In this document: positions 1 through 61,560 of the stretch, one piece after another
How the letters are laid out: each line of letters opens with the position of its first letter
Position numbering within the stretch: position 1 is the stretch's first letter
Assembly: GCA_000934665.2 (NCBI GenBank)
Contig: KZ538563.1
Location: 1-61,560, forward strand
DNA length: 61,560 nucleotides
Origin: Catajapyx aquilonaris
Lineage: Eukaryota
Direction of reading: 5' to 3'
Made by a program: the position numbers and the translations under genes
The notes under the pieces: generated by a model
What the model was told of the DNA's origin: nothing
What the model saw: the letters and a program-made list of their open reading frames with translations, nothing else
The model's database searches: none

Positions 1-553
1 CCCCCCCCTCCCAGTTCTCGGTGATAGGCTGTGCAAGCTTAAGGTAAGATGTGTGGCAATGGTGGATAGTTAATTGATTATTAATTTGCCATATAGACAA
101 AATCGGCGGCCATCGTCGTGTTGTTAGCTTGTTGCGTTATTTTTATTGAAAATGGTTGGAGTTTTCCTGACCCTTTCAGAAATATTTGTTCCCTGCCCGA
201 TACATGTAAGTGTGGACGGGACTGTTCAAACCATTTTCAAATGTATTTCTTTTTTGTTACACCAATCGGGCAGGAAGCCAATGCCAAGAAGAGGTGTCTG
301 AATTTTCTTACATTGCCAGTTGGTTACTAATCCATCAACATTACACTGTTGCCTGGCTTTGGACTGTCAATCCTGATTGTTGATAACGTGGTTTCATGTC
401 AACAAGGAGGAATTATGTTGGCACTCACAAGGGGGGGGGGATATGAAGTGGGCTCTGTCAGATTTGCATGAAACGTGCACAGTAGGTGTATCACAGGCTT
501 ACAATTTCACTTGTATGGGCCATTTTATGCTACGGCCAGCCGTTTTAGATCTA

Positions 554-1473
554 CCTTACCCAAATCCCATAGTTTACGCGCGCCCAAAAAGTGGAGGGGT
601 GGGGTAGTAAGCAAAATGTGACAAAAAAATCCCAGTGAAGATTACATGGACCTTAGAATATATTGATAATGATGAAGAGTAACAACGGAGCTAGGATGGC
701 ACCAAAGTTAAAGTTAATTTGACAGTTCACAACTGAAAAAAATATGATTACACTTTGGACAGTGAATTTCGGTGGGGTCTGGTAATAATTGCTGTCACTA
801 CAGTAATTTGTTACATAGCAGGAGATTTATTTTAATGGCGAACCTGAGGGGCTGCACAAATTAATTACAAAAAATTTGTCGCTGAATTAAAAATGTCGAT
901 ATATCATTTAAGTTTTCAGAATTTCCTACCCCTTTGCTGAACTACATTTATCATTGTTATTTATTAATAAATTAAAATGTGGTGACATTGTGTATTTAGA
1001 CCTCAGTGCAATGTGCTACGATAAAAAATTTCAATTGAATGAATGTGAAATGGCTTTTTAAATCCCTGCACTCAAAAATGCACAGAAAATTCGACATTTG
1101 CAAGCAGTGATAAACATTTTAAAATTCTGTGGTGGATTTTTTGTAATTAAATTTAATGCTGTCTTCAGGTTTGTGGGGCCCCTCAGGTTCATTATTAAAA
1201 TTAATGTCCTGCTACGTAACAAATTAATGTAGTGACAGCAATTATTATCAGACCCCACAGAAATTCACTGTCCAAAGTGTAATAATATTTGTTTCTGTTG
1301 TTAACTGTCAAATTAACTTTAACTTCGGTGCCATTCTAGCTCCATTGTTACTCTTCATAATTATCAATTCTAAAGTCCATGTAATCTTCACTGGGATTTT
1401 TTGTCACATTTTGTATACTACCCCACCCCTCCACTTTTTGGGGGCGCGCGTAAACTATGGGATTTGGGTAAGG
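554..1473. mobile_element. MITE with ~250-bp TIRs and TA target duplication
   Basis: ta|ccttacccaaatccc ... gggatttgggtaagg|ta; the empty site is preserved in the opposite arm of the host element (~2210). Confidence 0.85.
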
Positions 1474-1800
1474 TATGAGGAACAATAGATCCGCATGGGT
1501 GCGTTCAGGTGAGTAAGGTAAGGGGATGGGAAGCGCTAGGAAAGTGGACTGTTCAGTTTCCAGGGGCACCCAGCTAGTAAACAAGGTAACCAACAGCGCA
1601 ATTCTCCAGGGAGGGATCGAATCACATTAGAATCATATTCAGCTAGTTGTTGTTCTCTTGGCAAGCTGCTTTGCAAGTGAGGCCTGGTTTAACCGTTAAC
1701 GACTCGTACCAGTACTTAGGAGGCCGAAACACTTTAACTACTTAGGTGGGACCTGGGCAGCCCAAACAGTATATTTAAATCTCTGCTTATCAGCTAAATT

Positions 1801-2049
1801 GAGGGGTGTGGTGGAAAAACATGATAACTGACAAAGGTGTAATTTTTCAGGAGAGCAAATTGAAGTTTGCATTTTCTTAACAAATAATAGGGAATGCTGG
1901 TTTGGATCTAGTCCATGTGGCCGTCTCGTGCATGATACGTGAACTTGGGAGTATACCAAGCTGTTTGTCATGTCTTATACATAGTTGCTACGTGTTTAGG
2001 TCAAAAATGACAAAAATGTCAGTTATCATGTTTTTCCACCACACCCCTC
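1801..2049. mobile_element. MITE with GAG termini and AATT duplication (Sola-like)
   Basis: aatt|gaggggtgtggtggaaaaacatgataactgaca ... tgtcagttatcatgtttttccaccacacccctc|aatt. Confidence 0.7.
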
Positions 2050-3434
2050 AATTGTTATAGTGGACATTCCACATACAGAAAATTCAGTTCAGATCATTAA
2101 GCTTCCGAAAACGTAAAAATCACACGCTCAGTCAGGCACAGCCTTCTTTCCTAGCGCTTCCCGTCCCCTCACCTTACTCTCCTGAACACACCCATACGGC
2201 TCTATCGTTCCTCATAGATCTAAAACGGCTGGCCGTAGCAGAAAATGGCCCGCCCATACCAGTGAAATTGTAGGCCTGTGATACATGTACTGTGCAAGTT
2301 TCATGCAAATCTGACAGAGCCCACTTCATATCCCCCCCCCTTGTCAGTAAAAGAAGGTGCTGGTACAGAACCAACAACTTGTTAAGCTTATTGACATGAA
2401 AACATGATAAGAGAGAGCATTGAGTATGCAATACTTCACAACCAAGAATGGGTCCTTCATTCATTTCTTCCCGGGCAACGCTGGGTGCCGCAGCTATTAT
2501 AATATAAAGTAGCCTTAGTTTTGGAATGAAACTCCTGACCCAAGGAGTTGGCGACTAATGTATATTCTTTGTCCTATAATATTGCACATGCAGTCAAAAC
2601 AGCTAATTTGTGACGGATCAGTCATGTGAAATATATTGTATCACTAAGGTAGCTGTGAGCCAGGTTGTCCATTGCATGTGGGTGTGGATGCATACAAGTG
2701 CAGCTTGTGTGAGAAGTCAGTAGATCACCATCAATGCAATGTGTTCTAGGCCTACTTCATTGTTGCTGAATTTCTTCTGTTGACCAACAGGTGACTGGAG
2801 AGGGGGAAGGTCACTTAAGCTGTACTGGCTATTCAATATTAAAAGCAAGGTAGAAAGACAATAAAATAGGAACACAGTAAAACCTGTCATTAGTGGAATT
2901 AGGATTCAATGAAAACTGGTAGCTAAGCCAGTCATGACTTTGCAGCTGTTTGCTGAATGTGCTGCACTATTTGTCAATAATAGGATGGTATAGTTAATGC
3001 ATATGAATATTACTTATATCAACATGCATCCATTAGTTTTGGAAGGTTGGGTTAGAGAAGGTTATTGGATTTTAAAATAAGTTGTTATGCACACATTAGC
3101 AACAGGAGGTTAGGATTGTAGTTGGAATTAGTTATTTAGGTTTCTCAGTGTCAGTAACTGGGTTCTACACTGCAATTAGGTTATAATTTGATCCCTGACC
3201 CCAGCTAAAAGTTGCTATTTGTACCATGGCACTGTATTATGTTTCATGCAGTGAGAAAGTGCCTCATGTTAAAAGAAGAAGCTTTTTAAATATGCAGCAT
3301 TAGGTGGGATAAGTGCATCTGTAGTTGTTAACTGGGGCATGTGAAAGGTATTGCTGAACCATTTCATGCCTGCACGTGCACATCAGGTACAGTTTGTAAT
3401 CCAGCACAAGCAAGAGAAAGAGAGAGGGCAGGTA

Positions 3435-4835
3435 TACGAGGGCTGTTCAAGAAGAAACCGAACTTTGTCTATACAGACTCTATTGCTCAATTTGCAACAT
3501 TTTAACCCTTTCATTCCTGAATTTTTTGGGCCATTTCTTCTCTTTTTGAAAAAAATTTGTAGTAGGAGTGATATAATGAAAAACAATATTCTTCATTATT
3601 TATCATTTTTACTCGTGGTGGTCCTTTGGAATGTAAAAATGCCGAAAACATTCCCCTACTGGGTGTTCCAGAAATTTTTTAAATGCAATTAAATTAATTT
3701 AAATTTTTAAAATCACTACAAAATTGTTACGATGGTTGCAAAATAATACTAAAACACTGCACTATGAGAAATTCCTAAGAGTCCAGACTTATGGGACACC
3801 CTGTAATTACGCGGCCGGGTGGGGGGTTGTTTACCTTTCAAGGGCGCGAGCAAAATATAACAATCCGACTTTGTGGGTGCTGAGTCACCATCCACTAGAT
3901 GGCACAAGAAGTTTGACCCACAAAGTTTGCCTTCTGCATGCGAACGCTTTGCCGCCAGATTAATTGTTGCCATATGGCAACAGTGGGAATGAAAGGGTTA
4001 AGCTCACTGTCCCCTTCAAAGTAGTTCCCTCTACTGGTGATAGACAGTTTTTAATTTTTCTTCCATTGTTGGAATGATTCCTGGAACGCATTTTCTGTGA
4101 TTTTGCGCAGCGCTCTTGTCGCATTGTCCTGAATCGACTCGATTGTTCGGAAATGACGTCATTTCAAATTGGTTTTAAGTTTTGAATACAGCAAAAAGTC
4201 TGCTGGGGCTAAGTCCGGAGAATAGGGTAGATTGGCACAACTGACGTCTGCTGTTTTACCAGACAACTGATGATGAGCGATGTGTGAGCCAGCTCATTGC
4301 CATGGCGCAATATCCAAGTCTGGCTTTCCCACAATTTAGGCCTTTCCTGGGCACCTCAGCCCTCAAACGCACTGAAACATTCTGGTACAACACTGTTTGT
4401 CTGCCAATCTGACAACATGGTCCAAATTCATAAAGAAAAATGCCTTTCCAATCCAAAAACACAACCAGCATCACCTTGACCTTTGGCCGACTGATCTGTG
4501 CCTCTTTTGGTCGAGGAAACCCTTCCCAAGTATGTTTGGTAAAGCAATTGTAATGTCTCTGTAAAATGTATACAAATTTTTTAGAGAAATTTCACACACA
4601 CACGTTTTTCAAGCTCTCTCATTTTCACTTTCTCACTAATTCGACGAACAGCTTGTTGAAGTGCTCACTTAAGTGGATGTATCTCGATGTCCAATGGTCA
4701 TAGCGGAACGTGGCAAGTGGCAATTTGTTGTAAAGACATGTCGCTAGGTAGGCTACTGTCAGTAGCCTCAATACACTCTTTGTGCTGGTTGACGCCCTAT
4801 TTAAAAAGTTCGTTTCTTTTTGAACAGCCCTCGTA
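3435..4835 (-). mobile_element. Decayed mariner element; a partial second copy lies at ~57379-57845
   Basis: TIRs tacgagggctgttcaa / ttgaacagccctcgta; remnant peptide MLVVFLDWKGIF plus a YSPDLAP-like stretch near 4200-4225. Confidence 0.8.
3506..3997. mobile_element. piggyBac-type MITE nested in the mariner
   Basis: TTAA|ccctttcattcc ... ggaatgaaaggg|TTAA. Confidence 0.85.
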
Positions 4836-5284
4836 GGCCTACTTCTTTGTACCAAAGCATTTTTGTTTCTTGGTTGCTGCACTGCCTGTGACTTCTGCGA
4901 GATACTTGCTAGCCACATTGCAGTGAATAGTTAAGTTTCTATCAGCCAGTTATCCTACCACGCAGTTGTAGTGACATATTTAAGAGTATTACATGAATAC
5001 TTTGGAAAGTATGAATGATGGTGGGTAATAACTGTTGAATATGGCCTGATGGTGTGCATTTTCCCCACACCATGTGTGATTGGGACAAGTCCACCTCTGC
5101 TGCATTGGGACTGCACTGGGGCAAGTGCACTTCTGATGCAGGTGATAATATAGTATATTTTGGGCCATGTTACATTTATTCCTATCAATATTCAGTAACA
5201 GGAAGCTGTGGTGGAGATCAGTAGGTTTTGTTCTTCACATGTTTCTGACAGGATGCAGTTATTAGCAATGCAGTTTGTAAGTAG

Positions 5285-5294
5285 TAATAATAAT

Positions 5295-5369
<75 letters not shown>
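5285..5369. repeat. (AAT)n microsatellite, tail of a minus-strand retroposon (related copy 15598-15875)
   Basis: The repeat is followed by gggttagtgcacc...ggcatctggca in both places. Confidence 0.8.
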
Positions 5370-5370
<1 letters not shown>

Positions 5371-6199
5371 GGGTTAGTGCACCGCCCATTTATGGGCATC
5401 TGGCACGGTACCTTTATTTGCTTTTAGGTGTACAGCTACAATTTTGGTCCTTCTCCGTAACGCCCGGGTACCGCGAGCGATAGGGGGGTTCTAAACAAAT
5501 GCTGATGTGATAATTCTGTAAATTGTGCATTTTAGCTCAGGTTTCGATTATTATGTGGCACTAGCCCAATTGCAGCAGTACAGTAAGGTATATCATTGGA
5601 CACTGGAATTGTATAGAAAGTGCTCATACCTCAAGTACATGGGAAATGCACACACCATGCACAATTACTTTTGATTATTGCTGCTCTGGAAACACTACTA
5701 TGAGTCATTTACATTCTTATGATGTCTTAGTAATGGAGCAGAGTCTAGTAACTGCAAGCGAAATTTCATTTGCATTCAAGGAATATGATTGTGGAAACCC
5801 AAGAGGTGAATGACAGTAATCTATTACAAAGCTGGGGTGTGCTTTCCCCACTTCATGATATGGTATGAATGCCCGGATCTTTGTGAATAATGCCACCACC
5901 ATTTTGAAACCTCCATCACTGTCAGAAAGGAGGTGTGAATTTTTCCTCATCGGCATGTCTAAAATAATGTACATATGGAGCTGGAGACAACAATGCAACA
6001 TGTACGGGAAGATGTTCATGTTTTCATTGTTTCTGTTTGCACAGCAGATGCAAATAGTTGTGATTGTCACATTGCAGCTATTCGCTTCAATTTCTTTCCA
6101 CAAATAGTTGTTCATAATATATATAATAATATCCTGGTAGTGCTTGCCCTCTCGGTATGTAGCACAGACCTTTATTGGTACGACGTACATATTTGGAAC

Positions 6200-6452
6200 C
6201 TAATTATTGAAGCGCCCGGGCCCACGGGCAGGATGACAGGAGGGGATGTGCAAGGTGCAGTGCAATGTCTTTATGTGGCCATTTTTAGTGAACTCCCCTG
6301 TGTGGTTTAGTCTGTGGAAATACCACCCGAGACGAAGCCAGAGGTGACCCTGAACTCTGCACGAGATGAAGGGGGTGTCCTCGGGCAGGGATCGAACCTG
6401 GGACCTTAACATTCGTGGGCGCATACGTTACCGCAGCACCACTCCGCCTCCC
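6200..6452 (-). mobile_element. tRNA-derived SINE (related copy ~58500-58830 with TSD attttcaaggac)
   Basis: Minus-strand head gggaggcggagtggtgctgcggtaa...ggttcgatccc with A- and B-box-like motifs. Confidence 0.7.
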
Positions 6453-6605
6453 CTAAGTTGTTCATAGTTCTTGTGTCCTACACAGGCTTTTTGTAAGGAA
6501 GAAAAAATAGTTTGCTTTTTTAATAAGAGGGAGAGTCCTAGCTTGTTGGATACAAAATGCTTAGGCTCAAGTGAATAACATGATTGATCTCTGCCCTCAA
6601 TCTTA

Positions 6606-7234
6606 TACAGGGTGTTTCTTACTAGTATGGCCAACAGCCATCTGTGTATTCCTTGGGCCACCGTCTTATAATAGTCAGTTCTGGTCACTCCCCCTCTTAT
6701 CGCATTCAGGGGTCAACGGGGTGGTAATGCGTTTTGTGACAGCTGCAGCACTGAACTGCTGCTGTGATGCTTAGTGGGGCTCCTATGCACTTAATAGATT
6801 TCTGCCGTGTCTTCTATTAAATGCATCTTTGCCCACTAGGTTCGCGGCAATTGCTGCAGCGGCCACAAAACGCATTACCACCCCGTCAACCCCCTGAACA
6901 GGGATTTATAGAGATTGGGTACAAGTGACAGGGGGCTGCCTTGGGCCATAGCAAGTCGAAAATGTTGGGGAGAAAAATGTTGAGGGACCAAACATTAACA
7001 TGATAGATGACCAGAAATATTGGACAGTGGTTGCCTAAAGAGCAGGATATGGGCATGAAAATCATGACTGTTGGGATTTGTGAGATCACTTCTTTCATTT
7101 TGGTGATTATCACCGCTCATATCCTGCTCCCTAGGCAACCACTGGCCAGTGTTTCTATTCATCTACCTTGTTAACTGTTGGTCCCAGGGAATACGTTGGT
7201 GGCGGTTTGCCATACTAGTAAGAAACACCCTGTA
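6606..7234. mobile_element. Tc1/mariner-type MITE (CAGGGTG termini) with a nested hairpin element at 6705-6898
   Basis: ta|cagggtgtttcttactagtatgg ... ccatactagtaagaaacaccctg|ta. Confidence 0.8.
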
Positions 7235-7709
7235 ATAATACATCCACTATCCCTACTGCACCACATATGATGGAATGATAAAGTCCAATTAACCAGAAAA
7301 TGGAGTTGTCAAGTGATGCATGGGATAATTTTCAAGGTGTTATGACCTGTCATTGACATGTTAATTACTCCTTCTGGATGACTGAGCATTATTGCTGCAC
7401 AATATCTTGTGTGGGAGAGTAGAATGAAGATATGGCAATGGTGCTTGACTACCTCATGCTCTTGACTAAACTCTACAACAGTTTTGCATGGAAGTATTGA
7501 TTATTACATCATCATTACAAGTACCCAGGTGTTCTGGTGTTTCTTTTTGAGATTAATTTCCCCAGTTGAAAGTACAGTGACACCTGCCACTAACAGACCC
7601 TGGATATAGCGGAAACCTGTACAGTAAGGAATTTCTGTTTGGTCCCAGTTGATGACATTTGCATGTGCCGAAACTTATTCAATAAGGAAAATTCTTCTGA
7701 CAGTGCAAC

Positions 7710-8293
7710 TACAGTAAAACTTCTATCAGTTGAATCTCCATGGGACCGGAAAAAAGTTCGAGTTATAGAAGATTCGAGTTAGAGAAGTTTGGAATTTTTT
7801 AAGCGCGTAACTCGATAAGGACACCTACCTTTATATCCAGCGACGAAAGGTGTTTAAGCCTTAAAAATAACTGTCATTATCACACTTACAATGTTCCTCG
7901 TCATTTTGTTGCAAAAAAACTTCCGTTATGGACATTTGCATACTCTAGATTCAAGGATTCAATTGTCACAATCGAGTTAAACACTTCTTTCGGTACGTCT
8001 GGTAGACGGAGATCAGGAAATTTAGCCTTTCTGTACATGTGGCCTACTCTCGACCCTTCGGCTGGGAAATGAGTAAATTTTCCGTACTCGCCAACATGAA
8101 CTTCGACTTAGGGAGACTCAAAATGCATTTATATCCCATCGTAAGGCCCTGCCAAAACTTCCAGTTAGGAAGAACTTCGAGTTGTAGAAATTCGAGTTAG
8201 GGAAGTTTATTCCCTATTATTTTACATTGTGACCAACCAAGCCCATCATTTCTTTCGACTTACGGAAGTTCGACTTATAGAAGTTTTACTGTA
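7710..8293. mobile_element. pogo/Tigger-like MITE (~585 bp), copy 1
   Basis: ta|cagtaaaacttcta ... tagaagttttactg|ta; colinear with 11046-11637. Confidence 0.85.
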
Positions 8294-8404
8294 TGGCCGA
8301 ACCAGGTTTAACTGTACTGCTGGCATCTTTTCTTCCTCAGAAACATATTTTGATGCATGTTTCCTACTCTTAATTTTTTCAGTTCAACAAGAAGTGTAAC
8401 TAAG

Positions 8405-11400
8405 ATGTCTGAGAAGCCCCAGGAAGTCAAGAAGAGCCCCCGCCTGGTCCGGCATCCCTCTAATACCAGCTGCACCGATTCCCACAAGATGTCCGAGGCT
8501 TTGAAGAGAATTCCATCTGAGAAGGATCCATTCAAGGTGGTGCGCTTGTCGTGCATTGCAAGGGGGGGGAGTGGCTTGCTGAGCTTGTCATCGTGAGTTC
8601 ATGAAATTATGCATGATCATACTATTCTTCCTGCCTTGCAAAGTTCCTGTCTTGACATATCATGACTCTGTAACAGCTTGATCCGCCACAAGTTACCTAA
8701 CTGGAACCTGGCGCAGCTCACCTACGATGAGTTTCACGGTGCCATATCCGAGTTTGGACTGACTGCTGAGGTGAGTCGCCAGCTCTTTGACGCCTGTATC
8801 ATGGAGAAGGAAGATCCTGAGAAGACAGCCCCAGAGAAGGACGATTCTGAGAAGGCAGCCCCAGAGAAGGACGATTCTGAGAAGGCAGCCCCAGAGAAGG
8901 AAGATCCTGAGAAGGCAGCCCTAGAGAAGGAAGATCCTGAGAAGGCAGCCGGAGAGAAGGCAGCTTCTGAGAAGCCAGCTGTGATGAGGATGCCTGTTTT
9001 TCTTGATAAAGTTCGGGTGAGTAGTAGTAGCAGATACTTATTGAATGATACATATTGCATAGGTTTCCATGGTCACATCCCCTTTTGACCAAGTGGTGTT
9101 AAGTCTAAACTAGATATTTACATGCCAGATTCCATCAATATCACTCTTAACAAGTATGCAGACAATGCGTCAGCAACTCCTTGGAACCGGTGTACACACT
9201 GGCCAAGGAACCAGGTGGAACCGGCTTGGAACCGGGTGGAACCTCCTGGTTCCAGGATCTGGTGTACACTTTTTTGGGGAGTTGCTAACCCCTTGTATGC
9301 AGATGATTAAGATTCCAACTTGGAATGCCTGTGTGTTATATAGTGTATATGTACTACAAGGTGTTAATCTGCCCACGTTTACAAACCTCATATGCTAGTT
9401 GATGGATTTGTTATTTAAAGTCGTGCCTTGTTCTTCGAACTTAACCCTTTGAGGCCTACGTGCATCATATGATGTCCCATCATACTTTCCCGCAGGGCCT
9501 ACTTGCATATGATGTTTTTAGATTTGCCTCGTAATTCTTCATATGCAGAGGGCAGCAGTGACTTGTAAACTGCTCAGACTGCCATCTCGTGGATGGTATC
9601 TCAACTGCCAATCATTTGGCTTGCACTAATGGGGTAAAAAATGGCCGTACTTGTGCACAGTGCTCCTGCCTGAGATGGCCTGACAACTTGGGACACTTTT
9701 CAAGTGCCACTCACCAATTTTCTTGAAATTCGGTGCATTGGTAGCCCACCCGAAGGGATGAAAAACGCACTTAAAGTTATGTGCTCAAAATCTCTGTGAC
9801 CCATTTTTGAGGGGGGCAGAGGTCAATGCATTGAATTTCAAGAAAATCAGTGAGTGGCACTTGGAAAGTGTCCCTTAGTGAGTCGAGGGGTTGTTCACTA
9901 AGGGTAATCCAGGTAGCCCAGTGGTAATCCGGGTAGTTCGAGGCAGCAGAATCGGGAGAAGCTGGCCAAGAACGAAATATGAGAACTTTCTTTGCGACAA
10001 TACAGGAGGATCTTATCACAATAGAAAATGTCCAACCTATCAGACTGCCGAATATCTTCAACGTGGGTTCCTTTGTTACACCACAATAACGTGTCAAACA
10101 TGGCTTCCTGTATCACAGGCAAAAGTAGCACCAAATAATATTTCATTGATTACGCAAAGTGCGATAGGGAATGTACAGAAACATATGTGACAACATTATA
10201 AGTATTGTGACCGAAGCAGTAGTGGTGGAGTGGATATGCTATCCTACTGCTAATCGGGAGGTCCTGGGTTCGAGTCCCGGAGGCCGGCGATCCTGACCGT
10301 GGTTTTCTGTGGTTACCCACGGTCCCCACAGGAGAATTCCGTGATTGCTTCCTAAATAATAGGCCACAGCCGCTTCCTTCCTTTCCTATCCTTGTCCCGT
10401 CCATGAGGAGGTCGAGGTGTGGTGTCGGTGGGGGGTTTGTGACCCGCATCTAGGGGGGTCATCTTGGCGAATGGACCCCCTGAGGGACTGCACACGACCC
10501 CCAACTTGATGACATTGCACATGCACCAGTGTCCCCCCCTCATTATCCCTAACCTGTCCCCTGCACCTAATGGTGGTATTCCACTCCCCTAAGAGGGCCT
10601 AGGGCCCTAGCACGGGGGTTCCAAAATAATTAAATAAATAAATAACATTAAGTATTGTGGGCTCTTTCTGTCCAATATTATGATATTTTTAAATCTTCCA
10701 TTATAAAGGCACAAAAAATTCAGAAGATAGCGATAATTTAAAAGTGACATTTTCACACAAAGTTAGGCCTACAGTCCTTTCGCCGCGTCTCTCCGCGACT
10801 TTTTGGTCAGTGGGTGATAGCCAATGTTATGATTGAGCTTGCTCAGGCAAAAAGTATTGCACATATCTTAGCTCTTGCTCGCTACGATTACGGATCTGCA
10901 ACCAAAAGAGATGGCAGAAGATCTGCGGTTCAATTGTGACCTGGGAAGTGCATGAATTTTCGAAATTGCCATTCAAGGAGCACATTTCGATAGAATGTGC
11001 ATGTGAATGAGTCATTGGAAGAACATGGCGGCCGTGAATCCAATATACAGTAAAACTTCTATAAGTCGAATCTCCATGGGGCCGGAAAAAAACTTCGAGT
11101 TATAGAAGATTCAAGTGAGAGAAGTTCGGATTTTTTTGAAGCACAGAAGAAGAACTCTATAAGGAAGCCTACCTTTTATATCCAGCGACAAAAGGTGTTC
11201 AAAACTTAAAAATAACTGTCAGTATCACACTTGCAATGTTCCTCATTGTTTTGCTGTAAAAAATCTGTTATGGACATTACCTATACTCTTAGATTCAAGG
11301 ATTCAATTGTCACAATCCAGTCAAACTCTTCTTTATGTACGTCTGGTAGATGGACATCAGGAAATTGAGCCTTTCTGTACATGTGGCCTCCTCTCGACCT

Positions 11401-14260
11401 TCGTCTGGGAAATGAGAAAATTTTCCGTACTCGCCAACATGAACTTCGACTTAGGGGAGACCGAAAATGCATTGATATCCCTTCGTAAGGCCCTGCCTGC
11501 ACTTCGAGTTATGTAGAACTTTGAGTTATAGACATTCGAGTTAGGGAAGTTTATTTCATATTATTTTACATTGTGACCAACCAAGCTCATCATATTCTTC
11601 AACTTAGGGAAGTTCGACTTATGGAAGTTTTACTGTACTATTTGAAGACCTCAGGGAAAGAACGACCGAGGTCCACCTCAAGTGAAACTGAGATATTCCA
11701 ATTTTGAATTTCGAAGGCCCATAAGGTTCCATTGTAAATCCCACTTGTGACATGTGATCATGACTCCGCAACGACAACCAAACCATCATATTCTACTCTA
11801 GTGAAAGTATATTCTGAGATATGAGCAATTCCACGATAATGTCAACCGGGCAGGGTTACAAAAAATTTATGGTAGGAGAAAATATATTGCTCTGTGAGTC
11901 AATTTGTCATATGAAAACACTGTTCTGGCAATTGACTCTGCGTAAGAAAGTGTCACAACCTCATACAATTCGCAGGAATTTCATATAATGTAGTAAACCC
12001 CTTCCTGTAAGGCTGTTTTACTTATGTCTCGTCCCTAACGTGCACAATAACCCTGCTGGTCGTCTTGTGTGCTTTTGAAAGTGGTCATTTAACACACTAG
12101 GTGAAAGTTCAGATCCTTGTTCCCTGTGCCACTGGTATTACATTATCACTTGCATATTACATCGCAGGACCAGCGATCTGTCCCCACTTGCGCATGCGAT
12201 TGTCCCGTCCCTAACGCTGGAATTGCTCATATGTAACTGATTTTTGGCAAAAAGGGGACTTGATTGTTCATTCACCGAGGTCTTTATTTAACTCTATGTC
12301 TCCCGCTCGATAATGCACTCTTTGGGTATGGGTTTAAAAATAGTGCCCTAGGTGAAAATTACTGGATCTGGCACCATTGGTTTTGCTCTTGATTCATGCA
12401 CAAGAGGAGGCTGAACATTGCAAGACATACCAACCTACGTTGCATATCGAGAGGGAGCATTAACCGCCTCATATAATTTATTGTACTATGCACATGACGG
12501 TGACGTCATCCTATTGCGACATCTACGTGGTTTTTTAAAGGCGGCTTACACCCCCCTTAAAAATCCAAGCTATATGATTGCCCAGTCTCTGATGAATTAT
12601 GAAAACATTCAGTGTCCGTTTAAGAAATGTTAAAAGTACCCAGTAGAGCTGGGTGTAGTCCGCCCTGCCAATTAGGAGCCCTGACACTTTTTACGACCAA
12701 AATGGTGGCGGGGGAGATTGACTACCCTTCACAGATCGTTCTGAGTTTCCCCCGGCGAAAAGTAAGTCGCAGAATTCGAGAATTTTTAAATGGTTTTCAG
12801 GTGCACGTCCACATACTGGGAAATTGCGGCAGGGAGCTGTGTGTATTTAAATTCGTGCAGTAGGTGTTTGTTTCGGTTTGTTTACAATAAATGAGACTTT
12901 TGGCCTATGACGTTGCACCATTAAAAATATCAAGCAAGTGGCATAACTACTCATGAACATAGATACTATGAACATTTCCTAAGGCTGTGGTGAAAGAAAT
13001 TTTCGTCGGGGTTATACAAGCGGATTTTTAACAAATATTTTGTTTGGATGTATTATTATACAACCAGGGGGCGACATGGTGGCGGAGTGGTTAGAACCAC
13101 AGCCTTCCACCTCTAAGGTCCCAAGTTCGATCCCCGGGTTGGACGGAGGATACTTATGTGGATAGAGTTTAGATGGGTTTTCTCTGTGTTTGCGTGGGTT
13201 TTCTCGGGGCTCTCCCGCTTCCTCCCGCAATCAAAATCCATCACAGCGCAGGCCCTAAGAGGCCCAAGGAGGCATATCACGGGGTATCCATTATAATACA
13301 ACCAAAATGTGCCGCGGGAGACATAGTGTTAATACACTTTGTATACTTTGAGGCAATGGTACCAGGTGGTTGAGGTCAACCATAGAGGATACAGAACAGT
13401 TAGGAGAGAGTTTTGGGTTTGGAGTTCCTTGGCATAACATTCTGATTGGTTCCACATAGGGAATGATGTCACTGGACAGCAGGCCACCCAATGCGGCTAG
13501 ATTTTATTTGTCTACCGGTTCCTCATGATTAGAGTGTCACAATTTGGAATCACTTTCTCAGTTCTGAGCTCCAAAATCTGGTTTCATAATGATATTTGAC
13601 TGTTGCTTCATATTGAATCACTTGCTGCTCTATAGGACTGGCACTGTATGTACAGTACTGGCCAATAATCGAGGCAACGACTAGCGACATTTTTCCGAAG
13701 CGGCAGAAGAAGGAATATTGCTCGCCCGGCTTGAAGCATGCTTATCTTCGATTCCTTCTTCTGCCGCTTCGGGGAAATGTCGCTAGTCGTTGCCTCGATT
13801 ATTGGCCAGTACTGTACTACTGTACCCTACTCCCTGATTTTACGTATTCTTGCACACAACACTGAAGAAAAATCTCATTCTTACAGGAGACTTTCGATAT
13901 GAACCTCATGATCCACACGGTTGAGGACTTGTTCAGCAAGCTGGACAAACCAAATTGTGGCTGGATCGGATTTGATATTATTCGGAGCAAGTTCAACTTG
14001 TCTTCTAACAGCCACTACCTGGCAGGTGACAAGACCAGGGAACAGGTTCTCCTTGAAGTACTTGGTCCCTTCAACAAGTACTGTCTAACTCCTAACAGGG
14101 TAAGTTAGTTTGATAGCTGACATAATCACAACATTGACCACTGTGCTTTTGCCAACAGATCTTAAAGGAGGAGTTTATCGACTTTTATGTGGGTTACGGA
14201 GAATTTCATGATTCGAGGAACCACTTTTATTCTGCACTCCAGAAGGCTTACAAGTGCTAA
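8405..14260 (+). CDS. CAPSL: Divergent calcyphosin-like EF-hand protein, ~280 aa, 4 coding exons: 8405-8592, 8677-9016, 13887-14099, 14159-14260
   Basis: GT-AG introns with matching phases (2,0,0). The spliced product KDPFKVVRLSCIARGGSGLLSL...LTYDEFHGAISEFG...FLDKVR|...LFSKLDKPNCGWIGFDII...YLAGDKTREQVL...ILKEEFIDFYVG...ALQKAYKC* follows the recalled calcyphosin pattern (LRxxCLARGxxGIxxL...FxKLDKTGDG...GExTxEQV...EEFxNYYxG). An acceptor at 8382 implies a further upstream exon. Candidate AATAAA at 15469. Confidence 0.75.
8804..8980 (+). repeat. Coding minisatellite, ~6 x 30 bp (15-bp subunits), encoding EK(E/D)D(P/S)EKAAP
   Basis: Units such as gagaaggaagatcctgagaaggcagcccca can be read directly, in frame within exon 2. 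Confidence 0.9.
10210..10648 (+). mobile_element. tRNA-derived SINE family A (other copies ~16758-17040, ~41570-41850 minus, 46465-46815, 59510-59970)
   Basis: Head accgaagcagtagtggtggagtggat...gggttcgagtccc, (AAAT)n tail, TSD taagtattgtg. Confidence 0.85.
11046..11637. mobile_element. pogo/Tigger-like MITE, copy 2
   Basis: Same termini and body as 7710-8293. Confidence 0.85.
13067..13292 (+). mobile_element. tRNA-derived SINE family B (also 19995-20255 and a truncated copy ~48015-48362)
   Basis: Head ggggcgacacggtggcggagtggttag...gttcgatcccc; TSD atacaacca here and aaattatacacttg at 19995. Confidence 0.85.
13651..13816. mobile_element. 166-bp near-perfect hairpin MITE, TA TSD
   Basis: ta|cagtactggccaataatcgaggc ... 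gcctcgattattggccagtactg|ta with ~65-bp arms; a related fragment lies at ~57853-57980. Confidence 0.85.
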
Positions 14261-17145
14261 GATGGCATCCTGTAGGGGATTGTGAGGATTCTGGCCCCGC
14301 AGTTCCCCATGACCTCTTTGAACCCCAACAGGTTGGGATTACTCTGGTGAAGATCTAAGTTTCATTTATGTTTTTTCTAGTTAAATTTTTTGTGCAGTCA
14401 GTACAATTTCCTTTTTGCTAGTGTGTGGATGTATAAAGTTTGTCACCCAGTGCACAGTTCCCTTTTTTAAGTGTTATTTTTCCTGAAATTTTGTTTTTCC
14501 ACTGCTATTTCTTATTTTGTAGTTCTTTTTTGGGGCCATACACTTATTTCTTGTTTTCCTTTGCCATGTGTTGAAATCCAATGTGACTCTCAGGAAACCC
14601 CGCATTCCAACTGGGAGTTTTTAAGTTTCATTATTTTATACATCATAGGTTTTTTGTATCTCCCCCCTAAGCAGACTCTAGAAGAGAAAAAAAAAATCTG
14701 TGAGTTTTCTCGATTAATGTGTTTAAGATAGTTGTACTATTTGGAAATTGTTGGTTGGCCCAGGGGTTGAGTAAGGATATAATTTTTGTTTTCTTTTGAT
14801 TTCATTTTTATTACCCCAGTAGCATTATTTTTGCTCCATTTAGCCTTAAGGAAAGAAGCCAACTAAAGTTTTTGCAAAGTACCATAACAAGCAGAAATAA
14901 GGATTTGAGTTCGTTTTATGTATGTTGGGCCTGTGATTGAGGCATTGCTTCTCAAGCGTGTGATTCTTTTGTTTGGTCCGATAGATGTAGGTTTTTTAAA
15001 ATATATAAGTCAGATGATCAAAAACCGGCAGCAAAATGTAGTAGTCTGAATGCACGTCAAGCTTATGATGTAACAGGATATCATAAGAATCTCATGTTCC
15101 TTTAAAAGAAACTCACTGTATAACAAAGAAATTAGGCTAATGGTTTCCAAATGAGGAAAAGGTTTTCTTTGTAGGCTAACTACCCCAATTGCAGATTTCA
15201 CTGTTTCAATTTAAGTGTGGTGTGTTTTTTGTAAGATGATGCCCAAGACGAGCTTTGTGTTGTGCATTTGGGACAAGTTTGGTTTTTTTTATGGAAATGC
15301 TTTTTTTAGTCCCACTTGCAAAGCTGTCGTGCCTATTATTTTGTAATTATAATTCTGCTTTCTTTCTTCACACATCGATGAAACTTTTGAGTACTTTTTT
15401 TTGCCTGGGTTAAAAGGATTTTGTCTTACTAATGTTTTGTCACCACATTAATTTGACCTGAATGATTAAATAAAATCTGTTTGAATACAACTTTGGCATG
15501 GTTTTCACTAGAGGTGGGTGAGACTGATGAGTCCCACCAGTGTAGGAAAGAAGTCAACGGGTATTGACTCAGGTATTCTGCCAAGATTATGCACAAATAA
15601 TAATTATAATAATACTCGGGTTAGTGCACCACCTGTGTTAGGCATCTGGCAAGAGACCTGCGTTGCTGTTTGATGTACAAGCTTTTTGGCCCTTTTACTG
15701 TAATGTCCGAGTACCACATGGAGTGGGGGTTACATGGCAGGGAGAAGTAGTGCCAGTCATTTTGTGCATTCCCCTGGGTAGTTGGTCTATCACAAATTCC
15801 ACTGGAGATGATGAAACTCCACAGGAGATGACAACGGTTTAGGATCAAACCATTACTGCTGTGGCACTCCGCCTTTCAGGATTGGACAAGTGTGCAAGGT
15901 GTATAATCTGATATTTAAAATGTCACCATTGTTGTGATTCGGCAAGTTGCAACAAAGGTCTGAACCCAAGAAGACCAGGGTATTCATAGGTATGTAGTCA
16001 GTATGCAAGTGTACTCTTAGTTTGTGAGTGACTTACATACTTTTAAAATGTCAGGGCTACTCTTTTTCTTATGACTGCAGTAGTGTTCTGATTGAGCACA
16101 ACACCATATTTCTAAGAAACAAAATGGACAATTTAAAATGCATTTCTGTGCCACATTATGTTCAAACTTTCTTTTTTCACTACCAGACAAATTGAACACA
16201 TGAATTTGCAAAGGGCCCAAGTCCGGCAGCATGAAATTTCCAGGAGGAGGAAAAAACGATGCCACAAGAACAGAATTACTGCCTGGCAGTTGGGATTTTA
16301 ACACAATGAACCATGTCTAAAATCGGTTGCGTTGAAGCAATATTAACACCATACGACGAACAGAGTGCGATCATAAATAAAATTAAGTGCCTGACTTGGG
16401 TCCTTTGGAAAAACATTAAGTGGATATGGAATCCTGGATAACATAAGACATAGCCTCAGCATTCCAAGACTAATATTGAAGTCAATACCACCTGCTAATG
16501 CATTGGGCAGCACATGGACATCATGAAATCATATTTTGCAGGCACTACTGCTATTTTTGTGATGTCCTTTCATGCAGCTAATAACTCATGCTTCCCACTA
16601 TCGCCACCTGCCGGTCGTTCTACAATATGTTTTACATAGCGGCCCAAGTCAGCGACTTGGGCCCGGCCCTTTCTACCAAACATCGAAATTTCCCAATGCC
16701 ATTTTCTTCCTGGTCTTATGGGAATTGGGCCTTCCTATGCAGCATACATATGCAGCCACCGAAGTAGTTTGGAGTAAGGGATATGGTGTCCGCCTGCTAA
16801 TCGGGAGGTCCTGGAATCAAATCCCAGGGCCGGCAACTCTGACCATGGTTTTCTGTGGCTTCCCACGGTCCTTCCAGGAAAATTCCGGAGTTGTTTTCGT
16901 CATTAATAGGCCACAGCCGCTTCCTTCCGTCCCTATCCTATCCCAAAAAGCGCACTAGTAAAATGAAGCAAAGAGTTCCAGGCAAAACAAAAAACTTCCC
17001 CCCTAAAGAGCCGATAGGCTGATAACGGGGTATGAATTATTTATACATATGCAGCCGGGTACTGTGAACAGATCTCTGGTCTTACCTCAGTTTTGCCCAA
17101 ACAGACGACTTGGGCCCTTTGCAAACTCATGTGTTCAATTGTTAA

Positions 17146-18775
17146 CCCTGTAGCGCGCATTGTTGCCTGAGGGCAGCAATTAATTTGCGCAGGCGCCATA
17201 AGCTTCAACATTGGTCCTGGAAACCACAGTGTAGCTTGATGTCACAGTTAGTTTGTTAGCTTCCGCTAGATGACAAGCAATGTCGACAATGATACGTTCA
17301 GGATATGGTATGAAGCGGAGAGAAGCCAAGGTCATTGAAAATGGTGCGAAATTTGAATTTGCTGAAACAGCAATATTGTTTCTGGAGCTGATTAGATATA
17401 GGTGCAGGTATTAAATATCCAATTACATGTGTAACACTGCAAGAGTAGCTCTCTCGTCGCCATTTCAGGCCATTCTAATTTTGCCAGCACAATCTCATCA
17501 CAATTTTTTGGCGGCGCAGGCACAATATTGCTTGAGGTTTGAGTCCTAAGTCATTGTACGTATTTTTATTCAAAAACGGAAACATGTACAGATGTGGAGT
17601 GACCAATCAAAACGCAACAAACGCCAACAAAGCCATTTCGAGATATTCAACAAAAACCGATTGCTCCCAAATGGAATGTGACCAAGAAACAAAATGTGCA
17701 GTACATTATGCCCATATGCAGAGGTGGTTAATGGTGTATGTTAATGAAATCAGGAATTGTCTAGTCACGAGAAAAAATAATAATCAAAATTTGACTTATT
17801 GCGTTTTGATTGGGCACATGTGTCAGATGTTGCGTTTTGATCGATCATTTTCATTGGCCATATTATTAAACTGTGACAAATTCTTAGTACCTTCTATCAG
17901 CAGGAACCATGATACCATATCCTTGACACTAATTATTATCTAAACACAATGCTAATCATGAGATCATTATTAGCTATTTTTTATAAAATTTTATTACTTA
18001 TACACCCTTCGGGGTTGGAGCGAGTCGATGAGAACAACATACGTACTACTGTAGTACTGCGTGGATTGGTGAGCTTACTCTATGGGATTGGTAAGATATC
18101 GGCGGCCATTTGTAACAGTTGCGCATCCCACTCTCCCATTGGCTGCTTGGCTCATGTTGCGTTTTGAAGTAGCCGGTATGGGTCACATATTGCGTTTTGA
18201 AGCAACACTCCATTTTCCAGCCCTTATAACACGGTACATATTGCATTTAGAAATGTGACAATCTGCATGAGACAGTGGAATGGTGGGGGTTATGATCACC
18301 ATTCGTTTTCTGACCCCCTTTGCGATATGGATGGCATTTGTATATCAGGTGACATTGTAATCGCCGGACCTTCAAAACTTACCAAAGGTCATCTCTGTAA
18401 GTGTTACCATTTTTGAATAAAAAAATACTCGCCATGACTTTTGACTCAGCCGGTGTAACTTCAAAGTCATTGGGTCAGAGATGACCAAAACATAATCCAA
18501 CAAAACCAAGGGAGGCATGGTAGTCTAGTGGTTACGCCACTGACTAGCCAAGCGGGAGGCCGGGGTTCAAATCCCGTCCCCGTCACCTCTGCTTGGCCGG
18601 GTCTTTTTCCGCTTTTCACCCGACACGCCGGGGCAGCATTGCACTCCCTTAGCTGCCCGGGGCCAGAGAAAAGGTCTGGTGAGCTGCGAGTCGTGAGTGA
18701 CTATAAACCGAGGATGCCCCCCCTTGGGAACCTTCCCTCTCCCCCCTAAACGAGCCGCAATGGCTCGAGCACGGG

Positions 18776-18835
<60 letters not shown>

Positions 18836-18924
18836 CCAACAAAACCATCCTTACGTCGCATATGATGAGAAAAAGGCGTTAGAATTTTTTTCTTCCCACA
18901 ATCCTAAATGTGTGCAGTACAGGG
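17146..18924. mobile_element. piggyBac-type non-autonomous element containing a Tc1/mariner MITE (~17530-18457) and a SINE
   Basis: TTAA|ccctgta ... tacaggg|TTAA. Confidence 0.65.
18509..18830 (+). mobile_element. tRNA-derived SINE family C with (AAT)n tail
   Basis: Head gggaggcatggtagtctagtggtta...ggttcaaatccc; 17-bp TSD ataatccaacaaaacca. Confidence 0.88.
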
Positions 18925-19010
18925 TTAATCAAGCAACTGGCAGGCTATGTACAATTCAGTTTAGAAAAGGCATGTAAGATTACTTCGCTGTGTCCCCTAT
19001 AATTGTCATC

Positions 19011-20800
19011 TATGAGGGGCGTTCTGCAAGTTCTCCACTTTTTGATGGAGTTTGATATTAGATATTAAAATGGGGCACCATGTAGAGGCATTCTAGCACT
19101 GATCAGAGGATATTTCACCATCCCCATATTAATCATACAGAAGGGAGGAAAAAATCGTCGGAGGTGCAAAGTGCAGTGATCACTTCTGCCCGGACAGTTT
19201 GGAGCATCATTCTGTCATCAGATATCTCCCTTTGTAGAAGATGAGGGGTGTGGATATTCATAAGGTCATTCCAGAGACAATGAGCGGCTGTTGTCCATCA
19301 TACCCAATGGTTATGAGATGGTTGCACGCTTCAAGTGTGGGCAAGACAGCTTGGACAATGACCCCCACCCGGGAAAACATCTCTACTGTAGAGACCATGG
19401 TAATGGGAGATAGGGGTTGACAGTGTGGGACATAGCAGAGGGCCTAGCCATCGCATCGGTTTGGCTGCAGTAGATACCATCCTTCATCAACACCTTCGCC
19501 TCAGCTAGGTCTCCGCGTGTTGGGTACAGTACCGCTCAGCCTCACATTTTGCCACTCAAGCTGAGCTGTCACAGGCCAACTGGAACTTTTTCTCAGCGAC
19601 AAGGATCACTTTTTCATACGGTTAGTGCTACAAAACGAAACTTTCCTTTCTATCCTCCTTTTCCCATTCCCCAATATCAAAAACAACTTTACGGAAGGAT
19701 CCGTGGATCAGTCTCTGAAGTCATTGCTGCTGTGGAGGTGTTAGGTGGGGTTCCACAAACCATTTTTTTGGGACCAGATAGAACAATATTGGAGAAACTC
19801 TGGACAAAGAGTATCAACACCCAAGGGGACTTTATAATATATTTATTTATTTATTTATTTATTTGTCTACCCCGTGATGCCCTCTCGGGCTTGGGGGGGG
19901 GGGGGGGGGGNGGGACGCTCCAGGACACCACATACTGTACATCAATCCAATAGGGCATTTCTTCTTATTACATTATCTACAAAATTATACACTTGGGGCG
20001 ACACGGTGGCGGAGTGGTTAGCGCCGCAGCCTTCCACCTCTAAGGTCCCGAGTTCGATCCCCGGGTCGGACGGAGGATACTTATGTGGATAGAGTTTCGA
20101 TGGGTTCTCTCCGTGTTCACGTGGGTTTTCTCTGGGTTCTCCCGTTTCCTCCCGCTATCAAAATCCATCACAGCGCAGGCAATGATTAAAGTCGGTTGAA
20201 TAAAAGATGATCCCCTAAGAGGCCCAAGGAGGCCTAGCACGGGGTATCCATTATTAAATTATACACTTGAAAAACAAAAACTGGAGATGGATCAGAAAGA
20301 AGAAAGTACATATCATAGCATGGTACTGTATGTAAGGTGTCAGATAGATAATGCCTTGGGGTATCATATAAGATTATAAGGGACAGCAATAAAAAATATG
20401 TTCTAAAGTTTGAAGCTCATTTGAATTACAATTGGGGCACACAATTTCAGAATTGAAAGCCAAGGATCCGGATTTGGTATATAATCTATGGGATTGGACT
20501 TTATAATATATTGATATTAGGGAGGTTGGCCCGGCATTGCCTCTTCAACCTCCAAGGATAGGGAAGGAAGGAAGCGGTGGCCTATTATACGGAAGCGACC
20601 CCGGAATTATCCTAGGAAGACCGTGGAAAACCACAGAAAACCACAGAAAACCACGGACAGGATCGTCAGCCCCGGGATTCGAATCCCCAGGATTAGCAGT
20701 CGGACGCCTTATCCACCATGCCAACCTGCTTCGGTGTACCCAAGGGGACTATGTTGAAAAATTAAATATCACTTTTGAAAAAGCTAGATATTAGTTCTAT
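19011..20800 (+). mobile_element. Decayed mariner remnant interrupted by a retroposon at 19832-20737
   Basis: tatgaggggcgttc terminus; VSAxWV-like remnant ~19510; the 3' end resumes after the 13-bp duplication. Confidence 0.6.
19832..20737 (-). mobile_element. Chimeric retroposon: SINE-A head joined to a LINE ORF2 3' end and tail, with SINE-B nested inside
   Basis: TSD acccaaggggact (19819-19831 / 20738-20750); the minus strand ~20520-20375 reads ...VCPNCNSNELQTLEHIFYCCPL (CCHC knuckle); (AAAT)n tail. Confidence 0.75.
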
Positions 20801-20869
20801 TGCTTACCGACATCATATTGCCCCACAAAAGGGTAGTCAGTGATCCATAAGTATCAGTCGTTGCATTGT

Positions 20870-21750
20870 CCAGAGACAAAGCCCCACTTTTTGCAGAGAA
20901 TTTCGCTATTAAATTCCCCTGCAGAATTACTCGTAGGAATTTATTTTACTTATGGACATTGTCTGGACAATCAAAATCTCCTCTCAAAGTTGGGGACACT
21001 GTCACCCTTTTCCGAATCCTAGTTTGGCACTAATTAATTCCCAAAGATCACCCTGCATTTTGAACCCATACGGTTACAGTCAGCCAGACCTCTCTCGTCC
21101 AGAGATTTGCAGGGATATTCCCTATTTAATTCTTCAGTAAAATAACCGTGGGCATTTATAGCAAATGCGGTCGTCTTCAGAACATTTGAAATCTCCTCTC
21201 AATGACGACGGCACTGTCACACACATACAACCCCTAGTTTTGCCGCAATTAATTCCCATAGGTCACTCTGCATTCTGGACCCAGACGGTTACAGTCAAGC
21301 AGACCTCTCTTGTCCAGCGCTTTTTGTCAAGATATTAGCTATTTAATTCCCCCGTAAATTGGCCGCCCGGTATGTAATACTAAATTGGACATCGTCGGGA
21401 CAGTCGAAATCTCCTCTCGACGACGGGAGCATTGTCACCCTCCTCTGATCTCTAGTTTGGATGCCATTAATTCCCAAATGTCAACATGCACCCCTGGACC
21501 CATACGGTTACAGCCTGCCAGACCTCTCTCGTCCAGAGACTAAGTCCCACTTTTTGCTGATATATTTCCTATTTAATTCCCCCGTAAAATAACCTGTGGA
21601 TATTTATTTATTTGCGGACGTCGTCGGAACAATTGAAATCTCCTATCGACGACGGGGGCACTGTCACCCTCCTCCAACCTCTAGTTTGGCCGCAATTGAT
21701 TCCCAAATGTCACCGTGCACATCTGGACCCACTCCCCTATACAGCCTAGC
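20870..21750. repeat. Degenerate tandem array, ~4 units of ~215-230 bp
   Basis: The motif aaatctcctc...ctgtcac...ctagtttgg...aattccca recurs at ~20973, 21189, 21407 and 21637. Confidence 0.8.
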
Positions 21751-21886
21751 CACTCTCCCAGCTATTTGCGTAGGTACCGGCTCGGCTACCTCTCTGCCTT
21801 GGCCCGGGGCCTGCCCCGCCGGCCCACCCTGGCCATATGTGTACCCGTCCCTGCCCACATAGTGTGTGCTCAGCCCTGTCTACTGC

Positions 21887-22987
21887 GGGTGTGGGTCATT
21901 TCACCGACACCCACCCGGCCGAAAGGCCATTTCACCGACAAGCCATTTGACCAACAAGGAGGTTCCCCGACAGGGCGTTTCACCGACAGTCATTTGATCG
22001 TCAAATTTACCCACACAATTCCGATATGAAAACCATCCAGTCACTGGAGAGACGGGGTCCAGATCACACCTCATTTTCGCAGCGCCCCTTATGGAAGGAA
22101 CCACGACAGACGCCGGTTTATTACTACATAGTTCTAACTCCTATTTTGAGAAAAAGTGACGTAAGAGATGCACCTACTTCTAACTCCATCGGCCTATCCA
22201 AAAAACTAGTCAGGATGCATTTCGCCGGTTTATTACAGCATAGTTCTAACTCCAAGTAGTGACTTAAGAGGTGCAACTCCACATTGCCACTTTTCGTTAG
22301 TGTTATGAAGTTCTAACTCGGGAGTTAGACTTTTGTGATTCTGAAAAAATTCAAATTAGGTGATTTAAAAGGTTCTAACTCCACCATTGTTGCTGCTGTT
22401 ACAGACAACGACAATGACATTGGCACAGTGAAACACAAAATATGAGTAGTGTATGTAAGCCACAGTATTGCAAAAATTAACTCATTACGTTTGAATGTTC
22501 ATGGTCTAATTGTTGTACTGTGCAAACTTTGGATTCAAATATCTCCGCTTCATCAAAAGTGGAGTTAGAACTATGTAGTAATGAACCGGCGTGATGTCTC
22601 CCATTTCTATAAAATCTGAACGGAATATACATTTCCAATTACATTGCACGAATGAAATACCTGTAGTCAGACACCTGGACAACAACTGCTTACCGGGGAA
22701 GCTGCAGGTGACTGATTCGCTAAAAGATATTCTCGTGGGACACGTGAAAATGAGGTGTGATCTGGACCCCGTCTCTCCAGTGACTGGATGGTTTTCATAT
22801 TGGAATTGTGTGGGTAAATTTGTTGATCAAATGACTGTCGGTGAAACGCCCTGTCGGGGAACCTCCTTGTCGGTGAAATGGCTTGTCGTTGGAATGGGTA
22901 TGTTGGTGAAATGGCTTGTCGGTGGAATGGGTATATCGGTGAAATGGCCTGTCGGCCAGGTGGGTGTCGGTGAAATGACCCTCTCCA
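21887..22987. mobile_element. Mutator/foldback-like non-autonomous element with a nested TIR element at 22110-22592
   Basis: ~190-240-bp TIRs built of catttcaccgaca subrepeats; 9-bp TSD gtctactgc (21878-21886 / 22988-22996). Confidence 0.8.
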
Positions 22988-23404
22988 GTCTACTGCTCTT
23001 CCTGCCTCGTGCCGTTGCCAAGCTCATGCCCTGCCTGCTCGAGTACCCCCCTTGTCGCCCATCTTGGATTCGACTTCAGCGCCTCTACAGGCCATGGGTC
23101 TCGCGAATTGGGTCCTAATGTTCTCAATGGTTATTTGTCGTTATTTTTGTCAATATTTTAGAACTATAATTTTTTTCTCGTTTCTTATTGGGAAAATGTT
23201 CAGAAAATGAAATAGGAACTGACATTGCGTTACTCCATTCTTCTCAGGTCTCAGGAGGATATAATAGAAACCTGTTCAGCATGGAAATGTTCTGCAGAAC
23301 AGCTTGACACCATAAGAGACAGGTTTCAACACATAAACAATTTATAACAACATCCAATTTATTTTTCCCAAAGTTTTACTGCACAGCCAAATTCCATGAA
23401 AGAT

Positions 23405-23900
23405 TCATGTAACAAAATTAATCAAAACAGGATCATGTCCAGTATAATTCAGAAACTTCTGTAGACCATCTGGAGTTACACCAGTTGTAGCCTCATTAGT
23501 CAGGGGATGAAAGTATATAGTCTCAAAATCATTACCAAGGAGCTGTGAGTCACACAAGAATTTTACCCGCCTCTCCTTGTCATTGGCAAGGGAAAATGCT
23601 GTGACACACCCTTGCTTCACACCTAAAGTTTGGAACAAAATGTCCTCTCCAGCAAATCGAAGTTCCTTGGCCTTAATAATTTCACCTATGTCATTTAAAT
23701 TAACCTTACGGTCATGTTTGACTGACAATAGATATAAATTCTTTTGCTTATCCTTCAGGAAGAGGTTCTTGGTATGGGCACCTGGTAAATGATGTACATA
23801 CTTCATCATGGCTTCAACTGTGTGTACTTCTGGATGCTCTGTGGTCACACACTGCACACCTAAGTCCAGAAGCAATTGCATCAAAGTTTTCTTGGTGAAA
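23405..23900 (-). other. ProXp-ala/PrdX (YbaK/INS superfamily, PRORSD1-like) domain within the last AIMP2 exon
   Basis: EHPEVHTVEAMM, GAHTKNLFLKDK (conserved Lys), LRFA, LGVKQGCVTAF, YFHPLTNEAT and TGHDPVLINF match recalled PrdX/PRORSD1 motifs across the full domain. Confidence 0.9.
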
Positions 23901-25222
23901 AGGACATTTCTATCACCATTCTCACCCACTTCAATCTCTACAGACCTCACGAACCTCATGAACCACTTATGTACATTTCGATAACAATTCACAGGATATT
24001 GTGGCATGGCAGACCACATCACAACATCGGCAATAGATACCTTTTCCCCTGCCAACCAATCTGCATGGGCAAGACGGTTCTCAAGTGCCCTTATTACTGC
24101 TGCCTGTTGCACACGGTTTCCATGAATGAGAGATGAATGGGCCAGATCCAGCCATAGGTCAACTTCTGCCACACTTGCTTCATCCTGCTGCTCGTAGTTG
24201 TATGGTGCAGACATGAGGCGTGACAAAAATCGTGCTATATTAGCTTCACCTTCAATAGCCACCTCCTTTGAGGAACTTGCTAGTAGGGAAACATCTCGCA
24301 GACCTGGAATAAAAATAAAAAGATCATATCTCATTCTGTAGAATATGCATGCAAAGAACTTACCTCTTTTATATATCAACGTCAGTGCTACCTGGCACAT
24401 GCTTCTATCTTTGTCCCCGACCTTCATTGAATTAAAATTGGGAATCAATCTGCAGTATTTATCCACAGAAGAATGCACATGAGAGCGTGCATACACATGG
24501 AGTCCACACTCCTTCATCCAATTCCGTAAAACAATCAATGAGTATGGTGGATGATCTGGATCACAGGTGATCACCAAGTCATGGATCACCCCTCCCTAAA
24601 GAAAGGTTCAGTTACACAACTTGTAAAAGCAAAATAGCTTTTGAATCACTGAAACCTGTACCTGGCTTTCCAATTTCACAGCCCCTGACATTTCTTTTGA
24701 GATGAGGTGTGGTTGTTCAATGGGCTTTGTGGTAGCTGGCAATTGATGGTTCTCAATGTGAAACTTCAATTGCTCAATGTGAGACTTTAGCTTCTTAAGC
24801 TTTCTCAATACATCCTCCTGCTGCTTAGTTAGTTCCTCGTAACTCTCCCAATCTTCCCTCTGAAAGTAATCATTTGTCGATACATAAGGAACTCCTAAAT
24901 ACACGACAAAATCAATGATGAAATAATTACAGCATGCGTACATGTAAATAACCCTTGTCAACCTATACATGCAGCCCAACTACCCTGAAACTCAGCCAAA
25001 TTTCTCAAGCCACACCTCTGACCAAAAATAAACCCAAAACTTGCCAACCCCTAGTCAGCTGTGCTGTTTTTTCTGTCCACCTGTTTACGGTACCGTGCTC
25101 ACCTCCTCCGGCGTCATCTTCAAGACCTCAGGTTCTACGCCCTGTAGCTGTGGAAGCTTGTACATGACCGTCGGCAGTTCTAACTGCTGGGGCAGCACAA
25201 ATACGGGCGGTAGTTTGTACAT
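23405..25222 (-). CDS. AIMP2: AIMP2 (multisynthetase complex scaffold p38) fused to a C-terminal ProXp-ala/PrdX deacylase domain, ~482 aa; exons 25222-25103, 24859-24662, 24595-24364, 24303-23405
   Basis: N-terminal MYKLP...ELPTVMYKLP (LysRS-binding motifs), coiled coil, DLVITCDPDHPPYSL, IEGEANIARFL, and a GST-C region WLAGEKVSIADVVMWS, followed by the PrdX domain. GT-AG junctions have matching phases (0,0,1). AATAAA lies on the minus strand at 23363-23358. Intron 1 may hide an extra small exon. Confidence 0.9.
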
Positions 25223-26104
25223 ATTTGTAACAATGCCCAAGCCGCGCCGGCTGCTCTCCGATGACGTATGATGCAAGTACTCACGGTAATGACGGTAACT
25301 CACGTCTTGTCAGGGTTGCCAACTGTACACAAGCTCGTACAATGAGTTGTGCATTTATCCTACACACATATTAATCCTAAATTACTTTTAAAATATTTAA
25401 GCAATAATCGCATTAAAATTGTACGGAAATTCTAACTGTCACATCCCTCTGCCGGCCCGCGCTTGCACTATTTAGTCCAGCACTTCCCTCTGGCGGACCG
25501 CTCTCGTATTATCCTCCCCCATTCTACCCAACCTGCTCTTCCCCCCTTTCCACCTTACCTCCCCCATTCGGAAACGAGCTTCAGTTGGCTTTCCCCCAAT
25601 GTTAAACCCTATGTGCTCGTCTCATATCCGTCCCGCCCCGTGTTGGCCCCGTGTGGAATTGCCCAGTGGGTGAAATTACTGCATATGTAAGCCATATAAG
25701 GTGAGTAAAAGTGAGAGTGGGGGGCGGTGGGGGAGGGGGAGCCCGTAGGCCTGGATGAAGCGTCATGGCTGCCAGGGCGGGGGCCAATCAGAAGGGCCGA
25801 TACATCTAATACTAGGTGTGCAACAGTATGGAATCGGGGCTGTATTATTAAGCGGGGTAGTATAGCCATTAGGGGACGGGCCATATCAGACGTTGGGGGC
25901 AACAATAGCCAGCTGAAGGGGGGGGAGTCGTGTGGACAGTGTTGTCGTATCTCATTGCCGTTTTGGCTCCCAACCCCTCCCCTCCCCCTGATGTGTGAAC
26001 GTATAGTGTGGGGGATGATCCCCCAGTCTACCGTCACGTGACCATTTTTGGCGCAAATGTATCCTGAAATGTGACTTGTTTACATGCAGTGAGGTGTTGA
26101 AGAC
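25223..26104. promoter_or_regulatory. Probable bidirectional promoter and 5' UTR region between AIMP2 and BPTF
   Basis: Divergent ATGs are 882 bp apart, and the interval is GC-rich and free of TEs. GC boxes ~25721 and ~25775, CCAAT 25784, palindromic GTCACGTGAC 26033-26042, E2F-like TTTGGCGC ~26047. Possible UTR intron 25701-26088. Confidence 0.6.
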
Positions 26105-27107
26105 ATGTCTACCAGGGCTTCACGCCGGAAGGGCCGGCCACCCAAGACACCGTCCACACCGGAACAGCCAAAGAAGTTTCAGGTGCATTTGCTAAAGAAG
26201 CCAAAGTACCTGCAGGACAAGGAGAAGTACCCGGAGGTGCGGGTGAGGCAGAGCAGGTCGGTGTCAAGGACGTCCTCACCTGGCGGGAGCGAAGACAGTC
26301 GGAGGACACGTCGCCTGCCACCACCGAGGAAGAGTCGGGCCCGAGGGAATGCGCGGTCAGCATTCAAGAAACGCGGCTACAATCCTGACGCAGTTGATGA
26401 CAAAGAATCGGAATTCCTCTATGGATCGGACTTTGGTGAATCGGAAACGAGCCAGAGTGAGGCTGTTTCAGAGGTGGAGGCGGAGAAGTCTTCTACCGAG
26501 GCTGACAACTCCAGTGACTCAGACTTTTCCCTTTCGAGCTATCGGTCGGTGCCTGCAGCAGCCCGTAGGCCCCAGCTCCGCCCACCCACCCCACTGCCAA
26601 TCTGGCTGCAAGATATCACAGTACCCCCGATGGGACTTCCCCGCTCTTCGGATGACCTCCTAATACCTCGTCAGCATGTGATGCAGACCCTAAGTGTGTA
26701 TGAGGTGATGCGGCACTACCGTGTGTTGTTGCGGTTGAGCCCGTTCAGGTTTGAGGACATGTGTGCAGCTCTAGTGGCCGAGGAAATGAGTATGCTCCTG
26801 GCCGAGATGCATATGGTGTTGCTAAAGACTTTGCTTCGAGAGGAGGATGCTCAGCAGACGATGTTTGGCCCATTTGATCACAAGGATAGTGTGAACATTG
26901 TTTACTTCTGCATTGACACTATTACGTGGCCAGAGGTATTACGTGCATATATGGAGAGTGACCGAGGCTTCAGTCGGGAGGCACTCAGAATCCTCAGCAC
27001 AACGGAGTACCCATTTACAACATTTGAAAATCGGTTAGCAGTGCTCCAGTTCTTGACTGATCAAGTTCTCATCTCAAGCCCAATCCGGGAGGATATGACT
27101 AATGAAG
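26105..27107 (+). CDS. BPTF: BPTF coding exon 1 (AT-hook, acidic region, DDT, WHIM1)
   Basis: ORF 26105-27139 up to the donor GAAG|gtaag at 27108. Confidence 0.93.
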
Positions 27108-30100
27108 GTAAGAAAGTTTTTCTTCAGATCTATTGCTGAGTTAGGGCATGGAGCATTTCAAAAATATGTTGAACGATTGTAATATTTTTTACATGTGTGA
27201 GTAGTTTTGTCAAAATGTTGACTTCTGAGTGTCAGTCACACCTGGAGCACTTTTGTTGCTGATGAATATCAATTTTGTCTCTACCTAGACAGATGTATCT
27301 GCAAGAGTGTCAAAAGTCTTATAAATGGTGCGAGAAGTCTCATTTTGTTGCATACAGTTATGTGGCCAGCCAGAGCAACATTACTGGTATCCTGACATGG
27401 CTACCTGGGGCACAGGAAAATACTGCCTGTGTGCAAGCCAGTGAATATTAGAGATTAGTGGGATAGACTGACCGTAGAGGTGCCTGAAAAATATCTAAAA
27501 TACCATATATCTAAATTGCATTTCATAATTTGCTGGTTTCTTTGTGATATCTGTTGCGGGATATTTTTCCATCCAACTGCCACAATTTTTGGTTGATGTT
27601 ATTCCTAATGGCAGCTAAAAAAAATTAACTCAGTTTTGATATATTTTTACAGCATTGCAAAAAATTGCATTTGAAATTGGCATTTTTTCATTTTTTTTCT
27701 CCACATGAAAATCACGACAGGTGTGTTACGAACATGGATAATAACACTGATCTGCATTTTTTGACTTTTTTTCTGTTGTTTTGAAATAAACAGGTGTATC
27801 CGAACTGATTTTCTCTGCAGATTACGAAAATGACATTGAAAATCTCCTCCCACGTCAAGTTTTCGAGTTACAGGGTGTGTCATAAATTCATGTGGGTATG
27901 TCCACATGTCCAGCGTGTGACGTGGATGGAGTTGACCTACAGCAATGTCCTTACACCACATTGTTGTGAGACTCATCCTTGTTACTACCACCAAGTTTGA
28001 TTCCGATTGCATCATTCCACTGGGAGTTATGCACCTCAGAAGGTGTAAAAGTGTGGGTCGGAGATGCATATTGGTGAACTTGCGGGCATCAAATAAAATC
28101 ATAATTTTGTAATTAATCGAGATAACATTAATTGTGACATTGTACAAAAGAGTAGGTGGCGATGCTCTATCATACGCCATCATCAAATAAAGTGCACGAC
28201 AATTCAAGATGAATCAGGAGCGTTGGGAAGAGACCCCCACCCATGCACAAAAGGCAAGTTATCGGGAAGGCGCAACGTACGCGGTGGGCTGCCCCCCCCC
28301 CCCCNNNNNNNNNNNNNNNNNNNNNNCGGTGGGCCCCCCCCCCCCCCCCCGCGCAATATGGTCGACATCTATATGCCAGAAAAAATTGTAATCGCCGGAT
28401 CTTCAAAACTCAGCAAAGGTCATCTCTGTATGTGTTACCGTTTTTGAATAAAAAAATACGCGCCATGACTTTTGACTCAACCCTCGTATGCAACACTACA
28501 CATTTTGTGCATGGGTGGGGGTCTCTTCCAAACGCTCCTGATCCATCTTGAATTGTCGTGCACTTTATTTGATGGCGTATGATAGAGCATCGCCACCTAC
28601 TCTTCGTACAATATCACAATTAATGTTATCTCGATTAATTACATATTTATGATTTTATTTGATGCCCGCAAGTTCACCAATATGCATCTCCGACCCACAC
28701 TTTTACACCTTCTGAGGTGCATAACTCCCAGTGGAATGATGCAATCGGAATCAAACTTGGTGGTAGTAACAAGGATGAGTCTCACAACAATGTGGTGTAA
28801 GGACATTGCTGTAGGTCAACTCCATCCACGTCACACGCTGGACATGTGGACATACCTACATGAATTTATGACACACCCTGTAACTCGAAAACTTCACGTG
28901 GTGGAAGATTTTCAATGTCATTTTCATAATCTGCAGAGAAAATCCGTTCAGATAGACATCCATTTCAAAACAACAAAACCTTACGTATTAGTGTAATTGT
29001 TTAATTTTTCAGGTACCGGTACTGGTAGATTATGATTGAATTTTTGAGCTCTCAGTTTTGTTCATTAAAACTGGAATCAATGATATTGGGGTGTCCGAAG
29101 TCATGGCTTTTTGTTGATTACCCCATTTGAAGGGACTTGTACAATACTGGAAAAAATAGCCCGTAATCCTTACAAGCAGCACCAAGTGGCCATGCAAGCA
29201 GACGCAAGTTGATTCATGCACTCTTCCACTTGCACCTGCTTGCGTGGCCGTTTGGAGCTGCTTGCAGGCATACAAGGCAATTTTTTTCGAGTTGTGTACC
29301 TGTGTTACCAGTGTTTTGAAATAGCTTACACATATTTTAGTGAACTGTTGGCAAGTCTAAAAATCATGTCATTTACCATGATTTGAATAGTAAAATAAAG
29401 AATCTGTTACGTTCCTAGCACTTCCTGTGGTGATTTTCGAGTGGAAAAATAGCAGGATAGCAAATTTTAAATGCAGCTTTTATCAGTAACTGGAATAGGT
29501 GGTATAAACTACGTTACACGGTTCGTCTGACATTATTAGGAACAACTTCCTCAAGATACAGTGTATTGTGATGGTCTGGGGAAAAAATTACATGATTCAG
29601 ACCCTTTTCCCACTAATTATGGGTCTGTGTCTCCCAAAATAGCAATGAAGTTTGGGTTGTAACCAATCACAAAGAGGATTACAATATGTTACTATGGTGA
29701 TTGTCAAACATCTACTACAATCTTGGAAATATACAAACTAGACTTTGCTTTTAATAATAATTTAAGCTCACATCCATATCTACAAGAATGTTGCACACAA
29801 GTCTTGTTGGCACCCTGACAGTTGTGCACAGGGATGCACAATCATTTCTTCTCATGGTCTCATATTTTTTTGGGTCAACTTAGAATTAGTAGTGCCAACT
29901 TGAGGCAGGGGCAGCCATGACATTTCAATGTGAGCAAACTTATAAAACATGCAGTATGTTTAGGGGCCTACCCTTTTTGGCAGGGGTACAATTATCACTT
30001 TATTTAATTATTGATATCACAGTGTAGGTCCTTGTCAACCATATAGTGTAAGATCCTTGCCATATTAAAAAAATTGTTCACATCCAGAATTTAAAATAAT

Positions 30101-33100
30101 GTGTATTGCTGAGTTGCCACATTTGGAGCACATCTGCATTTGCTTTTACTATTATTGCAGTCATATCATCCCAACCATCCCATAGATCAATATTAGGTCA
30201 TTACGACTCGAGGGCTATCATTGCAACTCATGTAAGGAGAAGTGGGGCAATCTCTTACAGCATTTGTTTTAAAATTGTTCCCTGCCATCAGGTTGGCATG
30301 ACATGTTGCACTAAATTGTCCTGCTATATGTGCCACGACAGGAATCGTTTTACGAGGGTGGTTCAGTAAATAACCTTATAAGTTGATTTACAAATTTATA
30401 TTATACATCATTTGAACTATTCTTGCTTTAGGTTGTACGGCCATTCGTGTAGTAGGTATGGAGTGTTTCAGATCCACCAAGTGACACCAGGTAGTCACGT
30501 GACAGCTATTTGAAGATGGGCGGTCTCGCTGGAGGTGTATACCAGAGAAGAGCAGCGGTTTCCTTGCCAGTGAAGATGTGAAACCCACAGACATTCACCA
30601 TCGGATGAAGGCACAGTATGGTAGTACCTGCATATCACTAGAGCAGGTGTGTGAATGGGCCAAGAAGTTCGCAGGAGGCTTGACAAGTGTGCTGGACACC
30701 CGACGACCTGGTAGCCCGCACACTGCTGTTACGGACGAGACTGTAGCGGCCTCAGATGAGCTTATTCGTCAAGACCGACGCATCAGTGTGAAAGATGGGA
30801 CTGTTGGGTCAGTTGAGGTCATCATACATGAGGAAGCACCTGAGATACGCAAAAGTGTCGGCCAGACAATTAACACTTGAATTGAAGGAACTGCGTTTCG
30901 ATGCATGTGCAACGCTTCTCAGACGTTATGAGGAGGAAGGAGATGACTTTTTGTGCCATATACTGACTGGCGATGAATGCTGGGTGCATCACTTCCAGCC
31001 GGAAACTAAACGTTCCAGCAAAGAATGGCGACACAGATCTTCCACAAAACCCAACTGCTCTTCTCTGGTGCACACCTCGAGCGGGGCCGCCATCTTCAAA
31101 TAGCTTTCACGTGACTACCTGGTATGATGTGGTGGATCGGAAATTCTCCATACCTACTAAATGAATGGCTGTACCACCTAAAGCAAGAATAGGTCACATA
31201 ATGTATAGTACAAATTTGTAAATCAACTTGTAAGGTTATTTACTGAACCACCACCCCAGTGAGAGGGAGCATGGACTGGGGTGACTGCAAATTATCTCTC
31301 TGAGTGAGTATGAGAGAGTCATATTTAACCACACACGAAACTTTTTTGGTTGTGAGCTGGTGTGATTTTGGTAGCAATCAAGATGTGACAGTTGCACTTG
31401 TTGTCCATATTGCCAACTGCCATTGGCTGTAAACTGTGGGGATGGGTAAAATTGCCCAGGGAAAAATCTGTGATGAACTGCATTTTATCATAACTCTTGT
31501 TTGAGGTTTGACAGGAGAAAAAAGGGTCACTTATGGAATTGCCCTGGTGTGCTGGAGGAAATGGGTGAATACACTACCCTCGATTATGTCAGTGTTCCTG
31601 AACAGAATGTGATAAATGTACAATGTTCTGAAATTTTTTTTTGCACCTCAAGAGTGGCATACTGGTAAAATCAAGGATAACCAGATTGTAGAACATGCAT
31701 ATCTGGTGTCTATCCTGGCACGCTATAATCTCTCTATCTATAAATAAGGAAGTTTGTGAGTTTGGATGTTTGTCCCTTACAGAAATCCAGGGGAAGGCCC
31801 CTACACCGCCTTAAATTAGCATATCGGGGGTTACATTTTCCAAGGAATCTAATGCCGCATCTTTCAGCTTCTGAAAATGAACCTAACTCCCACAACACGT
31901 ATGTTCCCGAATCTTCTCTCTTCTCGGGCCTCAACAATTAACTTACATAAAATTCAAATAACAATATATCAATTCACATTCCCATGGAAATGCCTTTATG
32001 CAAAAAAAACCATTGCCGTATATTCAACGCATCCACCAATTACGCTAATTGGCCACCTCACGTGAGTTCGTATCGTATGGTCATTCTGGGATTTTGTGGG
32101 ATTTGAAACTAGACTAAATATATAATAATACAATAATAAATACAATAAAATAATACAGTATTTACAAAATAATATTACTCCGTGTTGAAAACAAATTTCC
32201 CACCATGCATCTGTACGTACATTTCTAAAGTTCTTCAGAGCAAACATATGTAATGAGGTGGGGGTGTGAAGTGGGGTGGGGGTGGGGGGGTCAAGGGGTT
32301 AAAAATGCAGGGGGGAAAACACGTGACTGTGCGGTCTTTTCCTGGGCCAACCATCCACATACCTCTTTTTACACATCCAATCAGAATATCTGTGTCGACT
32401 ATACGCTATTAAGACAAGCAGGTAATCTATCACAGATAGTGACAAACTTTGGCTTATTGCAACGTATAGGGCCTATTTTAAGACATATCGAGTTTCGAGT
32501 GTATGGAAGGGAAATTTTTACAAACACACACACACTTCCTAAAATACTGTGTATGTACCCCTACCTTTACCAGCACCCCAACATACCCGGGCAACGCTGG
32601 GTAACCTGCTAGTTAATAATAAGGCGGGCCAGTTGGGCTTAGTTTTGCATAGCCATGATATTAAGTCAATGCCAAGTTTTTCTCAAAATTGGTAGAGGTT
32701 GGGAAATATTCCTCCAAAAGTGATCAAGGTGGCATGGGTTTAACCTATATGTAGGGCACAGTGGTCCATGAGGCACAGTGGTCCATGAGGCACAGTGGTC
32801 CATGAGGCACAGTGGTCCTTCTATTTTAAAGATATAAGAAACCAGAATAGCATCTTCATCTAGTACCTCGTGAAACAAGTCACTATTGTGCATCTTGCCA
32901 ACATGACGGCCACCTGTGAGATGCCTGCGATCCTACTTTATCAGGTGAAAGCTACTTGAAGGGTAGGGAGGTAACTTCTAACCCACAGTTTAAATGCCAT
33001 GTCAGCCATAGGTGCTGGGCAAGATCCCGATGTAAAAATGTTGTTGAATATTGTCATCCTTTGTCCATAAATACTGGAAATTTGGAAAGCGTCATTTGCA

Positions 33101-36100
33101 AAGGAAGCTGTGATTCATAACATCATGTCAGTTGCTGCCCTCTGGGGCACAGTGCTCCATGGACCAGTGAGCATCTCATTGGACAACCATGCCCTCTTTT
33201 GCCTCTGTAGAGTTATTAATGTCATCATAGGTTTATATGCTAATGGTTTTGACAGACACTAGTATGAAATAAGTTCATGTGCCGAAGGATGTGGCAGGAC
33301 AAGGTCTATATTCCGGAGAGAAACGATGTTTCCGGAGAGAAATGATGTTTCACTCATGTCCACAGGTTGCTGTAACAGAAGTCCCCCTTTCTTATTTTCT
33401 ATTTATTTAGAGGGGTTAGATGTACGATAATAAATAGTATAATTATACTTCATGTGAATTAGGGGCCCCAATCACTTCCGGACCACTGCGCCCCAGGCAT
33501 CGGGGTACAGTGGTCCATTTGCATAAGGCGGCTTCTAAAAAAAATTAAGCCAAAGGGATGGCATTGCCTGTGAATATATTAGTGACATATATTACCAATG
33601 AGTACCTCCACCATGCTGGAAAATATTGGGTGTGTAGATATAACAGGAACTCTTATGAAAATTCAAGTGTACGTAAGTGGACCACTCTGCCCCACTGGTC
33701 TCCCCTACTTTACAAGTGTTGAAATTCACATTTTTGGAGTGATAGTGTTTGCTTGATTTACCAAATGAAAGTATACCTTTCTGAGTCCCCCTAAAGGGGC
33801 TCTGCCCCAACAATGGGGTTACTTAAATAAAATAAAATAAATAAAATATACCATTCTGATAGTCATTACTGACCATGGCAGTGGCAAGTGACCTTTGTTA
33901 CAATAAGAAAACGTTCAGTGGACAAACACCAGTGCATAACGGTAAATTTTGTCTGTTAGGAATTGTCTCAAGATCTTGAATCTCATTCCATTGTACCTTT
34001 TGTCACTCTCTTCTAATTTACCTGTGCAACCCTTGCTTGTATGCCCATTGATATACCTTAATTTAGGCTACATCCATTTCATTCAGTGGCAAATGAATCA
34101 ATATTTTATGAGGGCCATACTAAAATGAATTACACTATTTTTTTGCCACTAACACAGGACCCATGCAGGTTGGCAGATAGGCACGCATTATCAATAGAAT
34201 CCTTCTGGAGCGGAATGCACTGGCACCAAGGGTGTGTCAACCTCTCCAGGCCCTCCATGAATCACTTTTTGATGTTGGGGTGCACCCACTGCCAGACAAC
34301 TGCTTGCAGTCAACGTTGTCCTTGAAATGGCATTGGTGAAATTTTGTCATGGCTCCGAACAGCTGAAAGTCACTGGGAGCCAGGTCTGGGAAGTACGGCA
34401 GGTGTGGATGCACCCGAAGAAGGATCCATGAAAAAATCCCTCAGCCGAAGCCATTTCGAGGACATTGTTGACTGTGAGCAGTTGTCCAGGAGTGGGTGGC
34501 CTCCACCTCCAAAAAGTGGTTCCTGGAGGGCCTGGAGAGGTTGCCACACCCGTGATGCCAGTGCATTAGGCTCCAGGAGGATTCTGTTGATAATGTGTGC
34601 CTATCTGCCAACCTGCAAGGATCCTGTATTTGGGGCAAAAAAGTAAAGTGTAAATCATTTTAGTATGGCCCTCGTGACCTCAACATTTTTTTAAATGCCA
34701 GGGTAAAGGGAGCTCAAGTTACCCAAATAATTCAAAGGACTGAGACATTTATTTTCCTGTTAGTGAGGATCTAATGGAAAGGAAGGTACAGTAATTCAAA
34801 TCTCTCTATTGGCAGCTAAGACCCAGTATGATGACCATTGCCGAGTGTGTCAGCGCTTGGGGAGCCTAGTGTGCTGTGAAACTTGCACTGGCGTGTACCA
34901 CCTTCACTGCATCTCTCCTGCACTGACAGAAGTTCCTGAAGATGATTGGCAGTGTGGTATATGCCAAGCACATGAGGTAAGGAAAAATTTAAATTCTAAC
35001 TCTTCAAGTTTTAGTCTTGTTGTTCCATATTTACAGTAGTTTCTGATGTGTGGCATGTCCTGGCTGTCAAGTGGTCTCATGGTGTAAAAGGCAGCACTCT
35101 GGATTTCTTGATCCAGCGGTCCGGGTTCGATTCTCGGTGGGACCTTATACAGCCTTGACTTCTGTGTACAAGTGTTGGCCTGAATGTTGAAAATTCCTGT
35201 GTTAATTTTCTGCATAACTGGATTGCTATAATTCAGCATGCTTTCATTCATTACAGAAATTCTATTAGTTGAGGTTTCATTTTATTGCTGAGGAGTGTTT
35301 AAATGAAATGTACATGTAAAAAATATTACTTATATATGATGTGTGGCTATGGTGCCGTGGTCCCATGATGCCGGAGTTAGCATTTTGGATTGTTCAAGTC
35401 CAGCAGTCTGTTTTCAAAGGTCTTAGGGACTTGCCAGCAAAAATAGTTATAATTTTCCATGCGCACTGAGTAGATCATGTATAGTAGGAATCCGATCATA
35501 ATAAACTTCTGAAAAAGTGGAAGGGTTGTAAATTGCAACAGTGCAAGGTTTAGGACCGGACGGGAAAGAGGAGGGTCACTCTCAGATTAGGACGACCGGG
35601 TCCTCGCCTCGGGCTTGTACCAGCTGGGGAAGTGAGGCTCCGAAAATAAGCTGATGAATTTTTTATGGGTGACTCTTTTTGCATTTTTGACAGCAAATAT
35701 GAATTCTAAGGTGTCGAAAACCTATATTTTCATACTTGATTCGTATCAGGCATGTCACAAATAGGCCACGTGCATGTAAAGAAAAACTTGATGTGCAGAT
35801 GAAAGAATTTCATTTCGCAACTGCACCGTCTATATTTGGACTCAAATATCACTGGACAGGGAGGGGTGGGAGGGGAGGGGGAGAGAGTGTCATTTACTCA
35901 TTTTTGAAACCTCTTCAGTAGGCCATAGCGGGGCAAGTATATAGCATGTTCGCACTGGTCTCTTCCTAATTTTGTGAAAATGGCTGAAGATCTGCCAACA
36001 ACTCCAAAACGGAAGTCTCCCTTTTTAGTGGTTGGCAGAGGTAGAAAACTGAACAGTAGTGCCATTTCGATGGCAAAAAATGTGCACCAGTACGTGAGTG

Positions 36101-39100
36101 ACGTTGTGAAAAATAGGGGTGATTTGCCTAGTGCAAACATTATCGGAGAAGTTTCCGAAGCAACGGGAATAAGTCGGATTACTGTGCGAAAGGCCCTAGC
36201 TGTGGATATGAAAAGATACAGTACACCAACAAAAGCAAAGGTTTTTAAAACCAAGTATGCATTTGATGCAATTGATGACTTCACGCTACGCTGGACTATT
36301 TATACCATGTATAATCAAAAGAACGAGTGCCCTACCAGCAAGACAGTACTTGACGAAATGAAGAGAATCACCAAGGATACGGACAATCCCTTTCCCTACA
36401 CAAGTAAATCGACAGTGGCGAGGCTGATGAAGTCCATGGGATTCAAGTACAAGCGGAGTGAACGAAAAAGTGCCAGGGCTGAATCCCTGGAAATTGTGGC
36501 ATGGAGGTACAGGTACATCAGGGAAATAAGGAAGTTGAGGGCCGATGGCTACAAAGACATTTACTTGGACGAAACTTGGTATGACACACATACTTGTAAA
36601 ATGAAAAACTGGACTGATGATACAGAAAACTGCGCCATACAAATCCCTGGTGGAAAAGGAGACAGGATCGTGATTTTGCATTGCGGTGGTCGGAATGGTT
36701 TCGTAGAAGAAGCCATGTTTGTCACACACAAACAAATGGCAGACGCACCTGCGGATTACCATGGAACTATGAATTCTGGAATATTTGAAGAGTGGTTCGA
36801 AGAAAAGTTACTTAAGAGACTCGATCATCCATCCGCCATCGTAATGGACAATGCATCCTACCATTCGCGCGTGCTAAACCCGAAGCCCAGTATGGCATGG
36901 AGGAAGGACAGGTTAGTGGAATACATGGTGAAAAACAACATTCCTCAGCCGGAAATTAAAACCAAAGAAGAGATGATGTTGGCAATTAAGCGTCAACCAT
37001 GCTACTATCTCAAGAGCCATGCAGTGGATGAGTTGGCAGCTCAGTATGGCCACGTTGTGGTCAGGCTCGCCCCCTACCACTGCATATTAAACCCGATTGA
37101 GATGATATGGTCTCAAATCAAAAGAAGAGTTGCTGCTCACAATATTCGCCAGCAACCGCGGGACAGTGTCGTGCGTTTTTTGGAAGAGAGCATGAGTTTA
37201 GTGACATCTACACAGTGTCAAAACTATGTCTCACACGTTGAAGACATTGAAGATGACTACTTAAAATTACAACCTGCCGACGACGATGCCCCTCGCCTTC
37301 AATTTATCGTCACGGAAAGTGACGATTCCGATTCATCCGACAGGTCTAGTGACGATGAATGAAGGTAAGAATAATACAATATTCTCCGAAATTTTGGAAC
37401 TATCTCGGATTTCTCAAATACTCTGTAAAAAGTATATAACTTAGACGGTGCAATTGCGAAATGAAATTCTTTCATCTGCACATCAAGTTTTTCTTTACAT
37501 GCACGTGGCCTATTTGTGACATGCCTGATACGAATCAAGTATGAAAATATAGGTTTTCGACACCTTAGAATTCATATTTGCTGTCAAAAATGCAAAAAGA
37601 GTCACCCATAAAAAATTCATCAGCTTATTTTCGGAGCCTCACTTCCCCAGCTGGTACAAGCCCGAGGCGAGGACCCGGTCGTCCTAATCTGAGAGTGACC
37701 CTCCTCTTTCCCGTCCGGTCCTAAACCTTGCACTGTTGCAATTTACAACCCTTCCACTTTTTCAAAAGTTTATTATGATCTGATTCCTACTATAGCAGTT
37801 TGGCATTGTTTTTACAATATTCGTTACATTGAAATTTTGATGGTGTGTTTCTGGATGCTTGTAGTTATTACATATGATATCTACACGTCTTTCTGTATAG
37901 TCAACTCGTCACCAGCAGAAAATGATAGATGATCAAGATTATTGACAGCTTATTTATTTATTTTTTTAAATTTATTTTACCCCGTGCTGGGCCATATTGA
38001 CAGCTAATGCATAACATATGTAACAGATAGAAGAACTGAAAGCCAGGTTCCTAATCTTCCTATCCATGCCAAATATCCTTAATTGCATACAACTTGATAC
38101 TAGGTTTTACAGATGGGCCAAAATTTGCAGACTAATGCAGTAATTGTTATTTTTAAAGTCCTAATATTGTGCACATGTTGGAAAAAGATCAGTGTTGCCT
38201 ACTGTCAAGGTTATGTGTGCATCGATCAGTCATACTACTAATCGGCTATGTCTGTCTGTCTGGGGTGAGTCATCACCTCAACCTGTCCATGTAGTACCAT
38301 TATCCCATGCATAGGTGGTGCATCTTTCCTCTTACCGCACATGCCAGCACGTTTGCTGAGTCAGAACTGCACCAGCTCCCACTGTTGGGATTGTAACTAA
38401 CAAATGATTTTTAAGACGCCTTCCATTTAATTTCCTATATGGGCTAAAAATCGCAGATTACTAAGTATGGCAAAGCCGCAGGAGATCCACTACAGGCATT
38501 TGTTTTGCTAATTCCATGGATTCCATCCTTTATTATGGGCTCCTATGCCCCGTGGATCTTTACCATGCAGAAAGCATTTGTCACCAAAAAGGTTGTTTTC
38601 ATGGAAGTTGTTTCATTTTTTCACATTTTGTGATATTTATTTTCAGTTTTTCCAAATTTTGATGATTGTTTCACCAATAGTAATAGATACTACCAGCAGC
38701 TGGATGATCAGGGCCTTCAGGCAATACCCATTTTATGTTTATAAGCTTTGAGAATCTCATCAACATCATAAAAATGTTATACAATGAAATCTGACACTGG
38801 TTTTGATCTATTAACCCCTTCGCTACCAGCTAGGCCGAAAACGCCTAGATTTTCAATTACGCGTATTGTGAAGATCAGGACAAGACATTTTACAAAAAAA
38901 TAACATCTATACTTTACCTGTTCAGGGAAAACACCATAAATGTGTTGGGAACTATTTTACTCCTCGAGAAGTCCCTAAATTAATTTCCAAAAAGATGGGT
39001 GTTAAAACCTGAAATTCAAGTACTACCGGCCAACTGCTATGCCATCGCCTAGGTTTCCGCTTACACGTAGTCTGAAGATAACGGCAAGATATTTGATAAA

Positions 39101-42100
39101 TAGTAACAGTTATACTTACACGTTCATGCTCTTCACTATGAATGTCTATGTAACAATTTTCCTTGTCTAGAAGTCACAATTAATTTACAAAAAGATGCTG
39201 TAAAAACTCAACATTCAAGTACTACTGGCCAACTATTAGGCCGATTTAATTATGAAATACATTAAAACACACAGGGCATGTACCTTGAGAACAGTGCCAG
39301 ATGAATTTGCTGAAATTAAATTAATTCTGATCTGCGACTTTCTGGCATTTTGGACAACTACCAAATTTATTTATTTCTTGTGAAGTACGGCGATTTCAGC
39401 GTATTTGTCTGGCACGGTTCTCAAGGTAGATGGTCTGTATGTTTTAATGTATTTCATAATTAAATCATCCTAACAGTTGGCCGGTAGTACTTGGATTTTG
39501 AGTTTTTACAGTGATATTTTTGAAAATTAATTGAGTGACTTCTAGACAAGGGAAATAGTTCCAAATTAATTCATAGCGAAGAGCATGAACGTGTAAGTAT
39601 ATCTCTTATTATTTGTAAAATATATTTTCATTATCTTCAGAGTATGCGTAATCGAAAATCTAGACGCTTTCGGCCTAGCTCTGGTTTCCAACCGATGGGT
39701 CGCGGGAGCCTTGAGTCAACTTTTGTTGGTTTTTGCTATTTATGCGCAATAATGAATAATTAAAAATTTAAAATGAGTGAACACTGTGTACGAGTTTTAT
39801 GTCTGAGCCGTGGTTTGAGCCATAGTTCGCCGAGAGAAATGTAGCACCGTTCGGCCTCACGCTCTCCTCTATCCGCGGAAGCCCCGCTGCAGAGCCAATC
39901 TAGCTGCACTTACATTTGAAGGAAAGAAACTATCCAGGAGAAACCGATACAATTATTAAAAATTACTTTGTGTTAGCTGGCATATTTTGCGGCTATGGTT
40001 GAGGAGCTGAATGTGCTCAATGCTTCTCTGCAAGGGGTCAAATCAAGGGAAAAAATTACATCGCATAAAAAAATGATGCAAGCTTACTTAAATGATGTAA
40101 GCTTACTTATTTGTTCATCAAAACTGGAACTCAGGCTGGCAAGAAAAAAGTGGATCGATCTTCATTTGAAATGTTTCATTGTCTGCAAGAGTAATTTAGC
40201 AAGGACAGTGGTGCAGAATTCAAGAGCGAGTCACCTCCACACTTTTTGCAAACACTAAAGGAGGGTTTCGAGAAATATTTCGGACATAGCAGAGGTCGAG
40301 TAGGTTCGAAATCTCTTTAGCCAGTTTTCAAGGGAAAAACTGTCTACTTATGAAAGAGAGCAGTTCATTGATTTACTCTGCGATCGCACATTGAAAGATA
40401 AATTTCAAGATGGAGAATTGATGAAGTTCTGGATGGATGTGCAGGGATTAATAATGGGTGCAGGAGTAAAAATATGTTATCACGTGTCTTAGGGAACTTA
40501 ATTTCTTATCACGAAATGTTAATCTCGAAAAACGCGCGCAATGATTTGGCCTTTAAATGGTACCACACTCGACACGATTGCATTAAAATTGTGGACACAC
40601 GGCCTCAGAAATGTGTACGATTATCTCACGATTCCTTCCCCAATGTTAATCAAATTGACATTTTGGGAACGCCATTTTCCATTCATTTCAACTCGCCGTG
40701 AAGATCATTTCTTGGGCGAAAATGGAAAAAAGACAAACTAGGTCCTTAGAGCCAAACAAGAGGCCAAATCGTCAAGTTTTCTTTCGTGCAATTTCTGTGT
40801 CAATTGCACCATTATTGCGGCCGTACAGAGTGTATGTTTTCTGGAGGGGGAGGGGGGGGTTGCTCATTTATGGACATGCACATTTATGGACACATGTTTA
40901 GGGGGTCACAGTTGGTGTAGGGTTGGAAACCACTGGCCTAACTGGTAGCAAAGAGGTTAATGGGGGAAAGATGTTCTGGTGCCTTGCTTTGCCTTGCTTT
41001 TCAGGGATGATTGGAAATACTGGCATTTTTAGTGGTGAAACTGGTTGATTTTATTTCCCACTATGAGTTGTCAAGACATGAAGATTGCTGTGCCCCTTTT
41101 AATTTTTAAAATGTTTACTTGCAGCTTCCAGGTGTGAGTGATTGTGTAGCTCCGCTAGAGAAGTCCGGCTTAATGTGTCGACAAGAAACCCTTGGTTTTG
41201 ATCGCCATGGTAGAAAGTATTGGTTTCTATGCCGCAGAATATTTGTGTAAGTAAGAAAACCCTTCCTCTACTACATGTGTGTTCTTCTTCAGAGAATTTT
41301 CACCATCCTGAAAGTGTTCATTTTTAACTCTTACTTCAAATTTCACTTTAATATTACTACTGTGATTCCATACCAGCTGAGCCAAATTTGGATTGTTTGG
41401 GAGCTTGCCCCTGTGAGATTTTGATGGGGGGGTTATCTGAGTAAGTGTGTCAAGACAGCTATCAGATTTCCCTGCCTAAGATATTCTTCAGTCAAAAGTT
41501 GCATATAAGGTGTGTTGCAAGTACATGGTCATCAAGAAAGATTTCATGGATTTGATATAATATAATATATTACCCCGTTATCAGCCTTTTTCGGCTCTTT
41601 AGGGGGGATTTTTGTTTTGTCTGGAACTCTTGCTTACGTGTTTACTTTTTGCTTTTTGGGATAGGATAGGGAAGGAAGGAGGCGGCTGTGGCCTTTTTAA
41701 TTAGGAAGCAACCCCGGAATTCTCCTGGAGGGACCGTGGGAAACCACAGAAAACCACAGTTAGAGTTGCCGGCCCCGGGGCTCGAACCCAGGACCTCCCG
41801 ATTAGCAGTCGGACCCTATAGCAGTGTAGCCACTCCGCCAAACTGCTTTGGTTGAGATTGCATGGATTTTAAAACCCTATAACTCAAAAACTTGTAGACA
41901 TATCTAAATTATTTAAGTTTTGAAATGTTAAGAAATGTGTGAAGTTTCGGTCTTACCTTCATATGTTTCGGTCTTACCTTAGTATGTTTCGATACAGTCA
42001 TTGACCACTTTCGACTATTGTTAATTACATGCAAGATGGATAAACACAGTATGGTGGCCAAACTCCCTTGATACGGTAGAATGCTGAAGTTGGTCCAGCC

Positions 42101-45100
42101 ACTGGGCGCCACTGGTGCTGCTCCACATAGTATTGTATACGGGGTGAAGGGAAACTTGCGCCAAATCGCCAGGTAGACTGATAGTACTTGCAAAACTAAT
42201 ATAGGAATGTGCAATTAGTTTTGGGCTTTGTTGCGTAGTTAATGTGTACAGGGCCTTCAAAGTTTCGTGACGTCACATCCGTTCCGCCATCTTCTAAGAA
42301 GCAAAAGTCAGTTCGAGGACCTCCAGTCCCTTGCATTGGTACCCTAACACATCGTCCATGTGCAAAAGGCGATCAAATCCCGCCAGAGTAAGAATCTGGG
42401 TACGACACCCATGCACTTTGTCGTTTTTGCCTCATATTCCACCATTTGACTCTACACTTTAAGGCGCCATACACATTAACTACGCAACGGAGCCAATAAC
42501 TAATTTCACATCCCTATATTAGTTTTGTGAGTACTATCAGTCTACCTGGCAATTTGGCGTGAGTTTCCCTTCACCCTGTATACGGTGATTTGCACTTTTC
42601 AGTTGCCTTTCACTTGCAGACATTACTTTCTTTCAAATCCAGTATATCAATTTCATTGAGTGAGGTGGAGAGGTGCTGTGGTAAGGCTTGTACCCAGAGA
42701 TAGAAAAGTCCCCTAGTTTGATCCCAGGTGCTGGTTTCCCTTTCTCATCTTATAGGGAGTTTAAGCGATTCTCTGGAATTTCCACTAGCCTATATATTTT
42801 TGCTTGTCCAATGCAATTCAATGCCATGGGTACAGAAAAAGGGTTAATTACTAAAACCACAGTTTTAAAATACATATGTACATGGTTGCATGTTCCCTTG
42901 TTGGGTATTTAAATAGATAATAAAATAAAGAAATAATTATATTGGTCTTATAAAAGATAATTTTGTGATTGCAGCGAGGATTCCAGTGAAGAGGTGTGGT
43001 ACTATAGCACATCTCAGCAATTCGAAGACCTATTGGACCACCTAGATCCTGACTTTTATGAGGCTGATCTATATGCACAGTTCAAGGAGCAGAAGTCAGA
43101 GATTTTTCGACAAATGGAAATAACCGAGAAGCTCACCGAGTCCCATAAAGGAATCAGAAAGACCTACTTTGAAATGGATCATGGTGAGATTATTACTGCA
43201 ATGTTTAAGCTTGATTGGAATGGGGTTGGGGTATACCTTAACTACTGTAGAGAGTATGCATACATTAGAGTAAAAAAGAGGAAATATTTTTAACATTTTA
43301 TCTATGCTACGTAATCTGAAGACAAATTGCTATGCTATGAAGGCCCAATATGCAAGTTTTGATTGCAGTTCGCAAGTGATCAGTGTGGTTTCCGCAAGTG
43401 ATGTTTCATGCTGATCATTTGAATGTTAACTTAGATATGAGGAGTCAGTGCTCTAGTATCTTGCAATAGTCTTAGAGAAATTGCTTGCATTCCATGTCTA
43501 CCACCCCAATTTTCTAGATTAGCAAGAATCAACATGTGACTGGAGTTGCTATGGGTTTGTTTGCTAGCCGCTTTTCTGCCAGGCTCAGTCTTCAACAAAC
43601 TGCTTACTAGCAGTGTGGCTGGCCCAGCCCCCCGCAACTTGCTCTCTTTTCCCATGCTCTTAGCTGGTCCTCTCACCCTGGATGTAGAGTCCGAATACCC
43701 GGATGTAGAGCTCTGTACCAAATTGCATTCGGGGGGACGTCTCTGAACCGTTCTGAACCCACCTATATTGTCAACTCCCATCAGCCCCTGTTTGCAGAGC
43801 CACTGCACCAGCCACCCGAATGCATGTGTAGGGGTTTTGTGATTATCGGTTATTATGTATAGATAATGAAAAAAATTTGGGATTGGGAGTTATTAAGTAT
43901 TAATGGTAGATGTGTTGTTATGACATTATTGTTTGATTGGCCCAAATCGCATTTGAGTGGTTGATGGATGGATCTGCAAACGGGGCCTGATGGGAGTTGA
44001 CAATATAGGACAATAATGGTTCAGCGATGTCCCCCTGAATGCGATTTGGTACAGGGCTCTACATCCTGGTATTCGGACTCTACATCCAGGGATAGCGGAC
44101 CAGCTAAGCGCCGGCCTTCCCCGTATGGCTAAATAGGAAGTTGCAGGTTTTTACCGTAACTTCAGGGACAGGACTTGACCCTGTGGATATTTCTCTGTCC
44201 CCACAGTGATACACACGGTATTTGGCACTATTGCTGTGGGGATGCGTCCCCACAGTTACGTATAGCACCATTTTACAAAGGTCCATTTATCTCAGCCTAG
44301 GTTATTAGGGTAGGGTAGGTTAGGTAGGTTAGTTTAGTTTACTTTACACTTGTGTCGAAAGTCGAAAAAGGTGTTTCACAAGTCCTCATAGGTATTGGAC
44401 CACAGGACTGCGTGTGTGTGTGTCTAGCAGGTTACTTGACTATCATAAAAGAGGGTCGTGACCCGAAAAAGGTTGGCAACCACTGTCTTAACAAATCATA
44501 GCGAATGCAGGTTTTGATCTAGTCTGTAACCCGGAATACCCCCACATCCACACTGAAGAAAAAAAAATCCCCACCTGGCTACTCCACTTATCTTAATGGT
44601 AAACATAGNNNNNNNNNNNNNNNNNNGGGGGGGGGGGGTGCAGAGGGGTGCTGAAAAGTTGGAAAAACCCACCTAATCCCTGCAGTCTCTTCTTGGTTCC
44701 CCTTTAGCATTGCATGCTATTAACAGATGACTTTGTTACAGAAAAGCCCATTTGTGGTAGGGCGTTGATTCTTTTTCCCTTGTTCCGCAGTTATCATTGT
44801 ATGACCTGATCCACATTACCTACGGCATGGAGAATTTTATCATTTAATGCCTTAAGAATTGGGACAATGGTTTACAAGTGTTGCCCTTGATATTGGAAAG
44901 TAAAATAAAGAGGCAGAAGTCATTCAGGAACTAAAATACAAAATATGCCATGTAGTGATGAATGTGGATCAAGTCATACTATCGAAATCATAGGATATAC
45001 TATCTTTTGGTTGAGACTTATGCTACATTACCCATAGTGGAGCCACAAGGGCCACTTGTGGATGCCCATATGAATTTATCAACAGTGACATTAAAAGGTT

Positions 45101-48100
45101 GTAACTGAATCAACTCAATTTCTTGCCTTAGTTCGCCTTAAACAAGAAAAGGCACAGCGTGTAGCTGCTGAGGAAGAGAAGAGGCGAAAAGAGGAGGAAG
45201 AGAGGCAAAAAGAGGAAGAACAGAGGCGAAAAGAGGAAGAAGACCTTATTGAAGAAAAAGAGGAACTGATGGAACAAGAGGTCGTTACTGAGGAGCAGAT
45301 AGAAGTGGAGGAGGTGAGCCACCACTTGGACGGCAATGTAGTAGAAGTAACTACTGATGGTGCAAGCACTGAAGAAAAGATGGACGTTGATGCCCCAGTT
45401 GGTGTTCCTAATGGTGGTCACGATCAAATGGTTGAAGTTGTAAGGCATTAATAATAATTTTTATTGCTTGTACATGATGAATTATTTCTAACTCGTGCAA
45501 TAACTTTTAAGGATCCAATCGAATGCAGCATCCCAATAGACGCTGAGGATATTTCATTGCCGAACCACGAGAATGGACACAATGAGGAGATTGGTGCTTC
45601 TACTTGTTCAACAGGTATTGTAATAACATATGATAAGCTGCATGTATCTGGTCATTGCTGGCCACCCCTTAGTGGGATAAAGGCCATGATGTATTGTGCC
45701 TCTATGACATTAGCTCTGGGGACGGAAGTGGGTGTTGTAACTAACTGCGGGGACATTTTCTGCCCCCACAGCGAAAATGCCTGATGTGGTACTACTTCAG
45801 TGGGGACATGCCCCCACAATTGGGTTTTCTAAAATTCAATTTTTCTCAGCATAGGTTAGTTTAGGTTAGTTTAGGTTCGTTTAGTTTAGGTTCGTTTAGT
45901 TTAGTTTATGTTAGGTTAAACTGGGTTTCAGAAGTTGTGTTACCAATGTCTCCAGAGCTAATGTTGTACAAGACTGTGTGTGTGTGTTTATATACAGGGT
46001 GAAGGGAAACACGTGGACAATGGCCAGGTAGACTGATAGTACTCATAAAACTAATATATGAATGTGCAATTAGTTTTGACTGTTGCGTAGTTAATGCGTA
46101 CAGCACTTTTAAAGTGTAGAGGGCCGGATCGTAAAATATGAGGTAAAAACAACAAAGTATACGGGTGTCGGACCCGGATTCTTACTCTGACGGGATTTGA
46201 TCACCTATTGCACATGGACGATGTGTTAGGATCCAAGGCCGGATTATTTGGAGGCCCTCAAGCTGGCCTTTGTGTCCTTGAAGCTGGCGTAACGGATGTG
46301 ACTTCACGAAACTTTGACGGCCCCATATTCATTAACTAGGCAGTGACTCCCAAAACCAATTGCACATACGTATACAGGGTGTAACTGAACTCAGTGCACA
46401 GACGTATATGACTGCCTTCCTAGGCACCAGAGGATCGATTTAGGTAGAGTAGTCATTATGTCTGACCGAAGCAGTAGTGGTGGAGTGGATAGGGTGTCCG
46501 ACTGCTAATCGGGAGGTCCTGGGTTCGAATCCTGGAGGCCGGCGACCCTGACCATGGTTTTCTGTGGTTTCCCATGGTCCTTGCAGGATAATTCCAGGGT
46601 CGTTACCGTAATCATAGGCCACAGCCGCTTCCTTTCTTCCCTATCTCTGCTTCATTCCGATGAGAAAAAGTAGTAAAAATGGAATAGTTCCAGACAAAAA
46701 ATTGGGAGAAATCCCCCCCCCCCTAGAAAAGCCCGGTAGGCTGATAATGGGGTATCAAATTATTATTATTATTATTATTGTTATTGTTATTGTTATTATT
46801 ATTATTGTTATTATTATTATGTCTGGGCCGCCGCATTACCAAGATAATCGACCCACCTGATAGTTAGCGATTTGGCTAAAGAGTGATTTGTAAATGTCAG
46901 TGAAAGTGCCAGGGCTCTTCAAAATTAGCAGCGACATTCAGAACAAATTGAAATTACAAACCACAACACAACGTTTTTGCCTAATCGCTCCTTCTGACTG
47001 GGGGAGGGTTCGATGGGTGGCCTAACCAACAGGATATTTTGTACTACATGTTTGGGGGCAATTATCTCGGTAATGCGGCGGCCCAGACATAATGACTCCT
47101 CTACCTAAATCGATCCTCTGGTGCCTAGGAAGGCAGTCATATACGTCTGTGCACTGAGTTCAGTTACACCCTGTATAAGTCTGACGAGAACTATCTGTCT
47201 ACCTGGAAATTGTCTCGGAGTTTCTCTTGACCCTGTGTAGGGTGTTTCTAACTAGTCTAGCCAACAGCCGTCAGCGTATTCCTTGGGCCAAAACAAGTAG
47301 AAAATATATGGAGAAGAAATGTCGAGTGACCAACCGTTAACGACGTAGACGGCCAGAAACATTGGTTGGTGGTTGCCGAAGTTGCAGGATATGAGCGGTG
47401 ATAATTACTTCTGTTAAAGAGGTCCCCTTGCAAATCCCAAGAGTCGCGAGTTTCATGCTCATATCCTGCTCCTTCGGCAACCATTCTCCCAATCTCCCAA
47501 TTCTTTCACATTTCATGTCCCACATTACAACCTGCCCTGAGGCATTTCCTGCAAACTTTGACTGTAACCCACTTTGGCATGGCAGAAGGCCTTGCAATCC
47601 AGCTGTAGCTAGAATTATGAAACTATTATTGGCGAAAGAAAGGATTTCGATATTCAGTCAGTTCATGCACTACATGATTGAGAATCAGTGGTCTAAGAGA
47701 GTCATTCAAAAACATCACATCTGTTTTGTCCATTCTTTCCTCTACTAGGAAGTTATTTAGATGAATTTGTCACACATGCTGTGTTTCTGTGAAACTAAAT
47801 AATGCATGAAACCCAAAAAATCATCATACATGACATTTTGTGTCTTCCTGTGATTTACAGTTTGCACCTCATAATGATCTGCACTCACAGTTAGTACCAT
47901 GTAATTTCAAATTGGCACTGTGTTGTAAAATTGTCCAATATTAATGACATTGTTTTGTACAGTAATTTAAAGTGATAGTACTAGTTCACTGACTTATTGT
48001 GGCTTGATTGTCCAGAGTTCGATCACCAGGTTGGACGGAGGCTACTTATGTGGATAGAGTTTCGATGGGTTCTCTCCGCGTCCGCATGGGGTTTCTCGGG

Positions 48101-48213
48101 GTTCTCCCGTTTCCTCCCGCAATCAAAATCCATCACAGCGCAGGGAATGATTAAAGACGGTTTTTCAAAAGATGATCCCCTAAGAGGCCCGAGGAGGCCT
48201 ATCATGGGGTATC

Positions 48214-48259
<46 letters not shown>

Positions 48260-48311
48260 GTTATTGTTATTGTTATTATTATTGTTATTATTATTGTTAT
48301 TATTATTATTA

Positions 48312-48362
<51 letters not shown>

Positions 48363-51300
48363 GTGGCTTGATCAAACTAAGAAATTTGACTTATTCTTTG
48401 GACAGATACTGGGAAGAAGAGTGTCATCGTAACTAGATCAAAGACAGGCTCTTTTCAACCAAGATTATTCAAAAATGATAACAAGAAGAAGGTAATTGGT
48501 ACCTTGAGCAGTGACAACAAGGAATTGCCATCTGCAGCAGATGGTATGGATACGGGGCGTTTGACACGGAACAAAACGCAACAAATTGCAGCAGGTAAGA
48601 AGGAAGATTCACTGACAGGCATGCTCTTGGAACCTCCATTGTCAAAAAATACGGAAATGGCTCACTTAATTTGGTGTAATTTTTTGTAGTGCAATATTAT
48701 GGTGCAGGCTGGGTGCAGGACAGAGGTGTAATTGTTATCTTTCCACCTCTGAAGTCCCAAGTTCAATCCTTGGATTGAGCAGCGGATTTTCCCATGTGGC
48801 TAAAAATTGTGTGAGATCTCTTTGTGCATGCAAGGGCTTTCTTAATGTTATTCTATTTTATTCTCACTTCTCTAAATTCTTAAGTGTAATTGCCAATGAC
48901 ACATCATTCCTTGTCCTGCACCCATGCCTGGTGGCTTTGAGCTGCATCAACTCCTCCAATCAAACAACCAAACCACACTTGAGTGCACTGATCCTATGAT
49001 TTAACAAACCCTGGTGACATGGAGAGAGCCACTGCACTCATTAGTCACTCTATGTTCATAACCCTTGTACATGCTCTTGCCTTTTTGGGGGCTGTATCAA
49101 ATATGAATTTGAAGAGGGGAAGAATGCAGGTTAGAGTGAGCCATGAAAGATAGATGCAATTTTGGCTCATTTATTGTGGAAACCAAAGTGACTTGCTTGT
49201 TTTTGATGTGAGGCCACTAGTGAGAGAAAGATAGGCGACAGAGTCCTGCTGGAAATTTCTTTAGTGGATGGAGGGAAGATGCAGGTTGAAATTGTGCGGC
49301 CGCAGTAAAGAGCAGAAAAGCTATGGACAGCAAAGATAACATGGCAGCAGCATGGTTGAGAATCCCTTATCCAAAATTCCAAAATCCGAATGTTTTTGAG
49401 TGCTGACATGACGCGTCACAAACGGCATATTCCATATGAGTATACCATCACTACCATCATTACCTGTATTTGTACGTATACAAAATTATTTAAAAGTATT
49501 TATATAACTATCTCCACAGTTAATGTATAACGTCTAATAAGAAATGTATATAGATATCACATGCCGGCATATATCCCATCCCAAAACTGTCTTATTTTAT
49601 GCATGCAAATATACAGATATTCCAAAAGCTGAAAAAAATTCAAAATCCAAAACACACTTCGTCCCAAGCATTTGAGATAAAAGGATTCTCAACGTGTAAT
49701 GTGAACAGCCCGAAACTATGAGCCAATCAGGTTGATAGCAGGCCAGTAATTAACACTAGAGGAGCCATCTGGTTGCAGGCAGTGTAGCTTACCCATGTCC
49801 AAAGAAAAATACAGAAAAACCTTGGTATAATGCTCTTCAAGGGACTGCCCAAAAGTAGTGTTATAAGAGGGATAGCGTTATATGCAGGAAAATTTACCTT
49901 GTGGAAGTGATCCAAGGACCGCCAAAGGGGGCTGTTAATAGTCGGAAAGCGTTATATGCGGGAGGGTTGTATCGAGGTTTTCCTGTAGTATTTCTACAGA
50001 TTTCCAATCTAAGTTTATCCTCTAGATCAGCGTTTCTCAACCGGGGTTCCGCAAGCAATTGCCAGGGGTTCCGCGACAAATAAGTGATAACGATAACACC
50101 ATGTAACAAAAATGATTAGTTTGGTCATGGGAATATTCATGTCGCCATTTCCATGTCCTTAAGTCACTAGTAATGCATAATCGCCATCATTTTGCCTGGA
50201 ATTTGTTCAGTCAAAAAACAAAAATCCTCGAAATAAATGGGTTGAAATGTTGCTAGACCATCTCAGATTTTTGTGAAAAAATAACAACTGTACCCACCTA
50301 TGCCATAACACTGCATATCAAGTTTCAGTCATATTGCACAATACTGTGGGGAGGGGGGGGGGGGGGGGGGGNNNNNNNNNNNGGAGGTATCGCGAAATTT
50401 TGAAAGGGGCTGAAAATGAGACCCTTCCTGGAATTTATTTCTGGTCAGTGGATGGGGTCCAAACCTAATAAATATGTATATCAAATGAAAGGGAATGACG
50501 AGGAGAATGCAACAATGTCATTAATTTTCCTTGAAAATGTAACCAGAAAAATTGTGTATGGCATTCCATTTGTCACATGCTCAGTCACACGTCCAAGGAT
50601 TTGGACCTCGACAATTTATTATGTATTGTGTAACCTCGGTCATATTTGGTGACGGGAGTTGTTACCCTCACAAGGTTTAACATGTTCAGTTTGAAGCCTG
50701 GTTCATGCGTGGCTCGCAAGAAAATGAGATGTTTCGCGGATGGATTACTAATTTTCGGGGACCCAAATTCTTGGACATTTGAAGGATGGAATACAACACA
50801 CATTTTTTTGTTACATTTTCAAGAGAAATCAATTCCATTGTTGCATTCTCCTCGTCTTCCTTCTTCTTTTGAATTACGTTCATTGGGTTTTGACCACTTC
50901 CACTAACTGACAAAAATTGGCCAAAAAAGGGCGCCTTTTTGTCCCTTCTAAAATCCCACAAGTGTCCCCCTCCCATGGTATTACGCAATATGGCTGGAAA
51001 TTTCATACGCAGCGTTATGGCATAGGTGTGTACAGCTGTGATATTTTTCACCAAAATCCGAGATGGTCTAGCAACATATTGGACAACTTGATTGAGAATC
51101 CAATATTTCAAGGACGTCTGTTAAAAACAAAGTTCAGAGAAGTGAAGGCCATTATAAGTTACGAGTGACCCAAAGAACACGGGGAAGGCCTTGCTCTTAC
51201 TGGCGTGCAGGAAGCTGAGGGGGAGTGGTGGCTGGGGGCAGCTTGGCTATGTCGCAAAGGCAGATTGATTTTTTGGATTTTGGAAGGGGGTATGCTGTAC

Positions 51301-54300
51301 CAACCTAACCCATCCAAGCCTAGCCTTCCTTCCTTGCGGATACAGACCTATATTAGCGACAAAGTCCGCGGCCCCACTGACTACTACCCTCCCGCACGCC
51401 AGTAAAAGCAAGTACAGCCGAACGCGGATATAGCGATGAATTCCCATTGACAAAAAAATGTCACGTAGCGTAATAGGCTAATCATACGTAAATGTAATTT
51501 TGCGTCATTAATTAATATATAATAATATTTATGCTGAGGTTCTCTGAGACATGATTATGATTTTAAGGGTTCTGCAAGAGTAAAAAGGTTGAAAAACGCT
51601 GCTCTAGATGTTACCTTGTACAGTACCCTCCATTAATAACTATGCACAGACATCGCCACTTTGGCGGGAACGAGCAGAACTAGGCGTGGACAGGCAGTGT
51701 TCAAAATACTTGGACAGCTCAAGACTGCTCACGAGACTGCTCTAGACGGCTCAAGCTATCGCAGTGGACTCAAACGCTTCCTACAAAGATAGATCATAAA
51801 TATATCATATGTATCGATCTATGCCCTATGGGATGGATTATAAAACTAAATTTGCGATTCCTCTTAATGCACTGAAGTTGTAAATCGGTTATTACACAGA
51901 GCACGCTAATGCTTATTAATATTATTGTCTTCTGTTAACGTGCTGCTGTATAGGGGACTTTTTGGAGTGCTTGTAAGCTGCATCACTCTTCTCTCGTCAT
52001 TTAACATTTAAATTTAGGAGTTATCTAATAAGGAAGAATAAGGTGTCTGCTGAGCTCAATATTGAATGTCATTTATTACCAATGAGGGTTGCATTTTAAA
52101 AATACACTGTAGCAAAATGAAGTAAGTAATACAGGGTGGTGCAAAAGATTGGGTGTACGCAACAACTCTCATTCGAGAGACTCCCATATGACTCTGACTA
52201 GTGATTGGCAATGGGTGATATTCAATGTTGAACCCAGCAGATCGTACTCCTTCTCTATAAGGTAACTCCTGAATTAAAAAGTGAAATGATGAGAGAAGAG
52301 TGATGCTGTTTACACGCCCTCCAAAAAGTCCCCTAAGCAGCCGCACATTAACAGGAGATAACAATAACATTAACAGGCATTTGCGTGGTCTGTGTAATAA
52401 CTGGTTCAGAACCTCAATACATTGATAGGAATCGCAAGGGCCTTATAATTCATCCCATGGATATATCTGTGATCCATCTTTGTAGCAAGTGTTTGAATCC
52501 ACCGCAATGTCTTGTGCAGTTGTGCTGTCCAAGTATCTTGGACACAGCCCGCCCGAGTCTAGTTCTGCTCGTTCCGCCAGTTGGTGATGTCTGTGCACAG
52601 CCATTAATGCAGGGTAGTGTACAGGAATCCAGGATTAGTATTTTATCTGTAACTGTAAAATCTTTTAAGGCTTAACTAGTTTCGCTTTTTACTCGGCACA
52701 TCTATATTAACTTAGGGCCGGTTTCACCGAGCTCAGTTTATGATAAAACCAGGGTATTTCTCAAAATCCCTATCTATTTGTATGGATTTTCCTGAATAAA
52801 TCTGGTTTTATCATATACCAAGCTCGGTGAAACCGGCTCTTAGTAGCAATTTCGTGAGTTTTTGCAAGCAAAGTTTTACATGTATTTTTATATCTTCAGG
52901 GACCTTCTTTTTTAAATTGGGAATGGAAGGAACCTACAAGGCATACACCAATATGTACAGCCTGAACATTGCTGCACTGAGCAAGATGCAGCACAATGAA
53001 GAGCGAGACAAGCGGCGACACCTTTCACACAAGTTCTCACTAACAACAGCGTCTGAATTTAAGTGGCATGGAGCTCTCACTGGTAAGCTATTAAATGTGG
53101 ATATTGCCAAAGGTTCAAGTTCTCGTTTTGTAATTTGAATTTTGGCAATTATTTGACAGGAAGAAAGCATTATTTTCTCTATTGCCTAATGTTATTCATA
53201 CACATATTGTTGCTGTCCATTTCTGGAACTTCCAGCACAAAATATTTATTTGAGGTAGGTATTGGATAAACTCCGTGAAAGGCTCGAAAAAATTTATCAA
53301 CGACTTTATATTGTGAAACATTGATGGCATATTAATCTAGAGCCATGTATTAGGTATTTTTAGTCATAAAATAATTAAGACATGTAGGCCAAAGGATACT
53401 AGGCAAACCTACCATTAATGGCGTCAATGGTAAAGTTGTCCCATGAGCACTTGGGCATGGACTGTACTTGCATCTTAGCATATATATGGAGTCAAAGGAA
53501 CAGCATATAATGTTACAAAATAAGCCAGGATCTTGAGTCTACTAGAGATCATGATCCGGATTGCCCTCTGGTGTGTCCTCCAAGGGGCATGATGTTTAGG
53601 AACAGGTTCTGACAACCAAAGTAACTTTTCTTACCCTCCTGAATTTTGAAAATTTTTGGATTTTCTAATTCTGCTTGGCCTATAGTGCTGAGAAAACATC
53701 ACCTCTGCTGCTAATTTTCACATTAGCAGGGTGAAAATACAGCCAAAAGGCTATATTCCAAAGTCACAACACCTGCATCCGGTCGTGAGTCGCCGGCCAT
53801 CGCCAACGAGGGATAAATATGGTACAGGCAGGCTGTAAAGATCCGCCATCTTTGATGGTTTTGGCGGCCAGGCCGTGGCACTTCAAGGCAAGAACACGCG
53901 CGAATTTGAATATTTTTGCCGTATGAGCTCCATTAATGCACTTTTCTACATATTAATTCCGTAAGCACGGCAAAAAAGTGCCACGGCCTGGCTGTCAAAA
54001 CCATCAAAGATGGCGGACCTTTACAGCCTGCCTGTACCCTATTTATCCCTCGTTGGTGCTGGCCGGCGACTCGCGACCGGATGCAAGTGTTGTGGCTTCG
54101 GAACATCACCTTTTGGCTGTATTTTCACCCTGCTAACGTGGAAATCAGCAGCGGAGGTGATGTTTTCTCAACACTATAGGCCAAGTAGAATAATTAGAAA
54201 ATCCAAAAAATTTCAAAATTCAGGAGGGTAAGAAAATTTACTTTGGTTGTGAGATGCATCCACAGCTTTCTCCCATTGCCCCCCTACCCTGCGCCTTACT

Positions 54301-57300
54301 CAAAATGCAATCTGTAAATTTTGTGGCATTGCCAGATGAAGGTGTGGTACTTTGATTGCAATTTAAGTATGCAATTGGTAATCATTAATGGAACATAAAT
54401 ATGTGCGTCAATAGTACTTGCCCAACACCAATGAAGTTCGCCTAGCACGAAAATCACGTGCATGTCGATGTTACGAATACGGATTACTTGAGAACGAATC
54501 ATGTTTTAATCACACAACTTATATGCTAATGAGCCACATGGAAGAGCAATGTTGGGGCGAGATATCAATGCATTTATTAGTGGAACAAGATGAATAGGAC
54601 AGCATTTATTTAGCATGCTGGGGGCAATGGAGTTTGCCCAGAGTGCTAAACGCACCACAAAGTTCACCCACTGTTAAATACAGACTGATGCGGTTGTGCC
54701 AGATGGGAAAAATAGTGCAGGTCTCTTGCCCTGTGCCACAATGCCATTACTCATTGCACTCTGTGTCTGAAAATAACAATCACAGGAGGTGGTCAGCCCA
54801 TTCCTCCAGAGGTATGCAAGGTGATATGGAAGAGCTCTGAAGAAGGAAAGTCTGCGTATGTGGTTGGACAAGAAGGGCATGGGCCATGCTCCATGGTAAG
54901 GGGCATCGCATGAAGTAACAAAACCACAAGAACCATCCAGAAAAACCTTATTATGGACATCACCAGGCAACAGCAGCAAGGAAAAACTTAGAGCTGAAAA
55001 AAAAGTGTTGCAAAATTGGCGAAAGGAGCAGCTATCATCAATTTTAAAATGGTCAGAGGTGACCCAAAAGGTGGTCCCCACAACAACCTGCATCCGTGAC
55101 ATGAAGGTGAACTTTTATACGTAACTTCTCAAAGACTAACGGGGAATTCATGAAATCAGGACCTGCCCTCTTGACAATAGGGCAAGAAGGAACCTCTCTT
55201 GATGGTACTGGAACAGGAAAAAGACTTGCTTGGGAGAAGGAATGGAAGCATTGGGCACATCAGACGTGGAATTAGACAAGTTTCGCGATTAATTAGTCAG
55301 TACAGGGACATCCATAATCGAGTACTGCAAACAAAGGAAGAGGCATACCATCCCAATGTCTCACTAGAACCATCAAACATGCACACACCATTATGGTGTG
55401 GGGATGCATGGGTAGTGTCGGCCTTGGCAACTTTCACGGCCTCAGTGGCAGCATCGATACAGCCATGTTTCAGGATATTTTGAGAGGCCATCTGCTGCGT
55501 GTGCCCTCAATAGCAACCTTACATCTGGATGTCAACGTAATATTTCAACGGGACTTTACAGATTGCCAAAACAGAGGAAGCAGACAAGGGGATTGACATT
55601 CTACGTTGCCATTGAGCAGCGTGGACCTCAATCCGATTGAGATAGACTGGAAAATCATGAAGAAGGTACTTCAGGAAACATCCTTGCAGTAAGGCATCCC
55701 TTGAGAGTCAAACTACGGGAGGTTCGGGATACCATCACTCTAGCTGAGTGCCAGAGCTCATTCAACACATGTCGTGTTGTGTGGAGGCCATCATTGCTGT
55801 CCACGGCGATGTCACCTGCTTCTAGGCGAACTTTGTGGCGCGTTTAGCACTCTGGGCGAACTCCATTGCCCCCGGCACGCTAAATAAATACTGTCCTATT
55901 CGTCTTGTTCCACTAACAAATGCATTGATATCTCGCCCCAACATTGCTCTTCCATGTGGCTCATTAGCATATAAGTTGTGTGATTAAAACATGATTCATT
56001 CTCAAGTAATTAGTATTTGTAAAATCAATATGCAGGTGATTTTCGTGCTAGGCGAACTTCATTGGTGTTGGGCAAGTAGTAGTTATTAGTCTTCTGTTCA
56101 TCTGGTAACCCTTTTTGGATCAAAGTGGAGACAGTGCGCCTAGGCTGATCTGAAGCTTTGAAGATCTACATTAATTTACATCTAAATCTGGTGCTAGTGG
56201 AGCCAAAGTATAATGGGGCCACAATTAAGTTGCCAGGATGAAGATAATACAGGGTGTTTCACTAAGTAGTCCTCCTGAAGAATCGACCATATATTTTTTA
56301 CCACTCTGCCTAGAAACGTGATGTTTGGTTTAAAAGTTACCTTAGTTCATGGGAATGTAGCACAATTCACAATAAATGCTGTAATTGACCATTCAATGAC
56401 CTCCATACGCACTCGAACCCGACTCAACGTGATGCTCCTTATTGTCGAATCTCCTCCGCAGAATATTGTCATAAATTATCCAGATTGCTGCACTGATGTT
56501 GCTTTCCAAGTTTTCTGACGTCTACTGTAGGCTCATTGATGTAAGCACAACTCTTCAAATATTCCCATTTGCGGCTTTTTGGCAGGTAAAAACAGAATGC
56601 CCAGTTTCTTGTGACAAAATCGAAGTTACTTTTTCGGTCATGCCAGCAGCCTGTGCTTCCCTTCTTCGATTTTTTCTTCCGAGCAATTCCATGATAATGT
56701 CAACCTGGCAGGGGTTACAAAAAACTTATGGTAGGAGAATATATATTGCTCTGTGAGTCAATTTGTTACATGAAAACACTGTTCTGGCAATGGACCCTGT
56801 GTAAGACAGTGTCACAACCTCATATAATTCGCAGGAATTTCATATAATGTAGTAAACCCCTTAAGGCTGTTTGAATTATGTCACGCCCCTAATGCACACA
56901 ATGACCATGCTGGTCTTGCGTGTATTTGAAAGGTCATTTAACACACTAGGTGAAAGATCAGATCCTTCTTGTTCCCTGTGCCATAGGTATTACATTATCA
57001 CTTGCATATTACATCGCAGAACCAGTGATCTGACCCCACTTGCGTGTGCGATTGTCAAGTCCCAAATGCTGGAATTGCTCTTCCTCTAAAGGAGGTCATC
57101 TTCCATTGCATCGGTCCAAAACACTCAGTGCAGCAATCCTGACTATTCATGTTTATATTCTGTGGAGTGCTTTCAATCATGAGGAGCGTCGAGTCGAGTC
57201 CTGTTCAAGTGCGTATGGAGGTCGTTGAAGGTCAAGTACAGCATTTATTGTGCATGATGCTATATTCCCATGAACCGAGTTAGGTTTTAAGCCAAATATC

Positions 57301-60300
57301 ATGTTTCTAGGTCAAATAGGAGGAAAAATTTAGTCGATTCTTAGGGAGGACTACCTAGTGAAACACCCTGTATTATAGTACAAGGGCTCTTCAAAAAAAA
57401 AAACTAAACTAAACTAACTTTTAAAACAGGGCGTCACACCGCACAATGAGGGTATTGAGGCTACTGACAACACCTAGCAACGTGTCTTGACAACAAATTG
57501 CCATTTGCCACGTTCCGCTATGACCATTGGTCATCGAGATACCTCCACTTAAGTGAGCACTTGCACAAGCTGTTCATCGAATTAGTCAGAAAGTGAAAAT
57601 GAGAGAGCTTTAAAAGAAAGGGTTTGTGGGAAATTTCACTAAAATATTGGTAAAATATTTACAGAGACATTTAAATTACTTGACCAAGCATTCTTGGGAA
57701 GGGTCTCCTCGACCAAAAGAGGCACATATCAGTCGGTCAAAGGTCAAGGTGATGTTGGTTAGTGTTTTTGGATTGGAAAGGCATTTTTCTTTATGAATTT
57801 GGACCATGTTGTCAGATTGGCAGACAAACAGGGTTGTACAGTCTTGGACATTAATCGAGGCATTCGAGGCACTGGTGGCTAGCGACATTTTCCGAAGCGG
57901 CAGAAGAAGGAATCGAAGATAAGGATACTACAAGGTGGGCGAGCTAGATTCCTTCTTCTGCCGCTAGCATGTCGCTAGCATGCAATATTCCTTGGCTCTG
58001 ACAGTTACTGTTAGAGGGGGAAATCCGGAGGGAGGGAGGAGAAACAAAATGTTGCATCATTTTCGAAATCTTTGCCGATGGGCCAAGGTTACTCAAGCAA
58101 AAAACAAAGCGCCTCAGAATTAATGGCCAGGGCTATTTTTTTGACCCCCTCTTCCTAAATCCTGTCGACGACACGTGTTCTCAAGGTTCCTCAATATACC
58201 ATCTCGGTACCATCTTGATACCATCTGGAAGTATGGGCCATCTGTGTACTGACTACAGTTAGGACACGAGGCTCTGTAATGGTTGTGTCCTAACTCTGTA
58301 CTGGTTAAGGCCACGTGTACTAGCTTGGAATCAGGACATAGTTGGTACATGAATTACAGTGGACAGAAAGTGCTTATGCACATGTAAATTTAATCCACTT
58401 AATCATCCAGTTTTTGGAAATTAAATATGAGGAAATATCAAGACACTGTTAAATATTTGACTGCATTATTTTCTCAGCCCGAACTGATTTTCAAGGACTT
58501 TTTTTTAGTTAGTTAGTTAGTTACCACGTCATATGGCTGGGCCCATTTAGGGGGGAAGGGGATTTTGTTAAAGTGGAACATCCAACGTTTGACGCCCTGG
58601 TCCTGGGGCAGGGTGACAGGGAGGGGATGTGAAGTGCATTGTCATTTGCGAAGGTCATTTGTGAGCTCCCCTGGGTGGTTAGTCTAGCAGAAATCCCACC
58701 TAAGATATAGCCGGAGACAACCCCAAACTCCGCACAAGATAAAAGGGGGGCATTCCCGGGCTTGGGATCGAACCCGGGACCCTGCCATCCGTGGGCACAT
58801 ACATTACTGCAGCACCACTCCGCCTCCCCAATTTTCAAGGACCTTGGATGCAGTTCTTCAAAATGCATGAAATGTTTTCTACGTTAGGTTAATTTTAAAA
58901 TGGTGAGCCTGGTCAGGAGTGAAGCAACTTGAAAGTGCAAATATTTTTCATGACAATGCACACAATTGTTAAGCTTCGACTAACAGGATGCAATTATTAT
59001 ATCATGACTATGAAATACCAGTACATCATTGGGTAACAGGATAATTTTTAGGCTGCCCAAAAACCTAACCACAGAAAGCAGAAATGAATCATTCCTACAG
59101 TGTTGATCCGGGACTTGGTGTGACATAAATATCATTAATTTTATGCCAATATTGCAGCAACTCTATGCAGAGTGAACTTGTAATTTGCATTAATGTTTGG
59201 TGATAAATTACAACTGTGTCACAGGCTCAAGTCATTACATCAGTCCAGACGTGTTTGAAGATCGTAATTAGAAAACTTGACACCAGTGGAAATACAAAAT
59301 TCATTTATGACATACCCGAGGACATACCTAAATGTAGAGGCCATATTATAGACCCACGTCCCTAGCAGGAGCCAATTGCAGAGGGCTGTTAAAATTTGGG
59401 GGGGAAATATTTATTTTGTCACTGTTATGTTATTTCACTTGACCCCACTGAAACTGAAAATTTGAACTCACAAACCATAGAGTAGTTCAGTAAATTTGGG
59501 TAATAAGTAACTGAAGCAGTTTAGTGGCATTGACAAGGTGTTCGACTTCTAATCGGGAGGTCCTGGGTTCGAGTCACGGGGCCGGCAATCCTAACTGTGG
59601 TTTTCTGTGGTTTCCCACGGTCCCCCCAGGATAATTCCAGGATTGCTTCCTAAATAATAGGCCAGAGCCGCTTCCTTCCTTTCCTTTCATTGTCCCGTCC
59701 ATGAGGAGGTGCGGTGTCGGTGGGAAGTTTCTGACCCGAATCTAGGGGGCTCATCTTGCCGAGTGGGCCCCCTGAGGGACTGCACATGACCCCCAACTTG
59801 AGTCATTGCACTTGCACCAGTGTCCTCCCCTCATTATCCCTATCCTGTCCCCTTGCACTGGAGGAAAGAAAAATGATACAAGAAAATTGATGGTGGTGTA
59901 CCACCCCCCAACATGGCCCATGTAGGCCTATCACAGGGTAAAACAAATAAAAGAACAAAATTTAACAAAATTGGGTAATAAGTAAGCATATGGAAAAGTT
60001 GTGCCTTCAGGTGGTCTTATTTGGTTCCTGCACCTTCCACATAGTTTCCTTGAAGTCCTCATCTTGCTAGTAGAACAATACAAGATTCAATTAGTAGTTC
60101 TAATGTTGTGTACTTCAAGCAATTGTCTTACTGGCTGCTTAACAATTTCATTAGCTGGCATTACATAGCTCTAGAACTCTGCACATGTAATACATCTGGG
60201 CCAACTGGAGTGTGACTTTTAAAAGATTGGGTTGCAGTTGATGATTATGTCATGGCTGGTTAATCAGGAATATGGCAACAAAGCTGAGGGCTTCTGTGAT

Positions 60301-61219
60301 ATAATTGGGTTTCAATCATTTGTCAGTATTGTGACAAATAACTGAGATTTCCTGTAGGTTTCAGTGTTGCAACCAAAGGCCACCTGTTTTGTTGGTTGTG
60401 GAACATGTAGTCTCTGATGTCTGACATGCAGCCACTTATTTCAGGAACGAGAGCCGCTTTGGTCAATACATTGCGACAGACCCTGATACAGCTGGAAAAT
60501 AATATTCCTGCAACTCTTATGCACACAAACTGGCACCTTCTACGGAAACCGTGGATGCTAGCTGTGACATCAGCAGTCAATCCATGGGAGTTTTCTCGAG
60601 CTGTGATTGTATTGGAAACCTGCATCAGGCCTGTTGTATATAATCCCGTATGGAGTGAATACCTGGGTAAGTGGATAAGTTATATGAAGGACACAAGAGA
60701 GGTGACTGTATATTTGTTCCTTACAGGACATGTTCGCCTAGAGAGGCTTACTGCAGCTGAGCGAGAGGAGCGGAAAAAAATTGACAAGAAAGAAAAGAAA
60801 GAGAAGGAGGAGGAGGAAGAACGCAACAGGCTGGCAGTTCATTTTGTGAAGTATCCCTTAGGATTAAAGCACAATGTGAGTGTTAATTACCTTCATGATG
60901 TGCCTTTGAATATTAATTTTATTGTTACTGTGTGTTCTCCAGATATGGAAGCAGAAAGGTGAAGAATATCGAATCCATGGACAGTGGGGTTGGTTGTGGC
61001 TCTCAGCAACTCGGACATATCGTTTGGTAGATGCTCGCACTGTGGGTCTTCGAGCAGGTCCTGCTAAGTATGCAAGCCTCAAAGTGAAGCAGGAGAAACT
61101 TGTTTCTGAACTAGATCCTGAAACAGGGGAACTGAGAGATGTGCCATGTAGTAGCTCAGTGTGTGATGAGCCTAAGACACGATTTCAAGCTGATGATGTA
61201 CTGAATGGGTTCCCTAAGG
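26105..61219 (+). CDS. BPTF: BPTF / NURF301 (E(bx)) nucleosome-remodelling factor subunit, 5' part (~975 codons, 11 exons, continues beyond the window)
   Basis: Exons 26105-27107, 34816-34976, 41125-41246, 42975-43183, 45132-45439, 45512-45614, 48406-48594, 52900-53082, 60445-60666, 60727-60875, 60943-61219. All are GT-AG with a consistent phase chain. Motifs: AT-hook RGRPPK-like, DDT (LRLSPFRFEDMCAAL), PHD, LGFDRHGRKYWFL, EERDKRRHLSHKFSLT, WKQKGEEYRIHGQWGW. Confidence 0.95.
27772..28976. repeat. Long inverted repeat (~480-bp arms) surrounding an N gap
   Basis: 27772-28250 is the reverse complement of 28503-28976, with scattered differences. Confidence 0.8.
30351..31252 (+). mobile_element. 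Internally rearranged mariner with ~200-bp inverted arms and a 5' transposase fragment
   Basis: tacgagggtggttcagtaaataacc terminus; peptide ILTGDECWVHHFQPETKRSSKEWRH; frameshifted and truncated. Confidence 0.85.
31729..32612 (+). mobile_element. Non-autonomous Helitron
   Basis: A|TC 5' end (tctctctatctataaataaggaagtttgtgag); 3' hairpin acccgggcaacgctgggt followed by CTAG|T; no TSD. Confidence 0.75.
32750..33708. mobile_element. Probable pogo-like non-autonomous element with a 17-bp tandem repeat (ggcacagtggtccatga x~4)
   Basis: The tandem at 32755-32818 and inverted tggaccactctgcccc...cccctac near 33680-33708. Confidence 0.5.
34107..34676. mobile_element. Palindromic mariner-derived MITE
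   Basis: gagggccatactaaaatga / tcattttagtatggccctc termini; inverted arms of ~230 bp. Confidence 0.8.
34816..34976 (+). CDS. BPTF: BPTF exon 2 (PHD finger 1)
   Basis: YDDHCRVCQRLGSLVCCETCTGVYHLHC...WQCGIC; cag| and |gtaag boundaries. Confidence 0.93.
35482..37792 (+). mobile_element. Intact IS630-Tc1-mariner DNA transposon, Sailor (DD82E-like) type, in BPTF intron 2
   Basis: ~351-bp TIRs (35482-35832 / 37442-37792) with about 3 mismatches seen by eye, TA on both flanks, and one uninterrupted transposase ORF. Confidence 0.92.
35980..37362 (+). CDS. DDE transposase (DDE_3-like, DD83E)
   Basis: YLDETW...VMDNASYHS...LAPYHCILNPIEMIW with 83 residues between the second D and the E; N-terminal HTH-like region; first ATG at 35980. 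Confidence 0.92.
   Translation: MAEDLPTTPKRKSPFLVVGRGRKLNSSAISMAKNVHQYVSDVVKNRGDLPSANIIGEVSEATGISRITVRKALAVDMKRYSTPTKAKVFKTKYAFDAIDDFTLRWTIYTMYNQKNECPTSKTVLDEMKRITKDTDNPFPYTSKSTVARLMKSMGFKYKRSERKSARAESLEIVAWRYRYIREIRKLRADGYKDIYLDETWYDTHTCKMKNWTDDTENCAIQIPGGKGDRIVILHCGGRNGFVEEAMFVTHKQMADAPADYHGTMNSGIFEEWFEEKLLKRLDHPSAIVMDNASYHSRVLNPKPSMAWRKDRLVEYMVKNNIPQPEIKTKEEMMLAIKRQPCYYLKSHAVDELAAQYGHVVVRLAPYHCILNPIEMIWSQIKRRVAAHNIRQQPRDSVVRFLEESMSLVTSTQCQNYVSHVEDIEDDYLKLQPADDDAPRLQFIVTESDDSDSSDRSSDDE
38815..40956. mobile_element. piggyBac-type non-autonomous element with a palindromic interior
   Basis: TTAA|ccccttcgctaccag ... ctggtagcaaagagg|TTAA; 38830-39680 is largely self-complementary. Confidence 0.75.
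39681..40935 (+). mobile_element. Decayed hAT (Buster/Charlie-type) element nested near the piggyBac right end
   Basis: tggtttccaacc / ggttggaaaccactg ends; 8-bp TSD gcctagct/gcctaact; remnant peptide LAYFAAMVEELNVLNASLQG. Confidence 0.75.
41125..41246 (+). CDS. BPTF: BPTF exon 3
   Basis: LPGVSDCV...LGFDRHGRKYWFLCRRIFV; gcag| and |gtaagt. Confidence 0.9.
42138..42580. mobile_element. Tc1/mariner-type MITE; an inverted, interrupted copy lies at 45993-47237
   Basis: ta|c(a/g)gggtgaagggaaac ... gtttcccttcaccctg|ta. Confidence 0.85.
42975..43183 (+). CDS. BPTF: BPTF exon 4
   Basis: EEVWYYSTSQQFEDLL...RQMEITEKLT; phase-consistent splice sites. Confidence 0.9.
43663..44104. mobile_element. MITE with long TIRs
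   Basis: gctggtcc...ctggatgtagagtccgaatacc / ggtattcggactctacatccag...ggaccagc flanked by TA. Confidence 0.75.
45132..45614 (+). CDS. BPTF: BPTF exons 5-6 (45132-45439, 45512-45614), Glu-rich low-complexity region
   Basis: Open E/K/R-rich frame; ttag|, |gtaag, aag| and |gtatt sites give phases 1-0-1. Confidence 0.75.
46373..47175. mobile_element. Young CAGGGTG-type MITE carrying a SINE in its left TIR
   Basis: Near-perfect TIRs, TA flanks, SINE 46465-46815 with TSD attatgtctg. Confidence 0.88.
48406..48594 (+). CDS. BPTF: BPTF exon 7
   Basis: IVTRSKTGSFQPR...RLTRNKTQQIAAG; phase 1-1. Confidence 0.8.
49351..49697. mobile_element. Tigger/MER2-like MITE; a second small Tigger-like MITE lies at ~49810-49987
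   Basis: ggttgagaatcccttatc / gataaaaggattctcaac ends. Confidence 0.6.
50028..51601. mobile_element. Non-autonomous hAT (Buster/Charlie-type) element with a nested inverted-repeat element at ~50240-51080
   Basis: cagcgtttctcaacc / ggttgaaaaacgctg TIRs and perfect 8-bp TSD ctctagat. Confidence 0.85.
52715..52839. mobile_element. PIF/Harbinger (Tourist-like) MITE
   Basis: TTA|gggccggtttcaccgagc ... gctcggtgaaaccggctc|TTA. Confidence 0.8.
52900..53082 (+). CDS. BPTF: BPTF exon 8
   Basis: FFKLGMEGTYKAYTNMY...EERDKRRHLSHKFSLT. Confidence 0.92.
53612..54250. mobile_element. Palindromic MITE (~280-bp arms); a second copy starts at ~61227 and runs off the window
   Basis: acaaccaaagtaacttttcttaccctcctgaa / ttcaggagggtaagaaaatttactttggttgt. 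Confidence 0.85.
54412..56081 (+). mobile_element. Decayed Tc1 element with ~255-bp TIRs
   Basis: tacttgcccaacaccaatgaagttcgcc TIRs; remnants MVWGCMGSVGLG, IFQRD and DLNPIE with frameshifts. Confidence 0.85.
56248..57372. mobile_element. CAGGGTG-type non-autonomous element; its internal ~56680-57080 segment also occurs at ~11820-12230
   Basis: ta|cagggtgtttcactaagtagtcc ... ggactacctagtgaaacaccctg|ta. Confidence 0.8.
60445..61219 (+). CDS. BPTF: BPTF exons 9-11 (60445-60666, 60727-60875, 60943-61219)
   Basis: TLRQTLIQLENNIP...KPW; GHVRLERLT; IWKQKGEEYRIHGQWGWLW; short introns of 60 and 67 nt. Confidence 0.92.
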
Positions 61220-61560
61220 GTGAGTTCATCTCACAACCGAAGTGACTTTTCTTACCCTCCTGAATTTTGAAATTTTTTGGATTTTCTAATTCTGCTTGGC
61301 CTATAGTGCTGAGAAAACATCACCTCCGCTGCTAATTTCCACGTTAGCAGGGTGAAAATACTGCCAAACGGCGAAGTTCGGAAGCCACAACACTTGCACC
61401 CAGTCGCGAGTCGCCGGCCATCGCCAACTAGGGATAAATAGGGTACAGGCAGGCGGTAAAGGTCCGCCATCTTGATGGTTTTGCCATGGCACTTCACGGC
61501 AAGAACACGCGCGAATTTGAATATTTTCGCCGTATGAGCTCCATTAATGCACTTTTCTAC

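Follow-up and report, generated by a model that had tools for sequence, protein, structure and literature searches.

AIMP2 (p38) of mammals and Drosophila, described in published accounts as a non-enzymatic scaffold, begins with a LysRS-binding-type N-terminus, continues into a thioredoxin-like and a GST_C domain, and ends after the GST-like domain. According to the titles of structure entries, the solved contact of AIMP2 on the EPRS side lies on the N-terminal GST-like domain and not on the ProRS catalytic core. Free-standing ProXp-ala is a protein of about 170 aa on its own, and the human enzyme is reported not to assemble with the multisynthetase complex. The closest precedents for the gene described here come from other systems: T. 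brucei MCP3, plant ProXp-ala, and the protist ProXp-ala-ProRS fusions. MCP3 has been described as a ProXp-ala-like Ala-tRNAPro deacylase housed in the multisynthetase complex; the likeness to Catajapyx (there predicted from sequence) is that of a ProXp-ala-type deacylase in a synthetase complex, a functional analogy with another architecture, since the published description makes MCP3 a distinct subunit that carries an N-terminal dimerisation extension and belongs to a complex without AIMP2. Plant ProXp-ala reportedly carries a C-terminal interaction domain and is a member of the plant synthetase complex, but its partner is a plant-specific domain, whereas the partner in Catajapyx is the complex scaffold AIMP2. 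In Plasmodium, Toxoplasma and kinetoplastids, ProXp-ala is likewise brought near ProRS through fusion, although the partner reported there is the synthetase itself. For arthropods, insects included, ProXp-ala is given as absent in one survey.

The AIMP2-PrdX gene of Catajapyx aquilonaris (contig KZ538563.1) occupies positions 25222-23405 of the minus strand, on which all features given below also lie, and its four exons encode a product of 482 aa and ~54 kDa through a CDS of 1449 nt (482 codons plus the stop). The window, that is, the whole 61.5-kb stretch of DNA analysed, contains runs of N, all of which fall outside the gene. Translation starts at the ATG at 25222-25220; no ATG was found upstream of it in 25223-25295, the minimum extent of the 5' UTR as given by a spliced contig that reaches 25295. 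Exon 1 (25103-25222, 40 codons) holds the start codon and a putative AIMP2 N-terminal LysRS-binding motif (MYKLP...LPTVMYKLP) and is followed by intron 1 (24860-25102, 243 nt), exon 2 (24662-24859, 66 codons), intron 2 (24596-24661, 66 nt), exon 3 (24364-24595), intron 3 (24304-24363, 60 nt, phase 1) and exon 4 (24303-23405), a single open frame that includes the TGA stop codon at 23405-23407. All three introns have GT..AG splice sites. The single AATAAA reported after the gene by the initial annotation lies at 23358-23363, 41 nt 3' of the stop, and is the sole AATAAA/ATTAAA among the 255 nt examined. Rfam and tRNA scans gave no match with bearing on the gene. The first exon of a neighbouring gene is of the NURF301/BPTF type, with its best named matches in insects at 46-53% identity (proteins of more than 2000 aa excluded).

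That annotation had described the last exon as stop-free from the AIMP2 GST-like domain into a complete PrdX domain, and its coordinates proved exact: exon 4 runs in one frame from the GST_C-like part (...KWFMRF) through the linker RSVEIEVGENGDRNV (about 15 residues, 23903-23947) into the tRNA_edit domain. It had also called for RNA-seq or long reads spanning 23880-23990. A 1419-nt contig from a public run (run X1) crosses the junction. This contig aligns in four pieces (25295-25103, 24859-24661, 24594-24362 and 24301-23508), matches the gene with 0 mismatches, lacks exactly the three introns and continues without a break over the linker. The run is kept as contigs and its kind is not on record (RNA is not recorded), and its contigs leave two gaps, to which no meaning is attached: 23343-23504, a span containing the final ~100 nt of the CDS, and 24882-25043, within intron 1. 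Because the contig skips the introns without a single differing letter, we conclude that a spliced form exists and that it is unbroken over the domain junction. That two separate genes were joined through misassembly or the merging of gene models is a reading for which no supporting point was found, and its probability is negligible, given that the junction lies within one exon without N, that an independent contig bridges it without mismatch, and that the same join recurs in many independent assemblies and transcriptomes. AIMP2 and ProXp-ala thus form a true in-exon fusion and not a merged gene model, as had been proposed.

In the AIMP2 half, exon 3 encodes the thioredoxin-like domain (Thioredoxin_16, PF18569, ~24368-24589), which scored 60.8 bits against a Pfam cut-off of 26.5 (E 1.4e-16), and the first part of exon 4 (23948-24303) encodes the remainder of the GST-like domain, with GST_C at 23948-24115 (28.6 bits against a cut-off of 20.7, E 1.8e-6). 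These assignments agree with sequence matches to human AIMP2 structure chains in the PDB (E 3e-14) and with Foldseek, which matched the AIMP2 GST-like domain of the EPRS-AIMP2 (5a34_B, E 4.6e-6) and DRS-AIMP2 (6iy6_C) complexes. The domain composition expected from the initial annotation was recovered in part: tRNA_edit, Thioredoxin_16 and GST_C were above their cut-offs, at E values that chance would not give, but AIMP2_LysRS_bd (PF16780) reached only 20.5 bits against a cut-off of 27 (E 4.2e-4) when the 40-aa exon 1 was scanned alone. The doubled MYKLP...LPTxMYK pattern of this exon is like that of crustacean homologues that carry PF16780 in precomputed lists. Exon 2 matched no Pfam family over cut-off; it is charged and heptad-like and probably occupies the position of the leucine-zipper segment of AIMP2, which binds AIMP1. 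Its correspondence to the LE.RQ..L.RL..LK segment of the homologues is one of position only, exon 2 itself lying outside those alignments.

The second part of exon 4 (23408-23902; protein residues ~318-482) encodes a ProXp-ala/PRORSD1 (PrdX) editing domain, in which tRNA_edit (PF04073) spans 23453-23836 and covers the full profile (1-123) at 99 bits against a cut-off of 25.5 (E 2.6e-28). Its PDB sequence matches include PRORSD1 (8huz, E 8e-43) and C. crescentus ProXp-ala (5vxb, E 5e-32). By Foldseek, this half matched 8huz, 1vjf and 1vki at 36-47% identity with TMt 0.90-0.91 (8huz_B, TMt 0.90, 47%), in contrast to YbaK/ProX types (1dbu, 2dxa, 2z0k), with 15-21% identity and TMt 0.74-0.78, and the ProRS INS domain, with 12-16% identity. 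Of ProXp-ala, YbaK, ProXp-x and the ProRS INS domain, it is ProXp-ala that the editing half resembles most. The signature used by the field's survey (a preprint) consists, in C. crescentus numbering, of K45, H130 and GXXXP/A, and alignment to 5vxb places all of these equivalents in the Catajapyx domain: the Lys codon at 23768-23770 (HTKNLF; residue 362 of 482), the GCVTA loop at 23597-23611 (residues 415-419) and the His codon at 23507-23509 (FHPL; residue 449). Among 60 fusion proteins plus the Catajapyx protein, the signature K, H and G were each present in 61 of 61 and the A/P position was kept in 58. The PrdX domain is complete, as asserted at the outset; the full profile is covered, the signature residues are intact and the fold matches solved ProX structures.

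Free-standing animal PRORSD1 (8huz) and C. crescentus ProXp-ala (5vxb/1vjf) share with the Catajapyx domain the fold (TMt 0.90), 39-47% identity and the signature residues, but the latter is covalently joined to AIMP2 and differs at the position that reads the discriminator base, reported as R80 in C. crescentus and N86 in human. The aligned residue is Glu-397 in Catajapyx and acidic in 9 of the 9 rows of one homologue alignment, so tRNA recognition may differ. The same substitution bears on the alternative that, within a genuine fusion, the added domain has another substrate range (of aminoacyl groups or tRNAs) or serves mainly as a module that binds the tRNA acceptor end. Published accounts of a relaxed amino-acid selectivity of human ProXp-ala, and of deacylation of Ala-tRNAAla by T. 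brucei MCP3 alone, fit such a reading as well. Nevertheless, with all three signature features retained, and with Ala-tRNAPro deacylases as the nearest solved relatives at 39-47% identity, as compared with 15-21% for the YbaK type, we regard it as unlikely.

An AlphaFold model (mean pLDDT 92) predicts two domains with high confidence and a floppy linker between them, with pLDDT below 50 only at residues 124-130 of the exon-4 product. Measured between two conserved anchor residues, the linker comprises 36-154 residues among homologues; Catajapyx (43) and Daphnia (40) are at the short end, and most crustacean homologues have longer, Lys/Ser-rich linkers. Predicted disorder and variable length are what one might expect if cleavage at the linker, or separate translation of the two parts, released AIMP2 and ProXp-ala as free proteins and the fusion were only a device for co-expression. 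This is very improbable, since the editing domain begins without a visible Met or known processing site and the one frame has been kept in 60 other proteins from four crustacean classes, which argues that the covalent link is useful.

The same AIMP2-PrdX fusion turned up in public protein sets for 17 named crustacean species, along with many further sequences, mostly automatically annotated; of 30 proteins looked up by cluster, only a few yielded names. The named species, on which a Pfam re-check was also made, belong to Decapoda, Stomatopoda, Euphausiacea, Thecostraca, Copepoda and Branchiopoda (decapods, mantis shrimp, krill, barnacles, a copepod and Daphnia), and examples are Homarus americanus (LOC121864473), Penaeus, Palaemon, Oratosquilla, Pollicipes, Amphibalanus, Daphnia galeata and Neocalanus flemingeri. 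PF18569 and PF04073 occurred together in 28 of the 120 matches listed in one search and in 37 of the 71 matches in another. An ESM Atlas cluster comprising 64 arthropod proteins has them in 100% and 98% of its members, respectively. The crustacean models, which bear automatic names only, have the same order of elements (N-terminal motif, Thioredoxin_16, GST_C, linker, tRNA_edit) and the same signature residues, and are 37-46% identical to the Catajapyx last-exon product. The best identity to the Catajapyx protein among 1.84 billion representatives was 45%, and the gene is an arthropod gene without a close relative in protein collections. The earlier suggestion that the architecture might be previously unseen is therefore not supported as worded, in view of the 17 species and the Atlas cluster, while no published description of an AIMP2-ProXp-ala fusion was found in the literature searched.

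Some crustacean models lack the editing domain, namely isoform X6 of Homarus LOC121864473 and the AIMP2 models of Procambarus and Cherax; in Penaeus japonicus a second AIMP2-like locus adjoins the fusion locus, and isopod models appear split. The fusion protein therefore need not be the sole or the complex-forming AIMP2. These models and the second Penaeus locus could mean that a separate AIMP2 serves as the scaffold, the AIMP2-like part of the fusion being a handle for dimerisation or docking, or the fusion one of several isoforms. For Catajapyx we consider this quite improbable: the protein retains the full set of AIMP2 elements, N-terminal motif (at a sub-cut-off Pfam score) through GST_C, the 61.5-kb window contains one AIMP2-like locus and no second locus matching either the AIMP2 or the PrdX half, and simple exon skipping cannot remove the editing domain because it shares one exon with the GST-C part.

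The fusion would stem from the joining of an AIMP2 gene and a PRORSD1 gene before the sampled crustacean classes diverged. In a tree of PrdX domains (37 rows), 12 of the 34 inner branches were open, deep nodes among them; the Catajapyx branch stood alone, and the malacostracan fusion clade, the copepod-like fusion clade and Catajapyx did not unite. Since the fusion-borne domains are left ununited and the deep nodes open, a single origin is not demonstrated, being neither supported nor rejected. In a separate tree, the Catajapyx window and one other sequence were basal, without a resolved placement.

The most likely nature of the protein is that of a complex-tethered Ala-tRNAPro deacylase. The product probably comprises an entire AIMP2 (p38), the scaffold of the multisynthetase complex, to whose C-terminus a short flexible linker attaches a full ProXp-ala domain; its activity and its membership in the complex are predictions. 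Such membership may also place the domain beside EPRS, as the initial annotation proposed. The AIMP2 moiety would assemble into the multisynthetase complex, as in flies and mammals, and the tethered domain would work in trans, though at high local concentration, hydrolysing the Ala-tRNAPro that leaves the ProRS half of Glu-ProRS. A broader proposal, which we offer tentatively and hold to be possible but somewhat doubtful, is that crustaceans have a complex with a covalent proofreader, in which the fusion is the scaffold itself, predates the split of branchiopods, copepods, barnacles and malacostracans, and removes Ala-tRNAPro where it is made, ahead of its transfer to the elongation factor. 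Crustaceans maintain large pools of free alanine and proline, which serve as osmolytes, and under this proposal the fusion would be retained because of these pools. A parallel argument from the alanine pool has been made, in a published account, for T. brucei. Insects, which are said to be without ProXp-ala, would have lost the module.

The distribution of the fusion indicates that in a large animal group ProXp-ala is encoded, either exclusively or in addition, within AIMP2, which corrects the phyletic picture of a factor that the survey had placed as absent from arthropods. AIMP2 is usually treated as a non-catalytic scaffold and animal ProXp-ala as a free factor, and the fusion combines both. 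Should the protein prove to belong to the complex, the correction of ProRS errors would be physically built into the multisynthetase complex, and these animals would provide a natural system in which to ask whether the complex channels and checks aminoacyl-tRNAs, a question open to direct testing in Daphnia, shrimp or Artemia, from which the complex is reported to have been purified.

The AIMP2 (p38) scaffold and the ProXp-ala editing domain are encoded by a single four-exon gene on the minus strand (25222-23405 of the window). Exon 1 (25222-25103, minus) comprises 40 codons with ATG at its start and is followed on the same strand by exon 2 (24859-24662), exon 3 (24595-24364) and exon 4 (24303-23405), the last a single open frame that passes from the second half of the GST-like domain through RSVEIEVGENGDRNV into the tRNA-editing domain. 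Joined, the exons give 1449 nt, or 482 codons plus TGA, and all three introns (243, 66 and 60 nt) start with GT and end with AG behind a pyrimidine tract. No upstream ATG was found in the 73 nt 5' of the exon 1 start, a stretch covered by a transcript-like contig, and an AATAAA 41 nt 3' of the stop is the sole AATAAA or ATTAAA in the 255 nt after it.

Splicing of this gene was compared with contigs from run X1, a public sequencing run of unrecorded kind that contains 66% of the words sampled from the region. One 1419-nt contig maps to the window in four pieces (25295-25103, 24859-24661, 24594-24362 and 24301-23508) with no mismatched letters, omitting exactly 243, 66 and 60 nt bounded by CT..AC on the plus strand, that is, GT..AG on the gene strand. 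Since the contig omits all three introns, an intron-less form is present in this run. The contig ends at 23508, about 100 nt short of the stop codon, and is unbroken across the AIMP2/editing-domain junction at 23903-23947. Together with the single frame of exon 4 and the location of all N runs of the window outside the gene, this bears out the initial annotation, which had described an in-exon fusion with neither intron nor gap at the junction; its sequence statements (such as the open exon 4 and the single AATAAA) all hold. That the fusion is an artefact is scarcely credible.

When each exon product was searched separately against Pfam, the Thioredoxin_16, GST_C and tRNA_edit families anticipated from the sequence were recovered. 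Exon 3 is the AIMP2 thioredoxin-like domain (Thioredoxin_16, E 1.4e-16), and exon 4 contains GST_C (E 1.8e-6) and tRNA_edit across the full profile (E 2.6e-28); exon 1 matched AIMP2_LysRS_bd below the 27-bit cut-off (E 4.2e-4, 20.5 bits), and no Pfam family exceeded the cut-off for exon 2. Compared by sequence with solved structures, the editing half matched PRORSD1 (8huz, 8e-43), C. crescentus ProXp-ala (5vxb, 5e-32) and Atu3699 (3e-26), and the first half of the exon-4 product matched human AIMP2 chains (3e-14). The exon-4 product alone was modelled with AlphaFold2 from 42 aligned sequences; mean pLDDT was 92, only linker residues 124-130 fell below 50, and the pTM of 0.62 is what would be expected of two domains whose mutual orientation is not fixed. 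In Foldseek searches with this model, the editing half superimposed on 8huz, 1vjf and 1vki (TMt 0.90-0.91, 36-47% identity), with YbaK-type and ProRS-INS structures far behind, and the first half superimposed on AIMP2 in its GST-domain complexes with EPRS and with DRS. One polypeptide carries the AIMP2 thioredoxin-like and GST-like parts, a putative LysRS-binding motif and a candidate zipper segment, and joins them by a flexible linker to an intact ProXp-ala domain; the gene and domain statements, taken alone, are nearly certain. Measured from a conserved Trp of the GST part to the editing domain's HP motif, the linker spans 36-154 residues among homologues, with the window protein (43) and Daphnia (40) near the short end. 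Separation of the product into two proteins after translation is very improbable.

In the field, a gene is called ProXp-ala by three features, numbered as in C. crescentus: K45, H130 and GXXXP/A (preprint 10.1101/2020.09.11.293571). In a HMMER alignment to 5vxb, these positions correspond to the K of HTKNLF (362 of the 482-aa protein), the H of FHPL (449) and GCVTA (415-419). Across the window protein and 60 proteins bearing both PF18569 and PF04073, the K, the next N, the H, the next P and the G are identical in 61/61, and the GXXXP/A loop ends in A or P in 58. The position reported in PMC11286415 to read the discriminator base (C. crescentus R80, human N86) aligns with Glu in the window protein and is acidic in all nine rows of a homologue alignment. 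The appended domain might act on other substrates or serve in tRNA binding, which, considered beside the invariant residues, we regard as unlikely.

The initial annotation had raised the possibility that this architecture is novel, but the same fusion occurs in many crustaceans and is already in public databases under automatic names. PF18569 and PF04073 co-occurred in 28 among the 120 matches listed by a word-indexed search with the exon-4 product, and in 37 of 71 matches to a profile built from nine sequences. Among named species, the fusion is found in Decapoda (Macrobrachium, Palaemon carinicauda, Halocaridina rubra, Panulirus ornatus, Homarus americanus, Penaeus indicus, P. vannamei, P. 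japonicus, Petrolisthes manimaculis, Eriocheir sinensis and Scylla paramamosain), Stomatopoda (Oratosquilla oratoria), Euphausiacea (Meganyctiphanes norvegica), Thecostraca (Amphibalanus amphitrite and Pollicipes), Branchiopoda (Daphnia galeata) and Copepoda (Neocalanus flemingeri); it is a crustacean-wide architecture and not a one-off. The top feature match in the ESM Atlas (score 0.86), which serves only as a lead, is a cluster of 64 proteins with PF18569 in 100% and PF04073 in 98%, arthropod wherever the phylum is known. Among the matches listed, those from a sea spider, an annelid, two nemerteans, a brachiopod and a cnidarian are stand-alone proteins about 170 aa long. In an exhaustive HMMER search, the window's exon-4 product shared no more than 45% identity with any protein, indicating that the source lineage is unsampled in the protein collections searched. 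In the PrdX tree the window sits on a branch of its own, and the tree neither favours nor rejects a single origin of the fusion.

Some crustacean models carry the two halves differently. PF18569 occurs without PF04073 in one predicted isoform of Homarus LOC121864473 and in the AIMP2 models of Procambarus and Cherax, and in Penaeus japonicus the contig that carries the fusion locus also bears another AIMP2-like locus. The fusion could accordingly be a paralogue or isoform and not the scaffold itself, a reading we hold to be quite improbable. Among isopods, an Armadillidium nasatum model (P0160) has PrdX only and an Idotea baltica model (P0162) AIMP2 only; the Armadillidium PrdX sequence lies within the malacostracan fusion clade (support 95/89), and these separate halves fit split gene models or secondary fission. 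Three further database proteins (P0015, P0041 and P0277, about 293-311 aa) have only a GST_C-like half and the editing domain and align to nearly the full length of the window's last exon; these could be either incomplete models or true relatives truncated N-terminally. Five eukaryotic or environmental sequences (P0341, P0361, P0300, P0340 and P0349) combine a GST_C/Arc1p_N-like domain with one or two tRNA_edit domains and lack the AIMP2 thioredoxin-like domain, and in P0359 a WHEP-TRS motif precedes three tRNA_edit stretches. These arrangements suggest that ProXp-ala-type domains were joined more than once to interaction modules of synthetase complexes.

Head-to-head with the fusion gene lies a NURF301/BPTF-type chromatin-remodelling gene on the plus strand (at least 26093-43290), with a first large exon encoding DDT and WHIM1 (26093-27139), a PHD-finger exon (34767-35036) and a weak WSD match (42961-43290). 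The roughly 800 nt between the two genes (25296-26092), which may be a promoter region common to both, fall in the 3-kb bin with the highest GC content of the window (0.495). Directly after the PHD exon is a tRNA-like element (35073-35145, plus; Rfam tRNA, 48 bits) to which ARAGORN assigned no anticodon and which may be a tRNA-derived repeat or pseudo-tRNA. An unbroken 477-aa Tc1/mariner-like ORF with DDE_3 transposase and HTH_33 domains (35929-37362, plus) apparently lies inside an intron of the NURF301-type gene. Just 3' of the fusion gene, several short run X1 contigs match 23100-23265 at 90-95% and are loose at either end; the segment looks like a dispersed repeat and adjoins a 16/33-nt tandem array (22836-22977). 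Tandem repeats of 229 nt (3.2 copies, 21018-21731) and 30 nt (5.9 copies, 8804-8980) are also present, and because of the latter the Pentapeptide and GLTT Pfam matches on ORFs at 8737-9098 are spurious.

AIMP2 binds LysRS through its N-terminal motif and AIMP1 through its zipper. As the titles of 5a34 and 6iy6 also indicate, its GST-like domain pairs with AspRS and with the corresponding domain of EPRS. By these contacts the fusion protein would enter the multisynthetase complex. By analogy with ProXp-ala enzymology, the tethered domain would capture and hydrolyse Ala-tRNAPro released from the class II ProRS half of Glu-ProRS, the tether raising the local concentration of the editing domain. 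Since the part of EPRS contacted by AIMP2 is the N-terminal GST-like domain and not the ProRS core, a position beside EPRS would mean the same particle on a linker, with no fixed juxtaposition. According to PMC11286415, Ala-tRNAPro is deacylated in T. brucei by MCP3, a subunit of the trypanosome complex that resembles ProXp-ala, and the residence of MCP3 in the complex is argued to curb promiscuous deacylation; the tether may likewise limit access to Ala-tRNAAla. Recruitment of ProXp-ala to ProRS or to synthetase complexes is known; here it would come about by fusion to the scaffold itself. The whole reading, a complex-tethered Ala-tRNAPro deacylase on the AIMP2 scaffold, is probable.

No description of an AIMP2-ProXp-ala fusion was found in the aaRS literature searched, which lay mostly outside subscription journals and included PMC9425024, PMC4394549, PMC11286415 and 10.1101/2020.09.11.293571. 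The last of these states that arthropods are without ProXp-ala, yet its Figure 8 legend includes Arthropoda. The fusion appears to have been overlooked in the literature searched, which says that arthropods lack this enzyme, and with it proofreading inside the multisynthetase complex becomes directly testable in animals.
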